Below, one piece after another: positions 1 to 20,133 of a DNA stretch of 20,133 bases. Location: IMG/VR virus record IMGVR_UViG_2778261637_000004; one strand, written 5' to 3'. Below the pieces are notes generated by a model. The model was not told the origin of the DNA and did not search any database. It saw only the letters and a list, made by a program, of their open reading frames with translations. The translations under genes and the position numbers were made by a program. Positions within the stretch are counted from its first letter, which is position 1, and each line of letters opens with the position of its first letter. This stretch comes from a virus (lineage: Duplodnaviria > Heunggongvirae > Uroviricota > Caudoviricetes).

Positions 1-837
1 CTATTTCTTCTCTGTAATTTTTACACTGTTTTCCAACTGCTTGATGCTGACCTGCGGGGTCGGCAACTCCTCAGGCATGGTTCCGCCAAGTTCCTGAATG
101 GTTTGCCTCACCTTGCGACCCACGTCAAAGTGTGTGGTGTTAGCTTGCTGTTTTGAATTCACGCCATCCCGCTTGAGTTTTTCTTCTGTTTGGGTAGCTC
201 GAAAGAGATTAGCCGCCAGTTCTGTTGAACCCATATGATCCAGGATCTTCTGACTCTTTTTCAGCCCCTTCCGCTGATGGATGGCTTTCTGATCTAATCC
301 ACCATACAGTCCCCGGTAACCATGATTCTGAAATATGGCGAAATCGATAGCTGTCGCTACCCCAGCTTGCTGCGCTGCCTCAACTAATTGTTTGTTATGT
401 TCTTTCAACTCATTTCTCAGAAAAAGACGCTTTTCGTCTTCACGAAGTTGCCTGAAAGCTTCATCGTCAGCCAGCTCCTGCCGTCGGGTCTGGATAGCAA
501 AATAAGTTTGCCCTGCCGCAATAACCGGTTTCGCAGGGTCGCCGTTTTGTACTACCAGGTAACAGGCATAGCGGGAGAGTACGATGTCTTTTAATGCTCT
601 TTTGGCATTTGAGCCAATTTTGACCATATCGAGGATCTCCTCGAAATGGTCATCAATTGTGTGACCACTATTCAGACAAGCTTCTTTGGCGCGCGTTAAT
701 ACAGGTATAAAGTGACGATACTCTGAATAACCCAGTAGTTTTCCAAGTTGTCTTGCTGACCATTGTTCTGCTCCGTTTGCATTAATCAGCTTTATCTCTT
801 CAAAAGGTTGATGATGTTCGTTCATTGCCCACTCCAT
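1..837 (-). CDS. dinD: DNA damage-inducible protein D (Bro-N domain family)
   Basis: 278-aa ORF with stop codon at 1-3. The protein (MNEHHQPFEEIKLINANGAEQWSARQLGKLLGYSEY...) is recognised from memory as E. coli DinD. A consensus LexA box sits 35-50 bp upstream. The true start is probably the ATG at 825 (MNEHH) rather than 837. Confidence 0.8.
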   Translation of the reverse strand: MEWAMNEHHQPFEEIKLINANGAEQWSARQLGKLLGYSEYRHFIPVLTRAKEACLNSGHTIDDHFEEILDMVKIGSNAKRALKDIVLSRYACYLVVQNGDPAKPVIAAGQTYFAIQTRRQELADDEAFRQLREDEKRLFLRNELKEHNKQLVEAAQQAGVATAIDFAIFQNHGYRGLYGGLDQKAIHQRKGLKKSQKILDHMGSTELAANLFRATQTEEKLKRDGVNSKQQANTTHFDVGRKVRQTIQELGGTMPEELPTPQVSIKQLENSVKITEKK

Positions 838-870
838 GTGATATCGATTGCAAGGAAAGTAAGTTTACAA

Positions 871-886
871 CTGTGTTTATATACAG
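871..886. promoter_or_regulatory. LexA operator (SOS box) in the dinD promoter
   Basis: CTGTGTTTATATACAG matches CTGT-N8-ACAG with an AT-rich spacer, directly upstream of the dinD start. Confidence 0.65.
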
Positions 887-1533
887 TTGTGAGTATCTCA
901 CGTTCTCACTGCGCTGGGCAAAAAAACATCGCAAAATCTGGAGCAGGCACGCAAAACAGAATTGAATGTTGCGGGGAGGAAAAATGCCGCTCTGTTTGAG
1001 TGGGCGGCATTTGTGAAGGCTGAAAAGGAAGAATTGGCGTTACGAGTTATTCTGTTGAATCTGTTTGTAGAGTATTGGCCTCAGTTCCGCATTGTAGCTG
1101 ATTTTTTTCTAATGCGTTTTTTGATTATGTACACCCTTATGTACACGTTTTTTTAAAGCGTTCAGCAATTACGCTGGTGGATGATCACGGATAACCTGAC
1201 ATCTACAGCCGCCTTAAAAAGCTGAACCCGACAAGCATTACTGCGTATCGGGTTCGTTCGCTCTTTCTACTCGTGGCAGATGAGTTTACGGTGTGATTTT
1301 ATCGGGCGAGGGTATTGTATCAGGCATCCCCTTTTCTATGCAGATTTGCATAGTTCCGAATGGTGGCGTTATGGAAGCCTCCCATATCAGCATCATGCCC
1401 ACCAGCGTGAAGTATTTTTTATTTCGCGGGTGTAAAAATTTGACGAGGCGGGCGGTCCCATAAGCAATGGGTTGTAGGGATTTCGATCCCCCCTCCTGAA
1501 TGCAATTTTTCGTATATATATATACAAAACAGT

Positions 1534-1688
1534 GCGGGTTATGCGGGTTACCGGGTTATCTTAGCGTGCTAACTATTTTTTATTCTTTAGTATCAATATG
1601 TTGTAAAATGCACTGTTCATTATTCAAGCATCGCATAACCCGCAAAACATCCCAAATAACCCGCAAACGCCCCAAAATAACCCGCAAA
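1534..1688. repeat. Iteron cluster A: three tandem GCGGGTTAY 9-mers, a ~75 bp AT-rich spacer, then three ATAACCCGCAAA copies at 20-22 bp spacing; putative origin or cis-replication region
   Basis: Tandem copies at 1534-1542, 1543-1551 and 1552-1559 (degenerate). AT-rich spacer 1561-1630. Inverted copies at 1635-1646, 1655-1666 and 1677-1688. No ORF covers the region. Confidence 0.6.
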
Positions 1689-2351
1689 CACATTGCTGAA
1701 AGCAGGGGTGGATAGTTCCACTGGTGCCACAGAACGGCTGAATACGGTAACTGTTGCTGGTGGTCTGTCCTGTTGTCGTTCCAGTCTCATCAAATTGAGA
1801 GGCAAGACAAAGTGCATTTTTGCACTATAGCCAAAGCCTCATAAAACATAGTTACCCCCACAGGTTGGCAAACCATTACCCAACGCAATTAAGTGCGTCA
1901 GAATCGATTACAGCGCGTTCCTGTGGCACGTTGTTGCCGTTCTCAACAGTGAAAGGAGAGCGTAAAAAGCGCATATCTATTACTGTTGAGGGGTGTAGCG
2001 GCATATATCGCGCATATCCACGCCGTTAATCCCGATACCGTCACTGCGCATTGAGATCAACCAGAAGATTAAGATAGTTTTACCTGAAATTATCCAAATA
2101 ATTGTTTTAACTGATTAATTTTTCGAATATCTATTGTTAGGGAATAAATCATCAGATACACCATAAAACGACATCTTTCAGGGTGTAGAAGATGCAAAGC
2201 CGGTACTGAAGAAAAGACAAAGAATATGAATGGCTGGACACACGATGGAAGGATTGTCCATTGAAGGATCAATCCCCATGGTATAAGTATTAATAAAACC
2301 GCGCAGCGGGCTTTTTTATCTGCGGTTTCCCGCCCGGGCGGCGGTGGCATT

Positions 2352-2379
2352 CGTTAAAAACAAGGCCGCGAAAGCGGCC
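2352..2379 (-). terminator. Rho-independent terminator closing the cargo operon
   Basis: GGCCGC-GAAA-GCGGCC hairpin (2364-2379) followed on the minus strand by TTGTTTTT, 10 nt after the stop of the 104-aa gene. Confidence 0.6.
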
Positions 2380-2388
2380 TGTGACATG

Positions 2389-2703
2389 TCACGATAGTTC
2401 CGTTTTGTTGAATTCAATTATATCAAGGTCAGAACTTTCGTAATCCTTACCGAATAAAGCAAAACATATCGCGTCAAGTTCTCTCTTATGTTTGGACGCC
2501 CGATCATAATTACCACCCCAACAGCAAATGAATCCACCAAGTACTGCTGATTCAAAAAGTAATGATGCTGCATCAATATGTCTGAACCAGGAGTCTATAA
2601 GTAAAGCAGAGAGTGATATTAATGTTCCCCACCCGCCAATCCTTCTCCATTTCTCAGCTTCATATTTAAGAGAAGCAATATATTCAATTTTATCTCTCGT
2701 CAT
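2389..2703 (-). CDS. Small predicted membrane protein (104 aa, two hydrophobic segments), AT-rich; last gene of the cargo operon
   Basis: Its ATG overlaps the stop of the upstream 925-aa gene (TGATG), indicating translational coupling. Hydrophobic stretches IGGWGTLISLSALLIDSWF and ASLLFESAVLGGFICCWGG. About 38% GC against a GC-rich neighbourhood. Confidence 0.6.
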   Translation of the reverse strand: MTRDKIEYIASLKYEAEKWRRIGGWGTLISLSALLIDSWFRHIDAASLLFESAVLGGFICCWGGNYDRASKHKRELDAICFALFGKDYESSDLDIIEFNKTELS

Positions 2704-5480
2704 CAGTTCCCCACCGCCTTTCCAAAATCCGGTGCTCTACGTGGCGCAATAGCACCCGGTTCCCACCAACTCGTTATGTCGAACTCCCGTTGCGCGCGGT
2801 CCCTTACTCGATCATTGTAACCAGGGTTTGCCATCTCCTGAAGTTGTTGCAATATCAGGTGATTGGTTATCGCTTTCGCATACCACAGGTTTGCGAATGG
2901 AGTGATCATGCGGGCTGTTTTCAGTGCATCGGCACCGAATGATGTTTCTTCACCCTGTAGAGCCTTCTGTGGGTTAGTAATCAGTAATTTTGTTAACTGC
3001 TCTGCAAAGCTCAACACAGGGCCACCCATAGTGGCACCGATGCTGGAGCCATATTGCGTATGGTCCTGGAAAATAAAATCACCGTAGATACCGAACGAAC
3101 CACCTTTCAGTAGAGCCTGAACCCATGTGGTTGGTTTTGTCATATCCAGCGGGTCATTACCATTTAACAAACTGTTCATCTGGATCGCAAACATACCAGC
3201 AAGAGTTGTTCCCCCGATATATGAGGCCAGAAATTTAATGGCCGGAACGGTGTCCAAATCCCGTGTTCTGTTAACAAGTTGCCGAAATCCAGCAAATGGG
3301 GTTGTTTTGAAGAGCATGAAGCTCTTCATTAACTCGCCAGCATCATCACGGGCATATGTATCAATACCCGTAGCGGTGGTCACAGCATTGGTCATCTCAC
3401 CGTGCGTAATTCCCAGCAATTTCTGGGCTGCTTCAGCGCGTGCATTACGAATCATGCGCGTGATGGTCTGCTCAGCCTCAGCGTCGAATGCTTCTTTCAT
3501 CCGTTTCAGGCGTTCTGGAGGGAGATCTCCAAGGGCTGCCAGTGCCTTTTCACTCCCGGCACGAATCCGGGCAATACGGTCTGCCATAATGTCGGCGATT
3601 ACGTTATCGGGCACAGCGTAAATCGCGTCTGGCGTCATCCCCATATGCCCGGCAGTAGTCATCGGCCTGAGTTCTGCCGCTGCCATGATGGCCCAGTCCT
3701 CATTGCTCCATCCCTTGTTAGCCAGAATGGTTTTATCGGTTCCTTTTATATCGTCCAGCGTCTTAAATTTTCTGGTCAGCTCGCCAATATTTTTGTACAT
3801 CAGGAGACCAAACGACGCTTTGTTTGCGCGGTCCATAGCGATCAGCCCGGACCACTTCAGTGTCTTCTCTGCGAACCAGCCAGTTATGCCGCGAGACAAG
3901 TCAAACCCGCCCATTTTCGAAACCACAGCAGCATGTGAATCCACCAGCAGACCGAGTTCAGCATTCGCCTTTTTGGCATCTCCACTAAACAGGTTTTTGA
4001 TAGTGTTAACGGAAAGCCGCATTCCACCACGGGTAAAGCCCAGCGCCTGCGCATTTGCCCGCATAATTGCCTGGTCGCTGGTTGCTGTCAGTACGCTGGT
4101 GCCAAGCATGGCGCTGGTCATCAGGTTACGCAGACCACCAACTGCTGAAGAGAACACACTCGATGAAGCGACACCATTTAGGCCAGCCATTGAGTTGAAC
4201 ATACGGGCAACTAATTTGGCCTCATCCTCCATTTCTTTTTTGCGTTTCCCGCCTGTTACTGCGCGCTTATAGATGCGATCCAGTACCAGGGAAAAGTTTC
4301 TTTCGGCGTCCGGACCAAAGGCTTTAACGACGCCCAAATCCCTGGATGATGATTGCAGGTGCGACATCATCACCCCCACCAGCGGCTGCTGAGTGTATCG
4401 CTCCATATAGGCGAAGTGTGACTGCGCATCCTTGAACGCCATCACCCTGTGCTGAGAACCACGGCTCTTTATTCCTCCGGCTCCCATAAATGTACCAGGC
4501 TCAATTTTGTTTGCCCCATCAGTGGCCTTCGTTTCAAAGATCGCTTCCAGTGCCTGACGGTACTCGACGTCATTCATAATGCTGCCGTCAGGATTAACGT
4601 AATTGCTGCGATCCTGCGTGTTGTAAGCGTCATCAACCCATTTCTGGCGGGCAAACTCAATCGGTGGCTGGCGACCTGAAAGACGTGCTGTAGCTTGCTC
4701 TGCCACTGGTAACGATGCCAGCCATTCTTCGCGCCCGGCATTGCGAATAAGGTCAGCATCATCCACATATGGCGTATGCCAGTCTTCTCGCAGGCCTATG
4801 TCAAAGCCGTTGTCGTTCATCTCATGACGAACACGGCCTGTTACATCCTTCCAAATCTGTGCAATTTTCTTCGCCAGGGGATTACCGGTATCTTCGCCAT
4901 AAATTTCTTTCAGGATCTGGAGTTGTGCAGACTTTGCCGCCTGCCTGTCGAATACACTCCGAAACCGCTGCTCTCCAAGCGCCCTGCTCTGCTCGAAGAA
5001 TTTGCGGACGTCATCACCTGCTTTTAGAAGTTCAGCACTGAGCTGACGGGACCAGTCCTGATATGCCCCAATTGCAAGCTCTTCAGCAGAAGTAACGGAG
5101 ATATCAGCTTTGTCTCTCGATCGTCGGCCAGCAAAAATAAACTGCTGCAAATTAACAGGTGTCTGCTGATCAGGCGGGATGTTAGCATCGAGAGTGTCAG
5201 TAATTTTACTGATGGCGATCGCATTCTGGGCAACACGCTGTCTTTTCTTGTACACATCATGAACCACACGCTGGCGTACCAGTTCTGCTGCATCCATGTA
5301 TGTTTGAGCATCAGGAATACCACTTTTGCCTTCTTTTGCATTCTTTCTGTGCACATGCTGCACAGCTTCTTTGATACGATCTTCAATATTTTTCAGCTCA
5401 TCAGCCTTTGGCTGGCGACCAAGTGTCTGCGCAATAGCTTCAACACATGCCTGTTTCATTATGGGTTCCTCAAGAAGCAC
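2703..5480 (-). CDS. Large hypothetical protein (~918-925 aa), Gly/Ala/Ser/Thr-rich with hydrophobic glycine-rich segments; cargo operon gene 3
   Basis: Long uninterrupted ORF. The track start is a GTG at 5480; the more likely start is the ATG at 5459 (MKQACVEAIAQ) preceded by GAGGAA. No Walker A or other recognisable catalytic motif. Segments such as GTSVLTATSDQAIMRANAQALGFTRGGM and GGTTLAGMFAIQMNSLLNG resemble phage structural or ejection-protein composition. Confidence 0.85.
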   Translation of the reverse strand: MLLEEPIMKQACVEAIAQTLGRQPKADELKNIEDRIKEAVQHVHRKNAKEGKSGIPDAQTYMDAAELVRQRVVHDVYKKRQRVAQNAIAISKITDTLDANIPPDQQTPVNLQQFIFAGRRSRDKADISVTSAEELAIGAYQDWSRQLSAELLKAGDDVRKFFEQSRALGEQRFRSVFDRQAAKSAQLQILKEIYGEDTGNPLAKKIAQIWKDVTGRVRHEMNDNGFDIGLREDWHTPYVDDADLIRNAGREEWLASLPVAEQATARLSGRQPPIEFARQKWVDDAYNTQDRSNYVNPDGSIMNDVEYRQALEAIFETKATDGANKIEPGTFMGAGGIKSRGSQHRVMAFKDAQSHFAYMERYTQQPLVGVMMSHLQSSSRDLGVVKAFGPDAERNFSLVLDRIYKRAVTGGKRKKEMEDEAKLVARMFNSMAGLNGVASSSVFSSAVGGLRNLMTSAMLGTSVLTATSDQAIMRANAQALGFTRGGMRLSVNTIKNLFSGDAKKANAELGLLVDSHAAVVSKMGGFDLSRGITGWFAEKTLKWSGLIAMDRANKASFGLLMYKNIGELTRKFKTLDDIKGTDKTILANKGWSNEDWAIMAAAELRPMTTAGHMGMTPDAIYAVPDNVIADIMADRIARIRAGSEKALAALGDLPPERLKRMKEAFDAEAEQTITRMIRNARAEAAQKLLGITHGEMTNAVTTATGIDTYARDDAGELMKSFMLFKTTPFAGFRQLVNRTRDLDTVPAIKFLASYIGGTTLAGMFAIQMNSLLNGNDPLDMTKPTTWVQALLKGGSFGIYGDFIFQDHTQYGSSIGATMGGPVLSFAEQLTKLLITNPQKALQGEETSFGADALKTARMITPFANLWYAKAITNHLILQQLQEMANPGYNDRVRDRAQREFDITSWWEPGAIAPRRAPDFGKAVGN

Positions 5481-5487
5481 GCTGCCG

Positions 5488-7512
5488 CTACAGAATAAAC
5501 CTTCGATTCGTTCTGGACTGTCTTAATCTGTTCATCCAACTCAGCCAGGAGATCAGAAAGTTTTGTCGGGTTTCCGGGTGAGCTATAGTCAGCTCAGGAT
5601 TGGCAACAGCCATGTCCCTGGCAGCCATAAGGTCATAGCTGTTGGATGAGAGAACCTGCCCTGTATCTGGATCAACGCTGACGTCCCCTCTGTGTTCACC
5701 AGCCGATGAGAAAGCACTTTCAGCACGAGGGACAGGCGATTCACTAATTGGCTCTGATGATGTTTCATATCTGACACCATTTTCTTCAAAAACCTTTTGT
5801 ATTTCATGGTATTGCTCTTGGTAAGTATCAGATGTATCTGATCGCAATGGACCATCAAGCCCTCGCGCCATCCCCCCAACATTTACAGGCTGACCATCAT
5901 TAAGTTGCCTGTATGCTTCATCCATGGCGTCAACATGGCTGTTGATGCTCTCATTGCTGGTGTGAAGCACTGGTGACGATTCAATATCGTAATGAAGCCC
6001 CTCATTCAAAATGTGGGCTGCATCAATATCGCTTGGTTTTATTCTTTCCCTCGCCCGGATACCAAAAACTTTTTCTACTGCGGCTTCCAGTTTCATATTG
6101 CGAAGACGCATACTTACGAGTAACCGTAACTGCTCAGGTGTAACGGTTCCAACCTGAATACCACTGTATCTGAATATATAGGCTTTAAAACCTGAAATAA
6201 TTTTTTCCCATGACGAAACGCTTGTCTTTAGAGATGGATTTACTGCATGTGCGGCAACTTCTTCAGCGTATAACCACTCAGGATATGTTTCAGGGTACTC
6301 ACCCCTTTTCTTATATTCATAATATTGTGACATCCCATATGCAAATTCAGGATAGTCAGAATGCTTGTTTGCAGATTTAAGTACAGCATTAGCTAGCTTT
6401 CTGGCCTTCCAGTCAGGGTAATGGCGCTGCTCAAGATGAAGCGCCTCATGATGAAGGGTTTCTAACAGTTCTTCATGGTCTTTTAATCCATTAATATTTA
6501 TTCTTATTATTGGTTCTTTTCCAGAAGCTACTGTCACATGACCTTTATTCAGAAGTATTTCTCCATCACTATTTTTTATTGCTGGTTCATTAATAAGTTC
6601 TATTACTCCTGAATCAGATAAATCACGAACCATTGACTCAATGTTACCATCAGGAGATTGCTGATAATGTTCACCAAAAGTTGATTTTATTTCTTCTGCA
6701 GAAATGTTCGACTCTGTACCATCATGGTTATTATGGGTAGTCAGGTGATGAACGCCACCAAAGACCCCGCCTAAAACGGCATCGACTAACATCGCCTGAC
6801 CGTCAAATACCCGGTACTGTTTTGCCATCTCCGTGTAGCCTTTTTCCTCCAGTGTTGCACCGACAGAGTAACGGTTCAGTCCACCGAATCCGGTGTTGAT
6901 TGCCACACCTGAGGCAATGCGCGTTGCCAGTGTGGTGCCGACGGCAGCGGGTAAGGCCATACCCACAGCATTGAAAAGGCTCTGCTGCGTTGCCAGGTTA
7001 CGCGCCGTAGCCTCATCTACTCCCTTCCCTTTAAAATCCTGATAGGACTGCTCATACGTAGAACCGAAGGCTGTAGCAGCGCCGATGAGTGGGCCGCCAA
7101 ACATAGTTGTTCCGATTGCAGGAACAAATTTACCAAGCTCATTTAATACCTCAGCCGCCATTCCCTGGCTGCCTGCATCAGGCTTCACATAGCTGCGGGC
7201 ATCCTGTAACTGTTTTCCGATCGTGTCGTATGTATCATTCAGTGTTTTGTCAGCATCAGGGAACATCTCCCGAAAAATATTAACAGTCGGTGCCACGTCT
7301 GCGGTAAATGCCGGATCGCTAATCAGGCGCTTGCTGAATCCGACGGCAGACTGCGCGAGACCGAGAGCCCCCTCCGCTACGCCGCTCAAAAGTGCAGTAC
7401 CTGAACCCTGGAAGGGAGTCGGATCGTAGTCTTCTGGCCTTGCTGGGTTGGCAACTGTTTTGTCGTCAATCCATGCCTGACCTTCTGGAGCCAAAGAAAA
7501 AACATCAGACAT
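5488..7512 (-). CDS. Large hypothetical protein (674 aa) with an embedded AT-rich segment carrying an HExxH(x4)H zincin-like motif; cargo operon gene 2
   Basis: Its ATG overlaps the stop of the 843-aa gene (TAATG). HEALHLEQRH occupies residues 355-364 (nt ~6421-6450). Roughly nt 6170-6760 are 27-35% GC, against about 55-60% in the flanking parts of the same gene. Confidence 0.85.
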   Translation of the reverse strand: MSDVFSLAPEGQAWIDDKTVANPARPEDYDPTPFQGSGTALLSGVAEGALGLAQSAVGFSKRLISDPAFTADVAPTVNIFREMFPDADKTLNDTYDTIGKQLQDARSYVKPDAGSQGMAAEVLNELGKFVPAIGTTMFGGPLIGAATAFGSTYEQSYQDFKGKGVDEATARNLATQQSLFNAVGMALPAAVGTTLATRIASGVAINTGFGGLNRYSVGATLEEKGYTEMAKQYRVFDGQAMLVDAVLGGVFGGVHHLTTHNNHDGTESNISAEEIKSTFGEHYQQSPDGNIESMVRDLSDSGVIELINEPAIKNSDGEILLNKGHVTVASGKEPIIRININGLKDHEELLETLHHEALHLEQRHYPDWKARKLANAVLKSANKHSDYPEFAYGMSQYYEYKKRGEYPETYPEWLYAEEVAAHAVNPSLKTSVSSWEKIISGFKAYIFRYSGIQVGTVTPEQLRLLVSMRLRNMKLEAAVEKVFGIRARERIKPSDIDAAHILNEGLHYDIESSPVLHTSNESINSHVDAMDEAYRQLNDGQPVNVGGMARGLDGPLRSDTSDTYQEQYHEIQKVFEENGVRYETSSEPISESPVPRAESAFSSAGEHRGDVSVDPDTGQVLSSNSYDLMAARDMAVANPELTIAHPETRQNFLISWLSWMNRLRQSRTNRRFIL

Positions 7513-10043
7513 TATTCAACCCTCACGACAATAGCTTTATTGGTTCTGGGATCTGTTGCCCAGCGTCCGCTACCATTTACAAGCCGATACCGGTTATTGC
7601 CGATATTAACTGGCGTGAAATTTGACACTGCATTTACGTTAAGTCCGGCATCTTTCAGTGCTTGTTTCGCAGATGTGGTATAGCGATCTTTGAAAGTAGA
7701 TTTATCCATGCCGAAAGGCATTACAACGTCGCCGCCATTAAAACCATTGTATATACCGCCAGTAGCATACTTCACGGCATCAGCTACAATGTCTGTATCA
7801 GGCATACTGGTTCTTACCGTAGATGCATCACCAGATTGATAAGCTATTCCTGCATAAGCGGCTTTGAAAAGGCTATAACTGATCTGGCGTAACTGCGGGT
7901 TACGGGCAAATGCATTACCTACCTGTTCGTCGAAAGCGTCTTTCATCTTATCTTCGCTCGGCAACTGTACCGGAGTTATGCCCGCATTCTTCATGGCCTT
8001 CGTCGGATTCAGTAGTTGGTCGCCGGAAAGAATAACCTTTGCAACGTCGTACTTGTTCATCGTCGGCTTATACCCGATGAACTGACTATATGGGATCGTC
8101 GGCTTGGTGTTGTCGTACTGGTTATCCGGCGTGCCCAGCAGCAGCGCAGAATAGGCTGTTGCCGCACTGTTCGGAGCAATTACAGATGCCACCTGCCGTA
8201 TTGCTGGCGCAGGCAGCTTCTCCCCCATGCTCTGCAACAGTTTAATTGTCTGGTCAACGTTCTGAGTGCCGCGCACCTGCTGTGCCAGCGCAGCCGCCTC
8301 TTCACTGTTGAGGATTGGGGCATTAATTCCCAACGCGCGTAAGCTTTCCTGCGACGAGAAACGGTTAGCCACCTCGGCAGTGATGTCGTCAGGGTTGTTG
8401 CTGGTGATCGGCTTATAGGCTCCGATTTCCACCGCTGCACTAAACGGATTATTCTGCCTCTGGGTTATTACCTTCGTGGCTGCCGCCGATACCCGGTCGA
8501 ATAACTCCGCACGAGACGCATACCCCTCCCCTGTTTCACCAGTATCCGGGCGCAATTGCTCAACATATGCGGTAATGCTGCTTGTCGGCATGTTGCGGAA
8601 AGAGCCTATATACTGTCCGGCGATCTGCAAATTTCTGAACTCGATATATCGCAGGTTTCCTTCTCTGACACCATAAGCTGCAATGAACTCATCCTCACCA
8701 GGTGGGTTAGGAAATTCAACGCCACGCATAAACGCAGCCGTTGCATCGCGAACCCTGCTATCGAGCATCGTTCTATATTCAGCCTGCTGCTGTCTGGCTA
8801 ATGCATCCGTCTGTCGCAACACGCTGGCCTGATCTGATTCACTTAAAGCATCGAACCAGGCTACACCGGTATAACGTTTATTTTTTGTCGGTAGCTGAGA
8901 AAGCCCCAGTGCGGCACTAACGCCAGCGGCCAATTGCTGATCACTGTACGGCTGACTGCCTTGCTCATGATGAATAATTGCTTTGCACAGAGATTTCAGT
9001 GTGTCAGGATTTGATGCGTCAAGCGGCTGGTCAGGAGTTACACCGAGCTGAGCACATACTGCCCGTATATAAGCATCAGTTTTATTATCATCACTGGCCG
9101 GTGCCCAGCGATTAATTATTTCGCTGATGGTGTCATAACCCTGACGCTGATACGACAGCAAATTGCGACCAAGCGCGCGAATACCGTGTTCAGGGGTTTC
9201 GAATTTGGCAAAGCGACCATCATCACCAGTCTGCCCAACCCACGGATTAGTTTTGCTGTATTCAAGATTGCCGGGGTTATTGTTGCGTATACCGCGGGTA
9301 CGATCGGAAGAGCCACTATCTGCTACAGCACGGCGAGATCCAGCAGCAGTATCGCTTAACTCTCCGTTTTGCTGTCTTACCTGAAGATAGTTTGCTCCAA
9401 TAGCATTTTGAGCAGTTGCTTTTGCTGTTGCTTCTTTAAACTCGATTTTCTTGGCCTGGATTTGCTCGTCGCTCCAGCCATGCGCAATACCGTAATCCTC
9501 AATTTGCTGGAAAGTTTGCGTATTAGCCAATATGTATGCTGCGTTGTTGCCATATAATGCTGAGGCATTTTTACCATTATTCAGCAGTGTCGCCTGAAAC
9601 TGGCCTTCTTCGTAGGCATTTATTTGCCCTATCTCGTACCTCCCGGCCTGCGTAGCGAACTGAATACGCTGCTGCTGCGCCTGCTGCATGAAAGCATTAC
9701 GAGCCTGTTCATCCGGCAGCGACATAGCCAGTTGTTCGACCTGAGCATCAAACTGCTGTGTATACTCATGGCCTTTTCCAATAGCATTTTTCCCTTTCAG
9801 ATTAAGCAATCCTGTTTCAGGATTATTCAGCAGATCACTGCCTGTCTGACTGAGTTTAAGGGATGCCTCCTGAACCAAGGCAATATTGGCGCGCTGTTTT
9901 GCCTGACCAAGAACATCAATTGCCTCTGTCCCTGCCCGAACAAAAGCATCACCAATACCTGGCTGAGAAAACGTCTGCAAGCCTGCTGACTGAACTCCAC
10001 GGCTCTCAACCTGACGTCCGGATACTGTTGGTACGACTGGCAT
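7512..10043 (-). CDS. Large hypothetical protein (843 aa), Gln/Ala-rich N-terminal region and a conserved-looking GIRNNNPGNLEYS...RWAP block; cargo operon gene 1
   Basis: Long ORF with ATG at 10043 and an AGGGGG Shine-Dalgarno upstream. The block at residues 251-315 (nt ~9099-9293) looks like a conserved domain core. GKNAIGKG is not a canonical Walker A. Confidence 0.85.
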   Translation of the reverse strand: MPVVPTVSGRQVESRGVQSAGLQTFSQPGIGDAFVRAGTEAIDVLGQAKQRANIALVQEASLKLSQTGSDLLNNPETGLLNLKGKNAIGKGHEYTQQFDAQVEQLAMSLPDEQARNAFMQQAQQQRIQFATQAGRYEIGQINAYEEGQFQATLLNNGKNASALYGNNAAYILANTQTFQQIEDYGIAHGWSDEQIQAKKIEFKEATAKATAQNAIGANYLQVRQQNGELSDTAAGSRRAVADSGSSDRTRGIRNNNPGNLEYSKTNPWVGQTGDDGRFAKFETPEHGIRALGRNLLSYQRQGYDTISEIINRWAPASDDNKTDAYIRAVCAQLGVTPDQPLDASNPDTLKSLCKAIIHHEQGSQPYSDQQLAAGVSAALGLSQLPTKNKRYTGVAWFDALSESDQASVLRQTDALARQQQAEYRTMLDSRVRDATAAFMRGVEFPNPPGEDEFIAAYGVREGNLRYIEFRNLQIAGQYIGSFRNMPTSSITAYVEQLRPDTGETGEGYASRAELFDRVSAAATKVITQRQNNPFSAAVEIGAYKPITSNNPDDITAEVANRFSSQESLRALGINAPILNSEEAAALAQQVRGTQNVDQTIKLLQSMGEKLPAPAIRQVASVIAPNSAATAYSALLLGTPDNQYDNTKPTIPYSQFIGYKPTMNKYDVAKVILSGDQLLNPTKAMKNAGITPVQLPSEDKMKDAFDEQVGNAFARNPQLRQISYSLFKAAYAGIAYQSGDASTVRTSMPDTDIVADAVKYATGGIYNGFNGGDVVMPFGMDKSTFKDRYTTSAKQALKDAGLNVNAVSNFTPVNIGNNRYRLVNGSGRWATDPRTNKAIVVRVE

Positions 10044-10139
10044 CAGTAACCCCCTGTTTTGAATCGTGTACCAGAATTCATAAAACCTGATTTAAATAAC
10101 ATTGGCGTCCCTCCGCTTTGATGCTGTACCAGCGATTCA

Positions 10140-10346
10140 TTACTCACCCCCCGATGCAAAACCATTCTGATTAAGCCAGGCGTTTACGGCATGTCTGACA
10201 ATCTGCGCCACGCCTGGTAATGGCTGATCAGGGTGATTGTTCACATGGTCGATTCTGTACTGCTTAAGGCGCATCACGGTCTGTGCATCCAGATGAACGG
10301 AACCACCTCTGACATCGCCTGTGTTCAGGTCATTAATACAATTCAC
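10140..10346 (-). CDS. Small protein (68 aa), possible ribbon-helix-helix-type regulator heading the cargo operon
   Basis: GTG start at 10346 preceded by a strong AAGAGGAAA Shine-Dalgarno. The beta-strand/helix/helix pattern (SVHLDAQTVMRLKQYRIDH...VAQIVRHAVNAWL) is consistent with an RHH fold but is unverified. Confidence 0.55.
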   Translation of the reverse strand: MNCINDLNTGDVRGGSVHLDAQTVMRLKQYRIDHVNNHPDQPLPGVAQIVRHAVNAWLNQNGFASGGE

Positions 10347-10447
10347 AGCAATTTCCTCTTACTGACTAAACTATGCACATTATCGATCGAAAAAAGTGGT
10401 AGATAAACATATTTCTATCATAAAAACAGATTGATTGAGTTCAGATC

Positions 10448-10472
10448 CAAAAAAAGCCGGATTGCTCCGGCT
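10448..10472 (-). terminator. Strong Rho-independent terminator between the replication operon and the cargo operon
   Basis: On the minus strand: AGCCGGA-GCAA-TCCGGCT hairpin followed by seven T residues. Confidence 0.7.
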
Positions 10473-10478
10473 CTGTGC

Positions 10479-10628
10479 TTACTTCTGGTAGTTACGCCAT
10501 ACTGATTTCCCGATCCCATCTATCCCCATTTCTTTTTCAGTGCGTTTAAGCGACCGTTTCAGGTCTTCTAAATTATCCGGTTGCTTCGGTGGCCTCTGTG
10601 CCTTCCTGGAACATTCCAGTCGTCGCAT
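10479..10628 (-). CDS. Small basic ORF (49 aa) below the ORF-track threshold
   Basis: Hand translation gives MRRLECSRKAQRPPKQPDNLEDLKRSLKRTEKEMGIDGIGKSVWRNYQK. The stop lies 7 nt before the terminator hairpin. The ribosome-binding site is weak. Confidence 0.3.
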   Translation of the reverse strand: MRRLECSRKAQRPPKQPDNLEDLKRSLKRTEKEMGIDGIGKSVWRNYQK

Positions 10629-10712
10629 TGATATGTAATACCGTTCCTTGTCAGTTCCCCAACTGCATTACTTCACCCCATCGCGCCGCCGCTCTTCGAT
10701 ACAGGGTTTTAG

Positions 10713-11129
10713 TTAGCCTCCGGCTCTTCCGTAGCGCTGTTCTGGTGGATTCACATAGCCCCTTTCTTGCAGGTATTCGCGAATATCAGACATCAGGAGA
10801 CGGTTAACCGTGCTCCTGTCTTTTCTCTGGTAAAGGCGTCTGGTGATCATGAAGTAGTTAGCAATGACCTCCGGTATATCCCTGACGCTGATACATGCTG
10901 TATGCTGGTCAATAGCTTCAATCATCTCTTCACGAGTTACAAAAGTCTGGCGTAAACGAGTGATCACACCATGTACATCTGAATGATCATTTATACGCTT
11001 ATTTTGGCGCTTCGCGCTCTCGACTGTGACACTGACAACAATGTCAACTCTTTGTTTCTCCGCCATTTCATCCACAATGTGATCACCTGCACGGCGACCA
11101 TGTGCGTGATCATTTCTTACTATTTCCAT
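10713..11129 (-). CDS. Hypothetical protein (138 aa), last large gene of the replication operon
   Basis: ORF with GGAGGAG upstream of the ATG at 11129; overlaps the end of the FinO/ProQ gene by 20 nt. No recognisable motif. Confidence 0.55.
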
Positions 11130-11607
11130 TCATCTCCTCCAGTAGTTTTCCTGCGTGCATCTGTTGTAGTGGTGTTACCTCGCCGCACGGCTGGCCTTTC
11201 AGGTCGTAACGCGCGCCACCAGCTACCAGGGCGCGGTAATAGCGCGGAGTCTGCACATAACGCGCCAGCGTTGCGCGTAGTGTTCCCTGTCCGAGTGAAA
11301 TACCTCTCGCGGCAATATCCTGTATCAGGTCGTCAAATATCCCCACCTTAAGCGGCTTAGGTGATTCCGGGCTGAATAATTCAGGCCATAGCTCAATAAG
11401 ACGGTTAACGCGTCTGCGGTTTTTACGCTGCCGTTTGGTCATACGCCGCCGCGGTGTTTCTCCTGTGAGCTTCTGCTGTGTGTTCTGGTTATCTGGCATC
11501 ACTTTATGCGCCGATGTGGTTTTATTCTGCTGCTGAGCCGCCTGTGCTGTTTTCTGCGGCGTGCCGTAAATGCCCTTCGGTTTTCTGTTTATGGTCAGCT
11601 TTGTCAT
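11110..11607 (-). CDS. FinO/ProQ-family RNA-binding protein
   Basis: Basic N-terminal region ([14 protein letters not shown]) followed by [30 protein letters not shown]...[39 protein letters not shown], matching the ProQ/FinO domain signature (PLKIGI..DL...RY...R.DL.G.PCGE). Confidence 0.75.
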
Positions 11608-11643
11608 GCCTTCCCCTGTAATTACTCTGTTCGCTGTTGTGAA

Positions 11644-12069
11644 TTAAAACGGTATCCCGTCCCCGTACGGATCATCGTGCTGGCCTGTCTGTTGCTGTGC
11701 CCTGTTCAGTGCATCAGTAGCCTGCCCCTGCTGGCCTTTTTTGCCGCCCGGTCGCGCCGTTCGCGCACTGATTACGCTGTCTGCGATAACCTGCCATCCC
11801 TGCCTCGTTTCGCCGTTCTGGCCCGTCCACCGGCTCACCTGCATGTTACCGGCCACGCTCACCAGTTCGCCTTTGTGGTGTTTTGCCAGTGCGTCAGCCT
11901 GTCTGCCAAACGCCAGGACGGATAACCACATCGTCGCCGTTCCGTCATCTGCCTGATTGCATGGAAGAGGGACCGCCATACTCGCCATCGCCATTTGTGT
12001 GCCCTTGCTGGTGGTCTTTAACTGCGGGTCAGCCACCAGCCGCCCGTAAGCTGATATTTGCGCCGTCAT
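11644..12069 (-). CDS. ssb: Single-stranded DNA-binding protein (SSB family, mobile-element type)
   Basis: 141 aa; OB-fold-like N-terminus, a Gly/Gln-rich linker and a C-terminal acidic tip ending DDPYGDGIPF (canonical SSB ends DDDIPF). Confidence 0.8.
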   Translation of the reverse strand: MTAQISAYGRLVADPQLKTTSKGTQMAMASMAVPLPCNQADDGTATMWLSVLAFGRQADALAKHHKGELVSVAGNMQVSRWTGQNGETRQGWQVIADSVISARTARPGGKKGQQGQATDALNRAQQQTGQHDDPYGDGIPF

Positions 12070-12132
12070 GCTGTTTGTTCTCCGGTTTTAACGTGATAGT
12101 TACGCTTGTTTACACTCTTACAGTGAAATTTT

Positions 12133-12255
12133 GCGGGTTACAATCGCACATTTGCGGGTTATAACTGCTGTTTTGCGGGTTACGTGCGGGTTATTGATTT
12201 CCTTTTTAATCATGCAGTTAATTAACTTATGCACAGGATAACCCGCATAACCCGC
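12133..12255. repeat. Iteron cluster B: four GCGGGTTAY copies (21 bp spacing), a ~43 bp AT-rich spacer, then two tandem ATAACCCGC 9-mers; putative origin
   Basis: Copies at 12133-12141, 12154-12162, 12175-12183 and 12186-12194; inverted tandem copies at 12238-12246 and 12247-12255. Sits in the 210 bp gap between the primase stop and the ssb start. The arrangement is the reverse complement of cluster A. Confidence 0.6.
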
Positions 12256-12279
12256 AACTTTTTACCTCACACAGGGAAG

Positions 12280-14406
12280 TTAATCTTCTGCTTCAGGCTG
12301 GAACATCAGCACGTAAAAAATATGCTGCTTCCCGCCAATCCTGCCGAGCGCCTTTTTCTTGTAACGGCGGTCGCCTCCCGCTTCCAGCATTCCGGCAGCA
12401 CTCAACGCGCGGGCAAAGTGAGACGGATTAAATCCCTGTGCGATCTCCCCCTCAAACACATGCGGAAACGTGTAAAAACGGAACTCATCATCTTCATTTC
12501 TGATACTCCCCTTTCTGTATCCGGCAAGGTCTTTAATCGGTAAATCACGCTCATCGCTGTTTGGATAAGGAAGGTATCGACTGAACCCGAACGACGACAA
12601 AAACGCCTCAGCCTGTTCAACCATCTGTTTAAATTCCCTGTTGCCCGTGCCGAATTCCTTCACCCAGGCATTAAAGTTATGCTGAACTGCATCACGGCAC
12701 GCCTGAACATCCCAGCCTGTAACATGACCGGAAAGCACAAGCGCGGCCTCCAGTACGGCGAATCTTTCCCCCACGCGGTGAACCTGCTCGCCGTAGCTCT
12801 CCGGTATCAGGTTGCGCCACCGCTCGCGACATGCCCTTACCGCGTCCTTTGCCTCCTGCTGGTGGCCTGCCAGCCATTTAACCCACTCACGACCTGCCGC
12901 CCCGTGATTTTCTGTCCAGGCATCTTTTAACGCGTCTGCGTGCGCCTTTCCGGTGCTGTATTCGTGAAACTGCGAGGCCTTTTCCATCGGCACGTTAAGC
13001 AGACGGACAAGCTGCCCCGCTTTAATTTTTATCCCTTCCGTTTTGAGGAATGTTTCAACGTCCATTTCTCCGGTGCTGATTGCCACCGTGCGCCAGTGTT
13101 TTATCTCCCTGTTGCCGCCGTCCTTCGCCCCCTGTAATTTCCCGGAACCGTTAAACAGCGTATAGGCTGACGTGGACACCTCCCGCGCGTTTCCGGCCTG
13201 GCCTATTTCATCCAGGGGTAACAGCCCGTCATTATGTGCTTCGGCCTCGTTGGCGATACCTAACGCCGTTCCGTACCAGGTCAGCCGTTGCGCGTCCGGC
13301 TCTCCCCATAAACTTGATGCAATGTTCTGTGTGGTGGTTTTACCTGCTGATGATTGCTCAAAAAGATGAACCCCGAAGCCGTCAGCACCCACCAGCCCGA
13401 TTAATGGTGCGGATAGCGATACCGCCACACCCAGCATCATGGACGGATTACCACCAGCCAGCCGCGCCACGGTATCGCGCCAGCCCTCCGCTGTTCCCGC
13501 CACGGAATAGCCATTAACTGCGGCAGTTTTTCCGGTAAACAGGATGGGTTTCTCTGATTCACCAATGACCGAACCATCCGGCATGATGTACGCACCAAAA
13601 TGCCAGCCCGTTGTAGTGCTTAGCTGCCATTCCTCATGACTTCCGCTTAACTGCATCCAGTCAGCCAGGATGGCTCTGTATTTGCCGTTGGTCGTCACGT
13701 TAAGACCGTGGTCTTTCAGCAACCGCCAGCCGTCACGGTCACCAATGCCTCCGCACGGGACCGCCATTGTAATGACCTCATGGTTTGCTGGTTTTTTCCA
13801 GCGCATCACGCGGTAATGCTCTTTGCCGATTGTTCCTGTTCCCAGTAGTTCAAGCGGAGAACATAACCACGTCTCAGGCCGGATAATTTCGCCTGACTGC
13901 TTGTCCACTTTGGGCGTTACCCAGAAAACACCATCGACGCGACTTTCAACACGAGGCTTTAATTCGTCATCATAATTTCCGGTGAAATTTGTCTTTGCCG
14001 GAAGGTTGATCACCAGACTGTTACCGCGTTCCGCATCATCCTTCAGTCCAGCCATGCGCGGTGTCCAGTCCTCCGGCTGCTGGTCAACAAAGCTGCGGTA
14101 GCAACGCGCCTCCTTCACACCCGCCACTGCAAGCAGTGTCGCTATCTGTGTAAGGTGCTGCTCTGATATTTCACCAGCACGATAAACGCGCACGTAATAG
14201 CGCCCTTTGTCGATGATTTGCGTGTCTGCCAGACTCGCCAGTTGTTCCGGTCCAAGAATAACTGGATGTGTATCATCTGCCGCAATATGCTTTCCGGCCC
14301 ATTCGCTCCACTCTTTCGCATGTGCCCAGGCATCACTACCCGCAAAGATAATCACCTCCGTCATTTTGTCTTTCGGCTGGTGCTTTAAATTCGGTGCGCG
14401 TTTCAT
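12280..14406 (-). CDS. Replication initiator: primase/helicase-type protein with a P-loop NTPase domain
   Basis: 708 aa. Walker A-like LFEQSSAGKTTTQ and an acidic LLPLDEIG stretch (Walker B-like). ATGA start/stop overlap with the upstream 100-aa gene. Sits beside the iterons and ssb, as in P4-alpha-like and PICI replicons. Confidence 0.8.
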   Translation of the reverse strand: MKRAPNLKHQPKDKMTEVIIFAGSDAWAHAKEWSEWAGKHIAADDTHPVILGPEQLASLADTQIIDKGRYYVRVYRAGEISEQHLTQIATLLAVAGVKEARCYRSFVDQQPEDWTPRMAGLKDDAERGNSLVINLPAKTNFTGNYDDELKPRVESRVDGVFWVTPKVDKQSGEIIRPETWLCSPLELLGTGTIGKEHYRVMRWKKPANHEVITMAVPCGGIGDRDGWRLLKDHGLNVTTNGKYRAILADWMQLSGSHEEWQLSTTTGWHFGAYIMPDGSVIGESEKPILFTGKTAAVNGYSVAGTAEGWRDTVARLAGGNPSMMLGVAVSLSAPLIGLVGADGFGVHLFEQSSAGKTTTQNIASSLWGEPDAQRLTWYGTALGIANEAEAHNDGLLPLDEIGQAGNAREVSTSAYTLFNGSGKLQGAKDGGNREIKHWRTVAISTGEMDVETFLKTEGIKIKAGQLVRLLNVPMEKASQFHEYSTGKAHADALKDAWTENHGAAGREWVKWLAGHQQEAKDAVRACRERWRNLIPESYGEQVHRVGERFAVLEAALVLSGHVTGWDVQACRDAVQHNFNAWVKEFGTGNREFKQMVEQAEAFLSSFGFSRYLPYPNSDERDLPIKDLAGYRKGSIRNEDDEFRFYTFPHVFEGEIAQGFNPSHFARALSAAGMLEAGGDRRYKKKALGRIGGKQHIFYVLMFQPEAED

Positions 14407-14705
14407 TTCTTGCCCCTGAATGCGTTAATCATGTTCTTTATTACCTGAATATTTGCCCGTGCTTTCTCTTTACTGGTGGGCTTACTGCGTGGTGCTGCAC
14501 ATACCAGTGAAAAATCACGCCGGAACTGATGAACGGGCATCACACAGTCATAGTCGTACCCTGCGCGGCGGTATGTAATGTGCCGTTCATACACGGAATT
14601 AATAACCACGATGTCGCCATATTTATCCCGGAAAATATCCCCGATCCTGATTTTCGGGTGAGTCTGTCCGCTGGCATTTAAGCCAGTAAATTTAATCTTC
14701 TTCAT
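14403..14705 (-). CDS. Hypothetical protein (100 aa), translationally coupled to the primase gene
   Basis: ATGA overlap with the primase start; 2-nt gap from the upstream 85-aa gene. Confidence 0.6.
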   Translation of the reverse strand: MKKIKFTGLNASGQTHPKIRIGDIFRDKYGDIVVINSVYERHITYRRAGYDYDCVMPVHQFRRDFSLVCAAPRSKPTSKEKARANIQVIKNMINAFRGKK

Positions 14706-14707
14706 GT

Positions 14708-14965
14708 TTATTTCCCGGTGTGGGGTTCTTCTTTATATTTATGGGCTAACAAATCTGGTAATTGCCTGTATTTATCCTCGGCAATATATTCAGAATAATC
14801 GACAGCACTGTTCAGTATATCTAACGCCGTTTCATGCTCCAGATTCGAAACTATAAGGAACGTTGCTACTTTTAGCATATTCGCGATATGCAAAAGAGCA
14901 TCAATTTCATTTTTTGGCGCTTCGCTGAATTTTTGCTCCAGAAGAATAAATCGTTCATCACGCAT
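14708..14965 (-). CDS. Hypothetical protein (85 aa)
   Basis: ATG at 14965 preceded by AGGAGGA; acidic, helical-looking sequence. Confidence 0.6.
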   Translation of the reverse strand: MRDERFILLEQKFSEAPKNEIDALLHIANMLKVATFLIVSNLEHETALDILNSAVDYSEYIAEDKYRQLPDLLAHKYKEEPHTGK

Positions 14966-15161
14966 AGTGTTCCTCCTGACGGATGCGGGCAGTAAATACC
15001 ATCACGCAGCCAGCCGGGGATTGCTGACGGGCTTCCTGTTCGCTGGTGGCCACGATGTGAATCACGCGCGGTTGTGCCGTACTCAGGGCGATAAAACGCC
15101 AGATGTATTTATTCAGGTTGTGCGAGTCCCGCCCTTGCGGGTGTGTGGTATGATTTCTCAT
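14958..15161 (-). CDS. Hypothetical small protein (67 aa), first gene of the leftward replication operon
   Basis: This is the C-terminal 67 codons of the 415-aa track ORF, starting at an ATG (15161) with GAGGT upstream; it overlaps the next gene by 8 nt. The rest of the 415-aa ORF conflicts with a well-supported plus-strand gene. Confidence 0.45.
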   Translation of the reverse strand: MRNHTTHPQGRDSHNLNKYIWRFIALSTAQPRVIHIVATSEQEARQQSPAGCVMVFTARIRQEEHYA

Positions 15162-15257
15162 AGCTACCTCGATACTTCTGCTATCGTTGGTGGTTAGAAG
15201 CCCGGTTAGTGTTAGCGCACTGCCGGGTTTCGTCGTTTCTGCACCTTGCATCAACAA

Positions 15258-15336
15258 GGTGTAAGTAACTTTATTTATAGGTGGCTTACATGTCAATGCT
15301 TTTATGTAAGACTTTTTATGTGTATATTGTCTTACA
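15258..15336. promoter_or_regulatory. Divergent promoter/operator region with nested inverted repeats
   Basis: GTGTAAG (15258-15264) pairs with CTTACAC (15330-15336), and CTTACAT (15284-15290) with ATGTAAG (15303-15309). TATATT -10-like element at 15322-15327. Lies between the leftward replication operon and the rightward RHH-like gene. Confidence 0.45.
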
Positions 15337-15357
15337 CTTTCGTTAAGAGGATTACAG

Positions 15358-15663
15358 ATGGCTACAGGTTCAAAAAACGCAAAATCACAATCGCTGACAG
15401 CTCGGATCCCGCATGATGTTATTGAAGGCATGGAATCCGTAAAACTGGACGGCGAAAGCAACGCCGGATTCATAGTAACCGCCATGCGTGGTGAGATCGC
15501 CCGCCGCCAGGCAGAAGGAAGCGGAGAAAATCCCCTCGTGTCTTCACTGGATGCCTTAGTTAAGGTCGAACAAATCGGCATCAAGGCAGCGGAGGAAATC
15601 GGGCAACTCGTAGCCGTCGCTCGTGAAGAACTCCAGCGCCGGGAGGCCAAAGAGCAGGAATAG
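15358..15663 (+). CDS. Small DNA-binding protein, ribbon-helix-helix-like (MobC/CopG-like); candidate island regulator
   Basis: ATG preceded by AAGAGGA. SLTARIPHDVIEGMESVKLDGESNAGFIVTAMRGEIARR is consistent with an RHH N-terminus followed by a helical C-terminal region. Confidence 0.6.
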   Translation: MATGSKNAKSQSLTARIPHDVIEGMESVKLDGESNAGFIVTAMRGEIARRQAEGSGENPLVSSLDALVKVEQIGIKAAEEIGQLVAVAREELQRREAKEQE

Positions 15664-15720
15664 CCACTATCAGCGCCATAGTTTGAGGAACGCAGGCGCA
15701 TTGCTTTACAGGGCAGCACC

Positions 15721-15900
15721 ATGAGCGACACAGAATCAACAAAAACACCATCACCAACTCGTAAGAGACGACGCAAAAATATAGCGCATGAACATGAATC
15801 AGAAAGATTCGCACCTTGTTCGTTTGCTCTTGAGAAATTCCTTAAAGAGCACAGGAAAAAGCTCTCGTTGCAAACCCTGGAACGAACCAAATCTGACTGA
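15721..15900 (+). CDS. Small basic protein (59 aa), not in the ORF track
   Basis: Hand translation gives MSDTESTKTPSPTRKRRRKNIAHEHESERFAPCSFALEKFLKEHRKKLSLQTLERTKSD. Followed by a plus-strand terminator; the ribosome-binding site is weak. Confidence 0.35.
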   Translation: MSDTESTKTPSPTRKRRRKNIAHEHESERFAPCSFALEKFLKEHRKKLSLQTLERTKSD

Positions 15901-15967
15901 TCACATTGCCCACCAGCTGCAAATCTGGCATTGTTGGCGATGCGTTTGATTTCCTTTGTTCCCACTG

Positions 15968-15995
15968 GCGACCTCTCCCGGTCGCCTTTGTTTTG
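15968..15995 (+). terminator. Rho-independent terminator for the rightward small operon
   Basis: GGCGACC-TCTCCC-GGTCGCC hairpin followed by TTTGTTTT. Confidence 0.6.
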
Positions 15996-16044
15996 CCAGT
16001 TATCCAGCAACGGGGCGCTTTTTCTTTCTGTAACGTTCGGATCG

Positions 16045-16602
16045 TTACACATTGTTTTCACCCTCCAGAAAATCAGGCTGATATTTACGCCATAGCGCCC
16101 GCTCTTCTCGTTCCAGTGCATCTTTTGCCTCTTTGCATTGCTGTAACCTGTAACCGCGTTTGCTGGCTTCCTGTTGATAGGCAGCCTGGCGTTTACTGAA
16201 ATCATTCAGCATGGCAAACGGAACACCATAACCCCCCGTTTTGCGGATTGAAGGGATAACCTCGCGGAATACCCAGTTACTGAAACGGTGCGCAAATGTG
16301 CCTGGTGTGGAAGCTTTACGGCTGCGGGCGATCAGTTTGTAGAAACCTGATTCAGAGACAACATTCCAGCTTCTGGCACCACCACGCTTACCGGAATGCC
16401 CCTCGGTTAAAGCTAGGGTCATTACCTCGTCGTTATCCAGAACTGAAACGGCATCAGTAACATTGCTGATTTCCAGCGCAGCACACACATCAGCGCCAAC
16501 AAACCACGGCTCGCCGTTGATACTCACTATGCGCACCTGAATGTCATCGAATTTAATGACAGAGATTTCAGTGCGCCCGGCATAAAAGACAGGTTTACGC
16601 AT
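16045..16602 (-). CDS. Bro-N domain protein (phage anti-repressor family)
   Basis: 185 aa. IQVRIVSINGEPWFVGADVCAALEISNVTDAV is a typical Bro-N core. 8-nt overlap with the upstream gene. Confidence 0.8.
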   Translation of the reverse strand: MRKPVFYAGRTEISVIKFDDIQVRIVSINGEPWFVGADVCAALEISNVTDAVSVLDNDEVMTLALTEGHSGKRGGARSWNVVSESGFYKLIARSRKASTPGTFAHRFSNWVFREVIPSIRKTGGYGVPFAMLNDFSKRQAAYQQEASKRGYRLQQCKEAKDALEREERALWRKYQPDFLEGENNV

Positions 16603-17419
16603 GGCTGCTCACCTCCATGTGGCGGGCTAACCAGCGTTGCGAAAGGCGAATTAATTCAGCTTTCCGCTGGTGGTAGTCCAGGCCTAACTCAATCAGCGTG
16701 ATATTGCTCTGCTCAAGGTAAGAAAGGTGCTCAAGCTGCAACACGCTCATGTGGTCGCGTGGTTCACCTGTGATGCCGTTCGCCTGCGCCCACTGTTTTG
16801 CAGTCATGCCACCCAGCACGATACGCGCCAGCATATTAGCTTCCGTAGTGTAGTGGTGCTGGAGCGTGTTTTTACCCAGTTCAGCCCGGTACGCCTCCAG
16901 CGCGGCACACATTGGCTTAAAGTAGCTGGCTACGGTGATACGGGCTTTCAGTTCCCGGCGTAACGCTGCGGAACGTACAGGCGCTACCTTGTGTAGCTCC
17001 TCCTCGCATTTGATGAAGTACTGACGAACGGCGCGGCCCTGTTCGGTGCGTTCGATCATTGCCAGTTCTTTCGCCATTCCGACACTTAACAGATAGTCTT
17101 TACCGGGTCTGCCAGAGTGCTTAATCTTGCTGTAAGCCTCGCCATTCGGGCTTTTCCCCAAATTTGGGGAAATTGTTTTATGGACTGAGTAATCGTACCC
17201 AATGGTGAAGTCATATTCAGAGATGCGATCAGTGATCCATGTAGAGAAGTCTTTTCCCACGCCCAACGCTTTGTGTAACGCTTTTGCGCTAACAACAGCG
17301 GCTTCACGCCCGCCAATAACGCCGGAAATAACCGGGATAATTTCGCCGAAATTTTGCAGATTCTGGTTTTCAGGCCGAACAAAGCCCTGCCCCTGTACGG
17401 GCGTTTTTCGCAGTTTCAT
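16595..17419 (-). CDS. Phage anti-repressor, AntA/KilA-N-like N-terminus with KilAC/ORF6C-like C-terminus
   Basis: 274 aa; the domain pattern (AKALHKALGVGKDFSTWITDRI...; ...EANMLARIVLGGMTAKQWAQANGI...) is recognised by eye only. Confidence 0.7.
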   Translation of the reverse strand: MKLRKTPVQGQGFVRPENQNLQNFGEIIPVISGVIGGREAAVVSAKALHKALGVGKDFSTWITDRISEYDFTIGYDYSVHKTISPNLGKSPNGEAYSKIKHSGRPGKDYLLSVGMAKELAMIERTEQGRAVRQYFIKCEEELHKVAPVRSAALRRELKARITVASYFKPMCAALEAYRAELGKNTLQHHYTTEANMLARIVLGGMTAKQWAQANGITGEPRDHMSVLQLEHLSYLEQSNITLIELGLDYHQRKAELIRLSQRWLARHMEVSSHA

Positions 17420-17496
17420 AAAAACTCCGCTATCGAATTAAGTTACTTTTTATTTGCTGGTGGATAGCTGGAGGCAAAAGCCCCATTGCTATTTAA

Positions 17497-17703
17497 TCAG
17501 GCTGATGTGTTTCGGCGTTCTTCCAGCCAGCGATTAATCTCTACCGCATCAAACGCGGTAACATTACTGGTAAGTTTTATAGGCCGTGGTAACGTGCCAT
17601 TTTTCACCCAGCGATCGATTGTTGGCATAGAGACTCCCAGCAGTTCTGGCAAACGGTATCGGCGAATGTAGCCAGTAGTAGGAATGGTAGATTGTTCTGT
17701 CAT
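17497..17703 (-). CDS. alpA: AlpA-family transcriptional regulator / excisionase-like protein
   Basis: 68 aa with a winged-HTH core (YIRRYRLPELLGVSMPTIDRWVKNGTLPRPIKL); the usual integrase partner in P4-type and CP4-57-type islands. Confidence 0.8.
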   Translation of the reverse strand: MTEQSTIPTTGYIRRYRLPELLGVSMPTIDRWVKNGTLPRPIKLTSNVTAFDAVEINRWLEERRNTSA

Positions 17704-17814
17704 GTTCCCATAGCTCCTGTTGATAGCGGTTGACGTTACGGGAACAAATTTAGCGATTTGATAGGTGATGGATAAGGCACACTAGTTCTACTGTGCCTGT
17801 ATAGTTAAGTCACT

Positions 17815-18771
17815 CTACACCTTTCCGTTAGCTGCGGATCTTAAGTGTTTTAGGATTACGTTTTCGTTAGTAATGGTTAGCGGTGGTATCTCATCTTTGT
17901 GAGTGAGAATACAATCACGCCACTTTTCAGGGCTTATTTCTTTGCGTTCACCCCGGCACTCATCAGGGTATTTTGATAGTAAGTATATTGCAGATTTAAA
18001 TAGCTTTTCTCTATTCGTTGCGTGATGTTCTGCAATGTGATTAACCTTTTTTATTTCCTGCATTAACTGAGGATTGGCGGAAACCCCTCGTCGAGTGTTA
18101 TTTGGGAGGTCACTGTAATCACCATTGTATTTTAGTAATTCTCTTACTTGGTCTGAGGTTATCCATAAATCATTTTCCGTTATTTCGACGTCAGAATATA
18201 CTTCTTCATAATTTTCGTCATCTTCTTTGCTATCGTAAATATCATCATAATCTAGCAATAAAGGAATTAAACAAAGAGCGGGTGTGGTCTCATCAGTACG
18301 ATAAAGATCCAAAGACCCCCATAAAAGAGAAGATTTCCCATAATTCAATACTGAATTTATTACTGGCAGTTGGGGAACCCACAAGCCAAAGGCTCTTCCT
18401 TGATGGCTTTGTGATTTTTCGCTAGAAGAACTTCCCTCAGCTAGTTGAGACTGATAGAACCATGGATGGAAAATTGTGTCATCATTTTCTTGATCGTAAG
18501 AAACTCGATCAATAGCGAATGATGTATATTTTGATATATTGCGAGCAGATGCTAGAACGCTATTGTTAGTACTTAAAGATAAATACCAATCGCTAAGCTC
18601 AGTTGCATTACCTTCAATCCATAGGACTGATTTTAATCCATCTAACCTAACGCATAGAGTTATTTTCTCAGATACAGCGAGGCTTAGTAAATCATCAGTA
18701 CTAACACCTAAAAAATCAGCAGCCCTTTTTATACGGCAAAATGAAAATGGTATTTTTGTAGTGTCAGACAT
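17815..18771 (-). CDS. Hypothetical protein (318 aa) with an N-terminal HTH-like segment; AT-rich int-proximal accessory gene
   Basis: ORF of 957 bp at about 35-40% GC. The N-terminus (RIKRAADFLGVSTDDLLSLAVSEKI) is HTH-like. Length and position resemble yfjH of CP4-57, but sequence identity is not verified. Confidence 0.7.
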   Translation of the reverse strand: MSDTTKIPFSFCRIKRAADFLGVSTDDLLSLAVSEKITLCVRLDGLKSVLWIEGNATELSDWYLSLSTNNSVLASARNISKYTSFAIDRVSYDQENDDTIFHPWFYQSQLAEGSSSSEKSQSHQGRAFGLWVPQLPVINSVLNYGKSSLLWGSLDLYRTDETTPALCLIPLLLDYDDIYDSKEDDENYEEVYSDVEITENDLWITSDQVRELLKYNGDYSDLPNNTRRGVSANPQLMQEIKKVNHIAEHHATNREKLFKSAIYLLSKYPDECRGERKEISPEKWRDCILTHKDEIPPLTITNENVILKHLRSAANGKV

Positions 18772-18864
18772 ATGCCACCTTTAAGCATTTCACCTTAAAA
18801 AATGAATGAGTCCAGCGGTAAGGTTTTCCGCTCTTCACCCCGTCGGGCTAGGCTCAATCTGTCC

Positions 18865-20133
18865 CTATGATAGCTTATGCATTTTCCTGATTGGCGTCAC
18901 GTTGTATTCTTCATTGCGTTCTAGCGCTACCAGCAGATCAGCCCACTGTGCCAGCGCAGCTTTACGCTCATCAAAATACTGATGGCGGTTATAAATCCCC
19001 TCCACACCCTTAATGCGATGATTGAGGCATCGTTCCGCTACGACAGGATCAACACCCAATGCTGCTAAATGAGTACGTGCGGTACGCCGGAAGTCGTGAA
19101 TCGTGAAATTAGGCACATCCGGCATTTCGGCGCGAACCTTAGCCAGTGCTACGGGTAAAGTGCTTTCCTGAATATGTGGGATCATTCTGTTTTGCATCTT
19201 CCTGGCTGGAAGCACCCATGCGCTATTACATGAAAAGGTGTGTAGCTCTCTCAACCATTCAACGGCAGGAGAAGGTAGAGGTATATCAATAGGGTCTCCG
19301 TTTTTGCTGCGTTCTTCCGGCAAATGCCATACCGCACCATCTAAATCAAACTCTTCCCATCGTGCGGCGCATAACTCCATCTTACGAACGCATAGTGCCA
19401 GCAATAGCTTAAATGTCAGTTCGTTCTGGCGGCTGAATCCTTTGGCTTTACGCATTGCCTGAAAAAATTGGATTAATTCGTCACGGTTCAGCCAGCGATC
19501 ACGAGATAATTCTTTCCCACCAGCATCTGATACTTCGAAAGCTGAGCAGGGATTTATCTCCAGAGCGTGGCGTTTTATCCCATAGTCAAAGATACGGCGT
19601 GTCCAGCGTAATACATCTGTTGCTATCGTTGGTGCTCCTCGGTCAACGATACCTTTCAACATGTCGTCAATGTGGCGTGGCTTAACGTCCTCTACCTTCA
19701 TATGCCCAATGCAGGGGTTAATATCCTTATCAATTCTCCGGCGAAGGATATCGGGATGTTTCCATCTCGGAAGTATCTGTCGCTCGAAGTATTCGGCGGC
19801 CAGATCTGAAACGCGCATGGCGTTTTTCTCAGCCTCCATTTTTGCCAGTGCTTCAGCTTTTCGTTCCTGTTTTTCTGCTGCTACGTCATAGCCAAGAGCA
19901 ACTCTGGCTGACAGCTCTTTTGCTGTTTCTCTGGCTTTTGATAGTGACAGTTCGGAGTAAGAGCCGATAACCATAGCCCGCTGTTTTCCTGCGAGCTTAT
20001 ATCGGAATCGCCAGAACGGGACTGTGTAGTTTTTGGGGTAGCAAATATAAAGGCCGTTGCCGTCTGCCTTGCCATCAAATCTGTCTCCCGCCTTTATCCA
20101 TGCGCGGATCTGCATATCTGTGAGTTTTGGCAT
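18865..20133 (-). CDS. Tyrosine recombinase, P4-type integrase with an N-terminal arm-binding (DUF4102-like) domain
   Basis: 422 aa. The N-terminus (LTDMQIRAWIK...DGNGLYICY...WRFRY) matches the P4-integrase arm domain. The C-terminus has HDFRRTARTHLAALG and a GIYNRHQY tyrosine region. The start codon is the final three bases of the window. Confidence 0.9.
   Translation of the reverse strand: MPKLTDMQIRAWIKAGDRFDGKADGNGLYICYPKNYTVPFWRFRYKLAGKQRAMVIGSYSELSLSKARETAKELSARVALGYDVAAEKQERKAEALAKMEAEKNAMRVSDLAAEYFERQILPRWKHPDILRRRIDKDINPCIGHMKVEDVKPRHIDDMLKGIVDRGAPTIATDVLRWTRRIFDYGIKRHALEINPCSAFEVSDAGGKELSRDRWLNRDELIQFFQAMRKAKGFSRQNELTFKLLLALCVRKMELCAARWEEFDLDGAVWHLPEERSKNGDPIDIPLPSPAVEWLRELHTFSCNSAWVLPARKMQNRMIPHIQESTLPVALAKVRAEMPDVPNFTIHDFRRTARTHLAALGVDPVVAERCLNHRIKGVEGIYNRHQYFDERKAALAQWADLLVALERNEEYNVTPIRKMHKLS

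Follow-up and report, generated by a model that had tools for sequence, protein, structure and literature searches.

The window, a 20,133-nt stretch of DNA, is a segment of the Escherichia coli chromosome that carries dinD followed by a PICI-type phage satellite of ~19 kb, inserted in the last 21 bp of yicC. Positions 1064–2388 are probably the int-distal, non-coding end of this satellite, where cis-acting sites (an att arm, a cos site and an origin module) lie amid debris (Table 1). An unannotated (or mis-annotated) 1.3 kb can therefore be read as a map of cis-acting sites in a common E. coli satellite family. The elements that we describe (predicted integrase sites, a putative copy of a helper cos and a putative origin half) are all of known kinds, and the only mildly unusual point is an origin split by cargo. 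Elsewhere the island contains int, an alpA-type HTH gene, an int-alpA RNA, AntA/Bro-N genes, DUF4222, a DUF927 primase, SSB and ProQ; PADLOC gave no defence-system match for its cargo genes.

Table 1. Features of the int-distal island end and of the related primase region (positions in the window).
Feature	Position	Strand	Remarks
att core, dinD side	1047–1063		TTATTCTGTTGAATCTG, imperfect copy of the yicC 3' end (last 21 bp)
Tandem TTATGTACAC decamers (two), candidate integrase arm-type sites	1125–1146	+	12 bp start to start
Hairpin then U-tract, leftward, ahead of att	1215–1255	-	-22.8 kcal/mol, z = -4.1
Palindrome, 7-bp arms, CTATGCA-gatt-TGCATAG	1336–1353		In some related satellites only
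Satellite-conserved block, not conserved in phages	1364–1413		On the cosN side where the phage has terS
Putative cos site	1414–1496		Homologue of the cos region between HNH and terS in phiP27-type phages
Conserved linker with (TA)6 at 1513–1524	1497–1532		Invariably adjoins the 9-bp-spaced iterons of module B
Module B, first iteron set	1533–1559	-	Two perfect TAACCCGCA and one degenerate copy, 9-bp spacing
Module B, A+T-rich spacer, presumed melting region	1562–1631		73% A+T versus 52% for the window
Module B, second iteron set	1635–1688	+	ATAACCCGCAAA three times, at 1635, 1656 and 1677, 21-bp spacing
Orphan terminator-like hairpin AGTGCAAAAATGCACT (AGTGCA-tttt-TGCACT)	1811–1826	-	Follows a 93-aa gene in related satellites
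Remnant (48 nt, residues 43–58) of the 93-aa gene	2004–2051	-	Gene precedes cos in related PICIs/cf-PICIs
Segment common to many podophages and prophages	2319–2388		Includes the cargo-operon intrinsic terminator
Cargo-operon intrinsic terminator	2363–2380	-	Inside 2319–2388
Module A, mirror-image partner of 1533–1688	12132–12256		pri-ssb intergenic, 24 nt 3' of the primase stop codon
DUF927 primase-helicase, presumed iteron-binding initiator	12280–14406	-	Pfam DUF927; PHROG DNA primase

Where does the island end? Homology to K-12 stops at 1063, inside the copy of the yicC 3' end, and the att core was defined by comparing K-12 attB with the two junctions of L001, a sister island 97% identical to this one. 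The copy in the window is 4 nt shorter than those of K-12 and L001. Since a tRNA scan of the window found none, the island is not tRNA-targeted. The original prediction had suggested that the island boundary, with att core and integrase arm sites, could be within 1100–2388; the core falls just outside, 37 nt away from this region, but the ATGTACAC direct repeat that it listed inside is a good candidate for a pair of arm-type sites. In L001, four copies are found within 60 nt upstream of int (a TTATGTACAC decamer pair and two more TGTACA sites), and the two arms together hold six of the ten TGTACA sites of that island, so that the same short repeat occurs in both att arms and is scarce elsewhere. 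The island Int has an N-terminal arm-binding domain (PF13356, Arm-DNA-bind_3, E = 1e-19), and an analogous GGTGTAGTTAAT pair lies on each side of attP in a related satellite, L005. The segment 1102–1154 also recurs in other E. coli genomes, in some at locus positions similar to that of the window. Thus, the TTATGTACAC pair likely represents integrase arm sites, and the P'-arm of att would carry two of them for binding by the island tyrosine integrase. A PGAP 'hypothetical protein' drawn across att, cos and iterons in the sister genome NZ_CP178648 was rejected as spurious, its frame being broken in the window.

The features first reported for the region are all exact: ATGTACAC at 1127–1134 and 1139–1146, the palindromes at 1336–1353 and 1811–1826, and the (TA)6 run. 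That the region lacks a credible ORF also holds, the longest in 1100–2388 being at most 86 aa and the seven longest being without a Pfam or PHROGs match above threshold. We compared the repeat content with 300 dinucleotide shuffles. Perfect palindromes are only marginally enriched, both with 6-nt arms (10 observed versus 4.4 +/- 2.7, a count reached by 4% of shuffles) and with 7-nt arms (3 versus 1.1, reached by 12%), so single palindromes are near chance. Short-range direct repeats of 8-mers, by comparison, number 20 versus 0.8 expected, which 0 of the 300 shuffles reach. Most of this signal comes from iterons, namely the three ATAACCCGCAAA copies and the inverted copies at 1533–1559, which were absent from the earlier list. 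The two most structured elements of the region, cos and the origin-type module of iterons, had both been missed.

The 83 nt at 1414–1496 match the cos region annotated in the Stx phage phiP27 at 87% identity, and the homology covers both cosN flanks, the left one over ~30 nt and the right one over 42 nt. The 10-nt cohesive-end sequence, GAGGCGGGCG at 1445–1454, differs from GGGGCGGGCG of phiP27 by one base (9/10), and the exact cosN variant of the window, identical across 45 nt, occurs in four IMG/VR loci of phage type. In a prophage the matching sequence stands in the order HNH, cos, P27-family TerS, TerL. In the related phage SfI, a 10-nt cohesive end, TGCCCGCCCC, was mapped experimentally on virion DNA (PMC3636060). 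Judged by this homology, 1414–1496 appears to be a cos copied from phiP27/SfV-type (HK97-like, HNH-dependent) temperate phages. With such a copied phage cos, a helper terminase would be able to cut island concatemers at GAGGCGGGCG and then package them, which names phiP27/SfV-type phages, Stx2e phages among them, as the likely helper class. Carriage of helper cos sites is known from PICIs and P4 (PMC6739421).

This cos-like sequence type was found in 567 of 5426 complete genomes, and related satellites with three different replicases have it at their int-distal end. No second cos-like site was detected in NZ_CP178648, so no resident helper is evident there. The cos-region alignment and a conservation profile across 24 IMG/VR loci further delimited the block at 1364–1413, which is common to the cf-PICI of strain SMS-3-5 and may be a satellite-specific cosB. 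The phages of the phiP27/SfV/SfI/e14 type, and cf-PICIs, share with the window the 83-nt homology, including the 10-nt cohesive end and both flanks; however, the phage cos lies between HNH and terS genes, whereas the site in the window has att on one side and an origin module on the other, in an island without a terminase or HNH gene. The island also lacks DUF1441 (no homologue in the window) and the small-gene module that accompanies the same cos in relatives. Because this module is missing and the att core copy has a 4-nt deletion, the element may be partly decayed. The DUF1441 protein of the relatives, searched against PDB as a test of its identity with Rpp, gave no match.

Immediately beyond the cos site and its linker, 1533–1688 has the architecture of a replication origin. 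The PICI origin, placed 3' of rep, has an A+T-rich stretch with a set of iterons on each side (PMC6092414). The motif TAACCCGCA occurs 14 times in the window versus 4.4 expected, in two clusters only (1533–1686 and 12132–12256) that have the same internal architecture. Each of them would be an origin module in mirror image of the other, made of two TAACCCGCA iteron sets around an A+T-rich spacer with an IHF-like site; in module B, the IHF consensus TATCAATATGTTG is at 1591–1603, and 5 of 14 loci have the consensus in their origin spacers. Opposed iteron sets around an A+T-rich region, as in PICI and SaPI origins, are thus found at 1533–1688, but the position of those origins, immediately 3' of the initiator gene, is that of module A (24 nt) and not that of module B, 10.45 kb from both module A and the primase stop codon. 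All 14 loci examined share the arrangement (- -)AT(+ + + +) followed by (- -)AT(+ + +). In 10 non-Escherichia genomes one module follows directly on the other, in one further locus ~170 nt separate them, and in Escherichia the gap is 2.2, 6.1 or 10.45 kb; the split arrangement is repeated, with its architecture kept, in 11 IMG/VR satellites. Thus, in most relatives the modules adjoin just behind the primase gene, and in Escherichia islands accessory and cargo genes stand between them, so that module B ends up beside cos. On this comparative evidence, 1533–1688 is a candidate origin-type module, a displaced half of the island's origin. In three non-Escherichia relatives we searched for att repeats that would show if module B stands at the island end there too, and found none.

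Could the iterons beside cos serve packaging instead? In that case they would be cosB-like R sites for a helper TerS or an Rpp-like protein, with bending by IHF as in lambda and with no role in replication. The array does directly abut cos, its inverted sets of repeats with an IHF consensus between them recall the R3-I1-R2-R1 order of lambda, and E. coli PICIs are known to carry their own cosB (PMC6739421). However, these iterons recur as a mirror-image module just 3' of the primase gene; in 11 relatives module B adjoins module A or lies close to it, and blastn detected no cos-block homology beside it in any of the 11. The iteron type, moreover, tracks the primase lineage and not the cos block: in the E. 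albertii island the cos block is 131/148 identical, while the iterons next to it have been exchanged for the GGGACA type of that island, and satellites that combine this cos family with other replicases are devoid of these iterons. By analogy with lambda, finally, the array is on the cosN side away from terS, which is the cosQ side. We therefore consider a packaging-specificity element very unlikely.

A role for module B as part of an origin also has to be weighed against its being a non-functional relic, left from an ancestral double origin and carried with cos, while only module A is used. Its distance from the primase gene, its position amid decayed gene fragments and the degenerate third copy of its 9-bp-spaced set in the window would all fit a relic. 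Conservation speaks the other way. Between the window and a related satellite, L004, the iteron columns are identical in both modules (53/53 in B and 54/54 in A), while the other columns agree at 76% (80/105) and 67%, so that the iteron positions of module B were kept as its spacers diverged by 24%. The kept architecture of the 11 split IMG/VR satellites points in the same direction. Furthermore, module B of E. albertii has the same lineage-specific iteron as module A, which requires continued selection or recent co-transfer. Altogether, a relic seems unlikely, although less so than a packaging element.

What would recognise the modules? Six iteron types exist across the 14 loci, each common to both modules of a locus: the iteron sequence differs by lineage and both modules change together. 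The C-terminal 37 aa of the primase are 81% identical in same-iteron pairs versus 38% in different-iteron pairs, a co-variation that is confounded by phylogeny. It is this co-variation with the primase C-terminus that links the iterons to a specific initiator. The helicase domain of the DUF927 protein matches PDB 8tch, a 'Pathogenicity island protein' (E = 2e-14); its C-terminal domain, modelled by AF2 with a pLDDT of 51, had no match in a profile search against PDB. In SaPIs, the C-terminal winged-helix domain of Rep reads the iterons (PMC9371898). By the same logic, the C-terminal domain of the DUF927 primase-helicase would bind the iterons, melt the spacer and load the enzyme, in the manner of SaPI/PICI Rep proteins. 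SaPI origins resemble these modules in their opposed iterons on either side of an A+T-rich centre and in the homologous helicase domain, but their iterons are 5–6 nt long (PMC9371898), whereas those described here have 9–12 nt, belong to a Gram-negative host and form a module duplicated as a mirror image.

Among Gram-negative PICIs, EcCICFT073 and its like (Fillol-Salom et al. 2018, PMC6092414; 2019, PMC6739421) have the same order of int, alpA, replication gene, ori, accessory genes and cos by att, the same type of ori, and PerC and ProQ-type accessory genes that are also present here. They differ by a cos of the lambda/phi80 type in place of the phiP27/SfV (HNH-dependent, HK97-like) type, by an Rpp or DUF1441-like gene that is absent here, and by the second, mirror-image module that here lies 10.45 kb off beside cos; only a rep-proximal PICI ori is described in these reports (PMC6092414, PMC6739421).

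The arrangement is also reminiscent of the satellite P4, in which two separate repeat clusters, one of them by the replicase gene, are presumably bound by its own primase-helicase, and which likewise carries a helper cos. The P4 ori and crr are reportedly two separated cis-acting clusters of one short repeat. This type I repeat is TGTTCACC and is bound by P4 alpha. The window likewise has two distant clusters of a presumed replicase-binding repeat, but the repeat is TAACCCGCA and not TGTTCACC; arrays of the latter were found only in L005, whose primase is a 'primase-like DNA-binding domain-containing protein' of the alpha type, as opposed to DUF927. In addition, each cluster here has the complete architecture of two sets and an A+T spacer, the clusters are contiguous in most relatives, and sid, delta and psu genes are absent. 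Following the P4 ori-crr model, the two modules could conceivably form one bipartite origin, in which primase-helicase assemblies on both halves pair and loop out the 10 kb of cargo; we put this forward as a tentative possibility. If it is true, the junction between the halves would be the preferred site of accessory-gene gain in this satellite lineage, and replication initiation would be placed immediately beside the packaging site. The split double origin is a simple natural setting for asking whether the modules of PICI-type origins function in pairs and whether cargo is inserted between the halves, and the exact sequences given here can be used in packaging and replication tests.

The region was first suggested as a possible hiding place of a small regulatory RNA, a P4 CI-like immunity RNA or similar. 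A long non-coding stretch within a satellite, with several hairpins that fold better than shuffled controls, would suit such an RNA. Yet Rfam scans of the region at the gathering threshold and at E<=1 returned no family, P4 CI/C4-type or other, the only hit being a sub-threshold chance match to a CRISPR-DR; promoter-like sites in a consensus scan stayed below the shuffle mean, and none was paired with a terminator. Conservation across satellites is moreover confined to 1364–1760, that is, to the cos and iteron block, and the stable hairpins are accounted for as terminators, either of genes nearby or of decayed ones, two of these hairpins being common to unrelated phages. A small RNA encoded in 1100–2388 is thus extremely improbable.

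Instead, the rest of 1100–2388 is gene debris and terminators. The hairpin at 1215–1255, 86% identical to the rlfB-pmgF intergenic region of phage P1, is likely an intrinsic terminator for leftward transcription. A + strand 'terminator' near 2300 was discarded, its folding being no better than that of shuffled sequence. The 1336–1353 palindrome is kept in four related loci including L004, and the segment 1239–1382 is missing in E. albertii and in one other locus. As for the (TA)6 run and the 1811–1826 palindrome of the original prediction, both are present, the former as part of the conserved linker and the latter as the terminator-like hairpin of a decayed gene. The linker is kept in four relatives (L004 and the E. 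albertii island among them), in one of which a gene starts ~25 nt downstream of it. L005 has an identical 17-nt hairpin, AGTGCAAAAATGCACTT, which follows the stop codon of the 93-aa gene by 21 nt, and the remnant of this gene at 2004–2051 matches the proteins of L004, L005 and a third locus by tblastn at 12–13 of 16 residues (E = 2e-6 to 9e-6 in one search, 3e-4 in another), with DNA matches in 9 IMG/VR loci.

Window 840–2400 was present whole in 22 complete E. coli genomes (96–98% identity among the 20 matches listed). Its best match was in NZ_CP178648, whose 97% identical sister island (L001) has the gene order dinD, ~19 kb island, int and yicC. In E. coli K-12, yicC is adjacent to dinD, and K-12 homology to the window ends at 1063. 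Where is the att core? A three-way comparison of K-12 attB (TTATTCGATGTTCTGAATCTG) with the dinD-side (TTATTCAATGTTCTGGATCTG) and int-side (TTATTCGATATTCTGGATCTG) junctions of L001 identifies it as the final 21 bp of yicC. Since the window's dinD-side copy lies at 1047–1063, the island boundary is 37 nt left of the gene-poor stretch 1100–2388, which by this sequence comparison forms the island's int-distal end. This copy is 4 nt shorter than those of K-12 and the 97% identical island, a deletion that may impair excision of the window's copy. RefSeq annotates a 234-aa 'hypothetical protein' (WP_187642373.1) at L001 20174–20878 (window 1013–1717), spanning att core, cos and iterons; this CDS is almost certainly spurious because its frame is broken in the window.

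Features of the window, with coordinates and supporting values
Feature	Position	Strand	Sequence	Remarks
dinD	1–837	minus		
att core copy, dinD side	1047–1063		TTATTCTGTTGAATCTG	17 nt; 21 nt in K-12 and L001
Candidate integrase arm sites	1125–1146		TTATGTACAC	two copies, 12 bp apart
Hairpin and U-tract	1215–1255	minus		-22.8 kcal/mol, z = -4.1
Cohesive-end sequence (cosN)	1445–1454		GAGGCGGGCG	phiP27 homology
Module B, first iteron set	1533–1559			two perfect copies, one degenerate; 9-bp spacing
Module B, spacer	1562–1631			70 nt, 73% A+T
IHF consensus	1591–1603		TATCAATATGTTG	in module B spacer
Module B, second iteron set	1635–1688			three copies, 21-bp spacing, orientation opposite to first set
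93-aa gene remnant	2004–2051	minus		only 48 nt survive
Module A	12132–12256			module B design in mirror image; pri-ssb intergenic region
DUF927 primase-helicase	12280–14406	minus		708 aa
int-alpA RNA	18793–18858	minus		Rfam RF02996, 42.5 bits (gathering score 35.8); between int and next ORF
Tyrosine integrase	18865–20133	minus		window ends at start codon

The original prediction had looked within 1100–2388 for the island boundary, meaning att core and arm sites. The core lies outside, but candidate arm sites, a TTATGTACAC pair, lie inside. In L001, at the opposite island end, the 60 nt preceding int contain the pair and two further TGTACA sites, and 6 of the 10 TGTACA sites of that island fall in the two arms. 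L005 (NZ_CP148328.1), a related element recovered in circular form (10.8 kb), has a comparable pair, two copies of GGTGTAGTTAAT, on either side of its attP. The TTATGTACAC pair is predicted to be bound by Int. Segment 1102–1154 recurs in other E. coli genomes, in some at positions similar to the dinD/yicC locus.

The island encodes an integrase with an arm-binding domain, an AlpA-type HTH protein, AntA and Bro-N proteins, a DUF4222 protein, SSB, ProQ/FinO and a primase whose helicase part matches PDB 8tch 'Pathogenicity island protein' (E = 2e-14). Judged by homology, this gene set has the organisation described for Gram-negative phage-inducible chromosomal islands, or PICIs (PMC6092414).

The predicted packaging signal is of phage type. 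Window 1414–1496 is 87% identical to the GenBank-annotated 'cos-site' region of Stx2e phage phiP27, whose 10-nt cos sequence is GGGGCGGGCG. A phiP27-like prophage has this sequence in the gap between its HNH endonuclease and 'P27 family' small terminase genes, which are followed by genes for TerL, portal, HK97-type protease and capsid. The related phage SfI, with a packaging module common to phiP27-type phages, has a 10-nt cohesive end, TGCCCGCCCC, determined on virion DNA (PMC3636060). We scanned IMG/VR for cos by exact pattern and found 24 loci, 13 of them without iterons (11 continuing with a phiP27-type and 2 with a different flank); 4 of these 13 (L026, L028, L043 and L046) share the window's exact cosN variant, embedded in 45 nt of near-identical sequence. 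Among 5426 complete E. coli genomes, 567 contain cos-like sequences of this family. It is also found int-distally in satellites whose replication modules are of three other kinds: L005 (P4-alpha type), L020 (RepA helicase type) and L023 (a capsid-forming PICI of strain SMS-3-5). A 93-aa gene precedes cos in all three, as does a DUF1441 gene in L005 and L020. Left of the phage-homologous part, a 50-nt block (1364–1413), on the side corresponding to lambda cosB, is conserved in satellites and absent from phages. By analogy with EcCICFT073, which has a distinct cosB (PMC6739421), this block may be a satellite-specific recognition element.

Two of these satellites merit description. L023 (NC_010498.1, 963343–977406) lies beside thiM, carries MCP, protease, portal, HNH, P27-family TerS and TerL genes, and has the 93-aa gene at its end together with a cos; the left half of this cos matches window 1397–1458. 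L005 (10,790 bp), a record submitted as a circular plasmid, has the appearance of an excised satellite that was turned into a plasmid by assembly; it encodes int, alpA, icd, DUF4222, a protease/capsid fusion, DUF1441 and the 93-aa gene before a cos of this family, and its primase differs from the window's, with TGTTCACC iterons, the P4 type I repeat.

What is the iteron array beside cos? With one mismatch allowed, the window contains 14 copies of TAACCCGCA (4.4 expected), in two clusters (modules A and B) and three scattered sites. PICI and SaPI origins lie directly 3' of rep and have an A+T-rich centre between two iteron sets of opposite orientation (PMC6092414); in SaPIs, a self-loading helicase recognises the iterons through its C-terminal winged-helix domain (PMC9371898). 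Both modules share the opposed sets and A+T-rich centre, and module A, starting 24 nt past the primase stop codon, also the position. An IHF consensus is found in the origin spacers of 5 of 14 loci. The (TA)6 run is part of a linker of 36 nt, which invariably adjoins module B's 9-bp-spaced iterons, also in Winslowiella and Tenebrionibacter relatives; it lies ~25 nt before a gene start in the Winslowiella locus and may serve as either a -10 element or an unwinding element.

A primase search returned 12 loci from 12 other species or genome bins (57–79% identity), and several features of the array emerged: (i) the iteron pattern (- -)AT(+ + + +) / (- -)AT(+ + +) was found in all 14 loci examined, with modules A and B directly adjoining in 10 genomes from outside Escherichia, ~170 nt apart in one more, and separated by 2.2 kb in E. 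albertii, 6.1 kb in a second E. coli island (L004), 10.45 kb in the window and 8.4–10.8 kb in IMG/VR satellites with window-type cos; (ii) iteron type differs between lineages (AACCCGC, AACCCAC, GAACCAC, GAACCAA, GAACCGR, GGGAYAA) and is always identical in both modules of one element; (iii) across the C-terminal 37 aa of the primase, identity is 81% in same-iteron pairs vs 38% in different-iteron pairs, a comparison confounded by relatedness, and the closest different-iteron pairs are those with iterons differing by one base; (iv) the E. albertii cos block is identical to the window's at 131 of 148 positions, the adjoining 160 nt at only 77, with its own GGGACA iterons, which reads as a natural iteron swap beside cos; (v) when the window is compared with L004, iteron columns prove fully conserved in module B (53/53, other columns 80/105; p = 1.5e-5) and module A (54/54, other columns 56/84; p = 1.3e-7); and (vi) window-type iterons are absent from satellites that share the cos family and have other replicases. 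Combined, these lines tie array 1533–1688 to the replicase, not to packaging. Of all these features, only the mirror-image double origin with halves separated by an accessory/cargo region, as in Escherichia, is not described in PMC6092414 or PMC6739421.

How might these elements work together? Sequences, homologies, architecture and co-variation are observed directly; from SaPI/PICI, P4 and lambda paradigms we infer all the biochemistry. Upon induction, the island would excise with Int bound at the core and arm sites; the C-terminal domain of the primase-helicase would bind the iterons, and the enzyme would melt the A+T-rich spacer, perhaps with IHF, and load itself; a phiP27-type helper terminase and its HNH partner would then cut concatemers at cosN and package the island. 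Module B may be a second origin, a partner of module A across 10 kb, or simply retained; in P4, the separated ori and crr sites reportedly cooperate in such a manner.

The direct repeat, both palindromes (1336–1353 and 1811–1826) and the (TA)6 run lie exactly where the original prediction had them, and 1100–2388 indeed lacks a credible ORF (longest ≤86 aa; none above threshold in Pfam or PHROGs). Against 300 dinucleotide shuffles, perfect palindromes were only marginally enriched (6-nt arms, 10 vs 4.4 ± 2.7; 7-nt arms, 3 vs 1.1). Short-range 8-mer direct repeats were far beyond chance (20 vs 0.8; no shuffle reached 20), nearly all from the ATGTACAC pair and the iteron array, which had gone unlisted. 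The observation was real and its emphasis off; of its interpretation, boundary and arm sites held and the small regulatory RNA did not. Nothing supports such an RNA: an Rfam scan of 1100–2388 gave no match, promoter-like sites fell below the shuffle mean, and the stable hairpins are otherwise accounted for. What the region contains is a conventional set of satellite cis-elements, though an easily read one.

Hairpin 1215–1255, homologous to the phage P1 rlfB-pmgF intergenic region, is probably a terminator protecting att. Across the 24 IMG/VR loci, conservation within 1100–2388 is confined to 1364–1760 and fragment 2001–2051. Palindrome 1336–1353 is kept in some related satellites and lies in a 144-nt segment wholly missing from E. 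albertii; 1811–1826 corresponds to a terminator-like hairpin downstream of the 93-aa gene in L005 (17 nt identical). Segment 2319–2388, common to many podophages and prophages, contains the terminator of the cargo operon. The terminator-containing segments 1215–1285 and 2319–2388 are 86–99% identical to unrelated phages (P1 at rlfB-pmgF; TL-2011b, phiv142-3 and HEMP4), and terminator modules seem to travel among phage-related elements.

The three large cargo genes (925, 674 and 843 aa; 2703–10043, minus strand, also 2389–2703) encode proteins with no match in Pfam or PADLOC. Full-length matches to PHROG 684 'virion structural protein' and PHROG 992 'head protein / injection transglycosylase' were obtained for the 925- and 843-aa proteins; for the 674-aa protein, the match is to PHROG 1145 and covers the N-terminal ~270 residues. 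The cargo proteins are similar to internal-virion (ejection) proteins known from podophages, TL-2011b among them, and are carried here by a satellite without capsid, tail or terminase genes. Finally, a 415-aa ORF at 14958–16205 (minus strand), with a PHROG 'transcriptional repressor' match over its C-terminal 90 aa, is replaced in L001 by several small genes (Icd-like and others), with window 15498–15634 unaligned.

Follow-up and report, generated by a model that had tools for sequence, protein, structure and literature searches.

Cluster A, an array of short repeats near one end of a PICI-type satellite of E. coli, is likely to be a Rep-binding array and the homolog of the distal half of a PICI origin built from two units, displaced from its partner beside the primase gene to the cos site of the island. 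Virulence and defence genes travel at high frequency with PICI satellites, which have the replication module among their defining features, and here is a common lineage in which the two origin units have been pulled apart and one of them has been fused to cos. An origin of this kind is known and the split layout is apparently new; a limited search of the PICI literature found neither an origin unit beside cos nor a split PICI origin. For annotators this carries the warning that origin-like arrays at island ends should be read as replicon, and not as att sites or cargo.

Repeat cluster A and the island that carries it

The window, i.e. the whole stretch of 20,133 nucleotides analysed here (IMG/VR record IMGVR_UViG_2778261637_000004), comprises a ~19-kb E. 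coli PICI-type satellite inserted between dinD (1–837) and yicC. Three abutting copies of GCGGGTTAY, an AT-rich spacer and three copies at 21-bp spacing had been described for cluster A in the initial annotation and taken as the architecture of an origin, and both the repeats and the arrangement hold (Table 1): opposed iterons flank the spacer, the second set being the inverse complement of the first, and the third abutting copy is without its first G, so that it follows at an interval of 8 bases instead of 9. GC content in the spacer reaches its minimum, 15%, at 1570–1609, compared with ~48% window-wide. The motif is also enriched, as had been anticipated, with 9 copies of CGGGTTAT in the window against 0.51 expected (a count reached in 0 of 100 shuffles), all of them within clusters A and B, whilst the two clusters (1534–1688 and 12133–12255) hold 12 exact copies of GCGGGTTAY, with a single one elsewhere in the window, at 7895. 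A 9-mer common throughout the host genome had been named as the observation that would speak against an origin, and GCGGGTTAY has 0 copies in 103.6 kb of the chromosome that borders related islands in E. coli.

Table 1. Coordinates of the features discussed, in window numbering.
Feature	Position	Strand	Details
cos site, phiP27 type	1405–1500	+	core GTAAAAATTTGACGAGGCGGGCGGTCCC at 1432–1459; ~300–380 bp inward of the island boundary
Leader of unit A, TTTTTCGTATATATATATACAAAACAGT	1506–1533	+	contains a (TA)6 run; joins unit A to the cos module
Unit A, three abutting iterons	1534–1559	+	reads GCGGGTTAT GCGGGTTAC (C)CGGGTTAT
Unit A, AT-rich spacer (presumed unwinding element)	1560–1634		75 bp; GC 15–30%
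IHF-consensus site TATCAATATGTTG in the unit A spacer	1591–1603	+	predicted; consensus WATCAANNNNTTR
Unit A, inverted iterons, three exact ATAACCCGCAAA	1635–1688	-	starts at 1635, 1656 and 1677; spacing exactly 21 bp
Unit B of the origin	12130–12255	+	TTTGCGGGTTAY at 12130, 12151 and 12172; GTGCGGGTTAT at 12184
Unit B, remainder	12195–12237; 12238–12255		AT-rich 43-bp spacer; two abutting inverted iterons
DUF927 primase-helicase, 708 aa (inferred initiator)	12280–14406	-	Pfam DUF927, E = 1.7e-46; PHROG DNA primase
Codons for primase residues 561–708 (C-terminal domain)	12283–12726	-	co-varies with iteron sequence

Several features of unit A other than its iterons recur in related islands. The single match to the IHF consensus in the 20-kb window lies in the unit A spacer, and a match is found in the same place in the A units of the islands L002 (in both of its A units), L004, L016, L017 and L020, whatever their iteron type. 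The leader is kept in distal A units of both iteron classes described below, and occurs as TTTTTCGTATATATATATACAAAACA in an unsplit A unit of L002 (A', 15330–15356). The block of three abutting copies is present in the A units of all relatives, built in each on the lineage's own iteron. When divergence was measured pairwise among four distal GCGGGTTAY units, iteron columns differed by 4% and other columns by 22%, with 5 of 63 iteron columns variable compared with 42 of 113 elsewhere (Fisher p = 1.4e-5), a statistic that is indicative only because the compared sequences are few and related; the positions of the inverted iterons (1635–1688) are invariant or nearly so across the distal units, whilst the inter-iteron spacers diverge.

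Nothing in cluster A rose above shuffle expectation in a promoter and terminator scan of 1000–2450, and the best result of an Rfam search of 900–2500 was a sub-threshold CRISPR-repeat match at 2104–2140 (E = 0.27), so that there is no RNA gene at cluster A. The open reading frames that cross the cluster (1500–1715 on the + strand and 1620–1817 on the - strand) have no PHROG match. The corresponding stretch of NZ_CP032892 is annotated with a 162-aa ‘hypothetical protein’, which the window does not hold intact and which is regarded as spurious.

The island genes all lie on the - strand and run from integrase (18865–20133) and AlpA (17497–17703) through AntA/Rha, BRO-N and DUF4222 to the DUF927 primase, cluster B, SSB, ProQ/FinO, small genes and three large genes, and end with two small ORFs, cluster A and ~470 bp more before the chromosome; a PerC-type gene also lies between the two clusters, along with SSB and ProQ. 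Gram-negative PICIs are recognised by int, alpA and pri-rep in one orientation with an ori after them, a size of 10–20 kb, an attachment site of their own and a cos or terS packaging signal, and the island has this layout. Its primase module is found again in E. coli islands of PICI gene order, e.g. the capsid-forming L003 by phoQ, and L002 and L016 at tRNA-Pro. The three large genes (2703–10043; 843, 674 and 925 aa) are homologs of consecutive ejection-protein genes of epsilon15/phiV10-type podoviruses (phiV10 p18–p20), the first with a transglycosylase-like region. Since they are homologs of podovirus virion-internal proteins, the ‘cargo operon’ of the initial annotation is a misreading: the intervening genes encode these ejection-protein homologs plus SSB, ProQ and the PerC-type protein. 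Capsid and terminase genes were not found in the island, which may supply its own ejection proteins, or the ejection-protein homologs may be decoys. The phiV10 terminase is PacB-like, whereas the cos site of the island is of the phiP27 type.

Empty-site genomes match the window up to ~1052–1063, and the island boundary lies at ~1053–1134. A tRNA scan of the window found none, so the att site is not tRNA-linked. The longest sequence common to both island ends is a 12-bp direct repeat, ATTATGTACACC (window 1123–1134; 39284–39295 in L001), whereas empty-site matching already stops at ~1052–1063. At the other side of the primase gene, a 415-aa ORF (14958–16205, - strand) occupies a place where relatives annotate a short Icd-like gene and an opposite-strand gene of the YlcI/YnfO family, and is probably not a gene; a 101-aa ORF on the + strand (15358–15663) matches phrog_6522 (E = 3e-58).

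A probable two-unit origin, split and joined to cos

The canonical position of a PICI ori is directly 3' of pri-rep (PMC6092414). In EcCICFT073 a pri-ori segment replicates a plasmid and its ori deletion does not, and PICI ori has been described as two iteron sets around an AT-rich region (PMC6092414), whilst a SaPI ori by definition has two or more iterons to each side of an AT-rich region, the two sets facing opposite ways (PMC9371898). Cluster B occupies that position, within the 210 bp that separate the primase stop (12280) from the SSB gene, which begins 60 bp past the unit; cluster A does not, being 10.6 kb from the stop. Both have the opposed architecture, with three + copies, the 75-bp spacer and three - copies in unit A and 4 + 2 copies in unit B. 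Cluster B is the mirror image of cluster A, with four copies at intervals of 21, 21 and 11 bp, then the spacer and the two inverted copies.

Twelve loci from other species were retrieved with the primase and then examined. In 10 of the 12 (L004 and L007 differ) the primase stop is followed directly by a ~300-bp composite array, in which unit B comes first, a pair of abutting iterons separated by an AT-rich spacer from four more at 11/21/21 bp; one extra iteron usually follows, and then unit A, with two or three inverted iterons spaced 21 bp and, past a second AT-rich spacer, three that abut. These arrays are built on lineage-specific iterons (TGGGTTAT, CGTGGTTCA, TTGGTTCAG, TGGGATAAG, CGGTTCA or TGGGACAAG), and their copy numbers and spacings match those of clusters B and A in the window. 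The GCGGGTTAY units A and B themselves stand side by side in L003 (the O157:H7 cf-PICI) and L021, and L002 has adjacent A and B units built on GTYGTCCCA; in unsplit relatives the homologous A unit lies no more than 350 bp from the primase stop. Judged by these loci, the usual enterobacterial PICI origin is a pair of inverted units with ~12 iterons and two AT-rich spacers. Because the array architecture of the relatives matches, we regard cluster A as the distal unit of such a two-unit inverted origin; the initial annotation had likened it to a separate crr element, and the comparison points instead to a displaced part of a normally contiguous origin. Unsplit islands also have an ~80-aa hypothetical ORF between unit A and SSB, overlapping the SSB start (15069–15311 in L002, 15526–15777 in L003, 14220–14462 in L021 and 9242–9493 in L019), and the split islands (the window, L016, L017 and L020) are without it.

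In the window unit A lies ~10.4 kb from unit B, and the relative orientation of the two units is that of unsplit islands. The SSB, ProQ and PerC genes and the late genes stand between units B and A in split islands, and therefore B stays by the primase whilst A is found at a distance (~10.4 kb in the window), fused to cos. The same split is seen in L017 (a capsid-forming island in yifB), in L016 (a short island at tRNA-Pro), in L004 of E. albertii, where the units are 2.2 kb apart, and in five IMG/VR contigs long enough to hold both units, where they are 7.9–9.3 kb apart. Window 1382–1764 is present over 80% or more of its length in no fewer than 123 of 5426 complete genomes of E. coli, and the split layout occurs at no fewer than four integration sites (dinD/yicC, tRNA-Pro, yifB and a prophage TerL). 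The last of these belongs to L020 (NZ_OZ501612, 1–14500), a split-origin capsid-forming PICI inside a prophage terminase large-subunit gene, a helper-embedded configuration, and the cos beside its unit A is strongly diverged. In contig L026 (IMGVR_UViG_2778261085_000011, ~775–830) the distal A unit has one of the three abutting iterons, the other two having been lost, probably via slippage between tandem copies.

The cos site adjoining unit A was overlooked in the initial annotation. Window 1414–1496 (83 bp) shares 87% identity with the cos-site region annotated in the Stx phage phiP27, with GAGGCGGGCG at 1445–1454 aligning with the annotated 10-nt cos of that phage, and the region also matches Burkholderia phages at their genome termini. 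A ~150-bp conserved cos flank precedes the distal A unit in every split island examined, and unit A is 75 bp from the cos core in split islands; in the unsplit island L003, as in phiP27, the TerS and HNH genes flank the cos, which in unsplit islands is far from A. The left part of the cos region, 1382–1413 (CATATCRGCATCATGCCCACC...), is PICI-specific, being conserved among islands and missing from phiP27, and may represent a cosB that belongs to the island itself.

The island L019 (NZ_CP068035) is a PICI at tRNA-Pro with a RepA-family helicase (7634–9240) instead of DUF927 and with ~9 copies of an iteron, AAAGTGGGGA, directly 3' of the helicase gene. Its island-end cos module (14065–14092) ends in ...TTTTTCGTAT, and neither an A unit nor any other origin unit adjoins it. 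Since the cos module occurs there without an A unit, A is not intrinsic to cos. A scan of viral contigs for the cos–A junction found GCGGGTTA-type units only, and so no new iteron classes. Taken across the islands compared here, the junction of unit A with cos belongs to one widespread lineage among the DUF927 islands.

Iteron specificity and the primase C-terminus

SaPI Reps are self-loading helicases in which a C-terminal winged helix reads the iterons (PMC9371898). The 708-aa primase of the window matches PDB 8tch, ‘Pathogenicity island protein’ (E = 2e-14, phmmer), over query residues 215–603 only; its helicase core also matches the SCCmec helicase Cch (5dgk), and NCBIfam gave no match within residues 561–708. 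The initial annotation had tied the iterons to this primase and its C-terminal domain, and the islands sort accordingly. Whilst the helicase core is 94–100% identical among the E. coli and E. albertii islands compared, the last 148 residues are 88–100% identical in the GCGGGTTAY islands (L001, L003, L017, L020 and L021) and 46–47% identical in the GGGAC-type islands (L002, L004 and L016). None of the primase N-terminus, integrase, AlpA, DUF4222, SSB or ProQ sorts by iteron type. Across species, where seven iteron types were found in 12 species, the nearest iteron, TGGGTTAT, pairs with the nearest C-terminal domain (67–68% identity). These comparisons support an assignment of the iterons to the 708-aa primase, and within it to the C-terminal domain, with which the island-specific iteron is cognate by co-variation only.

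The distal unit follows the same rule, A matching the B of its own island in two iteron classes. The GCGGGTTAY split class comprises the window, L001, L017, L020 and the five IMG/VR contigs, and the TGGGACAAGT split class comprises L016 and the E. albertii island L004; the adjoining cos module is unchanged across the two. Simple insertion of genes between the two units would leave A and B alike by shared ancestry, and part of their agreement may be owed to this rather than to selection. An exception is L002, which has kept an intact distal GCGGGTTA unit whilst its primase is GGGAC-specific and has its own complete origin (A' + B'), and in whose genome one place only matches the primase query. 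With a non-cognate primase and an origin of its own, this island indicates that distal A can persist without being required, and together with the eroded copy in L026 it shows that the distal unit can, as far as these islands allow it to be judged, be dispensable.

L002 also marks the limits of what has been exchanged. Block 15105–16001 of L002 (NZ_CP091024) replaces window 12101–12601 in islands that are otherwise 87–92% identical, and comprises ~110 C-terminal residues of the primase, both origin units and a small ORF. Its extent marks this block as a replication-specificity cassette, and on this evidence origin specificity is exchanged as a cassette made up of the Rep C-terminal domain and the iterons.

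Proposed function of unit A and known systems compared

From these observations we infer Rep binding, IHF binding, melting and a replication role for unit A. After induction the Rep C-terminal domain would bind the six A iterons, IHF would bend the spacer and the AT-rich stretch would melt, and the self-loading helicase would then enter at unit A, as at unit B. On this reading unit A would be either a further site of initiation or unwinding, or a partner of B that acts in cis. A more specific version, to which we give little credence, is that the two inverted units are half-origins, each loading one Rep hexamer for one fork direction, which evolution later separated. If this were true, initiation would take place at two opposite points on the circle, ~10.4 and 8.6 kb apart, with one start 75 bp from the packaging cut and initiation coupled to cos recognition or concatemer phasing, and split islands would be a natural system for the study of bidirectional forks by a self-loading helicase.

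Among the other explanations, the one that survives best, and which we nevertheless consider unlikely, is that cluster A is a functionless relic of recombination or gene insertion in the origin that persists only because the rearrangement is recent. It would account for the distal GCGGGTTA unit that L002 keeps beside a non-cognate primase and a complete second origin, and for the two abutting copies missing from L026, and unit B by itself has what the published definition of a PICI/SaPI ori asks for. A recent relic is, however, hard to reconcile with a split present in so many E. coli genomes, at several integration sites and in E. albertii, with iteron positions ~five times better conserved than their surroundings, with the retention of copy number, 21-bp phasing and the IHF-like site, or with distal units that match the proximal iteron in two specificity classes.

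Somewhat less probable again is that cluster A is a Rep-bound control site, handcuffing or looping with B to set copy number, or titrating the Rep of competing islands. Its iterons are the same as those of B and lie at a distance, iteron plasmids are generally known to use arrays outside the minimal origin in this way (reviewed in PMC4980987), and the non-cognate distal array of L002 could be a decoy for GCGGGTTAY-type Reps. The full origin architecture of unit A (AT-rich spacer, IHF-like site and opposed iteron sets) and its homology to part of a contiguous origin in most lineages speak against this proposal; the observations as such fit control and initiation alike.

The nearness of unit A to the cos core in every split island raises the question of whether it is part of the packaging signal, as a cosB- or cosQ-like array for the terminase small subunit, Rpp or HNH, and PICI-specific cosB regions, which differ from those of their helpers, are known (PMC6739421). 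This is very improbable, as the repeats change with the primase C-terminal domain whilst the cos module stays constant (L016 and L004 compared with the window), the RepA-type replicon L019 has the cos module and no A unit, the cos of unsplit islands is far from A, and phiP27 cos is without such repeats. We therefore rejected the array as a part of cos, the cos module being the same with different iterons and having none in L019. A role for the repeats at the attachment site, as arm-type sites of the integrase or as sites for excisionase, might be suggested by their place near one island end; it has a negligible chance of being right and was rejected on distance (400–480 bp from the island boundary) and on recurrence of the motif mid-island beside the primase gene, and the motif is moreover common to islands with integrases 24–30% identical and with different integration sites.

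In phage P4 the C-terminal domain of the primase-helicase binds iterons at two separated cis sites, one of them just downstream of the primase gene, and the type I iterons TGTTCACC are present in both ori and crr, which are both required in cis. The likeness of the split island to P4 is one of outline only, i.e. a primase-helicase with two separated iteron arrays, one downstream of its gene. The primase here is DUF927/SaPI-Rep-like and matched no P4 alpha structure, the iteron is different, and the two arrays are halves of what in most relatives is one contiguous origin. P4 ori and crr, of which the initial annotation was reminded, are no family relations of the clusters: the element is PICI-type, and no P4 protein or site homology was found. 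In iteron plasmids such as pSC101 and R6K (gamma ori) distant iteron arrays communicate by looping (PMC4980987), and phased iterons, an AT-rich region and an IHF site between arrays are shared with the island; the initiator here differs in being a self-loading helicase-primase rather than a DnaB-recruiting Rep, and there is no sequence relationship. With the phiP27 cos the identity of 87% over 83 bp includes the cohesive-end sequence; packaging in that phage is of the HNH/TerS-P27 type. The setting differs, the cos lying between HNH and TerS in phiP27 and L003, whilst here it is joined to an origin unit and stands at the end of an island without terminase or capsid genes. The origin itself is most like those of PICIs and SaPIs, with opposed island-specific iterons round an AT-rich region, the island's own Pri-Rep with a Rep core homologous to the solved 8tch, and the order int-alpA-...-pri/rep-ori. 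It departs from them in that the published ori lies directly 3' of pri-rep, where only unit B is found here, with A ~10.4 kb off, and in that our survey shows two inverted units, and not one, to be usual in enterobacterial origins.

Follow-up and report, generated by a model that had tools for sequence, protein, structure and literature searches.

An epsilon15 gp17-like ejection protein encoded on a probable phage satellite of Escherichia coli

The action of ejection proteins as a class is established for the phages T7 and P22, and the steps that we propose below for a genomic island of Escherichia coli are carried over from them. Among the closest described systems is EcCIMP1, a 19,963-bp E. 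coli PICI that was induced and transduced experimentally by the podovirus Kapi1 (Pick et al. 2025, PMC11773190). At the position of the genes described here it has a cassette of 'DNA ejection protein', DUF2824, and transglycosylase genes, for which its authors suggested a packaging role and which they did not describe as an ejection module (PMC11773190). On the phage side, Hardies et al. [quoted passage not shown] The same authors describe the P22 ejection proteins as an alternative solution, swappable with T7-type internal virion proteins (IVPs), and report that muralytic domains are hosted variably among IVPs (PMC4819975).

We analyzed a stretch of 20,133 nucleotides (IMGVR_UViG_2778261637_000004; hereafter the window), in which dinD (1-837) is chromosomal. 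The island measures 19,119 bp between the flanks of the empty K-12 site, lies at the 3′ end of yicC, and has a degenerate att repeat. Its left junction was defined against the empty K-12 dinD-yicC site and both junctions in sequence L002, where yicC lies directly beyond the integrase. The island's boundary and its integration, regulation, and replication features are:
1047..1063, no strand: left island/chromosome junction, with a degenerate att core copy (TTATTC..TGAATCTG)
12280..14406, minus strand: DUF927 primase/helicase-type replication protein (PF06048, E=1.7e-46; phrog_1139, DNA primase)
17497..17703, minus strand: AlpA-family regulator (PF05930, 27.3 bits; cut-off 21)
18793..18858, minus strand: int-alpA RNA motif (Rfam RF02996, 42.5 bits; gathering score 35.8)
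18865..20133, minus strand: tyrosine integrase with Arm-DNA-bind_3, Phage_int_M, and Phage_integrase domains, at the yicC-proximal island end
AntA, an Icd-like domain, SSB, and a ProQ/FinO protein are also encoded. The island is devoid of genes for capsid, portal, terminase, tail, and lysis functions, homologs of epsilon15 gp11-gp14 are missing from the window, and the island has neither IVP-A nor IVP-B (gp13 and gp14). Pfam, PHROGs, and NCBIfam recognized no packaging-redirection genes (small terminase, Rpp/Ppi-like, capsid-size), and neither a helper pac/cos-like sequence nor DNA similarity to the epsilon15 terminase region was found. We regard the island as very probably a PICI-like phage satellite and not a phage. 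An earlier reading of the window, made from the sequence only, had missed this satellite-like setting of the module.

The likeness to EcCIMP1 extends beyond size to the order of genes, which runs from int through AlpA/HTH, AntA, Icd-like/DUF4222, DUF927 primase, and a small ribbon-helix-helix (RHH)-like ORF to the ejection-protein cassette, with 62% (primase) and 74% (AntA) amino acid identity to the island. The EcCIMP1 cassette itself (DUF2824, 'phage DNA ejection protein', and a 906-aa transglycosylase protein) differs, having no tblastn similarity to the island's trio, and is annotated like a P22-type set, by its RefSeq product names; its att site is tRNA-Thr and its integrase is 28% identical to that of the island. 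In E. coli the same island also occupies another site, tRNA-Gly/actS, where its integrase is a different one. In two Pectobacterium species, islands with Toprim/DUF927 primase, SSB, and gp15-gp16-gp17, and without capsid or tail genes, encode a primase to which that of the E. coli island is 61% identical at the amino acid level.

The cassette and its borders in the window are:
2363..2380, minus strand: intrinsic-terminator-like hairpin closing the cassette operon (7-bp stem with 6 GC pairs, then a T run)
2389..2703, minus strand: small ORF of 104 aa with two hydrophobic stretches (maximum 19-residue Kyte-Doolittle value, KD19, of 1.64), overlapping the gp17 stop
2703..5459, minus strand: gp17-like gene, product 918 aa: an internal virion (ejection) protein in the epsilon15 gp17 / putative extended T7 IVP-D family
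5488..7512, minus strand: gp16-like gene, 674 aa here (phrog_1145, E=2.4e-118)
7512..10043, minus strand: gp15-like gene, 843 aa, virion transglycosylase-type (phrog_992, E=1.4e-288)
10140..10346, minus strand: small ORF of 68 aa, ribbon-helix-helix-like by eye, directly 5′ of the cassette
10453..10474, minus strand: terminator-like hairpin 5′ of the cassette, dividing it from the replication module (9-bp stem, then a T run)
Between the two hairpins the operon runs from the small ORF through gp15, gp16, and gp17, its last large gene, to the small membrane protein; the sequence preceding the cassette yielded no sigma-70-like promoter. Epsilon15 and the island have gp15, gp16, and gp17 in the same order, and complete prophages from E. 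coli, Klebsiella, and Serratia, among others, have the trio after gp12-gp13-gp14 (T7_gp14 family). As in epsilon15, a small membrane-protein gene and then a terminator follow 3′ of gp17. The 104-aa ORF, whose identical protein WP_000196352.1 is annotated in L002 and in a further sequence, L003, matches in synteny gp18 of epsilon15 and p21 of phiV10, both small membrane proteins, and window positions 2335-2393 are 96.6% identical to the phiV10 region 3′ of its gp17 homolog. By alignment, the 68-aa ORF keeps its position in related satellites (L037, 5370-5549; EcCIMP1, L005, 12666-12827).

Differences from epsilon15 lie in the setting and in the neighbors of gp17: the gene belongs there to a 39.7-kb phage and here to a 19-kb integrase/primase island, which has no gp13 and gp14 upstream of the trio. 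Segment identities and nucleotide patches identify the island gp15 as a chimera, phiV10-type over aa 1-200 and epsilon15-type over aa 500-843; it also matches endolysin and injection-transglycosylase PHROGs. The island gp16 resembles epsilon15 gp16 in its N-terminal 281 aa and C-terminal third, but its center (window 6043-6742) is replaced by sequence unrelated in tblastn, and its 3′ end is frameshifted in the window by a 7-bp deletion between 5578 and 5577 relative to L002 and L003.

The open reading frame at 2703..5480 on the minus strand exists as the sequence-only reading had placed it, and the three peptides quoted from it are all present (window 4074-4193, 3831-3911, and 3165-3218). That reading had also preferred the ATG at 5459 over the GTG at 5480, rightly: GAGGAA lies 6 nt 5′ of this ATG, the 918-aa product equals epsilon15 gp17 in length, two E. 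coli genomes carry the same 2757-nt gene in their RefSeq annotation, and residues M1 and C5 are nearly invariant in an alignment of 75 family sequences. Because the gp16 stop overlaps the gp17 ATG by one base in epsilon15 and in intact island alleles (TAATG in the aligned alleles), the GTG falls within the upstream gene.

The product is 89.3% identical in amino acids to epsilon15 gp17 (NP_848225) over residues 1-917, and its residues 1-916 match positions 1-840 of the 840-position profile of phrog_684, 'virion structural protein', the annotation also carried by the epsilon15 and phiV10 orthologs (E=1.8e-295). A dN/dS of 0.045 against phage orthologs and a family of 6,244 clusters at 50% identity argue that the frame is not a chance one, and it is a real gene under strong purifying selection; two island copies differ at 12 synonymous versus 2 nonsynonymous sites in gp17, and at 39 versus 22 in gp15. 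A full-length gp17 match was found in 37 E. coli genomes, in 36 of them uninterrupted and in one split by an IS element. None of these 37 island-bearing genomes, with one match per genome, has an epsilon15-type gp17 prophage alongside the island, and at least 5 have a phiV10-like prophage, whose gp17 homolog is approximately 26% identical.

The earlier remark that the protein bears no enzymatic signature stands, with nothing in Pfam, NCBIfam, or PADLOC, no PDB sequence matched at E<0.1, and no significant fold match among PDB structures. The earlier suggestion of a membrane effector in a defense system found no support, as no PADLOC model matched at E<=0.01 in gp15, gp16, gp17, or seven other island ORFs. 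The other branch of that reading, an envelope-spanning component of an ejection-like module, is supported by orthology to epsilon15 gp17 and by the adjoining partners gp15 and gp16. In epsilon15-like podoviruses, gp17 is the internal virion ('ejection') protein that is largest and encoded last, and the island protein is highly likely to be its ortholog and a virion/ejection protein.

Within gp17, the following stretches proved informative:
3078..3104, minus strand: GGSFGIYGD motif, aa 786-794, the family's best-conserved signature
3183..3239, minus strand: most hydrophobic helix of gp17, aa 741-759, IKFLASYIGGTTLAGMFAI (KD19 = 1.34), overlapping the third peptide quoted earlier
3279..3311, minus strand: FKTTPFAGFRQ motif, aa 717-727, with F717 and K718 nearly invariant in the 75-sequence alignment
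4074..4193, minus strand: helical Ser/Ala/Gly-rich stretch, the first peptide quoted earlier (SMAGLNGV...TATSD)
The description of this protein as having glycine-rich hydrophobic segments proved partly apt. Glycine is ordinary overall (7.8% of residues, not enriched) and hydropathy modest (GRAVY -0.37), but of the 89 columns best conserved across the family, 23 are Gly; these group at aa 755-836 and take in those of the GGSFGIYGD motif. This indicates that the segments are real and conserved and not due to chance. In that motif, which also served as a search pattern, G786, G787, G790, G793, and D794 are invariant or nearly so in alignments of 20, 40, and 75 sequences; in the first segment, G426, R444, L452, and D462 are conserved across the 75-sequence alignment. 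The structural model that had been proposed as a check, computed with AlphaFold2 on a deep alignment, is a confident, compact all-alpha monomer over the whole chain (pLDDT 84.3, pTM 0.85); the pLDDT of the first segment rose from below 50 with a shallow alignment to 62-87 with the deep one. Membrane insertion by these segments is something we still infer: the best 19-residue Kyte-Doolittle window in gp17 (1.34, aa 741-759) lies below the usual transmembrane-helix threshold of 1.6, no classical transmembrane helix is predicted by this measure anywhere in the protein, and the model is a compact monomer.

Our own comparisons with T7 gp16 lean toward the relationship of Hardies et al. In a Foldseek search of BFVD, proteins named 'internal virion protein D' and internal core proteins, from T7- and phiKMV-like phages, matched with probabilities of 0.98-1.0 and E-values between 1.7e-5 and 7e-4. 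With TM-scores of 0.2-0.35, the link to T7 gp16 is statistically weak. Using hhalign, 75 family members aligned with 8 T7-type gp16 sequences at a statistically weak probability of 41% (E=2.9e-4), and at 5% with the single T7 gp16 sequence. The former alignment spans 357 collinear columns (gp17 327-757 to gp16 758-1150), in which the FKTTPFAGFRQ motif lines up with the QFKSF motif of the T7-type family and the aa 741-759 helix pairs with the T7 gp16 segment of highest hydrophobicity (aa 1136-1154, KD19 1.44); for both moderately hydrophobic C-terminal helices, membrane contact is a prediction. In phage orthologs gp17 closes the internal-virion-protein operon as its largest gene, 3′ of tubular tail B and IVP-A/B. 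gp17 shares with T7 gp16 and PhiM1 gp48, the inner-membrane-proximal ejectosome component, its rank as last and largest operon gene, an all-alpha fold, and a collinear profile alignment that takes in the FKSF motif as well as the Gly-rich helix of highest hydrophobicity. It is approximately 400 residues shorter than T7 gp16, its sequence similarity to that protein is at the edge of detection, and the N-terminal lytic transglycosylase (SLT) domain is absent by Pfam, transglycosylase-type PHROG matches occurring in gp15 instead; since muralytic domains vary among IVPs, this absence is not strictly defining for IVP-D. Taken as sequence and model comparisons that are statistically weak, these results suggest that gp17 may be distantly related to T7 gp16 in that protein's C-terminal half. 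P22 gp7, gp20, and gp16 are functional analogs of the trio, being capsid-internal, conduit-forming across the envelope, and syntenic in position, with no detectable sequence similarity to it.

As an explanation of the whole, we consider it probable that a satellite encodes gp17 as an ejection protein and that it is loaded into the capsids of a helper podovirus; for the use of the island's ejection proteins in satellite transfer, we see about an even chance. Helper interference is common among satellites, which favors a different reading, in which these proteins poison or block helper or related phages instead of serving transfer, either as incompatible subunits built into helper virions or by occupying inner-membrane ejectosome sites to give superinfection exclusion. 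The injection step is a known battleground, given that the type of ejection protein sets sensitivity to the P22 injection block SieA (PMC10461980), and island gp16 and gp17 share only approximately 26-29% amino acid identity with those of co-resident phiV10-like prophages in at least 5 genomes. We nevertheless consider interference unlikely: no PADLOC family matched, EcCIMP1 did not lower helper titers, and the proteins are full-length, 89% phage-like, and under strong purifying selection, as expected if the ejection function is still required. The cassette also lies between terminators with no recognizable constitutive promoter, an arrangement more in keeping with late, helper-dependent expression than with constant expression in a lysogen. 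The trio could instead be inert, left behind by an epsilon15-like prophage that decayed, or cargo acquired by recombination as a hitch-hiker, with no present function, given the mosaic of phiV10-like and epsilon15-like segments, the frameshifted gp16, the IS element within gp17 in one genome, and the absence of gp13 and gp14, which a full ejectosome requires. That explanation is very unlikely in view of the purifying selection within the island lineage (12 versus 2 in gp17, 39 versus 22 in gp15), the cassette edge exactly at the gp15 ATG with its own terminator at the end, the recurrence of the architecture at two att sites in E. coli, where the integrases differ, and in two Pectobacterium species, and its presence in EcCIMP1 with a non-homologous ejection cassette.

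Two further alternatives concern what kind of virion protein gp17 is. It might, with gp15, form the central tail tube or hub of the adsorption apparatus, acting as a structural plug and tube outside the capsid, and not be an internal core protein that finishes at the inner membrane. Such a location would accord with the genetic model of Guichard et al. 2013, a packaging/injection device of gp4, gp20, gp15, and gp17/16, to the extent that PMC12391199 cites it, with the remark of Hardies et al. that, for the transient tube of epsilon15, the component proteins 'are not clearly identified' (PMC4819975), and with a predicted compact monomer that has no obligate membrane segment. Synteny with the T7 and P22 internal-protein operons, directly after tubular tail B and the IVP-A/B homologs, and the similarity to IVP-D proteins make it quite unlikely, and this alternative concerns location in the virion, leaving the role of gp17 as a DNA-delivery virion protein undisputed. 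The resemblance to a tape-measure protein that the sequence-only reading had seen, here of a long-tailed phage or tailocin, might draw on a long helical protein with Gly-rich hydrophobic stretches, but the Foldseek matches are weak (E>=0.05, probability <=0.2), genes for tail tube, sheath, and chaperone are absent nearby, and the close homologs all lie in podovirus modules, as does this podovirus-type gene; context and homology effectively refute it, leaving a negligible probability.

On the preferred reading of a satellite-encoded ejection protein, and by extension from T7 and P22, a few copies of gp17 would be packed within the capsid as a soluble all-alpha protein, expelled on infection through the portal and tail, and refolded with their partners into a trans-envelope DNA conduit, of which an IVP-D-type protein would be the part closest to the inner membrane. 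The conserved hydrophobic helices at aa ~700-870, which are rich in Gly, Ala, and Ser and belong to the C-terminal third, are likely the membrane- or oligomer-contacting elements. Induction of, or infection by, an epsilon15/phiV10-like (Uetakevirus) helper would be the trigger; the island's three ejection proteins would then be co-packaged into helper-built capsids, supplying or replacing the helper's set, so that island-carrying particles could inject the island.

More tentatively, satellites of temperate podoviruses may form a family with swappable ejection cassettes. If so, the cassette slot would be fixed in the backbone, after the conserved small RHH-like ORF and downstream of the DUF927 primase, and filled by a cassette that is P22-type by annotation in EcCIMP1 and epsilon15-type here and in Pectobacterium. 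A satellite would thus choose its own DNA-injection conduit within a stolen capsid, and the chimeric gp15 might act as an adaptor that loads the cassette into phiV10-like helper capsids while presenting the foreign gp16 and gp17. By analogy with P22 hybrids whose foreign ejection proteins escape SieA, such satellite particles could evade injection-blocking superinfection exclusion in lysogens.

The 925-codon open reading frame at 2703..5480 on the minus strand was confirmed, as were the three peptides quoted from it in the sequence-only reading (window 4074-4193, 3831-3911 and 3165-3218), and the proposed ATG at 5459 is the correct start: GAGGAA lies 6 nt upstream, and the 918-aa product equals in length the ortholog in Salmonella phage epsilon15 (gp17) and the gene as modelled by RefSeq in two E. 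coli genomes. The stop codon of the upstream gene overlaps the equivalent of this ATG in epsilon15 and in intact island alleles, as TAATG in the aligned island alleles, including the intact gp16 alleles of two other island-bearing E. coli loci (L002 and L003). The upstream gp16-like gene of the window is frameshifted by a 7-bp deletion (one CCGGAAA tandem copy, between 5578 and 5577), and the GTG at 5480 looks available because this gene ends early, at 5488. The frameshift hits the last ~38 codons of gp16, although another frame (5462-5575) retains the epsilon15-like C-terminal 38 aa. gp17 is a real gene under purifying selection, with dN/dS of 0.045 relative to the epsilon15 gene and the copy in the E. 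coli prophage (dS about 1.4) and 12 synonymous versus 2 non-synonymous differences within the island lineage (P about 3e-6 where neutrality predicts 1:3); the corresponding counts for gp15 are 39 and 22. Signs against function are the gp16 3′ frameshift in the window and the island gp17 of E. coli TUM9803 (NZ_CP135671.1), which is split by an IS4-like ISVsa5.

Searches of Pfam, NCBIfam and PADLOC with gp17 returned zero matches, and PHROGs gave a full-length match to phrog_684, "virion structural protein" (E=1.8e-295). Using tblastn against phage genomes, we found 89.3% identity to epsilon15 gp17 over residues 1-917, full-length homologs at 26-29% identity in phiV10-like coliphages and in Yersinia, Pseudomonas, Klebsiella and other phages, and further matches below 60% identity from Vibrio, Pelagibacter, Liberibacter, Burkholderia and Acinetobacter phages. 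An exhaustive profile search places 6,244 50%-identity clusters in the family at E<=1e-3. As a protein gp17 is ordinary, being closely orthologous to members of a known virion protein family that has no solved structure. [quoted passage not shown] The ejection proteins of Pa223 (Bruynoghevirus) were dropped as a comparison; Pseudomonas gp17 homologs (e.g. MPK9) show epsilon15-type gene order. In a prophage of the insect symbiont Candidatus Erwinia dacicola (L011, 10001-10260), the homolog's frame stops 85 aa after the annotated start and tblastn still finds 96% identity downstream of the stop; this copy is probably a pseudogene.

By HMM-HMM comparison, Hardies et al. (PMC4819975) assigned epsilon15 gp13 to IVP-A, gp14 to IVP-B (T7 gp14), gp15 plus gp16 to an IVP-C-like role and gp17 to the T7 IVP-D (gp16) family. 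PDB sequence searches with the single gp17 sequence and two profiles gave nothing meaningful. A first AlphaFold2 model, built from 40 close sequences, was all-alpha with a pLDDT of 62 and low confidence exactly at the hydrophobic segments; compared with predicted viral structures, it hit family members as well as "internal virion protein D" together with internal core proteins from T7- and phiKMV-like phages (E 1.7e-5 to 7e-4, probability 0.98-1.0), the latter two groups with low TM-scores. Alignment of the gp17 family to the single T7 gp16 sequence with hhalign was uninformative, and a T7 gp16 homolog search yielded only proteins at least 94% identical, useless as a profile. With eight diverse T7-type gp16 proteins taken from phage records, the 75-sequence gp17 family aligned across 357 collinear columns with a probability of 41% and E=2.9e-4, gp17 327-757 corresponding to T7 gp16 758-1150, with FKSF motifs and each protein's most hydrophobic Gly-rich helix in register. 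We consider membership of gp17 in the T7 IVP-D family likely. A second model from the 75-sequence alignment was confident, compact and all-alpha (pLDDT 84.3, pTM 0.85), a usable starting point for these 6,244 clusters.

The "glycine-rich hydrophobic segments" of the sequence-only reading hold up in that glycines are conserved in the family, accounting for 23 of the 89 best-conserved columns in the 75-sequence alignment and concentrated at aa 755-836 around a GGSFGIYGD motif; the protein overall is neither glycine-rich (7.8%) nor hydrophobic (GRAVY -0.37). Because these columns are conserved and the best 19-residue Kyte-Doolittle window reaches only 1.34 (aa 741-759), under the usual 1.6, we regard the segments as conserved functional features and not as classical transmembrane helices. 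Ejection proteins sit soluble inside the capsid and then refold upon ejection (reviewed in PMC8954989), behavior that the predicted soluble monomer with buried hydrophobic helices fits; gp17 may insert into the membrane.

The window is E. coli chromosome, in which the ORF at 1-837 is dinD. In the best chromosomal match (NZ_CP146681, 98%) an island fills the dinD-yicC interval, and comparison with the empty K-12 site puts one of its junctions at window ~1047-1063 and the other immediately past the integrase. It is flanked by a degenerate repeat of the yicC 3′ end and measures 19,119 bp in L002.

Features of the island in the window (coordinates, strand, description)
18865-20133, minus: tyrosine integrase
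18793-18858, minus: int-alpA RNA (Rfam)
17815-18771, minus: 318-aa ORF
17497-17703, minus: AlpA-family regulator
16045-17419, minus: AntA and Bro-N proteins
14958-16205, minus: 415-aa ORF whose last ~45 residues match an Icd-like cell-division-inhibitor domain
14403-14705, minus: DUF4222 protein
12280-14406, minus: DUF927 primase
11644-12069, minus: SSB
11110-11607, minus: ProQ/FinO protein
10453-10474, minus: terminator-like hairpin
10140-10346, minus: 68-aa ORF
2703-10043, minus: gp15, gp16 and gp17 cassette
7512-10043, minus: gp15 homolog (phrog_992, with endolysin and injection-transglycosylase PHROG matches)
5488-7512, minus: gp16 homolog (phrog_1145)
2389-2703, minus: 104-aa ORF with two hydrophobic stretches (19-residue Kyte-Doolittle maximum 1.64), overlapping the gp17 stop
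2363-2380, minus: strong terminator-like hairpin

The int-alpA RNA beside the integrase and the AlpA-family gene nearby are both characteristic of PICI and P4-like islands. The island has no genes for capsid, portal, terminase, tailspike or lysis, and no homologs of epsilon15 gp11-gp14 are present. Comparison of its non-coding DNA with epsilon15 and phiV10 revealed no similarity to helper pac/cos sites or promoters, a terminator being the only match. The Icd-like gene is a short separate ORF with different upstream sequence in L002 and L003, and this region is therefore variable between island copies. The island brings its own SSB and an RNA chaperone-like protein with a ProQ/FinO domain, both encoded between primase and ejection cassette. 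The ~1-kb non-coding stretch at the dinD-proximal end holds an iteron-like array (window 1502-1688), in which three direct ATAACCCGCAAA copies at 21-bp spacing (1635-1688) face inverted ATAACCCGCAAA copies at 1533-1562, beside an AT-rich palindrome (1502-1535); the array is a possible replication origin or set of binding sites for a regulator.

Phage homology of the cassette starts exactly at the gp15 ATG, and its terminator region matches phiV10. Amino acids 1-200 of gp15 are 90-95% identical to phiV10 p18, whereas aa 500-843 are of epsilon15 type (76-90%) and just 20-42% identical to phiV10; by these identities the protein is a chimera, phiV10-type in its N-terminal and epsilon15-type in its C-terminal part, with a breakpoint near aa 500. 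The center of the gp16-like gene (window 6043-6742, ~700 nt) has no nucleotide similarity to epsilon15, an E. coli epsilon15-like prophage or phiV10, and looks like a replaced or inserted segment. In position the 104-aa ORF corresponds to the small two-TM proteins gp18 of epsilon15 and p21 of phiV10, from which it differs in sequence.

A characterized satellite to which the island can be linked is EcCIMP1, a 19,963-bp E. coli island whose excision was shown to occur only in the presence of the temperate podovirus Kapi1, the phage that also transduces it (Pick et al., PMC11773190). The same authors reported "no phage-like structural genes" and proposed a packaging role for three hypothetical proteins, encoded downstream of the primase and similar to "DNA transfer" and DUF2824 proteins of Kapi1 (PMC11773190). 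For the EcCIMP1 locus the RefSeq annotation lists, in the corresponding position, a DUF2824 protein, a 225-aa protein, a "phage DNA ejection protein" and a 906-aa transglycosylase-domain protein. The window island and EcCIMP1 share primase (62%) and AntA (74%), whereas their ejection cassettes have no detectable similarity. Directly upstream of the cassette, four satellites with cassettes of two unrelated types carry a small ribbon-helix-helix-like ORF (window 10140-10346; 5370-5549 in the Pectobacterium island locus L037; 12666-12827 in the EcCIMP1 locus L005); the Pectobacterium and EcCIMP1 copies are clearly alike, and the window copy is more divergent. Our reading of these comparisons is one satellite backbone with interchangeable ejection-protein cassettes.

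The gp17 gene occurs in 54 of 5,426 complete E. coli genomes, as the island type (at least 98.8% nucleotide identity) in 37 and at 77-81% nucleotide identity in 17; the sole locus examined among the latter (L004) proved to be a complete prophage of epsilon15 type, encoding terminase, portal, capsid, tail, gp13 and gp14. A second E. coli site of the island type adjoins tRNA-Gly/actS and has an integrase only 28% identical, and the element is therefore mobile. Most gp17 homologs in species-representative genomes sit within complete prophages, except in two Pectobacterium species, where the order is Toprim/DUF927 primase, KilA-N, SSB, small ORF and gp15-gp16-gp17, capsid and tail genes being absent from both islands; their primase and SSB are 61% and 60% identical to those of the E. 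coli island. In the gp17 tree, island copies are not monophyletic and each clusters with phage copies of its own host range, which suggests that gp17 was repeatedly acquired from, or is still exchanged with, local phages. phiV10-like prophages are found in 529 of the 5,426 E. coli genomes and in at least 5 of the 37 island-bearing ones, NZ_CM163382 and NZ_CP172217 being examples of E. coli with both; an epsilon15-type gp17 prophage is absent from all 37. A few kb from the Pectobacterium carotovorum island, past a second integrase, lie a Thoeris-like pair (ThsB_TIR, ThsA_Macro) and a relaxase gene (L037 18645-20062), suggesting a hotspot of mobile and defense elements.

Among the functions entertained in the sequence-only reading, neither a tape measure nor, with PADLOC giving no match, a defense effector was supported, and the component of an ejection module was rightly suspected: gp17 is orthologous to a virion protein and lies within a three-gene ejection module on a mobile, PICI-like island. 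By analogy with T7 and P22, a few gp17 copies would be packaged inside the capsid and ejected first, the conserved C-terminal helices making the inner-membrane-proximal part of a DNA conduit. We hypothesize that upon helper induction the island gp15-gp16-gp17 are loaded into helper capsids, which would still need helper gp13/gp14, portal and tail, and that island-carrying particles could then inject. Island-encoded gp15, gp16 and gp17 differ from their helper-encoded counterparts at more than 10% of residues. An attractive benefit would be escape from injection-blocking exclusion in lysogens; sensitivity to P22 SieA has been mapped to gp16 and gp20, both ejection proteins, and hybrids whose ejection proteins are foreign show partial resistance (PMC10461980). 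The island ejection proteins might instead serve interference or exclusion, a possible role because EcCIMP1 adds superinfection immunity (PMC11773190). With regard to delivery by a helper, the ratio of island length to genome length is 0.48-0.49 for epsilon15 (39,672 bp) and phiV10 (39,104 bp), and at this ratio a headful helper could, speculatively, package dimers.

Phage satellites are generally portrayed as taking over capsids, tails and packaging machinery, and some encode capsid-remodelling or packaging proteins; to our knowledge, no satellite family has been described as encoding a DNA-ejection apparatus. What is noteworthy is the satellite residence of gp17 rather than the protein, and the window island, EcCIMP1 and the Pectobacterium islands together suggest a satellite family with its own ejection apparatus. 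If island gp15-gp17 are loaded into helper capsids, satellites would control entry besides assembly, with consequences for host range, escape from superinfection exclusion and helper interference, and the islands would offer natural "mix-and-match" ejection cassettes in which the recruitment of these poorly understood proteins to the portal and their passage across the envelope could be studied.

Follow-up and report, generated by a model that had tools for sequence, protein, structure and literature searches.

The internal virion proteins (IVPs) of podoviruses are packed in the head and are expelled into the cell envelope before the DNA. These proteins are able to host guest domains (Hardies et al. 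2016, PMC4819975), and examples of such guests are the lytic transglycosylase of T7 gp16, the virion RNA polymerase of N4 (hosted by an IVP-D homologue) and the methylase site of H66 gp60 (PMC4819975; Swanson et al. 2022, PMC8954989). In epsilon15, gp15 and gp16 have been assigned to IVP-C, and gp17 to IVP-D (Hardies et al. 2016, PMC4819975). A second kind of protein delivered with invading DNA is the polyvalent protein, which holds 2-15 domains in thousands of residues and may include a zincin-like metallopeptidase (MPTase) domain, in which an HExxH helix and a later Glu helix are separated by variable inserts; self-processing and an attack on host proteins have been proposed as the roles of these HExxH domains (Iyer, Burroughs, Anand, de Souza, Aravind 2017, PMC5512222). 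The gene described here resembles the podovirus guest-domain proteins in that a conserved ejection scaffold carries an unrelated, putatively enzymatic domain exchanged between related phages, but its host protein is an IVP-C-type gp16, and a putative peptidase takes the place of a muralytic or nucleic-acid enzyme as the guest. The gene adds a new, compact example to a route already known, by which phages arm the proteins that are injected with their DNA.

The stretch of DNA analysed (the window, 20,133 nucleotides) contains on its minus strand a 674-aa ORF (5488..7512) that was recognised as a homologue of epsilon15 gp16 by tblastn and by a PHROG scan (phrog_1145, E 2.4e-118). Its product is 81% identical to epsilon15 gp16 (NP_848224) over aa 1-257 and 491-655 in the tblastn alignment, and its aa 1-648 are 99% identical to WP_021513188. 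As in epsilon15, the gene is located between the homologues of gp15 and gp17, both on the minus strand. The former (7512..10043, 843 aa) is an internal virion protein in which one region is transglycosylase-like (phrog_992, E 1.4e-288; phrog_7182, 'tail injection transglycosylase'), and the latter (2703..5459, 918 aa) is of the IVP-D type (phrog_684, E 1.8e-295). Note that the start context favours the ATG at 5459 as the likely start of the gp17 homologue, the GTG at 5480 being merely the first in-frame start codon; the gene is annotated at 2757 nt in loci L001 and L018. Judging from these comparisons, the product of the 674-aa gene belongs with epsilon15 gp16 among the internal virion (ejection) proteins. 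This identity, together with the satellite-like island that carries the gene, had gone unnoticed in an earlier reading of the sequence alone (hereafter the sequence-only reading), and the two decide what use would be made of the domain.

The usual allele of the gp16 homologue has 686 aa. The window allele has a single CCGGAAA, whereas every other allele examined has two tandem copies, and the loss of one copy of this 7-bp repeat causes a frameshift of the last 38 codons, leaving an out-of-frame tail at aa 649-674 (5488..5568, minus strand). The E. coli genome matches listed all span 2032 bp, as against 2025 bp for the query gene.

Alignment of the gp16 homologues showed near-invariant ends (aa 1-257 and 491-end) and a variable middle that falls into three length classes. 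The N-terminal scaffold (aa 1-257; 6742..7512, minus strand), near-invariant in 13 aligned homologues, is rich in Gly and Ala with a hydrophobicity peak around aa 178-197, and it is the only part that recurs in more distant proteins of podophages (phiV10 and phages of Pseudomonas, Liberibacter and Yersinia). The C-terminal scaffold of about 196 aa is conserved among the homologues, and its in-frame part in the window covers aa 491-648 (5569..6042, minus strand). Between the two scaffolds lies a 68-aa Pro/Ala linker, a 181-aa segment or, as in the window gene, a 233-aa cassette with an HExxH motif. The first two types have a GC content of 0.57-0.63 and no HExxH, and we know of no family that they match; the cassette-free classes were found in complete prophages. 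In epsilon15 gp16 itself the middle is a GC-rich segment of 181 aa, first Pro/Ala-rich and then Gln/Arg/Leu-rich, without the HExxH that marks the window gene. No Pfam domain was recognisable in the middle region of the relatives from phiV10, Pseudomonas phage Shamal and epsilon15, and when 50,697 phage records were searched, 46 matched the epsilon15 gp16-type protein and none of these matched the cassette region. The sequence-only reading had proposed an exchangeable domain grafted onto a conserved scaffold, in the manner of polymorphic effectors, and had suggested an alignment of homologues; this alignment supports the proposal, as the segment is variable and is replaced by the 68-aa linker or the 181-aa segment while the ends stay nearly constant, so that the gp16 homologues, like polymorphic effectors, combine a constant scaffold with a domain that varies. 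As the aligned sequences show, the middle of the gp16-type protein is a permissive slot, a new site that accepts guest domains; we found no description of a guest domain in an epsilon15 gp16-type protein in the literature searched.

The cassette (aa 258-490; 6043..6741, 699 bp, minus strand) was delimited by breaks in DNA homology, since the homology to epsilon15-type prophage alleles ends exactly at 6043 and 6742. Within the intact ORF, its GC content is 0.382, compared with 0.533 for aa 1-257 and 0.473 for aa 491-648, and the contrast is sharpest at third codon positions (GC3 0.258, against 0.510 in the N-terminal flank and 0.392 in the C-terminal flank). The AT-rich island reported in the sequence-only reading is therefore real, but its position (6170-6760) was displaced from these borders and its depth was overstated: 27-35% GC had been given for the segment and 55-60% for the flanks, whereas 6170-6760 has a GC content of 0.372, which is in the lowest 1.7% of 590-bp windows (48.3% GC for the whole window), and the lowest value per 200 bp is 0.305. 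The low GC3 relative to the N-terminal flank, and the GC content of the other two middle types, show that the cassette was horizontally acquired and is foreign in origin. No direct or inverted repeats, which were sought as signs of a transposition-like insertion, were found at the cassette borders.

A second cassette lineage (locus L009) is 60% identical to the window lineage within the cassette and has gp13/gp14 upstream. The comparison of the two known lineages gave a dN/dS of about 0.12, and the island alleles differ within the cassette by 3-6 synonymous and no non-synonymous changes, suggesting that the cassette is under selection.

Outside gp16, the cassette is distantly homologous to an HExxH...EE domain inside the 3,200-4,800-aa 'DarB-like' virion proteins of other podophages, namely those of Ralstonia, Serratia, Klebsiella, Ochrobactrum and Pseudomonas. 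By their Pfam domains (SLT, helicase, methyltransferase, LPD3, LPD38 and LPD39), these giants are polyvalent proteins; their genes close the internal-virion-protein module, and in Parlo gp81 and GP4 gp68 the homologous domain sits between Pfam-recognised polyvalent-protein domains. A comparison of the cassette with the DarB-like domain by hhalign gave a probability of 97.6% (E 2.7e-12, 166 columns). An HMM built from the DarB-like proteins alone scored 34.6 and 30.9 bits on the two cassette lineages, while 5000 shuffles reached at most 6.0 bits and cassette-free gp16 gave no match. In addition, phrog_10089 ('DarB-like antirestriction') matched both lineages in the same profile region (E 2.1e-4 and 8.4e-3), and tblastn with the cassette found matches in about 50 phage records. 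The alignment of the cassette with the DarB-like domain is co-linear, and HExxH and EE are invariant in all 8 sequences, although the relatives are otherwise only 23-28% identical to the cassette. The distance from HExxH to EE is 57-66 residues across the family, and EE lies in a second helix.

An exhaustive phmmer search with aa 254-480 against 1.84 billion representatives returned a 74-aa fragment of the same protein as its sole match, scans of GTDB species representatives found nothing, and scans of IMG/VR and JGI metagenomes found only the same E. coli allele. The cassette alone and the two-sequence and eight-sequence profiles gave no match in sequence searches of Pfam, NCBIfam and PDB. 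On the basis of these searches, the domain family of the cassette is undescribed, with no counterpart among the families of Pfam and NCBIfam or the solved structures. It is likened here to the polyvalent-protein MPTases of PMC5512222 as a kind, with which it shares an HExxH helix followed by a Glu helix beyond variable inserts and, presumptively, residence in a protein delivered with invading DNA; we make no link to any of the twelve MPTase clades or to a solved zincin. The difference lies in the setting, as the cassette is the sole guest domain in a 686-aa protein. An HExxH domain alone in an E. coli protein of this size would be a tractable model, whereas the polyvalent giants of thousands of residues are hard to handle; moreover, the natural gp16 alleles differ essentially in whether the domain is present, missing or replaced, and the second lineage at 60% identity is at hand for comparison.

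The HExxH motif is encoded at 6436..6450 (H355-E356-A357-L358-H359, minus strand), and the candidate third metal ligand is EE in E416-E417-V-A-A-H421 (6250..6267, minus strand), 57-58 residues after H359; both are in predicted helices. The peptides pointed out in the sequence-only reading, HEALHLEQRH at aa 355-364 and YPEFAYGMSQYYEYKKRGEYPETYPEW, are present. However, the third His of the HExxH(x4)H motif read there does not hold: H364 is replaced by Asn in L009, the one further lineage, and is variable among the DarB-like homologues, and there is no Gly at +3, so that a metzincin (HExxHxxGxxH) or three-His site was rejected. HExxH alone is weak evidence, since 5.1% of shuffles at the composition of the cassette contain it, but it gains weight from its invariance across all eight aligned homologues, in which cassette residues E160, E161, A164 and A166 are also invariant. 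Its surroundings form the best-conserved stretch of the cassette between the two lineages. An invariant His/Glu core amid 23-28% identity is a pattern typical of a catalytic site.

Two AlphaFold models were of low confidence (pLDDT 47 with a 3-sequence alignment and 59 with a 2-sequence alignment). HExxH falls in helix 92-108 of model 1 and in helix 61-77 of model 2; upstream of this helix, model 1 has a helix and three strands, and model 2 a helix, two clear strands and two short bridges. The order predicted in these low-confidence models, N-helix, strands, HExxH helix, variable helices and EE helix, would be compatible with the zincin core as defined by Iyer et al. (PMC5512222), in which an N-terminal helix and a three-stranded sheet precede the HExxH helix. 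Sequence and fold searches gave no significant match of the cassette to an established zincin, the fold searches returning helical bundles only; a single DarB-like member matched WLM at E 0.18. The metalloprotease of the sequence-only reading thus stands as plausible, its activity being inferred, insofar as HExxH and EE do not vary and the predicted secondary structure would be compatible with it, although neither the sequence nor the fold searches led to a zincin family.

The gp15-gp16-gp17 module is located on an integrase/primase island of about 19 kb between dinD (1-837 in the window) and yicC, a placement that was read from the genome context in strain M21170. The island encodes a DUF927 primase/helicase (12280..14406, minus strand; PF06048, E 1.7e-46; phrog_1139, 'DNA primase'), a tyrosine integrase (18865..20133, minus strand; Pfam Arm-DNA-bind_3, Phage_int_M and Phage_integrase), a small HTH regulator, Rha/AntA/Bro-N regulators and an Icd-like gene, and it occurs at two chromosomal sites (dinD-yicC and tRNA-Gly) with two different integrase modules. 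Capsid, portal, terminase and tail genes are absent from the island, unlike the setting of epsilon15 gp16. Also absent are gp13/gp14 (IVP-A acetyltransferase and IVP-B of the T7 gp14 family) and tail genes upstream of the module, which are present in full prophages and in L009. The island copies of gp15, gp16 and gp17 are under purifying selection (pN/pS 0.03-0.28). With its integrase, primase and small regulator, and without capsid, portal, terminase and tail genes, the island resembles PICI and P4-like satellites, but it differs from them in carrying 7.3 kb of ejection-protein genes. No P4 psu/delta/sid or PICI packaging or capsid-size redirection family was found by PHROG on nine ORFs (2090-14406) or by Pfam, which is a weak negative; the regulatory ORFs between 14403 and 18771 were scanned against Pfam and in part with PADLOC. 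It is possible, though in our view doubtful, that the dinD-yicC/tRNA-Gly island is a satellite that uses the heads and tails of epsilon15-like helpers, loaded with the satellite's own gp15-gp16-gp17; of these three proteins, gp16 would bear a protease domain taken over from polyvalent anti-restriction proteins. If the island so loads particles, the satellite and not the helper would decide the entry into recipient cells and their disarming. We found no description of satellites with ejection-protein genes in the literature searched, and within it the island, if proven to be a satellite, would be the first seen to encode its own ejection proteins.

The explanation that we consider probable is that this gp16-type ejection protein carries, in its slot, an acquired HExxH...EE cassette that acts as an injected zincin-like metallopeptidase. 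Zinc would be bound by H355, H359 and either E416 or E417, with E356 as the general base, and the cassette would enter the recipient cell as a part of gp16 during DNA injection. There, it might cut gp16 or partner ejection proteins, a self-processing as proposed for polyvalent proteins, or alternatively a host envelope or defence protein. Against this explanation, it should be noted that the cassette matched no known zincin family and that HExxH appears in 5% of shuffles; likewise, the island lacks gp13/gp14 and head and tail genes, and the last 38 codons of the window allele are out of frame. The failure to match zincin families and the helical bundles returned by the fold searches would also suit a non-catalytic structural or binding module, such as a helical spacer that alters the length or contacts of a trans-envelope channel, or a binder of a host factor, with the His/Glu residues as a structural metal site or a relic. 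The slot evidently tolerates non-enzymatic fillers, as its other two states have no HExxH, but a module of this kind appears unlikely in view of the invariance of HExxH and EE as the core of eight otherwise divergent sequences, and of the conservation around HExxH between the two lineages.

A function of the resident island in interference, rather than injection, would account for the lack of all other virion genes, including IVP-A and IVP-B, and for the purifying selection on the three genes: gp15-gp16-gp17 would be expressed as decoy or poison subunits against incoming epsilon15-like phages, and the HExxH domain would degrade the ejection proteins of the invader, without any infectious particles being built. 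In fact, the island and an epsilon15-like prophage occur together in 0 of 5426 genomes. With 37 and 8 carriers, however, only about 0.05 co-occurrences are expected, and the absence is thus uninformative; PADLOC gave no defence-family match for these three proteins or for the 104-aa ORF that follows gp17, and gp13/gp14 lie upstream in the second cassette lineage, which is the arrangement of a real phage. We therefore regard interference as quite improbable, and the injected peptidase remains the preferred explanation. Least credible of all is an effector-immunity pair of the polymorphic-toxin type, formed by the cassette and this 104-aa membrane protein, which the sequence-only reading had offered as a co-acquired partner. 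Both are AT-rich (GC3 0.26 and 0.29) and belong to one operon, but their distributions disagree: 29 genomes have the 104-aa gene, compared with 37 for the cassette; an island variant, M21170, has the cassette with a different 113-aa ORF in place of this gene; in the second cassette lineage, the position is taken by an unrelated 112-aa ORF; and the complete prophage EC25 has an 85%-identical copy of the 104-aa gene after gp17, behind a cassette-free gp16. The role of the ORF as an immunity factor or partner was rejected on account of this mismatch, and no adjacent small gene co-varying with the cassette, as expected for polymorphic effectors, was found in the loci compared. The composition and hydrophobicity noted for the ORF (2389..2703, minus strand) were confirmed: it occupies a variable slot after gp17, has two hydrophobic segments, and is AT-rich with a GC content of 0.378 and a GC3 of 0.286.

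The 674-aa ORF (window 5488-7512, minus strand) is one of three long ORFs that run in one direction (843, 674 and 925 aa), all of which fall in phage virion-protein families in PHROG scans. According to tblastn, its product is a homologue of gp16 of Salmonella phage epsilon15, with 81% identity in the blocks aa 1-257 and 491-655 and with a middle that has no match in epsilon15 gp16. On either side lie homologues of epsilon15 gp15 and gp17, and the gene order is that of epsilon15. Hardies et al. assigned the epsilon15 internal virion (ejection) proteins as gp13 (IVP-A), gp14 (IVP-B), gp15 and gp16 (IVP-C candidates) and gp17 (IVP-D).

A protein search retrieved 421 homologues in Enterobacteriaceae, which fall into classes by length (about 521, about 630 and 686-690 aa). 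When 13 of them were aligned, aa 1-257 and 491-end were nearly invariant and the middle occurred in three states: a linker of 68 aa rich in Pro and Ala, a segment of 181 aa that starts Pro/Ala-rich and continues Gln/Arg/Leu-rich, and a 233-aa segment with HExxH. The 68-aa and 181-aa states were found in complete epsilon15-like prophages, and the GC content of these middles is 0.57-0.63. The homology of the window DNA to cassette-free prophages and epsilon15 ends at 6043 and restarts at 6742, so that the third state, the cassette, corresponds to window 6043-6741. Repeats flanking the cassette were looked for at its borders and none were found. The exchangeable domain in a conserved scaffold is a real feature, and the sequence-only reading was right in this general conclusion. 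The same mosaic modularity of ejection proteins appears in Swanson et al. (PMC8954989).

The AT-rich island that had been described in this ORF is also present, with a dip of overstated size. The interval 6170-6760 has a GC content of 0.372, which ranks in the bottom 1.7% of 590-bp windows (whole window, 48.3% GC), and the lowest value of any 200-bp window is 0.305; the N-terminal and C-terminal flanks of the ORF have 0.533 and 0.473, respectively. The contrast is sharpest at the third codon position, with a GC content of 0.258 for aa 258-490 versus 0.510 and 0.392 for the flanks. The ORF encodes HEALHLEQRH at aa 355-364 and a Tyr/Glu-rich stretch. Since shuffling the cassette's own composition produces HExxH in 5.1% of cases, the motif by itself is weak evidence.

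The window's copy of the gene carries a frameshift near its 3' end. All other alleles examined have CCGGAAACCGGAAA, with the 7-bp unit CCGGAAA twice in tandem, and the window has a single CCGGAAA (window 5562-5575, minus strand, codons ~646-650 of the 674-aa ORF). As a result, the frame is shifted beyond aa 648, over the last 38 codons of the normal gene, making the ORF 12 codons short and giving it 26 wrong residues. The normal gp16-type protein has 686 aa and a stop overlapping the gp17 start, from which the window copy is uncoupled. Either a strain-specific slippage mutation or an error of assembly could account for it.

Among 5426 complete E. coli genomes, 37 have the cassette, as a single copy each and in a gp16-type gene every time. 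A search of 50,697 phage records gave no match of close similarity, nor did a scan find the cassette in any GTDB species representative; IMG/VR and the JGI metagenomes gave the same allele only. One more lineage was obtained from Logan contig L009 (protein P0003), where gp13 and gp14 lie upstream and the cassette is 60% identical. In a comparison of these two lineages dS is saturated and dN/dS comes to about 0.12. The island alleles differ in the cassette by 3-6 synonymous and 0 non-synonymous changes, and pN/pS is 0.03-0.28 for gp15, the gp16 scaffold parts and gp17 where changes suffice for an estimate. This purifying pattern (the dN/dS value and the lack of non-synonymous island changes) shows the cassette to be a maintained coding sequence, not debris. 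Many island carriers come from poultry or human urine, others from swine, wastewater and human faeces, and some are named ExPEC or APEC (e.g. APEC O2:K1:H7, ExPEC XM). The source labels of the E. coli genome matches hint at a lineage-restricted distribution of the island.

Standard sequence resources (Pfam, NCBIfam, PDB and a large phmmer search) gave no family match for the cassette. AlphaFold was run twice, on very shallow alignments, and reached pLDDT values of 47 and 59; fold searches returned nothing interpretable. A cassette-only PHROG scan matched both lineages to positions ~3416-3612 of 4647 in phrog_10089, 'DarB-like antirestriction' (E = 2.1e-4 and 8.4e-3). Relaxed-threshold tblastn with the cassette matched about 50 phage records (E down to 2e-3), including Ralstonia (Gervaisevirus), Serratia Parlo, Klebsiella ZX1, Ochrobactrum POI1126 and Pseudomonas Itty13, and the matched products, where named, are proteins of 3,200-4,800 aa. 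In every extracted region the matched block is preceded by HExxH at a distance of 59-66 residues, and the alignment is co-linear, with L..D.G, DG, HExxH, W, EE..A.A, W, K, G.Q.G.(V/I)TP.QLR and R invariant. Aligning the two cassettes with six foreign segments by hhalign gave 97.6% probability (E = 2.7e-12, 166 columns), HExxH falling on HExxH. An HMM of the six foreign segments alone gave the two gp16 proteins scores of 34.6 and 30.9 bits (best of 5000 shuffles, 6.0) and did not match cassette-free gp16 proteins.

By their Pfam domains, the giant proteins with the HExxH domain are polyvalent proteins as Iyer et al. use the term. These domains are SLT, helicase, methyltransferase and LPD39 in Parlo gp81, and SLT, LPD3 and LPD38 in GP4 gp68; the HExxH domain sits between Pfam-recognised domains, in a stretch without a Pfam family. 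Both genes are the last in the internal-virion-protein module of their phage, after an acyltransferase (IVP-A-like) gene. In Pseudomonas phage Itty13 (NC_070969.1, record 1-2185), the open frame that encodes the conserved HExxH domain is longer than 728 aa and runs opposite to the annotated gp01 (161-4849); either gp01 has been annotated on the wrong strand, or the record ends split the giant gene.

Zincin-like metallopeptidases (MPTases) are the commonest domain of polyvalent proteins and have been proposed to act in self-processing or in attack on host proteins (Iyer et al., PMC5512222). Their core consists of an N-terminal helix, a three-stranded sheet, the HExxH helix and a second, Glu-bearing helix, the two helices being separated by variable inserts (PMC5512222). 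As predicted by the low-confidence models, the cassette would fit this description, with an N-terminal helix, short strands, the HExxH helix, two variable helices, a helix with the conserved EEVAAH and more helices. The second lineage retains LHHEALHLEQR and has Asn in place of H364, so the three-histidine motif HExxH(x4)H does not hold. Protease is the best reading available, and its present basis is the homology of the cassette to an HExxH...EE domain conserved in polyvalent virion proteins; because no link of the cassette clade to any established zincin was found, by sequence or by structure, 'metallopeptidase' is what we infer. Guest domains in injected virion proteins are a known phenomenon; new are the gp16-type host protein, the undescribed domain family and the satellite-like carrier.

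The window covers the whole ~19-kb island, from chromosomal dinD (1-837) to a tyrosine integrase gene (18865-20133) adjoining yicC. Its gene order is integrase, small ORF, HTH regulator, Rha, AntA/B and Bro-N proteins, Icd-like gene and DUF4222 protein, followed by DUF927 primase, SSB, ProQ/FinO protein, PerC-like gene, gp15-gp16-gp17 and a small variable ORF; capsid, portal, terminase, tail and lysis genes and gp13/gp14 are absent from it. An island variant has a different integrase module at tRNA-Gly, beside ETT2 type III secretion genes. This gene content and this variant favour a mobile and modular element, satellite-like in kind, over a decayed prophage. The island may instead be an integrative mobilizable element. 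It may be a satellite with ejection proteins of its own; we found no description in the literature of satellites with ejection-protein genes.

A 318-aa ORF (window 17815-18771, minus strand) adjoins the integrase and, with a GC content of 0.374, matches the cassette in AT-richness. It matched no Pfam or PADLOC family and is a possible cargo or hotspot gene. The integrase-adjoining gene of the tRNA-Gly variant is annotated 'bZIP transcription factor', at a place only roughly equivalent given the other integrase module. The C-terminal part of the AntA/AntB-type 274-aa ORF (window 16595-17419, minus strand) matches the PADLOC candidate defence family PDC-S22 (E = 1.6e-10).

The 104-aa ORF (window 2389-2703) is AT-rich, with two hydrophobic segments, and had been proposed as a co-acquired partner of the cassette. 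This proposal was not borne out: the ORF is present in 29 genomes versus 37 with the cassette, one island variant has a different 113-aa ORF at its place, and an unrelated 112-aa ORF follows gp17 in the second cassette lineage. Prophage EC25 has an 85%-identical copy after gp17, and its gp16 is of the 636-aa class. There is no tie between the 104-aa ORF and the cassette. Small ORFs that differ by lineage (47, 63, 64, 104, 112 or 113 aa in the window and comparison loci L002, L009, L010, L011, L018 and L019) occupy the position after gp17, a second variable slot of the module; the phiV10 ORF carries the annotation of a two-helix membrane protein, and that of EP91B is visibly hydrophobic.

Follow-up and report, generated by a model that had tools for sequence, protein, structure and literature searches.

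A predicted Enc34-type peptidoglycan-hydrolase domain in an epsilon15 gp15-like protein encoded by a probable PICI-type satellite

Hafnia phage Enc34 encodes a 26-kDa lysis-cassette protein, ORF39 (PDB 7Q47), with a C-terminal two-helix membrane anchor. This enzyme lyses permeabilised Gram-negative cells, with degradation shown by turbidity reduction; roles have been described for its residues Glu131, Trp79 and Tyr95, and it has a catalytic Glu geometry in common with GH23 enzymes (PMC8943055). Peptidoglycan-degrading activity is also reported for the Jorvik Stl homologue, and the virion protein NO16 GP11 has the same fold (PMC13552765). Peptidoglycan-cleaving domains also occur on proteins that act at the start of infection. 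The N-terminal domain of T7 gp16, used in genome entry, is of the SLT type and unrelated to that of Enc34; it is a transglycosylase, and such hydrolase domains can swap between ejection proteins (PMC8954989). In the podovirus epsilon15, gp15 may be a component either of the tail hub or of the internal core (PMC12391199).

In ordinary phage-inducible chromosomal islands (PICIs), capsid genes directly follow orf68, the first gene of the late operon. Known satellites steal capsids, remodel capsids, redirect packaging, or build their own capsids and steal tails. We know of no PICI reported with a podovirus helper.

We analysed a window of 20,133 nucleotides of viral DNA (the whole stretch), in which an 843-aa gene and two partners lie on the minus strand (Table 1). 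Overall, the evidence makes it likely that the 843-aa product is an ejection protein with an Enc34-type hydrolase domain, carried as cargo of a PICI-type satellite.

An initial annotation of the window had singled out a GIRNNNPGNLEYS…RWAP block (residues 251–315) as a conserved domain core. On the plus strand the same positions give a meaningless translation. We aligned 50 homologues, just 41–66% identical to the window protein, and found 24 of the 65 block columns to be at least 90% conserved, which bears out the claim of conservation and lies far beyond chance. The columns G251, R253, N254, N256, N259, W268, G270, F281, G287, R289, A290, Y298, A314 and P315 are invariant; the homologue alignment that the annotation had proposed as a check thus revealed invariant positions rather than an absence of conservation. 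As a domain core, however, the block is incomplete. The full domain extends over ~125 residues, from 248 to about 372, such that the block covers only its N-terminal half or so, and N320, Y325, E360 and G362, also invariant, all lie downstream of the block end, leaving the predicted catalytic Glu360 outside it. The domain family is large: a profile built from the alignment retrieved 19,154 cluster representatives at E ≤ 1e-3 from 1.84 billion proteins, and more than 13,000 clusters (50% identity) at E ≤ 1e-10. That the initial annotation named no family is unsurprising, as Pfam and NCBIfam contain no model for this domain; scans of the 843-aa protein against both gave no match, and none appeared in Pfam even at E ≤ 0.1.

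Searches against PDB sequences supplied the identity. With phmmer, residues 248–403 matched the Enc34 endolysin (7q47, E 1.8e-16; chain A aligned over query residues 248–368) and chain L of 9VVP, a cryo-EM entry (E 4e-39); a family-profile search returned the same two entries at E 2.2e-43 and 1e-50, respectively. The second of these is Gp29 of a T7-like Kayfunavirus, which we identified via tblastn against phages as 'internal virion protein D / DNA ejectosome component'. Matches in BFVD likewise carry the labels 'Virion protein' and 'Internal virion protein D'. The domain has the all-helical organization of 7Q47, with an N-terminal loop and hairpin ahead of five helices. Our full-length AF2 model (pLDDT 60, pTM 0.40) was too poor for a fold search and was therefore used for secondary structure only. 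Glu360 aligns with Enc34 Glu131, the 'HENG' glutamate on the last core helix, and is Glu in 50 of 50 homologues. These alignments establish the block as the N-terminal part of an Enc34-type (PHA02564) peptidoglycan-hydrolase domain in which the predicted catalytic triad, Glu360/Trp313/Tyr325, is conserved. That the 843-aa protein hydrolyses peptidoglycan, whether as a glucosaminidase, a muramidase or a lytic transglycosylase, is a prediction extrapolated from Enc34 at 37–45% identity.

One position next to the catalytic glutamate departs from the family: the window copy reads HEQG. An island-specific inactivating change at Gln361 was considered and rejected, as this position is polymorphic within the island lineage (Gln in five copies, Asn in three) and its equivalent in Kayfunavirus Gp29 is Thr.

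The 843-aa protein matches phrog_992 along its whole length (residues 1–843, E 1.4e-288) and shares 78% and 64% amino-acid identity with epsilon15 gp15 and phiV10 p18, respectively. Both are full-length orthologues, with the domain at the same position and a like gp15-gp16-gp17 gene order. The domain is flanked by the long-helix N-terminal region and the helical C-terminal region of an epsilon15-gp15-type protein, both conserved among orthologues. The initial annotation had called the remainder of the protein low-complexity and Gln/Ala-rich. Its composition (12.5% Ala, 8.1% Gln, the Gln enriched mainly in residues 1–247) agrees with the second description, but the first was overstated, since no 40-aa window has an entropy below 3.2 bits.

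That annotation had also guessed at a murein hydrolase, either lysozyme-like or virion-associated. An Enc34-type domain in an epsilon15 gp15 homologue supports each half of this guess, because epsilon15 gp15 is labelled 'putative lytic transglycosylase' in GenBank and the same domain heads the Kayfunavirus ejectosome protein. The GenBank label, which rests on an HHpred match to SltB, implies an SLT/GH23 lytic transglycosylase, and the catalytic geometry common to Enc34 and GH23 enzymes would fit, as would the SLT domain of a sister protein described below. We regard this assignment as highly improbable for the domain itself: the SLT profile (PF01464) found no match in the window protein at E ≤ 0.1, nor in epsilon15 gp15 or phiV10 p18 at E ≤ 0.01. 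A true SLT domain does occur in a sister protein. In a complete uetakevirus prophage (E. coli SW070919), the syntenic protein WP_077487335.1 is near-identical to the window protein over residues 1–141 and then carries a Pfam SLT domain (E 1.6e-17) at residues 233–339, the same place as the Enc34-type domain, with a remainder that cannot be aligned to the window protein. This interchange of Enc34-type and SLT domains at one position is direct comparative evidence for the role of the domain. Between two island copies, dS is 1.33 in the domain segment against 0.13 in the flanks, with a domain dN/dS of about 0.08, pointing to cassette exchange under strong constraint.

Could the domain instead serve lysis late in the cycle, as the endolysin Enc34 ORF39 does, rather than entry? 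The family was founded on an endolysin, and related families bear that label in PHROGs. Here, however, the domain is internal to a structural-protein homologue with no adjoining holin or spanin genes, the island lacks lysis genes, and uetakeviruses have a separate GH19 endolysin cassette, which together render this reading scarcely credible.

Two partner genes follow in the same operon. The gp16-like protein is 89% identical to epsilon15 gp16, limited to the first 245 aa. In the window, a 7-bp deletion near ~5578 frameshifts its last ~38 codons, and this copy may therefore be impaired; all other island copies encode 686 aa. The gp17-like gene likely starts at the ATG at 5459, giving the 918 aa annotated in other copies. 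PDB sequence searches with the gp16- and gp17-like proteins returned nothing credible, and no homology is detectable at the sequence level between the epsilon15-type trio and T7 gp15/gp16. The last operon gene, orf104, is kept in island copies and has no Pfam or PHROG match. The initial annotation had regarded the block as the most useful starting point for classifying the operon as a whole, and it does identify the epsilon15-type gp15-gp16-gp17 cassette; the satellite-type island setting is not visible from it.

Table 1. Features of the window; positions count from its first letter.
Feature	Position	Strand	Basis or remark
843-aa gene, homologue of epsilon15 gp15 / phiV10 p18 (virion tail-hub/core 'ejection' protein)	7512..10043	-	ORF, phrog_992
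Enc34-type (PHA02564) peptidoglycan-hydrolase domain, predicted	8928..9302	-	residues 248–372
Block of the initial annotation	9099..9293	-	RNNNPGN loop, beta-hairpin, helices 1–2, RWAP motif; N-terminal part of domain
Trp313 codon (= Enc34 Trp79), predicted substrate-positioning aromatic of RWAP motif	9105..9107	-	W 46/50, Y 4/50
Tyr325 codon (= Enc34 Tyr95)	9069..9071	-	Y 50/50
Glu360 codon, predicted catalytic acid (= Enc34 Glu131)	8964..8966	-	alignment to Enc34; outside block
Gln361 codon	8961..8963	-	HEQG here, HENG in 48/50 family members
gp16-like gene, 674 aa	5488..7512	-	phrog_1145
gp17-like gene (virion structural protein)	2703..5480	-	phrog_684, E 2e-295; 89% aa identity to epsilon15 gp17
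orf104, last operon gene	2389..2703	-	conserved in island copies
orf68, first late-operon gene	10140..10346	-	phrog_4934
Conserved late-operon control region	10347..10474	-	~90% DNA identity to classical PICI upstream region
Backbone flanking genes: DUF4222; SSB; ProQ/FinO	14403–14705; 11644–12069; 11110–11607		Pfam (PF00436, PF04352, PF13973)
DUF927 primase/helicase	12280..14406	-	PF06048, E 1.7e-46
AlpA-type regulator/excisionase	17497..17703	-	PF05930, E 3e-6; HTH_17; phrog_66
int-alpA RNA motif (Rfam RF02996)	18793..18858	-	42.5 bits; gathering score 35.8
Tyrosine integrase	18865..20133	-	start codon at window end; int-proximal att site just outside window, beside yicC
Distal element end	1064..1147		K-12 homology ends ~1063; two TATGTACAC repeats at 1126, 1138

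The element carrying the trio measures 19,119 bp and is inserted straight after the yicC stop codon. A direct-repeat search at this site gave only a 12-bp match, and the boundary was set by comparison with the empty site in K-12; the TATGTACAC motif recurs at the integrase end in a full island copy. With an integrase at one end, alpA nearby and one orientation throughout, the element has a backbone of int, AlpA, Bro/Ant, Icd-like, DUF4222, DUF927 primase and SSB genes, and DUF927 is counted within the PICI primase family (PMC10111431). At 88% amino-acid identity, the orf68 product matches its counterpart in a classical 9.5-kb PICI, where the gene lies ahead of the ClpP-protease/major-capsid fusion. 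The control region upstream of orf68 in the window contains a terminator hairpin at 10453–10474, found by a terminator scan, and no sigma-70 consensus promoter across 10347–10474. No island ORF matched capsid, portal, terminase, tail, tailspike, holin or endolysin families in Pfam or PHROG, with orf138 giving only a weak, partial 'terminase' PHROG match. Genes for gp12-gp13-gp14, portal, capsid and tailspike are absent from both the window and the full 19.1-kb element; these accompany gp15-type loci in 11 of 12 species-level cases and in 72 of 80 from IMG/VR.

Copies of the element are found at two att sites and differ in integrase between them; the second site is at a tRNA-Gly gene, with a 16-bp att repeat. 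One contig (L028) contains a precise attP junction with the core GAGCGGGCGAAGGGAA; 19-kb contigs show no terminal repeats of the kind that signal circular assembly, and the junction evidence comes from L028 only. At least three diverged lineages keep the primase-SSB-trio layout: one in Escherichia, one in IMG/VR (gp15 74% identical) and one in Pectobacterium (gp15 49% identical; P. zantedeschiae 9M, covered over a 10-kb flank). Genomes bearing the island are ~12-fold enriched (OR about 12) for a second gp15-type locus, which is a uetakevirus prophage where checked. Strains with both the island and a uetakevirus partner have already been sequenced, among them PU-1 (CP042246), ExPEC XM (CP025328) and AH19D088 (CP196239). 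The sequences of island and helper alleles of gp15/16/17 are 8–20% apart.

The trio might be the decaying leftover of an epsilon15-like prophage that has lost its head, tail and lysis genes, with a domain now functionless. The order of integrase, regulators, replication genes and gp15-17 resembles what a uetakevirus prophage would show after loss of its head and tailspike blocks, and signs of decay could be read in the frameshifted gp16-like gene and in the upstream PerC-family gene, marked as frameshifted in each annotated copy that we inspected. Because uetakevirus prophages have been mislabelled as PICIs (Hochhauser et al.), we tested the island backbone as a uetakevirus early region. That assignment was rejected: among the 16 non-trio island proteins (the chromosomal dinD excluded), uetakevirus matches were confined to the integrase (26%), AlpA (32–37%), a BRO-N domain and a 33-aa stretch of orf86. 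Uetakeviruses also replicate with DnaT/lambda-P-type proteins and carry RecET, whereas this backbone matches those of PICIs, including the late-operon control region and first gene.

Selection and mobility argue in the same direction. Across the eight island copies examined, gp15 (843 aa) and gp17 (918 aa) are always intact, and gp16 (686 aa) is intact in all but one, despite protein divergence of up to 8%; with dN/dS of 0.02–0.3 within the island, the trio is under purifying selection. Two att sites with different integrases, the attP junction and the shared layout of diverged lineages likewise speak against decay. With a PICI-like backbone and a trio kept under constraint, we rejected the prophage remnant as the main reading and consider it very unlikely.

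A second alternative accepts the satellite but has its gp15, gp16 and gp17, unused in its own transfer, poison helper assembly or block uetakevirus superinfection through competition with the phage counterparts, leaving the hydrolase dispensable or attenuated. Satellites commonly disturb helper assembly (PMC10111431), and the N-terminal 141 residues, which E. coli uetakevirus prophage proteins share almost unchanged, would allow co-assembly with phage proteins. The restriction of gp16 similarity to its N-terminal part, Gln361 in five of eight copies, and the frequent presence of a second gp15-type locus could all be accommodated. Nevertheless, constraint within the protein is strongest on the enzymatic domain and every catalytic residue is kept, which is not expected if catalysis were irrelevant. 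Position 361 also counts against this alternative, being polymorphic, with Asn in the attP-junction copy and Thr in the Kayfunavirus protein. A PADLOC scan of the trio and the ORFs of unknown function matched no defence model. We therefore view interference or exclusion as unlikely.

For the favored reading, an entry-acting hydrolase on a satellite-encoded ejection protein, the following course can be proposed. As its homologues suggest, the 843-aa protein would be packaged in a podovirus virion with its gp16- and gp17-like partners and, at infection, expelled via the portal and tail. Local cleavage of glycan strands by the domain, in which Glu360 would act as general acid while Trp313/Tyr325 keep the sugar in position, would then open the murein and let the ejected proteins build a DNA conduit across the periplasm. 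In T7 this entry task falls to the SLT domain of gp16, in the Kayfunavirus to the Enc34-type domain of Gp29. Judging from gene context, the trio would be late-operon cargo of the 19.1-kb PICI-type satellite, which probably equips capsids and tails taken over from a uetakevirus (epsilon15-like) helper with DNA-delivery proteins of its own; because the island has no capsid, portal or gp14 gene, packaging of the protein would depend on a helper.

More tentatively, the window may represent an undescribed PICI-type satellite family of uetakeviruses that carries its own tail-hub/ejection proteins, including a peptidoglycan hydrolase, instead of late-operon genes for capsid size or packaging redirection; we give this reading somewhat less than an even chance. 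In the literature searched, we found no description of a satellite with ejection or internal virion proteins, an absence that does not prove novelty. If true, satellite-filled helper particles would be fitted with a satellite-encoded delivery apparatus, for instance for entry into cells from which the helper is excluded. Should uetakeviruses mobilise the element, it would also constitute a natural experiment on which parts of an ejection protein must fit the capsid and which the target cell. More immediately, a large family without a Pfam model can now be named as Enc34-type peptidoglycan hydrolases, and the predicted catalytic Glu is placed at residue 360 of epsilon15-gp15-type proteins.

In Enc34 ORF39 the domain belongs to a membrane-anchored lysis protein with the HENG motif, whereas here it is internal to a virion-protein homologue, reads HEQG and has no lysis genes nearby. 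In Kayfunavirus Gp29 the Enc34-type domain also sits on a large podovirus ejectosome protein, but there it occupies the extreme N-terminus of 1295 aa, and outside the domain Gp29 has no similarity to the window protein. In the epsilon15 and phiV10 phages the gene comes after gp12-gp13-gp14 and before the tailspike and lysis genes; in the window its predecessors are a PICI late-operon leader gene and replication genes, with no other virion genes beyond the trio, and the C-terminal two-thirds of the gp16-like protein differs from that of epsilon15. The 19-kb island shares its backbone genes, int-alpA RNA motif and site-specific att with Gram-negative PICIs and cf-PICIs, and the orf68 leader and control region with a classical PICI. 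Where a backbone relative has a cf-PICI capsid module in the late slot, and other PICIs have terS, rpp or MCP genes, this island has three genes for podovirus tail-hub/ejection proteins. The domain type is thus already known, and the 843-aa protein adds a member to it; the surprise is the island context. Such a domain in a virion DNA-injection protein is ordinary, but the gene and its two partners on an island without capsid or tail genes are not.

The 65 residues that the initial annotation singled out as a conserved-looking block are an exact minus-strand translation (GIRNNNPGNLEYSKTNPWVGQTGDDGRFAKFETPEHGIRALGRNLLSYQRQGYDTISEIINRWAP, residues 251-315 of the 843-aa protein); the plus strand reads as nonsense. 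A search with residues 238-380 retrieved 158 homologues, among which free-standing proteins of ~140 aa, labelled "structural protein P5" or "virion protein" at source, are common. An alignment of homologues had been proposed as a check, and in one of 50 of these sequences (41-66% identical to the window protein) 18 columns are invariant and a further 14 are conserved at 90% or above. Within the block, 24 of 65 positions are conserved to at least this degree; residues 316-370 have 7 such positions out of 55, and the ~12 aligned residues upstream (238-249) have none. The block is therefore genuine, and no other stretch of the domain alignment is as conserved. Four invariant residues (N320, Y325, E360 and G362) lie past its end. 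The description of the surrounding protein stands in part: it is Ala/Gln-rich, mostly in residues 1-247, but not low-complexity.

Sequence searches of the PDB matched two entries exactly over the domain, chain L of 9vvp ("Gp29", E 4e-39) and 7q47 ("Endolysin", E 1.8e-16), with E-values of 1e-50 and 2.2e-43, respectively, when a family profile was used. The founding structure of NCBI family PHA02564, 7Q47, shows the catalytic domain of ORF39 from Hafnia phage Enc34. According to its authors, the fold is all-helical and bears a distant likeness to the lysozyme alpha-lobe, the enzyme uses Glu131 together with Trp79 and Tyr95 and lyses permeabilised Gram-negative cells, and it was proposed to be an N-acetylglucosaminidase by analogy with GH73 (PMC8943055). 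The HMMER alignment pairs these three Enc34 residues with Glu360, Trp313 and Tyr325 of the window protein. None of the 50 homologues departs from Glu360 or Tyr325, and position 313 is Trp in 46 and Tyr in 4. The earlier guess of a murein hydrolase is thus supported by the Enc34-type matches and the retained catalytic residues, and the domain is a further example of an established family, carried by a virion protein of a type already known. The family is large (19,154 representatives of 50% clusters at E<=1e-3; 13,620 at E<=1e-10), and its domain occurs alone or at N-terminal, internal or C-terminal positions in large proteins. Since the copies of Pfam and NCBIfam searched hold no model for it, many members are named only "hypothetical", "structural protein P5" or "head protein". 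Among PHROGs, the whole 843-aa protein matches phrog_992 ("head protein"), and residues 244-363 match families labelled "tail injection transglycosylase" and "endolysin".

The residue after the catalytic Glu is Gln in the window (HEQG); 48 of 50 family members have Asn there (HENG). An island-specific change at Gln361 was considered and rejected: the position is polymorphic among copies of the carrier element (Gln in five, Asn in three, including the copy with the attP junction described below). Because of this polymorphism, and because the Kayfunavirus Gp29 has Thr at the equivalent position, Gln361 is no evidence of inactivation.

Homology links the 843-aa protein to gp15 of Salmonella phage epsilon15 (Uetakevirus) and its relatives, and the two ORFs that follow (674 and 925 aa) to gp16 and gp17, respectively. 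Protein identity to epsilon15 is 78% for gp15, 89% for gp17 and, over no more than the first 245 aa, 89% for gp16. DNA similarity to uetakeviruses is confined to this trio of genes (2713-10043). In GenBank, gp15 of epsilon15 already carries the annotation "putative lytic transglycosylase", and the phiV10 p18 record notes similarity to structural protein P5 of PM2. The Gp29 seen in 9VVP comes from a Kayfunavirus, in which it is the equivalent of T7 gp16; it is labelled in records "internal virion protein D", "internal virion protein with endolysin domain" and "DNA ejectosome component". The domain is present in about 750 phage records; predicted viral structures that share the fold go by the names "Virion protein" or "Internal virion protein D", and GP11, a virion protein of the tailless phage NO16, has it too (PMC13552765). 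A full-length model of the 843-aa protein was too poor for use (pLDDT 60).

E. coli SW070919 holds a complete uetakevirus prophage whose syntenic protein (L006:6798-9416) is near-identical to that of the window over residues 1-141 but carries a Pfam SLT domain (233-339) in the place of the Enc34-type domain. Between two island copies (window and L029), dS is 1.33 in the domain segment versus 0.13 in both flanks, with a dN/dS of about 0.08, which indicates cassette exchange of a tightly constrained domain. Together with the SLT domain at the same position, this supports an entry or virion role for the gp15-type protein. The N-terminal transglycosylase domain of T7 gp16 serves passage through highly cross-linked murein, and this hydrolase domain can move between ejection proteins (reviewed in PMC8954989). 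By homology, the gp15-type protein would be packaged in a podovirus particle, leave through the portal and tail at infection, and make local cuts in the glycan strands, Glu360 acting as the acid and Trp313 and Tyr325 positioning the substrate; ejected proteins could then build a DNA conduit through the opened murein.

The interest lies in the carrier. In E. coli genomes, the window corresponds to a chromosomal island between dinD and yicC, and relative to the empty K-12 site 19,119 bp are inserted immediately behind the stop codon of yicC, with TATGTACAC repeats near both ends. From the integrase end, the island encodes integrase, an unknown 318-aa ORF, AlpA, AntA, BRO-N, Icd-like, an 85-aa ORF, DUF4222, DUF927 primase, SSB, ProQ/FinO, a 138-aa ORF, a PerC pseudogene, orf68, gp15, gp16, gp17, orf104 and an 86-aa ORF. 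Pfam and PHROG scans of its ORFs found no capsid, portal, terminase, gp12-14, tailspike or lysis genes. The AntA/BRO-N genes could derepress a resident helper prophage. The annotations of all the island copies examined for it (L004, L005, L007 and L032) record a frameshift in PerC, in contrast to intact genes in uetakeviruses and in a backbone relative (L013). The 415-aa ORF is probably an ORF-caller artefact. Its region is variable, and other copies have a short Icd-like gene and an opposite-strand YlcI/YnfO gene there.

Features of the window and of the element it carries (window coordinates)
Feature	Position	Strand	Remarks
dinD	1-837	minus	chromosomal, beside insertion site; Bro-N domain match E 9e-8
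Element	~1064 to past 20133		ends ~190 bp beyond window; full copy L004:15049-34167
gp16-like gene	5488-7512	minus	
gp15-type gene (843 aa)	7512..10043	minus	largest central ORF
Enc34-type domain	8928-9302	minus	
Gln361 codon	8961-8963	minus	polymorphism
Conserved block	9099-9293	minus	
orf68 and upstream region	10140-10474	minus	terminator hairpin 10453-10474
PerC-family regulator gene	~10479-10704	minus	
415-aa ORF	14958-16205	minus	only last ~45 residues match Icd-like family
AntA and BRO-N anti-repressor-type genes	16045-17419	minus	early region
int-alpA RNA motif (Rfam RF02996)	18793-18858	minus	42.5 bits; just downstream of integrase gene

Several observations bear on whether the element is maintained and mobile. 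In eight island copies (window, L004, L005, L007, L027/L028, L029 and L031), gp15 (843 aa) and gp17 (918 aa) have no internal stop, with gp15 proteins diverging by up to 8.3%, and gp16 is 686 aa in seven of the eight. Within-island dN/dS is 0.20-0.32 for gp15, 0.05-0.22 for gp17 and, among non-window copies, 0.02-0.22 for gp16, so the cargo is under purifying selection. The window's gp16-like gene lacks 7 bp (CCGGAAA, near ~5578) present in every other copy, a deletion that frameshifts its last ~38 codons (674 versus 686 aa) and represents a lesion private to this copy or else an error in sequencing. The element forms its own contig in three assemblies (19,047, 19,173 and 19,349 bp). In L028 (Logan SRR18158765_249), a circularly permuted 17.6-kb contig, the distal end is joined to the integrase end (L028:9401-11400) through an 18-bp overlap that includes the att core (reverse complement of GAGCGGGCGAAGGGAA), giving a precise junction of attP type, from an excised circle or a tandem array. 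The same element and trio, with a different integrase, also occupy the tRNA-Gly adjoining actS in strains STEC388, EC17CM6 and E1, flanked by a 16-bp direct repeat that takes in the tRNA 3′ end.

The island-type trio occurs in 37 of 5,426 complete E. coli genomes. A second gp15-type locus is found in 17 of these 37, versus 368 of 5,389 others (6.8%; odds ratio 11.6, Fisher p 9e-11, uncorrected for relatedness). In the three of the 17 that we viewed, this locus adjoins a "T7 gp14 family" gene and is therefore a uetakevirus prophage, the supposed helper. We tentatively read the island as a functional satellite with its own DNA-delivery proteins, a reading we hold at slightly under even confidence. 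A rival is that the trio interferes with the helper; a defence-model scan of the trio and unknown ORFs gave no match. That the island is a remnant, as the frameshifted PerC gene might suggest, is much less likely given the purifying selection on its cargo and the attP junction.

Similar arrangements recur in diverged lineages. When each species is represented by a single genome, complete prophages account for 11 of 12 loci; the Pectobacterium zantedeschiae 9M locus (L023, 586-19040) has the trio (gp15 49% identical) adjoining DUF927 primase, SSB, KilA-N and AlpA-like genes, and neither capsid nor gp12-14 genes lie within 10 kb, in a view that stops short of the left boundary. A QueC-like and nucleoside-deoxyribosyltransferase-like block, possibly for DNA modification, lies between its primase and trio. 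In IMG/VR, 72 of 80 loci are phage-type and 6 island-type, and among the latter is a third lineage, with gp15 74% identical, whose contigs of 17-19 kb carry int, DUF927 primase and SSB. Two of these contigs, L068 and L069, appear to be circular permutations of one another and, like L023, show the DUF927 primase-SSB-trio layout with no capsid genes in view.

The backbone matches that of Gram-negative phage-inducible chromosomal islands (PICIs), which are phage satellites. Uetakeviruses differ in having DnaT/lambda-P-type replication, RecET and a CI-type repressor. A uetakevirus-type backbone is ruled out: just four of the 16 non-trio island proteins (dinD excluded) have a uetakevirus match, some of them partial (integrase, 26%; AlpA, 32-37%; the BRO-N domain; a 33-aa stretch of orf86). 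The int-alpA RNA motif agrees with a Gram-negative PICI backbone. Upstream of orf68 we found no sigma-70 consensus promoter, and this region is likely an activator-dependent late promoter.

We found no satellite with ejection proteins in the literature searched. The late operon of this discrete 19-kb PICI-type element encodes three podovirus tail-hub/ejection proteins, not capsid or packaging genes. A classical 9.5-kb PICI (L014) shares orf68 and ~125 bp upstream of it at ~90% conservation, and there a ClpP-protease/major-capsid fusion gene directly follows orf68. In one backbone relative (87-90% DNA identity), itself inside a prophage terL gene, the trio's slot holds an HK97 capsid-protease-portal-connector-HNH-TerS module, and in another it is nearly empty. 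The trio therefore sits in the late slot that serves helper exploitation in a PICI-type satellite, the slot filled in the HK97-module relative according to the layout of capsid-forming, helper-embedded PICIs (PMC10111431).

Follow-up and report, generated by a model that had tools for sequence, protein, structure and literature searches.

Among bacterial RNA chaperones, proteins with a FinO domain form one of three major classes, and the presence of a gene for such a protein in the replication operon of a mobile element raises the question of which RNA it serves there. The gene lies at 11110..11607 on the minus strand of the window (the whole stretch of DNA analysed, 20,133 nucleotides). It starts with ATG 36 nt past the ssb stop, has a good Shine-Dalgarno sequence, AGGGGAAGG, and encodes 165 aa. 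The protein is identical to WP_021513191.1, a 'ProQ/FINO family protein', and its gene matches the one annotated in E. coli E1 with 100% DNA identity. Pairwise dN/dS values of 0.21-0.29 against four diverged homologues exclude a chance ORF and indicate a maintained coding gene. The first-pass annotation had recognised a FinO/ProQ domain from the letters, and the motifs that it cited are present in the translation; the sequence profile, the predicted fold and the pocket residues bear this reading out. The profile search that it proposed returns PF04352 (ProQ/FinO, Pfam) with E=1.1e-23 and 83.7 bits against a gathering score of 27, covering residues 64-162 and profile positions 5-102 of 109. The assignment to the FinO/ProQ family is solid, and the NCBI annotation already carries the family name. 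Within this known family the protein is a new, uncharacterised member, and its gene belongs to a separate island-borne subfamily under purifying selection, which is neither ProQ, FinO nor FopA.

The protein comprises a tail and a domain. The N-terminal tail (codons 1-57; 11437..11607, minus strand) is strongly basic, as had been claimed: residues 1-63 have a pI of 11.75, with 15 K/R and 2 D/E. Residues 1-50 are predicted to be disordered (AlphaFold2 pLDDT <50). The tail runs into a nearly invariant KRQRKNRRR stretch, and Q60, R61, K62, R66 and R69 are invariant or nearly so in the family alignments. The FinO domain (codons 58-164; 11116..11436, minus strand) is modelled with a pLDDT of about 88-93 and has predicted helices at residues 58-73, 90-101, 107-118, 121-129 and 146-164, and a beta hairpin at 132-143. 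A different fold would speak against the domain; the best 26 Foldseek matches in the PDB are all FinO-domain structures (FinO, RocC, NMB1681 or Legionella ProQ; E from 5.7e-7 to 7e-5), they are the only significant ones, and the next match has E=3.7.

The 3'-end-binding pocket is, as read from the alignments, conserved and intact in the 165-aa protein. In the RocC-RNA crystal structure, G52, Y87, R97 and R75 contact the terminal nucleotide and the hairpin (PMC9674577), and these residues align with G89, Y123, R133 and R111, respectively. G89, Y123 and R133 are invariant or nearly invariant over 13 to 50 family members, and R111, which is also the counterpart of ProQ R58 and of the L-R motif of FinO, shows almost no variation across the family. 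The helix N-cap is of another kind. The Ser/Lys residues of RocC (S70, K71 and K73) are absent, the aligned residues being G106, Q107, G108 and T109, so that S-K-S-K-L-R in RocC and S-K-T-Q-L-R in ProQ stand against G-Q-G-T-L-R in the island protein and G-x-G-x-L-R family-wide. In RocC, K71D/K73D causes an about 12-fold loss, and the effect of S70A is milder (PMC9674577). At the other end, the 165-aa protein has lost the basic C-terminal tail of most relatives, which was exchanged at a recombination junction close to codon 160. A frameshift as the origin of the divergent C-terminus is ruled out by the continuous reading frame. No C-terminal domain follows, the FinO domain ending at residue 164.

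The host element is an E. coli phage satellite of the PICI type. The criteria for Gram-negative PICIs are an integrase at an attachment site, alpA, a primase with an origin, satellite size and no full virion set, and all of these are found here. The island of E. coli E1 is about 18 kb long and adjoins tRNA-Gly, and its IMG/VR relatives are contigs of 10-16 kb. The early operon has the order int, alpA, icd-like, DUF4222, primase, iteron origin, ssb, proQ-like, decayed perC and terminator. Integrase, a PICI hallmark, is encoded at 18865-20133 and AlpA at 17497-17703 (27.3 bits against 21). The icd-like first operon gene (14958..15161, minus strand) encodes 67 aa and matches NCBIfam phage_ICD_like with 69 bits against a cutoff of 25; the 415-aa ORF that had been listed mechanically at this place is, on reading the sequence, an over-extension. 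The only promoter-like site found on the operon strand, TTGACA-17-TAAAGT at 15296..15268, lies upstream of the leader and is sigma-70-like by consensus match only. The primase/helicase (12280..14406, minus strand) matches Pfam DUF927 (E=1.7e-46) and phrog_1139 DNA primase (E=2.7e-174). It is followed at 12123..12265 by two TGCGGGTTA iterons, an AT-rich spacer and four inverted copies (repeat families D1, D3 and I1-I9), and this region is probably the replication origin, for which we take it by analogy with SaPI/PICI origins. Sister islands have different iteron sets at the same place, each adjoining its replicase type.

The gene ssb (11644..12069, minus strand; Pfam SSB E=2.4e-16, phrog_44) lies directly upstream of the proQ-like gene, and a 138-aa ORF (10713..11129, minus strand) lies downstream and overlaps its stop by 20 nt. 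The placement in the replication operon of a mobile element, between ssb and an overlapping 138-aa gene, was described correctly: the proQ-like gene is two genes past the iteron origin, in an element with int, alpA, primase and origin. The 138-aa ORF is a chimeric fragment, with phrog_63 Ant over residues 57-127 and phrog_1711 over residues 5-68, and PGAP annotates it as an incomplete pseudogene. Next to it is a perC-family pseudogene (10479..10704, minus strand; phrog_994; 'PerC family, frameshifted' in PGAP). Most relatives have an intact perC that overlaps the proQ-like stop by 4 nt, as seen in islands L006, L007 and L010, and the L006 copy matches Pfam PerC with E=1.3e-31. The operon transcript probably stops at an intrinsic terminator (10453..10474, minus strand) with a 9-bp stem and U7 (fold -19.5 kcal/mol, z-score -2.6).

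Among characterised FinO-domain proteins, FinO of F-like plasmids offers a parallel in layout. It is also encoded by a mobile element and has a basic N-terminal extension followed by the FinO domain, with no Tudor-like C-terminal domain. It is the best Foldseek match (1dvo; E=5.7e-7, rmsd 2.0 A over 102 columns). As in the arrangement of finO, the tra operon and FinP on F (PMC9977716), the island gene is distal in a long operon whose first gene lies under a two-hairpin antisense RNA. In contrast, identity is only about 31% over the domain, the NCBIfam NF010317 score is 55.4 bits against a subfamily cutoff of 136, and the island protein is borne by chromosomal satellites and was never found on plasmids, whereas FinO belongs to conjugative plasmids.

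The N-terminal domain of E. coli ProQ (5nb9) is the closest solved sequence relative, with 2.7e-14 for the single sequence and 3.3e-19 for the family profile, compared with 2.9e-11 and 3.2e-16 for FinO. The two proteins have PLK[IV]GIF, the RY motif and R-x-DL-x-G-x-PCGE in common, and this copy further shares with ProQ the H-A-x-K-x-LEE of the last helix. However, the island protein has no linker and no Tudor-like C-terminal domain, has a 57-residue basic tail ahead of the FinO domain, and scores 56.7 bits against the NCBIfam NF003434 equivalog cutoff of 127. Moreover, ProQ is a core global regulator and the island gene is accessory. RocC of Legionella, which acts with RocR, agrees in fold (TM 0.8 normalised to RocC, rmsd about 2.5 A) and in the residues for the RNA 3' end and hairpin; it differs in the N-cap, in its identity of 26-28%, in being chromosomal and in its long C-terminal region.

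FopA (YafB) of the IncI plasmid pCol1B9, with Inc RNA and repZ, is likewise a FinO-domain protein encoded by its element and has an N-terminal region of its own. With its help, the antisense RNA that controls replication of the element pairs with its target more readily (PMC7491321). The FopA/Inc/repZ system is the functional model behind the first suggestion of RNA-based replication control. The island protein has only 31% identity to FopA over 74 residues (pairwise E=2e-6), with no N-terminal match, and is therefore no FopA orthologue. The replicons also differ: the island relies on an iteron origin with a primase/helicase, and a search for an Inc-like RNA at its replicase gene found none. 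Two published accounts of other satellites mention a gene of this kind in passing, to which the island subfamily is likened by description: the Enterobacter cloacae PICI AVS0889, with a ProQ/FinO-like gene among its accessory genes besides int-alpA-primase, BRO and Icd (PMC13612085), and the Vibrio episomal cf-PISP satellite-plasmids (PMC13230959). Both papers list the gene and give no analysis of function, distribution or RNA partners.

The most concrete candidate ligand is encoded by the island itself. A SymR-like cis-antisense sRNA (15162..15245, plus strand) lies opposite the ribosome-binding site of the icd-like gene and forms two hairpins, the second GC-rich and followed by a U-rich tail. 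The Rfam symR score is 33.6 bits, below the gathering score of 61; the alignment with the experimentally known symR of K-12 includes the -10 box of its promoter. Covariation is marked and strand-specific: 98% of cells are paired, compensatory changes affect 12 of 24 pairs, and none of 500 shuffles does as well. G.U cells number 154 on the sRNA strand against 5 on the opposite strand, and the folding z-score is -4.7. A SymR-like antisense sRNA in the island is strongly supported by these comparisons. As a hairpin that ends in a U-rich tail, it is the type of RNA that would suit a FinO-domain protein, and we regard it as a candidate ligand.

The preferred reading is an accessory RNA-binding protein of a PICI-type satellite that takes part in a FinO-like feedback through the SymR-like sRNA, to which we assign a probability of about 35%. 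The protein would be made only once the early operon of the island is switched on. Like FinO, FopA and RocC, it would hold an RNA by its hairpin and the single-stranded 3' tail of that hairpin, which would shield the RNA from nucleases, while the basic tail would speed pairing with the complementary RNA. That the ligand is the SymR-like sRNA of the island is the weakest step of this scheme. Since the sRNA would cover the ribosome-binding site of the first gene, the early operon, and through it replication, would come under negative feedback in the manner of FinO/FinP/traJ. In favour of this feedback, the proQ-like gene is on the same strand as ssb, only one promoter-like site was found on that strand, a strong terminator lies at 10474..10453, and in 79 of 82 related loci a replicase gene lies upstream on the same strand. 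Precedent is given by FinO/FinP/traJ and FopA/Inc/repZ, in which element-encoded FinO-domain proteins act on an antisense RNA of their own element (PMC9977716, PMC7491321). The altered N-cap and the missing basic C-terminal tail of this copy count against such a mechanism.

The distribution of the sRNA speaks against this feedback. The same hairpin alleles occur in most islands that do not have the protein (in nearly all of them in a sample of islands selected by Icd), so the sRNA clearly works without it, in contrast to the FinO/FinP pair, and a specific co-occurrence of the two is ruled out. In sister islands with the sRNA and without the protein, the chromosomal ProQ, or no chaperone at all, would serve. 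Some proQ-like islands have a C4/IsrK-type leader instead. The idea that RNA-mediated control is common in this lineage stands in part. In sister islands the corresponding leader has Rfam C4/IsrK RNAs (C4 in L009, L106 and L116), and the covariation-supported antisense RNA occupies the leader of the island itself, but the element is not P4-like, as neither a psu-delta-sid module nor a P4 alpha-type primase is found among the window ORFs. Within the window, no C4/CI-type RNA matches Rfam at E<=1.

Two further RNA partners were considered and rejected. The int-alpA RNA (Rfam RF02996; 18793-18858) at first seemed enriched, being present in 5 of 11 loci with the protein and in 0 of 11 without, but an nhmmer survey showed that it follows one integrase type and is missing from 29 proQ-like islands. 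In ssb-less islands, the gap of 360-490 nt ahead of the gene was considered as a conserved non-coding RNA and proved to be the iteron origin, whose sequence is specific to the replicase type. Similarly, a second clade of proQ-like genes occurs in CP4-like islands, and nothing but the gene itself matches between the two clades, which rules out a common non-coding sequence. Among the SymR-like sRNA, C4 and int-alpA RNA, none co-occurs specifically with the protein, so that RNA-based control by it remains a suggestion from its family membership.

The presence of the protein follows the type of late module, namely the absence of capsid genes, far better than it follows any RNA. In the Icd-selected sample, whose islands share the same backbone and were picked regardless of the proQ-like gene, 19 of 20 islands with the gene have no capsid genes, whereas among those without it 42 of 43 form capsids (Fisher p=6e-14, a value that ignores the relatedness of the islands). 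In a larger set of distinct proQ-like islands, 68 of 81 have no capsid genes. This association fits a helper-directed role at least as well as feedback on the island's own RNA. It is thus possible, if on balance doubtful, that the protein acts in trans on RNAs of the helper phage or the host, binding their terminator hairpins or antisense RNAs after induction and altering their stability or pairing. A capsid-less satellite would thereby exploit or restrain its helper, which here is probably a phiV10/epsilon15-like podovirus. The lack of a specifically co-occurring island RNA agrees with such a role, as does the usual translational coupling of the gene to perC, which belongs to a family of transcription activators. 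Chromosomal ProQ, too, binds many phage- and island-derived RNAs (PMC9977716). However, the late-module association may merely reflect the shared descent of linked modules, the 13 remaining islands of the larger set carry the gene and form capsids, and here perC is a pseudogene beside an intact proQ-like gene, so the pair is not functionally inseparable. A broader formulation, in which the island holds both halves of a FinOP-like circuit (SymR-family sRNA and operon-distal chaperone) or else a chaperone aimed at helper RNAs, is in our estimate unlikely to hold.

The position of the gene could instead point to replication itself. In related loci the proQ-like gene always comes directly after the iteron origin or after ssb, and this placement is kept beside three unrelated replicase types (DUF927, 'DNA primase family' and AAA_25). 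An accessory factor that binds primer RNA, R-loops or other RNA 3' ends at the origin, or ssDNA, might modulate initiation by the primase/helicase; the FinO pocket recognises the terminal ribose 3'-OH (PMC9674577), which primers also have. This role is improbable. Replication does not need the protein, since its gene, an accessory and optional part of the island family, is missing from 43 of 63 islands that use the same replicases and origins, and it adjoins ssb in only 34 of the 82 loci. Moreover, we know of no FinO-domain protein that acts on primers or DNA.

Equally hard to credit is a decoy that competes with chromosomal ProQ for terminator hairpins, or sequesters an RNA with a part in regulation or defence, for instance an RNA antitoxin, and so rewires host post-transcriptional control or counters defence during induction. 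The kinship with the N-terminal domain of ProQ, the missing C-terminal domain and the accessory/defence cargo that the gene borders (e.g., an AAA-ATPase and DUF4435 pair downstream in L006) would suit such a competitor. The proposal is purely speculative, PADLOC gives no defence-system match for the protein or its neighbours, and the basic N-terminal stretch, being nearly invariant, points to an active chaperone more than to a passive decoy. Finally, a gene that hitch-hikes or decays and at present serves no function in this island, as the scrambled downstream junction (chimeric ORF and frameshifted perC), the lost C-terminal tail and the frameshifted or shortened relatives in APEC IMT5155 and O157 86-24 might suggest, is very improbable in view of the dN/dS values, the intact pocket and the same 165-aa protein (a cluster at 98% identity) recurring in >4000 assembly-index blocks, 24 of which were read and correspond to 28 contigs.

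About 20% of complete E. coli genomes, among them those of O104:H4, ST131 and O157 strains, contain relatives of the gene, and all 1543 E. coli places are chromosomal. GTDB species representatives yielded only 3 proQ-like loci, which indicates either a narrow cross-species breadth or an insensitive pattern scan. No close relatives were found on plasmids or in sequenced phages: the best plasmid match is FinO at about 31% identity, besides one chromosome-sized record at 65%, and the best phage match is gp26 of Sodalis phiSG1, with 45% over half of the protein.

To our knowledge, each characterised FinO-domain protein of a mobile element (FinO, FopA) controls a key step in the life cycle of that element through one antisense RNA. 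The present subfamily, which has never been studied, sits in the core operon of phage satellites found in about a fifth of complete E. coli genomes, and knowledge of its ligands would bring a naturally varied form of the hairpin-binding N-cap into what is understood of structure and function in the family. If the protein is a minor modulator, the finding is an ordinary one, a correctly annotated domain in a mosaic island. If the feedback through the SymR-like sRNA is true, a FinOP-like circuit, undescribed for any phage satellite, would set the timing or level of satellite replication; if the protein is aimed at the helper instead, it would represent RNA-level helper interference specific to satellites without capsid genes. 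The RNA ligands of the protein would tell whether satellites use a dedicated RNA chaperone for the timing of replication or for the manipulation of their helpers.

The FinO/ProQ-domain gene at 11110-11607 on the minus strand is an open reading frame of 165 codons with an ATG start, which is preceded by a Shine-Dalgarno sequence and begins 36 nt past the stop of the upstream gene. The first-pass annotation had read a FinO/ProQ domain behind a basic N-terminal tail, and both features hold. PF04352 (ProQ/FinO) covers residues 64-162 in Pfam (E=1.1e-23, 83.7 bits, gathering score 27), and residues 1-63 have a pI of 11.75, with 15 K/R against 2 D/E. The motifs that it quoted are all present in the translation. 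The gene is maintained as coding sequence, with a dN/dS of 0.21-0.29 in pairwise comparisons with four diverged homologues.

Among solved proteins, E. coli ProQ is the nearest by sequence, through its N-terminal domain (5nb9, E=2.7e-14), followed by FinO (1dvo, 2.9e-11); a profile of 50 members of the family improves these matches to 3.3e-19 and 3.2e-16, respectively. Further solved relatives are Legionella ProQ, NMB1681, and RocC. An AlphaFold2 model built from the 50-member alignment has a pLDDT of about 88-93 at residues 58-160 and <50 at residues 1-50. Foldseek against the PDB gave 26 significant matches, 26/26 of them FinO-domain structures, and the next match had E=3.7. The residues holding the RNA are given by the RocC-RocR crystal structure (PMC9674577), and were transferred via sequence alignments. 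The beta-turn glycine, pocket tyrosine, pocket arginine, and N-cap arginine are conserved as G89, Y123, R133, and R111, respectively, and are invariant or nearly so across the family alignments. The N-cap serine and its flanking lysines are lost: RocC has S-K-S-K-L-R, ProQ S-K-T-Q-L-R, and FinO S-H-K-K-L-R, whereas the window protein has G-Q-G-T-L-R and its family G-x-G-x-L-R. Ahead of the first helix, and leading into it, lies KRQRKNRRR, which hardly varies within the family; its position and charge recall the basic helix at the N-terminus of FinO. The gene thus encodes a FinO-domain protein that has a basic tail and an intact pocket for the RNA 3' end.

The protein is none of the named ProQ/FinO family members. 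It lies below the cutoffs of the NCBIfam ProQ equivalog (56.7 bits vs 127) and FinO subfamily model (55.4 bits vs 136), lacks the C-terminal Tudor-like domain of ProQ, and shares 31% identity with FopA of pCol1B9 over 74 residues only. No close relatives were found in 72,556 plasmids and 50,697 phage records. Of 5426 complete E. coli genomes, 1078 contain relatives by DNA search, at 1543 places, all chromosomal and at most nine per genome; the matches listed from these genomes bear the PGAP name 'ProQ/FINO family protein'. Relatives in the protein database number 311; their hosts are E. coli, Shigella, Salmonella, and Citrobacter, and their usual length is 165-180 aa. E. coli strain E1 encodes a protein (WP_021513191.1) with 100% identity to the window copy. 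A second, shorter clade (114-159 aa, 57-67% identical) occupies CP4-like islands beside UCP030791/AlpA/YagK-type genes. It is represented by loci L005 (11939-12283), L008 (9942-10418), and L012 (2799-3278), with O157:H7 86-24 and ST131 as hosts. These genes are convergent with the UCP030791 gene, AlpA and YagK/inovirus-Gp2-like genes lie nearby, and the O157 copy adjoins a dnd/dpt phosphorothioation system. The IMG/VR island L102 (6545-7659) has two tandem FinO-domain genes, 39% and 42% identical to the window protein.

Strain E1 carries the gene on an ~18-kb island adjoining tRNA-Gly, and the window has the same backbone. From the integrase (18865-20133), this backbone runs through AlpA (17497-17703), AntA and Bro-N antirepressor-like genes, and a divergent YlcI-like gene to the Icd-like gene (14958-15161, NCBIfam model match), a DUF4222 gene, and a DUF927 primase/helicase (Pfam and PHROG matches). 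After a 210-nt gap follow an SSB gene (11644-12069, Pfam), directly upstream of the FinO-domain gene, and then a chimeric 138-aa ORF (10713-11129) that overlaps it by 20 nt, a frameshifted perC, and a strong terminator (10474..10453). The annotated position between ssb and an overlapping 138-aa gene is thereby borne out, and the wording "replication operon" is apt for a gene that shares its operon with the primase/helicase, iteron origin, and ssb in a PICI backbone. Between primase and ssb, the gap probably serves as an iteron-type replication origin (12123-12265), in which an AT-rich spacer separates two TGCGGGTTA iterons from four inverted ones. The sister islands that lack ssb have a gap of 360-490 nt at this position, with other iteron sets matched to the replicase type. 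The operon strand has a single promoter-like site, at 15296..15268. With its int/AlpA/primase/origin backbone, the element has the hallmarks of a Gram-negative PICI. Several alleles exist of the divergent promoter region that separates the YlcI-like gene from the early operon (15260-15370; also in the related loci L001, L006, L007, and L010). Each has inverted or direct repeats of its own around -35/-10, e.g. GTGTATTTCACC...GGTGAAATACAC, with the appearance of operators that a protein repressor would recognise in an allele-specific way.

About 180 related loci were gathered from E. coli genomes, assemblies, and IMG/VR and annotated by tblastn with reference proteins; synteny was counted in the 82 gene-carrying loci with sufficient flank. 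A same-strand upstream replicase of one of three unrelated types (DUF927, 'DNA primase family', AAA_25) is present in 79/82, the Icd-like gene in 78/82, an adjacent perC in 67/82, and ssb directly upstream in 34/82. Most relatives have an intact perC that overlaps the proQ-like stop by 4 nt, unlike the window. The window lineage is derived, with a recombination junction near codon 160 at which the basic C-terminal tail of the family is replaced, the 138-aa chimera is inserted, and perC is now a pseudogene. Within the scrambled junction (10479-11129, minus strand), the 138-aa ORF joins an Ant-like piece to a second fragment, and the frameshifted perC comes next. The exact window arrangement is recorded in thousands of assemblies (assembly index; 24 blocks read).

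The gene is an accessory one whose presence goes with the type of late module. A sample of 63 usable IMG/VR islands (L104-L183) was drawn by the Icd-like protein and is therefore blind to the FinO-domain gene. The gene is present in 20/63 islands, 19 of these 20 without capsid genes, and absent in 43/63, 42 of these 43 capsid-forming (cfPICI-like), where ssb is followed directly by perC or capsid genes. Gene and capsid genes are thus almost mutually exclusive within one PICI backbone (Fisher p=6e-14, kinship among loci ignored); in the larger set, capsid genes occur in 13 of 81 distinct gene-carrying islands. The gene-carrying, capsid-less islands have TerS-like genes, and the window lineage has phiV10/epsilon15-like internal virion proteins instead. 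Its late module (2703-10043, minus strand) consists of three very large genes (843, 674, and 925 aa) matching PHROGs for head or internal virion (ejection) proteins of the phiV10/epsilon15 type, one product containing a transglycosylase-like segment. Variants of the trio in other islands measure 843/686/918, 837/600/824, and 873/565/849 aa. A satellite with ejection proteins but no capsid or terminase genes seems unusual. The gene-carrying O104:H4 island L006 has as cargo (6088-8044) an AAA-ATPase and DUF4435 gene pair, presumably the domain pair of the PARIS anti-phage system.

The most promising RNA partner lies at 15162-15245 (+), antisense to the Icd-like leader and its Shine-Dalgarno sequence. 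Its Rfam SymR match is weak (33.6 bits vs a gathering score of 61), and it aligns with K-12 symR including the -10 box (TAGAAT in K-12, TATGAT in the window, both 7 nt before the RNA start). Two hairpins are kept in 51 distinct variants, with 98% of cells paired and compensatory changes in 12/24 pairs, a covariation matched by 0/500 shuffles. The structure is confined to the antisense strand (154 G.U cells, 98.0% paired), the sense strand having 5 G.U cells and 85.8% pairing. A z-score of -4.7 was obtained for the fold. Rich in GC but allele-variable in sequence, the second hairpin is followed by a U-rich tail and would act as terminator. An antisense sRNA is strongly supported by these patterns, and it is a candidate ligand of the canonical FinO-domain kind. 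Identical alleles also occur in islands without the FinO-domain protein. C4 and IsrK RNAs (Rfam) lie at the icd leader of some sister islands, protein present or absent: C4 in L009 (14247-14435, minus strand), L106 (7352-7439), and L116 (3048-3135) at 72-76 bits, and IsrK also in L009 at 52.9 bits. One loop of the L009 C4 RNA is complementary to the icd Shine-Dalgarno region. At least two RNA kinds therefore serve the icd control point in the island family. An int-alpA RNA (18793-18858, minus strand; 42.5 bits, above the gathering score) directly follows the integrase stop and has U6 after its outer stem, like a terminator; it was ruled out as specific partner, as it tracks one integrase type and not the protein. 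No non-coding sequence common to both clades of the gene was found, and none of the SymR-like, C4/IsrK, and int-alpA RNAs is specifically linked to the protein.

What is observed is a maintained FinO-domain gene in a PICI early operon, after the origin. Upon induction, the protein would be co-expressed with the replication genes, grip an RNA hairpin and its 3' tail, protect the bound RNA, and promote its annealing. The SymR-like sRNA is the preferred ligand, giving FinOP-like feedback on the early operon, since sRNA, Icd-like gene, and FinO-domain gene mirror the geometry of FinP/traJ/finO and this is the island's only covariation-supported, terminator-bearing sRNA. The probability of this reading is put at roughly 0.35, a modest value, given that the sRNA is independent of the protein. 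The main rival, only slightly less probable, is that the protein acts in trans on helper or host RNAs; the tight linkage of the gene to satellites without capsid genes and its coupling to perC favor such a role. A replication role at the origin is less likely, and the same holds for a ProQ decoy or anti-defence role and for a functionless passenger.

FinO-domain proteins of plasmids and phages and their tendency to relocate to chromosomes have been reviewed (PMC9977716), and ProQ/FinO-like genes are listed in passing for an Enterobacter cloacae PICI (PMC13612085) and Vibrio satellite-plasmids (PMC13230959). FopA/Inc/repZ provides a precedent for replication control (PMC7491321). For satellite-borne members, the literature search brought up no functional studies. 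Annotation of the gene as ProQ/FinO family is already known, and this family member itself is uncharacterised. New here are where the gene lies with respect to the origin, the finding that it is accessory and anticorrelated with capsid modules, the unusual N-cap motif, and the candidate antisense sRNA.

Follow-up and report, generated by a model that had tools for sequence, protein, structure and literature searches.

Comparison of the window (the whole stretch of 20,133 bp of DNA that was analysed) with ~90 related loci indicated that its two iteron clusters, B beside the replication gene (rep) and A towards the integrase-distal end, are module 1 and module 2 of a PICI-type satellite replication origin, parted by 10.5 kb of accessory genes. 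These comparisons strongly support a single bipartite replicon to which both clusters belong and which is served by the product of the gene beside B. The host element is an E. coli PICI-type phage satellite island. The parts of the two modules are as follows, with strands given for the window and the order of elements given in the sense of rep.

1512-1525, minus strand: GTATATATATATAC box, adjoining the module 2 tandem arm and reading TGTATATAT in the rep sense
1534-1685, minus strand: origin module 2 (cluster A), in the order phased arm, A+T-rich core, tandem arm
1534-1559, plus strand: module 2 tandem arm, composed of GCGGGTTAT, GCGGGTTAC and a degenerate CCGGGTTAT (starts 1534, 1543 and 1551)
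1560-1634: module 2 A+T-rich core, 75 bp, 69% A+T (composition scan)
1635-1685, minus strand: module 2 phased arm, three GCGGGTTAT iterons in 21-bp steps (starts 1635, 1656 and 1677)
12133-12255, minus strand: origin module 1 (cluster B), in the order tandem arm, A+T-rich core, phased arm
12133-12194, plus strand: module 1 phased arm, four iterons (starts 12133, 12154, 12175 and 12186)
12195-12237: module 1 A+T-rich core, 43 bp, 70% A+T, the presumed melting site
12238-12246 and 12247-12255, minus strand: module 1 tandem arm, two abutting GCGGGTTAT iterons (exact search)

An exact search of the window for GCGGGTTAY returned 12 matches against 0.27 expected by chance, a number reached in none of 100 dinucleotide-preserving shuffles, and 11 of the 12 copies fall within clusters A and B. 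Cluster B starts 23 nt past the stop codon of the DUF927 gene (12280-12282) and occupies the 210-bp gap between this gene and ssb, which starts at 12069; the first-pass annotation, made from the letters alone, had likewise placed it in this gap. That annotation also described four copies at 21-bp spacing, of which the copies stand while the spacing needs correction, the steps being 21 bp, 21 bp and then 11 bp to the copy at 12186. The A+T-rich spacer of 43 bp and the two tandem copies that it had reported were recovered at the positions listed. The core of module 1 ranks in the top 4% of 43-nt windows for A+T and that of module 2 in the top 2% of equally long windows, the whole window being 52% A+T. 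The third tandem copy of cluster A (1551) carries one mismatch, and the conserved unit of the phased arms extends to ~12 nt (TTTGCGGGTTAY). Given the 9-bp steps of the tandem arms and the 11- and 21-bp steps of the phased arms, all iteron copies of a module would lie on one side of the helix.

Cluster A carries the elements of B in the opposite order and orientation, as had been noticed earlier, and the minus strand of B aligns with the plus strand of A. In the output of a repeat finder the pair accounts for the two longest inverted repeats of the window, 1636-1688 with 12130-12182 (53 nt, 77% identity) and 1526-1550 with 12239-12263 (25 nt, 88%). The coordinates also agree with the earlier statement of a ~10.5 kb separation, with ssb, the ProQ-like gene and the entire cargo operon enclosed between the clusters. 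Cluster A is found 10.6 kb downstream of the rep stop and ~390 bp inside the integrase-distal island end. The twelfth copy of the motif, a single exact GCGGGTTAC at 7895-7903 inside the gene for the 843-aa cargo protein, is also present in the near-identical island L001; isolated and without module architecture, it is probably due to chance.

The main features of the island outside the two modules are the following.

1124-1147: att repeat ATTATGTACACCCTTATGTACACG, island end; a second copy lies beside the integrase end in the near-identical island L002 (21990-22013)
2389-10043, minus strand: cargo operon, encoding proteins of 843, 674, 925 and 104 aa
11110-11607, minus strand: ProQ/FinO protein
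11644-12069, minus strand: ssb (Pfam SSB, E 2.4e-16)
12280-14406, minus strand: rep, encoding the 708-aa DUF927 protein (Pfam DUF927, E 1.7e-46)
14403-14705, minus strand: DUF4222 protein
17497-17703, minus strand: AlpA/HTH_17 regulator
18793-18858, minus strand: int-alpA RNA (Rfam RF02996, 42.5 bits), between the integrase gene and the next ORF
18865-20133, minus strand: tyrosine integrase

All long ORFs of the window, among them those for AntA and Bro-N proteins, lie on the minus strand, and the gene order of the island is int, alpA, Icd-like, DUF4222, DUF927, ssb, ProQ, PerC and cargo. The window matches E. coli chromosomes, its ORF at 1-837 being the core gene dinD, and the island lies between dinD and yicC. 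The att repeat has the form ATTATGTACACC(C/T)(T/C)TATGTACACG, with more TGTACA copies close by; its positions at 1124-1147 and beside int in L002 give an island length of ~19.4 kb. Gram-negative PICIs were recognized by int, alpA, pri/rep and ori in the same direction, a size of 10-20 kb and a specific att site, and the island shows one gene direction, ~19.4 kb between att repeats, synteny with EcCICFT073 and the int-alpA RNA. Clusters A and B are unchanged in two near-identical islands, L001, which has another integrase and sits at tRNA-Gly with a 19-bp att repeat, and L002, which has different cargo. Elsewhere this backbone is combined with other integrases, at tRNA-Gly, at tRNA-Pro and at clpS/cspD and, as helper-embedded PICIs, within terL genes of prophages. 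A 415-aa ORF at 14958-16205 (minus strand) overlaps the Bro-N gene and is probably not real, since the annotation of related genomes has just a short Icd-like gene where this ORF starts.

The block that parts the two modules begins with ssb and holds cargo genes whose products had no match in Pfam, NCBIfam or PADLOC. At the cargo position, relatives with parted modules carry tail genes (Dit-like, gpV spike with an Apex motif, a 1136-aa tape measure and an SLT-domain protein), and the capsid-forming PICIs of E. coli carry capsid and packaging genes. The 843-aa cargo protein has relatives of 29-57% identity in several islands, and its counterpart in L002 is annotated as an SLT-domain protein. 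Based on these tail genes and this counterpart, the cargo of the window may consist of tail-related structural genes and not of a defence system.

The gene beside cluster B had been labelled a primase in the first-pass annotation, a label that we replaced, as no primase domain was detectable in its product by Pfam, profile or NCBIfam searches. Pfam reported DUF927 only and NCBIfam a weak Cch1 match, while a profile built from 20 homologues of the protein matched the PDB entries 8tch ('Pathogenicity island protein', E 1.3e-15) and 5dgk (SCCmec Cch helicase, E 3.8e-5). From these matches the DUF927 protein is presumed to be a helicase-initiator of the SaPI-Rep/Cch type and the protein that binds the iterons. 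Homology to P4 alpha was considered and ruled out, with a BLASTP E value of 0.12 and a different Pfam content. Members of the family are self-loading Rep helicases, in which a C-terminal winged helix binds the iterons, the A+T-rich centre of the origin is melted and hexamers are loaded (PMC6092414, PMC9371898).

The C-terminal part of the DUF927 protein covaries with the iteron. Among 73 proteins, compared at equal helicase-core identity, the C-terminal ~100 residues are 68-71% identical in pairs that share an iteron and 41-59% identical in pairs with different iterons, which makes this variable region the likely specificity domain. Its most variable stretch is a basic helix-hairpin segment, reading ...AGML-x6-RYKKKAL-x4-GGKQH... 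in GGGTTA-type proteins and ...GRGYQRKSPRIDGRQ... in TGAACCAAC-type proteins, and such a segment would suit a winged helix. AlphaFold models of the last 149 residues (pLDDT 47.8) were too poor for a fold to be assigned, the full protein reached a pLDDT of 51.5 with residues 1-130 alone confident, and a profile of the C-terminal domain had no match among PDB sequences at E <= 10. The N-terminal ~146 residues are swapped among relatives, most tblastn matches beginning at residue 147; an alpha/beta, Rossmann- or Toprim-like fold is predicted for this part (AlphaFold pLDDT 80-90), and one plasmid homologue is annotated 'TOPRIM and DUF927'.

Another E. coli island at dinD/yicC (L085) has a DUF927 gene (19672-21810) that equals the gene of the window except for its last ~106 codons, and its origin (19352-19639) has contiguous modules with a different iteron, TGAGGCAAC. 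By this comparison the specificity domain and the origin of L085 seem to have been exchanged together in nature. Such a swap of the C-terminal domain with module 1 would be easy, since module 1 abuts the 3' end of rep.

A survey of one genome per species gave 80 loci across Enterobacterales with relatives of the DUF927 protein (44-79% identical). In ~70 of the 80 an iteron array begins 20-30 bp past the rep stop. The iteron sequence varies by lineage, with at least 12 specificities, and the spacing is kept almost unchanged. The commonest iteron is TGAACCAAC; other lineages use, among others, GTGGGTTA, ACGGGTTA, CGTGGTTCA, GGGACAACA, GAGACAACA, TGGTACAAC, GTCGGGTA, AGTGTGTCA and GAACCGAC. Module 1 has the spacing >9>(9>)~52-64<11<21<(21<), that is, 2-3 tandem iterons, an A+T-rich core of 52-64 bp measured start to start and 3-4 inverted iterons; the geometry of cluster B, >9>54<11<21<21<, is the module 1 geometry of ~70 related loci. 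Module 2 is its mirror, with the spacing >21>21>~52-94<9<(9<) formed by three iterons at 21-bp steps, a core and 2-3 tandem inverted iterons. The compact arrays had also been considered as direct repeats of one module, a description that was rejected as the arm spacing shows mirror images. A search blind to the iteron sequence over ~1.7 Mb of fetched loci found the two-module architecture only at these origin sites.

In ~48 loci the layout is compact: module 2 begins 24-67 bp after module 1, and ssb, where present, starts only after module 2. Module 1 alone was found in 19 loci, nine of which end early at contig ends; for the other ten, downstream sequence extends ~10 kb, short of the separation of the modules in the window, and their module 2 could be further away, as in the window, or absent. 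No clear iterons were seen in 8 loci. Extra origin copies lie upstream of rep in L023 (at -5777, -1195 and -14 relative to the rep stop) and in L081 (at -10972, 100% identical to module 1 over 147 nt), and these may be tandem islands or assembly duplications.

The compact layout bears directly on a second suggestion of the first-pass annotation, that the inverted pair marks a segment which behaves as one unit in amplification or resolution; the reading considered here takes the segment as running from ssb to the cargo and also includes its inversion or excision. Although the clusters do form an inverted pair around the accessory block, the modules abut in ~48 relatives with nothing between them, and the bracketing is therefore not the conserved property. 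Moreover, the arms are only 77% identical over 53 nt, no extra recombinase is encoded with the pair, and a single orientation, with the pieces joined on one strand and no inverted version, was found in all 19 of the best E. coli matches (those covering at least 80% of the window). We thus regard a delimited segment as extremely improbable and dropped the suggestion.

The GTATATATATATAC box beside module 2 is kept at this place in distant relatives. In the window it points outward, across att to dinD, and on an excised circle it would point to int; it may be an extended -10 or a part of the origin. Around both clusters, scans for promoters and terminators found nothing convincing on the relevant strand, with one weak terminator-like hairpin at 1826-1811, and over the whole window Rfam reported the int-alpA RNA only, with no match at either cluster, and no tRNA was found. 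It could be argued that the iteron arms are mainly transcriptional operators, through which Rep bound at B or A controls ssb or the late genes and a promoter at the TGTATATAT box. Cluster B does lie directly upstream of ssb, no terminator-like site separates rep from ssb, and in compact relatives a TATATA box follows module 2, ~20-30 nt before the ribosome-binding site of the next ORF. Against this, no convincing sigma-70 site was detected on the relevant strand, the architecture fits experimentally defined PICI/SaPI origins, and an operator role would add to origin function without replacing it, so that operators as the main function of the arms seem to us quite improbable.

In the second layout, to which the window belongs, the origin is split. 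Module 1 stays beside rep and is followed by ssb at +170 to +250, while module 2 is found 0.6-10.6 kb downstream, in at least 11 distinct islands. The distances of module 2 from the rep stop are listed here.

L067: 0.6 kb
L003: 2.3 kb
L027: 4.8 kb
L039: 5.9 kb
L025: 6.2 kb
L022: 7.2 kb
L095: 7.6 kb
L084: 7.9 kb
L094: 8.0 kb
L035: 8.8 kb
L056: 9.0 kb
L090: 9.8 kb
The window, L001 and L002: 10.4-10.6 kb

Without exception in the split loci, module 2 has the inverse orientation of module 1 and the cognate iteron of its lineage, across four specificities (TGCGGGTTA, CTTGTCCC, GTTGGTTCA and GGTCGGTTT). In the islands with a located att, 0.4-3 kb separate module 2 from the integrase-distal end. Both layouts occur in the CTTGTCCC lineage, compact in L091 and L013 and split in L090 and L003. 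Compact counterparts of the window are an O157:H7 island at roxA/phoQ of the capsid-forming PICI type (L088) and an island of SCU-172 (L089), which share the Rep lineage and the iteron TGCGGGTTA of the window and hold both modules within one 370-bp intergenic region. In the alignment of the compact TGCGGGTTA origin with the window, the first ~190 nt match cluster B and the last ~190 nt match cluster A, including sequence outside the iterons such as TTAGCACGCTAAG and the TGTATATATAT box. From this colinear alignment with a contiguous origin, each of the two clusters is homologous to one half of a single origin, and the ssb-to-cargo block of the window occupies exactly the gap between the modules.

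The split loci also speak to whether cluster A could be a functionless leftover, for example of an ancestral origin that lost its other half or of a second island once integrated in tandem. Duplicated or tandem origin copies exist, in L023 and L081, and module 2 was not found in the ten loci with ~10 kb of downstream sequence. However, the distal module is cognate in all split islands, across four specificities, despite swaps of the C-terminal domain and iterons between lineages, and this argues for selection that maintains binding of the one protein to module 2. The arm spacings and the core of module 2 are intact, and module 2 is a distinct conserved type, not a copy of module 1, that never comes with a second rep gene. 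Integration at no fewer than five sites (dinD/yicC, tRNA-Gly, tRNA-Pro, clpS/cspD and within terL genes of prophages) further shows split islands to be mobile, now or in the recent past. A leftover is in our judgement very improbable.

The published PICI/SaPI origin lies immediately 3' of rep; on either side of an A+T-rich region it has an iteron set, the two being oppositely oriented, and these are read by a winged helix within the C-terminal domain of Rep (PMC6092414, PMC9371898). As judged from its position and layout, cluster B is a member of this class, represented by SaPIbov1, SaPI1 and EcCICFT073. It lies directly 3' of rep, whereas cluster A is 10.6 kb away in the window, its compact counterpart being within 370 bp of the stop. 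Both clusters have opposed iterons around an A+T-rich core (2 + 4 iterons in B, 3 + 3 in A), and the presumed initiator likewise belongs to the Rep/Cch helicase family, while its C-terminal part, which covaries with the iteron, would set the specificity. The published origins are single iteron/AT/iteron units, in contrast to the two mirror-image modules described here, the second of which lies in the window 10.6 kb off at the far end of the accessory block. EcCICFT073, a Gram-negative PICI that has been studied by experiment, has a backbone syntenic with that of the window (int, alpA, Icd-like, DUF4222, pri-rep, ori, ssb, PerC and late genes); its Pri-Rep protein and its iteron, CTGTCTACC, are different. 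The capsid-forming PICIs (O157:H7 at roxA/phoQ, EcCIEDL933 type) share with the window the DUF927 Rep lineage, the iteron TGCGGGTTA and homologous modules; they differ in having contiguous modules in a 370-bp intergenic region and capsid and packaging genes, in place of which the window has uncharacterised cargo.

The first-pass annotation had proposed a bipartite ori/crr replicon. Its bipartite part is upheld by the contiguous same-iteron origins and the cognate distal module, and in related islands both clusters are conserved, not one only; the P4 name, by contrast, can be kept as an analogy only, each cluster of the window being a full origin module of the PICI type with an A+T-rich core. 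P4 resembles the window in having two cis regions several kb apart with one common iteron, one of them just past the replication gene and, in P4, near attP. In the GenBank annotation of P4, crr (4291-4590) lies beside the alpha stop (4636) and ori spans 9086-9809, with shared type-1 iterons, and the crr unit, composed of two tandem iterons, a spacer and inverted iterons, resembles one module of the window. P4 differs in the iteron sequence, in that crr is a direct 120-bp duplication and not a mirror pair, and in that its distant site is upstream of the alpha operon while that of the window is downstream. Its initiator alpha (Toprim primase and D5-type helicase) has no detectable similarity to the DUF927 protein, and since the initiators are unrelated, likeness to P4 does not amount to membership.

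Initiator-binding repeats at two places, with room for looping, are also known from R6K (gamma with alpha/beta), P1 (incC/incA) and F (incB/incC). The initiators of these plasmids belong to the RepA/pi family, which is loaded with DnaA and DnaB and is unrelated to the DUF927 protein, and their control arrays are without an A+T-rich core of their own. Cluster A, when compared with copy-control arrays of the P1 incA / F incC type, which lack a melting region, has an A+T-rich core and full module geometry.

By analogy with the biochemistry of SaPI Rep, the DUF927 helicase-initiator would, after induction, bind the iterons through its C-terminal domain, melt the A+T-rich core and load itself as hexamers, and the excised circle would then be copied by the host replisome. 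With two initiation sites, the ~19.4-kb circle would have them ~10.5 kb apart along one arc and 8.9 kb along the other, and the gap between the modules would be a permissive point for the late or accessory block. We lean slightly towards the reading that both modules are sites at which Rep would load. The splits always fall between the modules and never within one, module 2 retains an A+T-rich core of its own, and split islands occur at no fewer than five integration sites, and for these reasons autonomous modules are favoured. Counting against two loading sites, the cores of module 2 are less rich in A+T, with a mean of 67% against 79% for module 1 (74 loci) over a background of 51%. As the modules are not exact mirrors, they could differ in role.

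It is possible, though we do not expect it, that B is the sole initiation site and that the same protein binds A as an auxiliary cis element, either a looping enhancer or a handcuffing site for copy control. Looping or handcuffing by an initiator is established in P4 (crr-ori), R6K (gamma iterons-alpha/beta), P1 incA and F incC. The same logic can be read from the P4 record, in which crr iterons lie 46 nt past the alpha stop and the ori block 4.5 kb away. The modules differ systematically in the copy number of their arms, and the cores of module 1 are the richer in A+T. Furthermore, rep-adjacent origins suffice in SaPIs and in the plasmid test of the cloned rep-ori fragment of EcCICFT073 (PMC6092414, PMC9371898), and since these work with rep-adjacent sequence only, module 2 may be dispensable or otherwise used. 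On the other hand, A has convergent arms and an A+T-rich core of conserved length, which a pure binding or handcuffing site would not need, and for a satellite whose replication comes as a burst upon induction, negative copy control would be of little obvious use; two Rep-loading modules stay our preferred reading.

A stronger form of the two-module reading is an obligate mirror origin in PICIs of the DUF927 type, bridged by Rep-mediated looping, with the gap as the preferred landing place for late and accessory genes. This form appears unlikely to us. If it were true, origin splitting would be a recurrent route to the uptake of capsid, tail or defence cargo, the cargo would be enclosed in a loop closed by Rep or flanked by two firing origins, and it could over-replicate in situ when Rep is expressed before excision.

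In the running text of the PICI papers that were searched we found no second, split or two-module mirror origin, while their figures may draw a compact double structure without remark; in the preprint on capsid-forming PICIs no origin is mapped. The new elements are a stereotyped two-module mirror-image origin, natural variants with the modules 0.6-10.6 kb apart and genes between them, and matched pairs of compact and split origins that share an iteron within E. coli. As a set, the compact and split islands provide a ready-made separation-of-function series for asking whether one module is enough, whether both fire and whether the initiator bridges them, which bears on how self-loading Rep helicases use their iteron arms. 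For annotation, a cluster of repeats found at the distal end of such an island should be counted as part of the replicon and not as something unrelated to it. Variable late and cargo genes sit between the modules, and such a block can lie inside an origin.

Among the compact loci are two circular Klebsiella 'plasmids' of 16-19 kb that carry an integrase and a DUF927 replicon. One of them (L092, NZ_CP069874.1, 15,995 bp) is clearly an excised capsid-forming PICI deposited as a plasmid, with int, AlpA, capsid, portal and terminase genes, and the other (L093, CP031370.2, 19,229 bp) looks like a related integrase-bearing island.

What the first reader, a model, noticed from the sequence alone, without database searches (positions are those of the whole stretch)
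14958..15357. Divergent control region with nested palindromes; the 415-aa track ORF is an artefact hiding a real 67-aa gene
The outer pair (GTGTAAG/CTTACAC) and inner pair (CTTACAT/ATGTAAG) of inverted repeats lie between a leftward operon and a rightward RHH-like gene (15358-15663, strong AAGAGGA Shine-Dalgarno). This resembles a cI/cro-style genetic switch. The 415-aa minus-strand ORF (14958-16205) overlaps the plus-strand gene and has Ser/Cys-rich low-complexity composition. Only its last 67 codons (ATG at 15161, GAGGT upstream) look like a gene.
Basis: seen in the sequence. Interest (0 to 1): 0.4.

Follow-up and report, generated by a model that had tools for sequence, protein, structure and literature searches.

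The report
Satellite control region: repressor, antisense RNA, nested ORF
This is the on/off control region of a phage-satellite island: a small DNA-binding repressor with its binding sites, an unannotated antisense RNA that covers the start of a cell-killing gene, and a long reading frame that looks like junk but seems to be kept open so that ribosomes can read through the region.

Summary

- **67-aa gene:** real. It is a homologue of phage P4 Kil (the Icd-like family).
- **101-aa gene:** a YlcI/YnfO-family ribbon-helix-helix (RHH) protein.
- **"Nested palindromes":** four alternately oriented TGTAAG sites 22-23 bp apart. They overlap two back-to-back promoters. In relatives the site sequence co-varies with the protein's beta-strand residues.
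about 80 nt on the plus strand (about 15160-15241). It covers the SD and AUG of the Kil-like gene, has an invariant extended -10 promoter and a terminator hairpin, and shows strong strand-specific covariation across six genera. It is SymR-like but scores below the Rfam threshold.
in 22 of 22 related loci the same antisense frame is stop-free from the upstream alpA/ant/bro gene to the Kil-like gene. The other frames carry 9-45 stops. An SD-ATG sits at its 5' end.

This matches P4's nested kil/eta genes, where eta translation prevents Rho termination. What differs from P4 is the immunity part: an RHH gene embedded antisense in the eta-like ORF, plus a cis-antisense RNA instead of CI RNA. I rate it a new variant of a known kind.

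The parts
14958..15161 (-). Kil/Icd-like gene (67 aa). Its SD is GAGGT (plus-strand ACCTC at 15166-15170).
   Evidence: NF033153 phage_ICD_like, 69 bits against a cutoff of 25. P4 Kil hits the same model at 76 bits. PGAP names it 'host cell division inhibitor Icd-like protein' in relatives. 178 homologues were found.
14958..16052 (-). Eta-like long ORF, 364 codons from ATG 16052-16050 (415 codons from ATG 16205). Its SD is GGAGGG at 16066-16061, and its start region overlaps the Bro-N stop at 16045-16047. It runs antisense through the 59-aa ORF, the RHH gene, the operators and the sRNA, and ends as the Kil-like gene.
   Evidence: It has 0 stops, against 20 and 19 in the other two minus frames. 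The same antisense frame is open in 22 of 22 related loci. In the AT-rich intergenic part alone the counts are 0 against 43 and 40 stops over 13 loci. It has no Pfam family. The P4 precedent is the eta ORF at L024 8168-8812.
15159..15244 (+). Predicted cis-antisense small RNA of about 80 nt, with TSS near 15160-15162. Hairpin 1 (15161-15196) carries the anti-SD CCUC. Hairpin 2 (15197-15231) is the terminator stem, followed by a U-rich tail to about 15241. It is complementary to the SD and AUG of the Kil-like gene.
   Evidence: Folding energy is -37.2 kcal/mol, z -5.2. Rfam SymR scores 33.6 bits, E 1.5e-4, below the gathering score of 61. My own covariance model finds it in 23 loci, all but one (98197/L009) with a distinct sRNA sequence. 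96.5% of cells are paired and 10 pairs show changes on both sides; slid controls give 32-51%. Pairing is 96.5% on the plus strand against 82.3% on the minus strand, with 90 G.U cells against 1 A.C cell.
15144..15154 (+). Promoter of the antisense RNA: an extended -10, TGTGGTATGAT (TG at 15146-15147, TATGAT at 15149-15154). It lies inside codons 3-6 of the Kil-like gene.
   Evidence: It is invariant in E. coli, Edwardsiella and Pantoea loci. It reads TGGTATAAT in ATCC 43886 and TGATATGAT in Klebsiella. The DNA stays conserved where the Kil-like protein is only 43-51% identical.
15259..15337 (.). Four operator sites: O1 GTGTAAGTAAC 15259-15269, O2 GTGGCTTACAT 15281-15291, O3 ATGTAAGACTT 15304-15314, O4 TTGTCTTACAC 15327-15337. 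Orientation alternates and the centres are 22-23 bp apart.
   Evidence: Seen. Relatives have repeats at equivalent positions with different cores, and the cores track the RHH beta-strand residues. The same pairing of core and residues recurs across genera.
15268..15296 (-). Leftward promoter P_L, inside the eta-like ORF: -35 TTGACA (15296-15291), 17-bp spacer, -10 TAAAGT (15273-15268). The predicted TSS is near 15261. O2 abuts the -35; O1 covers the -10 edge and the TSS.
   Evidence: The consensus scan gives 10 of 12 matches. The -35 (plus-strand GTCAA) is conserved in relatives.
15300..15328 (+). Rightward promoter P_R for the RHH gene: -10 TATATT (15323-15328) with a weak -35 near 15300-15305. 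O3 lies in the spacer and O4 over the -10 edge and TSS, which implies autoregulation.
   Evidence: The -10 (TGTATATTG or TGCATACTG) is conserved at the same place in relatives. It was not reported by the strict scan, so it is an inferred promoter.
15358..15663 (+). RHH repressor gene (101 aa, YlcI/YnfO family). Its SD is AAGAGGA at 15345-15351. A C-terminal helix of about 42 aa is absent from the 59-aa forms.
15242..15261 (.). Conserved hairpin CACCTTG-N6-CAAGGTG, lying between the sRNA tail and O1 and at the 5' end of P_L transcripts.
   Evidence: (I11). Its role is unknown.
15721..15900 (+). Basic 59-aa ORF downstream of the RHH gene. A plus-strand terminator-like hairpin follows at 15967-15986.
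   Evidence: PGAP calls the equivalent ORF 'hypothetical protein' in relatives. It has no family hit.

Best explanation
The window is a P4-like or PICI-type phage-satellite island. The flagged region is its immunity and derepression region, built on the plan of phage P4's nested kil/eta genes but with different immunity parts.

**Quiescent state (inferred).** The RHH protein (YlcI/YnfO family, 15358-15663) is made from P_R. It binds the four TGTAAG operators. This shuts the internal leftward promoter P_L and limits its own synthesis. A constitutive antisense RNA of about 80 nt starts inside the first codons of the Kil-like gene. It pairs with the SD and AUG of any leftward transcript. The toxic Kil/Icd-like protein is then not translated, and the untranslated transcript is open to Rho-dependent termination before it reaches the replication genes (DUF4222, DUF927 primase-helicase).

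**Induced state (inferred by analogy with P4).** AlpA-activated transcription enters from upstream through alpA, antA and bro-N. Ribosomes pass from Bro-N into the long eta-like ORF at the SD-ATG that overlaps the Bro-N stop. They translate straight through the antisense RHH gene, the operators and the antisense-RNA target. No new initiation at the blocked SD is needed, so Rho cannot terminate and the replication operon is expressed. This convergent transcription should also interfere with P_R and with the sRNA promoter.

**What is shown here.** The gene identities; the RHH fold; the covariation of operator and protein; the RNA structure, its strand, promoter and terminator; and the conserved openness of the long frame with its SD-ATG.

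**What is inferred.** DNA binding, RNA expression, the translation block, the role of Rho, and the AlpA-driven override.
For: - **Kil homology:**
- **Island context:** int, the int-alpA RNA motif, AlpA, AntA, Bro-N, then the eta-like ORF/kil, an 85-aa gene, DUF4222 and DUF927. The ORFs from antA to DUF927 overlap or abut one another; antA itself begins 77 nt after the alpA stop.
- **Long frame:** stop-free in 22 of 22 loci from E. coli, E. ruysiae, Klebsiella, Yersinia, Photorhabdus, Edwardsiella and Pantoea. It is always in the same phase relative to the RHH gene. It is fused to kil in 17 loci; in the other 5 the stop lies within about 25 nt of the Kil-like start (just upstream of the SD in four, 10 nt past the sRNA 5' end in strain 10). 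Strong SD-ATG sites sit at the stop of the upstream gene, for example TAGGGGGAACATATG.
- **P4 precedent:** the eta ORF overlaps vis and ends as Kil. The published mechanism is summarised in PMC10111431, citing Forti et al. 1999.
- **Antisense RNA:**
- **RHH fold and operators:**
- **Possible Rho site:** the most C-rich, G-poor stretch of the leftward RNA is 15216-15139, with C/G 1.64. This is weak evidence.
Against: - There are no expression data of any kind. The sRNA, both promoters and translation of the long frame are predictions.
- P_R has a poor -35.
- The sRNA terminator tail is U-rich but interrupted (UUUCGUCGUUUCU).
- The eta-like ORF has no sequence similarity to P4 Eta: no Phage_ASH domain. 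The parallel therefore rests on layout and on the Kil homology alone.
- The related loci are not independent samples, so the significance of the open frame is overstated by simple multiplication.
- One rearranged locus (XJ6.1) has only 112 open codons.
- Foldseek against the PDB found nothing for the whole 101-aa model.
Confidence: 0.68

Rival explanations
1. This is a lambda-type cI/cro bistable switch, and the 415-aa ORF is a chance 'shadow' ORF on the strand opposite real genes, with no function.
For: The promoters are divergent, the repeats are inverted, and a small repressor gene is present. The long ORF's product is Ser/Cys/Arg-rich and has no family. It overlaps a well-supported gene on the other strand.
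Against: The first leftward gene is a Kil/Icd-like protein, not a regulator. The frame has 0 stops against 19-20 in the other frames here. It is open in 22 of 22 loci, including the 56-73% AT intergenic part, where the counts are 0 against 43 and 40 stops. SD-ATG sites are conserved at its 5' end. P4 has the same nested layout, with published function.
Confidence: 0.08
2. The long ORF encodes a protein whose sequence matters: an Eta-like protein with a Kil domain at its C-terminus. It is not just a stretch that has to be translated.
For: The frame is conserved and has a good SD-ATG. In 17 loci it is fused in frame to the Kil domain. P4 Eta is a recognised Pfam family, Phage_ASH, at 82 bits.
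Against: No family hit was found for this ORF or for three relatives. The non-overlapping N-terminal parts differ completely between loci. The length varies from 168 to 541 codons with whatever lies in the interval. In 5 loci the frame stops within about 25 nt of the Kil-like start rather than fusing to it, so the fusion is dispensable. The composition is what antisense translation typically gives.
Confidence: 0.12
3. The two conserved hairpins act in the sense (leftward) mRNA leader, for example as a processed immunity RNA like P4 CI or P1 C4, or as a leader attenuator. No antisense RNA is made.
For: P4 and P1 use sense-encoded immunity RNAs next to kil/icd. The minus-strand leader also folds better than shuffles, z -3.3. 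The XD35 relative carries C4 and isrK elements on that strand.
Against: The window has no C4, isrK or c4-a1b1 match even at E up to 10. Pairing is 96.5% on the plus strand but 82.3% on the minus strand, with 90 G.U cells against 1 A.C cell. The U-rich tail and the invariant extended -10 both lie on the plus strand. The plus strand folds better, z -5.2.
Confidence: 0.1
4. The antisense RNA and the Kil-like gene are simply a type I toxin-antitoxin addiction module that stabilises the island. They play no part in the induction circuit.
For: Kil and Icd proteins are toxic in P4 and P1 (established knowledge). The layout is that of SymE/SymR, and the RNA gives a sub-threshold SymR match in the window and three relatives. 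PMC1891008 describes SymR as a cis-encoded repressor of a toxic protein.
Against: The pair always sits at the head of the replication operon and inside the eta-like frame. It is always beside the RHH gene and operators. This fits regulation of the whole operon. The two roles are not exclusive.
Confidence: 0.25

Closest known systems
Phage P4 left-operon immunity region: nested kil/eta genes, CI RNA and the vis (alpA homologue) gene (Forti et al. 1999, J Bacteriol 181:5225; summarised in PMC10111431)
   Same: The small toxic gene is a homologue of P4 kil: the same NCBIfam family at 69 and 76 bits. It is the terminal part of a longer ORF. That ORF begins at the end of the upstream alpA-operon gene and contains an internal promoter. 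A primase gene lies downstream. In P4, translation of eta prevents Rho termination while immunity blocks kil translation.
   Different: There is no CI/C4 RNA and no seqA/isrK target (against for P4). The eta-like ORF has no Phage_ASH domain. A whole RHH repressor gene, its operators and a further small ORF lie antisense inside the eta-like ORF. The RNA regulator is cis-antisense, not sense-encoded. My covariance model finds no such RNA in P4.
SymE/SymR of E. coli (Rfam RF01809; PMC1891008)
   Same: A stable cis-antisense RNA of about 77-80 nt. Its promoter lies inside the target's coding region. It covers the SD and start codon of a toxic-protein gene. The architecture is two hairpins, with a sub-threshold covariance-model match of 30-35 bits in the window and three relatives.
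   Different: The scores are well below the gathering score of 61. The target is a Kil/Icd-like protein, not the AbrB-fold SymE. No LexA control is evident. Here the RNA sits inside a satellite's control region.
Phage P22 immI region (mnt, arc, ant and the sar antisense RNA)
   Same: An RHH repressor is transcribed divergently from an operon whose promoter it represses through operators that overlap the promoters. A short antisense RNA covers a ribosome-binding site in that operon. This comparison rests on my own knowledge and was not tested here.
   Different: No sequence relationship was tested. In P22 the regulated product is an antirepressor. Here the ant and bro genes lie upstream, and the regulated genes are kil and the replication genes. 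P22 has no nested long ORF.
Phage P1/P7 immI (c4 RNA, icd, ant)
   Same: An Icd-family gene whose translation is blocked by an RNA, with polarity on the downstream genes. One relative, XD35, carries C4 and isrK next to this module.
   Different: C4 is sense-encoded and acts on separate a'/b' target sites. The window has no C4 match.

Membership tests
P4-type nested kil/eta immunity region | The first translated gene downstream of the internal promoter is a Kil (Icd-like family) protein | tested here: met
   NF033153 at 69 bits for the 67-aa protein. P4 Kil (L024 8168-8365) scores 76 bits against the same model.
P4-type nested kil/eta immunity region | kil is the terminal part of a longer ORF that begins upstream of the internal promoter | tested here: met
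   The frame is open for 348 codons upstream of the kil ATG in the window, and is open in 22 of 22 related loci. The predicted P_L lies inside it.
P4-type nested kil/eta immunity region | The long ORF is translationally coupled to the preceding gene of the alpA (vis) operon | tested here: met
   At the sequence level only. GGAGGG, 8 nt, then ATG 16052-16050, overlapping the Bro-N stop at 16045-16047. Equivalent SD-ATG sites sit at the alpA, antA or bro stops in relatives.
P4-type nested kil/eta immunity region | The Eta N-terminal region belongs to Pfam Phage_ASH (PF10554) | tested here: not met
   P4 Eta scores 82 bits. The window's long ORF and three relatives give no hit.
P4-type nested kil/eta immunity region | A sense-encoded CI (C4-type) RNA and a seqA (isrK / c4-a1b1) target lie inside eta | tested here: not met
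   No match in the window at the gathering threshold or at E up to 10. Both are present in P4 and in XD35.
P4-type nested kil/eta immunity region | Translation of the long ORF prevents Rho-dependent termination; immunity blocks kil translation | not testable with these tools
   Needs nonsense mutants, a Rho inhibitor and transcript assays.
YlcI/YnfO family (NF041551) and the ribbon-helix-helix repressor class | Profile match above the curated cutoff | tested here: met
   72.1 bits against a cutoff of 30, residues 9-50.
YlcI/YnfO family (NF041551) and the ribbon-helix-helix repressor class | Strand-helix-helix fold of RHH proteins | tested here: met
YlcI/YnfO family (NF041551) and the ribbon-helix-helix repressor class | Sequence-specific binding to repeated operators at its own and a divergent promoter | tested here: inconclusive
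   Indirect evidence only. Ten different beta-strand variants go with ten repeat cores, and the same strand goes with the same core in different genera.
SymR (Rfam RF01809) | Covariance-model score at or above the gathering score (61 bits) | tested here: not met
   33.6 bits in the window; 30.3-34.8 bits in three relatives.
SymR (Rfam RF01809) | Cis-antisense to the SD and start codon of its target, with the promoter inside the target's coding region | tested here: met
   The RNA's 5' end lies at the CAT complement of the ATG, the anti-SD CCUC is in hairpin 1, and the extended -10 is at 15146-15154 inside codons 3-6.
SymR (Rfam RF01809) | The target is SymE (AbrB-fold toxin) | tested here: not met
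   The target is an Icd-like/Kil protein.
Lambda-type cI/cro switch | Two divergently transcribed DNA-binding regulators compete for shared operators | tested here: not met
   Only one regulator gene is present. The first leftward gene is Kil/Icd-like, and the next genes are an 85-aa protein without a family and a DUF4222 protein.

The most novel reading that the evidence does not exclude
YlcI/YnfO-family RHH proteins, together with this cis-antisense RNA, are the long-sought repressor system of Gram-negative PICI/P4-like satellites. The whole repressor module (gene, operators, sRNA) is embedded antisense inside a 'spacer' ORF. That ORF is kept open by selection only so that AlpA-driven translation can run over the module and override it. 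This would be a gene whose translation matters and whose product does not, overlapping a functional gene on the opposite strand over its full length.
Probability: 0.4. Interest if true: 0.78.

Novelty: new variant of a known kind. Interest (0 to 1): 0.6.

Why it matters
Fillol-Salom et al. [quoted passage not shown] AlpA is known only as an activator. This locus type includes the model island EcCICFT073 (L007). It offers a concrete, testable candidate: an RHH repressor with immunity-type operator specificity, plus an unannotated antisense RNA.

The locus also shows that P4's kil/eta logic, where translation works as an anti-termination device, extends to a large group of islands. DNA similar to the region was found in 1,472 of 5,426 complete E. 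coli genomes. Related loci occur in Klebsiella, Yersinia, Photorhabdus, Edwardsiella and Pantoea.

There is a practical side. Annotation pipelines disagree about this gene. It is called as 67 aa, as 97-134 aa, or as a pseudogene 'missing N-terminus'. They also miss the RNA.

Finally, the 0.3-1.6 kb frame is kept open across a functional antisense gene and an AT-rich promoter region. That is an unusually clear case of selection on openness rather than on a protein product.

Tried and rejected
- **Rfam at gathering thresholds:** found only the int-alpA motif, with no C4 or isrK. I had expected a P1/P4-type sense immunity RNA and dropped that idea.
- **DNA search of the phage collection:** found only a satellite-like record, over the Kil C-terminus. 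tblastn of the Kil-like protein did not reach P4. The homology showed only through the NCBIfam profile.
- **tblastn of the 101-aa protein against phages:** no match.
- **Scan of genome contigs with the Kil-like alignment:** gave only 3 loci. I gathered diversity instead from E. coli hits and from contigs that encode YlcI homologues.
- **PDB sequence search:** gave only a helix-hairpin-helix-like match for the C-terminal insertion.
- **Pfam on 37 family members:** only sub-threshold hits to the RHH-type PSK_trans_fac family.
- **hhalign to Mnt:** uninformative.
- **Literature searches:** for YlcI/YnfO, for Icd-like plus satellite, for PICI plus ribbon-helix-helix, and for the RNA sequence itself. 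None found a description of this module.
- **Forti 1999 (PMC94026):** not held in the library.
- **C/G skew as a Rho-site (rut) indicator:** gives only weak support.
Full report
**1. The observation**

- GTGTAAG 15259-15265 pairs with CTTACAC 15331-15337.
- CTTACAT 15285-15291 pairs with ATGTAAG 15304-15310.
- The plus-strand ORF runs 15358-15663, behind AAGAGGA at 15345-15351.
- The minus-strand ORF runs 14958-16205 (415 aa).
- An in-frame ATG sits at 15161, behind GAGGT.

TGTAAG is not enriched in the window as a whole: 8 copies against 8.8 expected. But four of the eight lie within 77 bp, alternate in orientation, and have centres 22-23 bp apart.

**2. Context**

The window is a P4-like or PICI-type integrative island. 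Read on the minus strand, it carries these features in order:
- integrase (18865-20133);
- the int-alpA RNA motif (18793-18858);
- a 318-aa ORF;
- AlpA (17497-17703);
- AntA (16595-17419);
- Bro-N (16045-16602);
- the flagged region;
- an 85-aa gene;
- DUF4222;
- a DUF927 primase-helicase (12280-14406).

From antA to DUF927 the ORFs overlap or abut one another. The best E. coli relative is 96.9% identical and lies next to a tRNA-Gly gene. DNA similar to the region occurs in 1,472 of 5,426 complete E. coli genomes.

**3. The two small genes**

The last 67 codons of the long ORF match NCBIfam phage_ICD_like at 69 bits against a cutoff of 25. P4 Kil is the last 65 codons of the P4 eta ORF, and it matches the same model at 76 bits. 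The 67-aa protein is therefore a Kil homologue.

The 101-aa protein matches YlcI_YnfO_N at 72 bits against a cutoff of 30.
- Its AlphaFold model (pLDDT 85.9) has an extended N-terminus, helices at 19-28 and 35-54, and a long C-terminal helix.
- Across 37 homologues the variable positions cluster at residues 11-16. In an RHH protein this is the strand that reads the DNA.
- The 42-residue C-terminal insertion is absent from the 59-aa forms. It resembles a helix-hairpin-helix motif.

**4. The repeats are operators**

I compared 20 or more related loci. Each variant has its own repeated 11-mer of the form GTG-N5-CAC. The repeats sit at the same three or four positions relative to conserved promoter elements.

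The repeat core tracks the beta-strand residues:

| Beta-strand residues | Repeat | Where found |
|---|---|---|
| SQSLTARI | TGTAAG core | this window and Klebsiella |
| SQSVTARI | GTGTAAGACAC | FELIX724 |
| SQTVAARV | GTGTTGAACAC | CI5 type and Edwardsiella |
| SQALKARV | GTGTGGCCCAC | CFT073 |
| SKKLEARV | GTGTCAGCCAC | RM12581 |
| SQMTTVRI | GTGTATTTCAC | AR0085 |
| SQQLNARF | GTG[C/A]ATCGCAC | CV261 |
| SQMTTIRV | GAGATATAC / GATATAC | Yersinia and E. coli 1218KP |
| SQLTTVRV | GTGTGTTTC | Photorhabdus |

A second RHH class (FRMRITPELK) goes with perfect palindromes, TGGTACGTACCA or AGGTGACCACCT.

In the window:
- O2 abuts the -35 of a leftward promoter, and O1 covers that promoter's -10 edge and TSS. 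The promoter is TTGACA 15296-15291, 17 bp, TAAAGT 15273-15268.
- O3 and O4 bracket the conserved rightward -10, TATATT 15323-15328.

**5. An unannotated antisense RNA**

A permissive Rfam scan gave a sub-threshold SymR match on the plus strand at 15162-15234: 33.6 bits, E 1.5e-4, against a gathering score of 61. Three relatives gave similar matches.

The plus strand from 15159 to 15246 folds into two hairpins at -37.2 kcal/mol, z -5.2. The minus-strand leader gives z -3.3.

Just upstream lies an extended -10, TGGTATGAT (15146-15154). This places the start at about 15160-15162, beside the complement of the Kil ATG.
- The element is invariant in E. coli, Edwardsiella and Pantoea. It reads TGGTATAAT in one strain and TGATATGAT in Klebsiella.
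- The DNA stays conserved even where the Kil-like protein is only 43-51% identical.

On 17 sequences, RNAalifold and pair counting gave 93.6% pairing against 35-57% for slid controls.

I built a covariance model from that alignment. It found the RNA in every non-P4 locus: Klebsiella at 60 bits, Photorhabdus 54, E. ruysiae 48, Yersinia 35. It found none in P4.

On 24 distinct sequences, with the caveat that this alignment was fitted to the model:
- 96.5% of cells pair;
- 10 pairs show changes on both sides;
- slid controls give 32-51%.

The structure belongs to the plus strand. Pairing is 96.5% there against 82.3% for the reverse complement, with 90 G.U cells against 1 A.C cell. A U-rich tail follows hairpin 2 on the plus strand in all variants. 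Hairpin 1 always carries the anti-SD CCUC, in either the stem or the loop.

So the prediction is a cis-antisense RNA of about 80 nt that covers the SD and AUG of the Kil-like gene. I found no description of it in the paper library.

**6. The long ORF is not a chance artefact**

Upstream of the Kil ATG, the frame stays open for 348 codons here. In E. coli relatives it stays open for 168-541 codons. The other two minus frames carry 9-45 stops over the same interval.

A single antisense frame spans the control region in all 22 loci examined:
- it is always in the same phase relative to the RHH gene;
- its length is 112-607 codons, and at least 235 in 21 of the 22 loci;
- the other frames reach at most 44 codons at the same point.

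In the AT-rich operator region alone (56-73% AT), 13 loci give 0 stops in this frame. The other two frames give 43 and 40.

The frame always begins at or inside the 3' end of the next upstream minus-strand gene (alpA, antA or bro-N). A good SD-ATG sits there:
- window: GGAGGGtgaaaacaATG, with the ATG at 16052-16050, overlapping the Bro-N stop;
- RM12581 and CV261: TAGGGGGAACATATG;
- ATCC 43886: TAAGGGGGAGTTATG.

In 17 loci the frame is fused to kil. In Klebsiella, Yersinia, Photorhabdus and E. hoshinae it stops 13-23 nt from the RNA's 5' end, just upstream of the kil SD. In strain 10 it stops 10 nt past that end, close to the start codon. This spacing suits termination followed by reinitiation.

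The peptide itself is unconserved, has no family, and is Ser/Cys/Arg-rich.

**7. What is known**

This is the plan of phage P4's left operon. P4 eta (L024 8168-8812) overlaps the end of vis, which is an AlpA homologue. It contains the internal promoter and the CI/seqA RNA elements, and it ends as Kil.

PMC10111431 summarises Forti et al. 1999 as follows:
- Kil is translated from the internal-promoter transcript and is under immunity control.
- Full-length Eta is translated only from the upstream late promoter.
[quoted passage not shown] The window differs from P4 in four ways:
- it has no C4, isrK or c4-a1b1 elements;
- it has no Phage_ASH domain;
- an RHH gene with operators lies antisense inside the eta-like ORF;
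- its RNA regulator is cis-antisense.

One relative, XD35, carries both kinds of module in one 456-codon frame. This shows that the modules can be exchanged.

**8. Model and verdict**

*Quiescent state.* The RHH repressor shuts P_L and limits its own promoter. The antisense RNA blocks Kil translation, which exposes any leftward transcript to polarity.

*Induced state.* AlpA-driven transcripts are translated continuously from bro-N into the eta-like frame. Ribosomes run across the repressor gene, the operators and the RNA target. This bypasses the blocked initiation site and protects the transcript through to the primase genes.

The anatomy and the comparative signals are shown here. DNA binding, RNA expression, the role of Rho and the override are inferred.

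The 67-aa gene and the RHH repressor are right. 'cI/cro-like' and 'artefact' are not.

I rate this a new variant of a known kind. It bears on the open question of whether Gram-negative PICIs have a repressor (PMC6092414).

Noticed in passing
window 18793-18858 (-): A match to the Rfam int-alpA RNA motif (RF02996): 42.5 bits against a gathering score of 35.8. It lies between the integrase gene and the 318-aa ORF upstream of alpA.
   Followed up: no
L010 (E. coli XD35) 1015-2385 (-): A hybrid locus. The SymR-like antisense RNA and a Kil N-terminal fragment are followed on the minus strand by isrK (75 bits), c4-a1b1 and C4 (82 bits), and then by a second Icd-like gene. All of this lies in one 456-codon open frame. 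PGAP calls part of it an 'ash family protein' pseudogene.
   Followed up: partly
L024 (phage P4) 8168-8812 (-); Pfam PF10554: Pfam Phage_ASH matches residues 37-161 of P4 Eta, which is the stretch that encodes the CI RNA and seqA elements. The family's conservation may owe as much to the embedded RNAs as to any protein function.
   Followed up: partly
L005 2430-2515 (+) and L017 2222-2305 (+): Orphan second copies of the antisense-RNA element (55-59 bits), away from any Kil-like gene. In L017 the copy precedes a second YlcI/YnfO gene (2418-2597). This suggests tandem or decayed immunity modules.
   Followed up: no
window 15358-15663, residues about 55-96 of the 101-aa protein: The 42-aa segment that separates the 101-aa from the 59-aa YlcI/YnfO forms resembles the helix-hairpin-helix region of the Hef nuclease (PDB 1x2i, E 0.007). 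It is modelled as one long helix.
   Followed up: partly
window 14958-15209 and equivalents in L001, L008, L012, L013, L018: PGAP annotates the same Kil-like gene inconsistently. It appears as 67-68 aa, as 105-134 aa with N-terminal extensions through the leader, or as a pseudogene 'missing N-terminus'. Protein databases hold forms of 52-118 aa.
   Followed up: yes
window 15242-15261: A conserved hairpin, CACCTTG-N6-CAAGGTG, between the sRNA tail and operator O1. It would sit at the very 5' end of P_L transcripts. The stem sequence is conserved and the loop varies. Its role is unknown.
   Followed up: no
L004 (Pantoea), L012 (E. coli MLI106K4), L015 (XJ6.1): A second, unrelated-looking RHH protein (N-terminal ...FRMRITPELK... 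or ...KKNIRFEDTLL...) occupies the same position. Its start codon lies directly after a perfect 12-bp palindrome that is present twice (AGGTGACCACCT or TGGTACGTACCA). PGAP still names the MLI106K4 copy YlcI/YnfO.
   Followed up: partly
window 15721-15900 (+): A basic 59-aa ORF (KRRRK motif) downstream of the RHH gene. PGAP annotates it as hypothetical in relatives, and it has no family hit. A plus-strand terminator-like hairpin follows at 15967-15986.
   Followed up: no

Follow-up and report, generated by a model that had tools for sequence, protein, structure and literature searches.

Gram-negative PICIs, a type of phage satellite, are built of four zones, for integration, Bro proteins, replication and late functions (Mageeney et al. 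2023, PMC10111431). Domain-swapping proteins of the AntA, Bro-N and Rha types occupy the first of these, next to the integration zone, and captured helper late genes make up the late zone (PMC10111431); Bro-N, AntA and Rha proteins are a hallmark of such satellites (PMC10111431, PMC13612085). In Gram-negative PICIs the master regulator is AlpA, which the helper induces. This applies also to EcCIMP1, an E. coli PICI that is mobilised by phage Kapi1 and for which an antirepressor, Ash and a primase are noted as the conserved core (PMC11773190). EcCIMP1 altered neither the titres of its helper nor the expression of a helper CI reporter (CI-lux), and it adds superinfection immunity against that helper (PMC11773190). 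PLE CapR of Vibrio is a characterised satellite member of the Bro network and a repressor of a helper gene (PMC10111431). The left operon of P4 comprises vis/orf88, eta/kil with the CI RNA, epsilon, orf151 and alpha. P4 epsilon binds the P2 repressor C, and the Ant proteins of P22 and P1 bind their repressors. A separate class of antirepressors, of the type of Gifsy GfoA/GfhA, 186 Tum and N15 AntC, is SOS-controlled and has a LexA box in the promoter.

In this work we analysed a window of 20,133 nucleotides (the whole stretch of DNA under study), in which an earlier note had pointed out adjacent Bro-N and AntA genes. The two genes very probably form the Bro zone of a PICI-family satellite of Gram-negative type that is related to EcCIMP1. 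Our literature searches found nothing on an island at yicC-dinD and no experiment on either AntA or Bro-N.

The island at yicC and its neighbour DinD

The island of about 19 kb is inserted at the 3' end of yicC (Table 1). Its genes run in the order int, alpA, AntA, Bro-N, Icd-like, DUF4222, DUF927 primase, SSB, ProQ and then the virion genes, and all of those from AntA to ProQ are co-oriented on the minus strand. From the island end to the integrase we saw no set of genes for capsid, portal, tail or lysis.

Table 1. Features of the window, by position
Feature	Coordinates	Strand	Remarks
dinD	1-837	-	core chromosomal SOS gene, outside the island
LexA box	871-886		perfect CTGT-N8-ACAG upstream of dinD; sole exact box in the window
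Island end / att core	1046-1062	.	imperfect direct repeat of the last ~20 nt of yicC
Late zone	2703-10043	-	three large virion/ejection-type proteins (843, 674 and 925 aa)
DUF927 primase-helicase	12280-14406	-	replication zone
DUF4222 gene	14403-14705	-	between p85 and the DUF927 primase
p85	14708-14965	-	ahead of DUF4222
Long ORF	14958-16052	-	364 codons; GGAGGG ahead of the start
Icd-like peptide	14958-15161	-	end of the long ORF
Structured leader	15150-15262		after the internal promoter; z = -3.3
Sigma-70-like promoter	15268-15296	-	TTGACA-17-TAAAGT; within the long ORF, ~100 nt upstream of the Icd-like start
YlcI/YnfO-family gene	15358-15663	+	followed by orf59
orf59	15721-15900	+
Terminator	15967-15986	+	follows orf59
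Bro-N gene	16045-16602	-	185 aa; ORF and Pfam Bro-N
AntA/Bro-N stop/start overlap	16595-16602	-	8 nt, ATGCGTAA
AntA-domain gene	16595-17419	-	274 aa; ORF and Pfam AntA
AlpA-like HTH regulator (AlpA/HTH_17)	17497-17703	-	68 aa; 77 nt upstream of AntA
int-alpA RNA motif	18793-18858
Tyrosine integrase	18865-20133	-	integration zone; the window ends at its start codon, yicC lies just beyond

The earlier note had counted three anti-repressor-like proteins in the island by adding DinD to the pair. DinD does carry a Bro-N domain (Pfam, E 8.9e-8, 33.1 bits) next to its match to the NCBIfam DinD equivalog (E 4.7e-147), and a perfect LexA box precedes its gene, in keeping with the LexA control named in the note. 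Homology to K-12, where yicC and dinD are adjacent and have no island between them, stops at 1063; the island ends at about this point, some 225 bp upstream of the dinD start, beyond dinD and its promoter. DinD is an unrelated chromosomal neighbour and no part of the island, and since it lies outside, the count of three mixes two unrelated things. DinD is described as a modulator of the RecA filament and not as an antirepressor. Control of the AntA/Bro-N pair by LexA and the SOS response was rejected, because the only exact LexA box of the window belongs to dinD. A scan of the window gave no box ahead of the pair; a site with one mismatch (16141-16156) sits inside the Bro-N coding sequence, and such sites occur at chance level (5 found, 6.6 expected).

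At the far end of the island, the three large late-zone proteins have no PADLOC, Pfam or NCBIfam matches. That they might be a new defence system was rejected on their full-length matches to the phage virion families phrog_992, phrog_1145 and phrog_684 and on the identity of about 89% between the 925-aa protein and its epsilon15 counterpart. Judged from their sequences they are captured late genes, and because they resemble epsilon15, the helper is likely to be an epsilon15-like podovirus and not the lambdoid phage that had been suggested before.

An inward-facing integrase followed by AlpA, a Bro zone followed by co-oriented primase and SSB genes, and captured late genes are the traits of a Gram-negative PICI, and the earlier description of the element as a satellite holds. 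The island has the four-zone order of Gram-negative and helper-embedded PICIs (HE-PICIs) (PMC10111431); it differs in its yicC att site, of which our literature searches gave no description, and in that no C4/isrK-type immunity RNA was detected at the gathering score or at E<=1. A SymR-like RNA matched below threshold at 15162-15234 on the plus strand. Two adjacent Bro-network genes are unsurprising here because the slot is known to hold such genes (PMC10111431). Homologues of the island Bro-N occupy the Bro slot of HE-PICIs inside terL, and in helper-embedded and Enterobacter PICIs it is the Bro-N family alone that takes this place after AlpA.

Among described satellites, EcCIMP1 carries an 'antirepressor' of the AntA/AntB family with 74% identity to the island AntA over 250 aa, and its DUF927 primase is 62% identical to that of the island. 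In both elements AntA comes after int-alpA and shares the same 8-nt overlap with the next gene, and Icd-like and PerC genes are present. EcCIMP1 differs by an extra gene between alpA and AntA, by DUF4222 and Ash instead of Bro-N after AntA, by integration at tRNA-Thr and by late genes that are P22/Kapi1-like, whereas those of the island are epsilon15-like. The likeness to P4 is one of arrangement: behind an AlpA-like gene come coupled genes that overlap by 8 nt and then a long ORF, analogous to eta/kil, that runs over an internal promoter, ends in a small peptide of the cell-division-inhibitor type and precedes the primase-helicase. Between vis and eta, however, P4 lacks both AntA and Bro-N, and homologues of sid/delta/psu and Ash/epsilon are absent from the window. 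When the proteins of the window were compared with P4 by tblastn, the integrase alone matched (25% identity), and the island was not assigned to the P4-like satellites.

Domains, constraint and distribution of AntA and Bro-N

Both genes and their overlap are found as the earlier note described them, and profile searches bear out the two heads, with membership of a Pfam family defined as a score above the gathering cut-off (27 for AntA, 25.6 for Bro-N). The 274-aa protein matches AntA (PF08346) at residues 43-125 (E 8.1e-21, 74.8 bits) and the 185-aa protein matches Bro-N (PF02498) at residues 22-117 (E 5e-18, 65.9 bits). The label 'AntA/KilAC-like' was right in its first half; KilAC was ruled out, as the C-terminal half of the protein gave no match to KilAC/ANT (PF03374) at E<=0.01. 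The AntA protein consists of a leader of 17-25 aa, the head and a helical C-terminal module (about residues 120-274), and in Bro-N the head is followed by a helical C-terminal tail. The AntA module (residues 120-274) matched no Pfam family. It is modelled confidently as helical (pLDDT 74-89), and the N-terminal half of the AntA model is of low confidence (pLDDT <50). A structural match of the AntA model to DdrC is weak (E 1.8e-4, TM 0.33-0.40), the N-terminal half of the model being unreliable, and a DdrC-like fold was kept only as a faint hint of a possible wHTH-plus-helical-bundle architecture. The Bro-N head shows a weak structural likeness to winged-helix DNA-binding domains of the Ski/Dachshund (E 0.04) and Mbp1 types. 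Searched by sequence, AntA has no relatives among solved structures and the matches of Bro-N are at chance level.

Both proteins fall in 'anti-repressor' families of PHROGs. The shuffling Bro network is the source of both DNA-binding heads, and the label is a domain-derived name that stems from these common N-terminal heads rather than from tested orthologues. In 100 representative proteins, the AntA-type C-terminal module is preceded by a Rha head in 36, AntA in 36, KilA-N in 19 and Bro-N in 2. The likeness to classical antirepressors (P1 Ant1/Ant2, P22 Ant, the N15 immA genes, Stx-phage Ant) is likewise confined to the N-terminal heads, with 43-46% identity between the island AntA head and 'antirepressors' of Stx and Shigella phages. 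The C-terminal halves differ, KilAC and P22_AR_C were not found in the island proteins, and the classical genes lie in a phage immunity region, whereas AntA and Bro-N stand in a satellite. CapR resembles the pair as a satellite-encoded, DNA-binding regulator; it represses the capsid promoter of its helper ICP1 and is likened to the pair by its membership of the Bro network.

Compared with E. coli variants, dN/dS is 0.09-0.30 for AntA and 0.14-0.29 for Bro-N; by this measure both genes are under purifying selection. Bro-N is a pseudogene with an internal stop in strain MS 196-1 and is therefore dispensable, at least for maintenance of the island. Full-length homologues of both proteins were found across Enterobacterales. 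Among 53 species-level loci, defined by a full-length AntA homologue, a co-oriented integrase lies upstream of AntA in 43 and a co-oriented DUF927 primase downstream in 37, and Bro-N is present in 4. The AntA family occurs in 809 of 5426 E. coli genomes (about 15% of complete genomes) and the pair in 21 of them. AntA proteins share about 55-65% overall identity from Escherichia to Xenorhabdus and Proteus, and the C-terminal module is conserved. AntA is thus a backbone gene that is co-inherited with the primase, and Bro-N an optional, exchangeable occupant. Exchange of cassettes is frequent, as illustrated by a Rha gene inserted after codon 17 of AntA, and the AntA/Bro-N/primase core is also found at tRNA-Gly, there combined with another integrase. 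The protein encoded next after AntA belongs to the Ash family in most related islands; no Ash/epsilon homologue was matched in the window.

Gene junctions and the Icd-like region

The interval between alpA and AntA gave no promoter-like or terminator-like site in our scan. A GGAG precedes the AntA start and a GGAGGT lies 8 nt ahead of the Bro-N start. The ATG of the long ORF overlaps the Bro-N stop (ATGTGTAA). In the replication zone, ATGCGTGA and ATGA overlaps connect the genes, and p85 and DUF4222 stand 2 nt apart. Throughout the series ATGCGTAA, ATGTGTAA, ATGCGTGA and ATGA, a Shine-Dalgarno sequence is found at each start. The same 8-nt overlap lies behind AntA homologues in about half of the 53 loci, regardless of which gene follows. 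These features suggest that the overlap of AntA and Bro-N serves translational coupling.

The long ORF passes antisense through the YlcI/YnfO-family gene and orf59, which with their terminator form a plus-strand unit converging on the end of Bro-N, and it terminates as the Icd-like peptide. Of 18 loci, 16 keep the corresponding frame open for 185-427 codons upstream of this peptide. The two remaining frames are open for 1-41 codons, apart from one run of 180 codons in locus L018, itself one of the two loci outside the range of 185-427. Constraint on the protein is weak (dN/dS 0.3-0.6, with few substitutions), and the value of the ORF may lie solely in its being a translated tract. That the structured Icd leader RNA pairs with the AntA mRNA at its 5' end, in the style of P4 seqA/seqB, was rejected: there are no exact complementary runs of at least 7 nt, and the duplex energy is reached by 22% of shuffles.

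Possible roles of the pair

AntA and Bro-N are probably AlpA-dependent early regulators of the satellite. The timing of expression is deduced from the gene order, from the empty scan between alpA and AntA and from the analogy with vis-eta of P4. In the mode of action that we tentatively propose, both genes would be silent in the resting island and would be transcribed with alpA, or just after it, once a helper phage turns alpA on. The stop/start overlaps would chain the pair to the eta-like long ORF across the Icd-like region and on to the primase operon, so that ribosomes translating AntA and Bro-N would move on into the Icd-like region and into the replication genes. The proteins, each a Bro-network DNA-binding head joined to a helical C-terminal module, would then act as early regulators that bind DNA, partner proteins or both, at satellite promoters or helper genes; AntA would be the backbone component, Bro-N an exchangeable extra, and DinD would take no part. 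The identity of the Bro zone and this mode of action, taken as one picture, are held with moderate confidence. The earlier note had suggested that the island can trigger or respond to helper induction. It almost certainly responds, through AlpA; helper-dependent induction, excision and high-frequency transfer have been demonstrated for its relative EcCIMP1 and are putative for the island.

The island could also trigger induction if the proteins were true antirepressors: AntA, Bro-N or both would bind the repressor of a resident helper prophage, for instance after the satellite has entered a lysogen. We regard this as unlikely. The names given in PHROGs and RefSeq speak for it, as does the identity of about 50% between the Bro-N head and N15 gp30, which is annotated there as 'anti-repressor Ant' and presumably lies in the anti-immunity region of N15. 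The P4 record, moreover, calls epsilon the helper derepression protein, and 'ash', the usual follower of AntA, is glossed as a helper-prophage derepressor (PMC13612085); with no Ash match in the window, that role could have passed to AntA or Bro-N. Yet the names stem from the shared heads, KilAC is absent and the pair has no upstream LexA box. A protein that binds fast-evolving, phage-specific repressors would not be expected to keep its C-terminal module across genera as AntA does, and EcCIMP1 left helper titres and CI reporter expression as they were.

Rather less probable is a role in interference or anti-phage defence, in which the proteins would bind DNA of a helper or competitor phage and repress phage genes, or would aid superinfection exclusion. 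CapR, the cited characterised satellite member of the Bro network, is indeed a repressor, and the C-terminal module of AntA has a PADLOC match to PDC-S22 (E 1.6e-10); PDC-S22, however, is only a candidate defence system, and no other defence systems were matched. The superinfection immunity of EcCIMP1 fits such a role but is a phenotype of the whole island, and AntA is inherited with the replication backbone and not as accessory cargo.

We are more doubtful still of a reading in which the Bro-zone cassettes are plug-in units that both drive the crossing of the Icd-like region and derepress the helper. Here the first head, be it AntA, Rha or Bro-N, would bear one of two conserved leaders of about 20 codons, and successive genes would be joined by fixed ATGnnTAA junctions. 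Coupled translation would enter the eta-like ORF, whose translation would be required for transcription across the Icd-like region; in an island that has no Ash/epsilon homologue, AntA and/or Bro-N would supply helper derepression, and the PICI could actively induce an epsilon15-like helper prophage rather than wait. It is very improbable that the genes are decaying or selfishly shuffling cassettes that at present do nothing for the island, as the internal stop in MS 196-1, the rarity of the pairing and the frequent cassette exchange might suggest, given the low dN/dS of both genes, the many E. coli genomes with an AntA family member in a position conserved across genera, and the conserved signals of translational coupling.

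The AntA/Bro-N pair is the variable regulator module that is usual in an already described kind of E. coli phage satellite, and its anti-repressor activity is putative. A tempting but superficial reading is thereby corrected: three names of the anti-repressor type do not add up to a sensing circuit when one of them, DinD, is that of a host SOS gene that simply lies beside the insertion site. The analysis places the island in a known satellite family, suggests an epsilon15-like helper and offers testable roles for a very common, uncharacterised gene family. Should AntA or Bro-N turn out to release helper prophages from repression, PICIs would be actively inducing prophages, with consequences for how virulence and resistance genes spread.

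The AntA and Bro-N genes and their products

The two adjacent ORFs encoding proteins of 274 and 185 aa are present exactly as the earlier note described them. The AntA stop and the Bro-N start have 8 nt in common (ATGCGTAA), and both starts are preceded by Shine-Dalgarno sequences. Pfam confirmed a Bro-N domain in the 185-aa protein (residues 22-117, E 5e-18) and an AntA domain in the 274-aa protein (residues 43-125, E 8.1e-21), but the suggested KilAC/ANT domain was not found in the latter. The PHROGs families of both proteins are labelled anti-repressor. Both proteins belong to annotated RefSeq families present in hundreds of genomes, and full-length homologues occur across the Enterobacterales. 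Compared with E. coli variants, dN/dS is 0.09-0.30, and by sequence both genes are clearly coding.

Three parts make up the AntA protein: a leader that varies, an AntA head whose central segment is swapped, and a strongly conserved C-terminal half, which is confidently predicted to be all-helical (pLDDT 74-89). In a full-library search this half was found in 304 representative clusters, nearly always as the C-terminus of 210-280-aa proteins. Among 100 clusters, its N-terminal partners were Rha (36), AntA (36), KilA-N (19) and Bro-N (2). Since such varied Bro-network heads precede it, it is a Bro-network C-module that Pfam lacks, distinct from KilAC. In PADLOC, it has a match to the candidate PDC-S22. 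Fold searches retrieved viral 'antirepressor', KilAC and KilA-N proteins and, weakly, DdrC, a wHTH-plus-helical-bundle protein, while the Bro-N head weakly resembles the winged-helix DNA-binding domains of Ski/Dachshund and Mbp1. All of this fits predicted DNA-binding heads joined to helical modules for interaction or oligomerisation, and does not extend to repressor binding.

The first gene of the Bro zone, the variable regulator slot of the island, starts with one of two conserved leaders of ~20 aa, MK..N..L.GQGFxHPEN or M.IEKSRFNSEAAPQ, independent of the head that follows (AntA, Rha or Bro-N). The DNA beneath the first leader type contains a conserved CAGGG-N9-CCCTGAAAAC element.

Features of the island and its flank (window coordinates unless a locus is named; L001, L002 and L089 are compared loci)
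Feature	Coordinates	Strand	Remark
DinD	1-837	-	NCBIfam DinD equivalog, E 4.7e-147
LexA box	871-886		perfect; upstream of dinD
Direct repeat of yicC end	1046-1062		imperfect
yicC end, L001	~24168-24190
Three large proteins	2703-10043	-	843, 674, 925 aa
PerC position	~10479-10704	-
138-aa protein	10713-11129	-
364-codon ORF	16052-14958	-	ATG at Bro-N stop; end is annotated Icd-like peptide
Structured leader	15150-15262	-	three hairpins, z = -3.3
SymR-like match	15162-15234	+	sub-threshold
Sigma-70-like promoter	15296-15268	-	TTGACA-17-TAAAGT
YlcI/YnfO segment	15358-15663	+
Bro-N ORF	16045-16602	-	185 aa
AntA-domain ORF	16595-17419	-	274 aa
Bro-zone leader	17360-17419	-	alignments A1-A3
Bro-zone leader, L002	5580-5630		alignments A1-A3
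Bro-zone leader, L089	6001-6060		alignments A1-A3
alpA region	17497-18771	-
int-alpA RNA motif	18793-18858	-	Rfam RF02996, 42.5 bits, above gathering score
Bro-N with internal stop, L001	19925-20482
Broken long frame, L001	18817-19020		109 codons

A satellite at the 3' end of yicC

In E. coli K-12, yicC adjoins dinD with 220 bp between them, and the same two genes flank the corresponding region in E. coli MS 196-1 (L001). Homology to K-12 on the dinD side ends at position 1063, next to a direct repeat that imperfectly copies the final ~20 nt of yicC (TTATTCTGTTGAATCTG vs TTATTCGATGTTCTGAATCTG). The repeat therefore points to integration into the yicC 3' end, and together with the homology stop it places the island from ~1063 to beyond 20133 (~19 kb). 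Judged by sequence, the repeat is the attachment site and island end, the predicted site is a protein gene rather than a tRNA gene, and dinD with its promoter and LexA box belongs to the chromosomal flank. A literature search found no description of an island at yicC, and it appears to be undescribed. The earlier note had counted DinD, which it called LexA-controlled, as a third anti-repressor-like protein. DinD lies outside the island and is functionally unrelated; its Bro-N match in Pfam is weak, though above threshold, the trio is a coincidence of domain names, and the LexA box has no link to the pair.

On the minus strand, the island begins with the integrase, directly followed by the int-alpA RNA motif, a 318-aa unknown protein and an AlpA-like HTH protein. 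AntA and Bro-N come next, then an opposed YlcI/YnfO unit, an Icd-like peptide, an 85-aa protein, DUF4222, a DUF927 primase-helicase, SSB and ProQ/FinO. The 138-aa protein, a PerC remnant, a 68-aa protein and three large proteins complete the order. For the PerC-family regulator, the annotation of the near-identical islands L001 and L003 gives a frameshift, and in the window its position holds no intact minus-strand ORF of at least 50 aa. The 138-aa protein aligns with positions 11-81, the N-terminal segment, of phrog_63 ('anti-repressor Ant'), a family whose central part is matched by the AntA protein. A terminase-family segment gives a further, weak match, and the protein may be another piece of the Bro network or may be related to packaging.

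Searches of Pfam, NCBIfam and PADLOC gave no match for the three large proteins, but over their full length they match virion families of phages (phrog_992, phrog_1145 and phrog_684). A transglycosylase-like segment lies within the 843-aa protein. The 925-aa protein shares ~89% identity with a virion protein of epsilon15, a temperate podovirus. All three look like genes for ejection or internal virion proteins that were captured from a helper. The helper would therefore be an epsilon15/phiV10-like phage, and the lambdoid target proposed earlier is probably wrong.

Identity to the closest E. coli relatives (L001-L003) is 95-99% for AntA, Bro-N, the primase and the late genes. Megablast finds no match there for the YlcI/YnfO segment or the alpA region, and shorter genes take the place of the 318-aa ORF; the window is evidently mosaic relative to these islands. 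In MS 196-1, Bro-N carries an internal stop and the long frame treated below is broken, the island being otherwise near-identical; this copy may be decaying.

Operon structure and a long frame downstream of Bro-N

A scan of the 77-nt alpA-AntA gap found no promoter-like or terminator-like site. At the other end of the pair, an ATG preceded by a GGAGGG Shine-Dalgarno sequence overlaps the Bro-N stop (ATGTGTAA) and opens a 364-codon ORF. It runs antisense to YlcI/orf59 and crosses a strong sigma-70-like promoter ~100 nt upstream of the Icd-like start, behind which lies a structured leader. Downstream, the Icd-like frame meets the 85-aa gene at ATGCGTGA, the latter is separated from DUF4222 by 2 nt, and DUF4222 joins the primase at ATGA.

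Of 18 loci that have an Icd-like segment, 16 keep the Icd frame open upstream for 185-427 codons, as far as the end of the gene before it; among them are loci of 34-75% identity and E. coli variants whose YlcI module is a different one. The other two frames meet a stop after 1-41 codons, save for a single 180-codon run in L018, which is among the two loci with a short Icd frame. Such a frame is no chance feature of one sequence. In P4, the AlpA-like vis is translationally coupled to eta, which spans an internal promoter and the CI immunity RNA, and eta translation prevents premature termination (PMC10111431). The P4 record has 8-nt overlaps as in the window. The 364-codon ORF is analogous to P4 eta/kil in arrangement. 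P4 and the island share sequence similarity only in the integrase.

C4/isrK RNA was not detected in the window. The SymR-like match reaches 33.6 bits (gathering score 61), and the leader region may be an immunity or antisense RNA region. Pairing of the leader RNA with the AntA 5' region was tested with a negative result.

Relatives and role of the pair

A scan of one genome per species yielded 53 loci with a full-length AntA homologue, essentially all in Enterobacterales. An integrase lies upstream on the same strand in 43 and a DUF927 primase downstream on the same strand in 37. AntA and primase diverge in parallel (~55-65% identity) and the integrase is mostly of a different family (~25-30%), which places AntA in a replication-linked backbone. 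The AntA/Bro-N/primase/late core also occurs in E. coli with another integrase, at tRNA-Gly. Bro-N adjoins AntA in only 4 of the 53 loci; among 5426 complete E. coli genomes, 809 contain AntA-type DNA and 21 the complete pair. Members of the same Bro-N family alone occupy the post-AlpA slot of helper-embedded PICIs within prophage terL, and of Enterobacter PICIs whose primase is of the D5 type. ExPEC XM has a third gene, Rha, in the same operon; its insertion point lies exactly behind codon 17 of AntA.

EcCIMP1, the closest characterised relative, is an E. coli PICI whose alpA controls its excision and its transduction with helper phage Kapi1 (PMC11773190). Its genes are, in order, int, alpA, a hypothetical gene, AntA, DUF4222, Ash, Icd, TOPRIM/DUF927 primase and PerC; its AntA is 74% identical to ours over 250 aa and its primase 62%. 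A 2026 survey of Enterobacter satellites found BRO, AntA/AntB and Rha genes beside Icd, YlcI/YnfO, ProQ and PerC (PMC13612085). The earlier view of the element as a satellite, with genes typical of satellites, thus holds, and its interpretation is partly supported. AntA and Bro-N are conserved coding genes, linked in translation, and belong to the Bro zone of a satellite of the PICI family. The literature already describes the Bro zone of Gram-negative PICIs, the AntA, Bro-N and Rha genes that occupy it and the swapping of their domains. Possibly new are the 8-nt overlap junctions kept whatever gene comes after AntA, the shared leaders on whichever Bro-zone gene is first, and the eta-like frame conserved across genera.

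That the two proteins are antirepressors able to induce a helper prophage is improbable. Their family names, the ~50% identity of the Bro-N head to phage N15 gp30 (annotated 'anti-repressor Ant') and the absence from the window of the Ash/epsilon-type gene of most relatives would favour it, but the AntA C-module is deeply conserved across genera, SOS control is absent, and EcCIMP1 changed neither helper titre nor CI expression (PMC11773190). A further rival casts them as CapR-like interference factors. Activation of alpA by the helper is the established trigger in Gram-negative PICIs (PMC11773190), and we lean somewhat towards a picture in which a helper phage would activate alpA, AntA and Bro-N would be expressed in consequence, and both would go on to serve as early regulators that bind DNA and/or protein.
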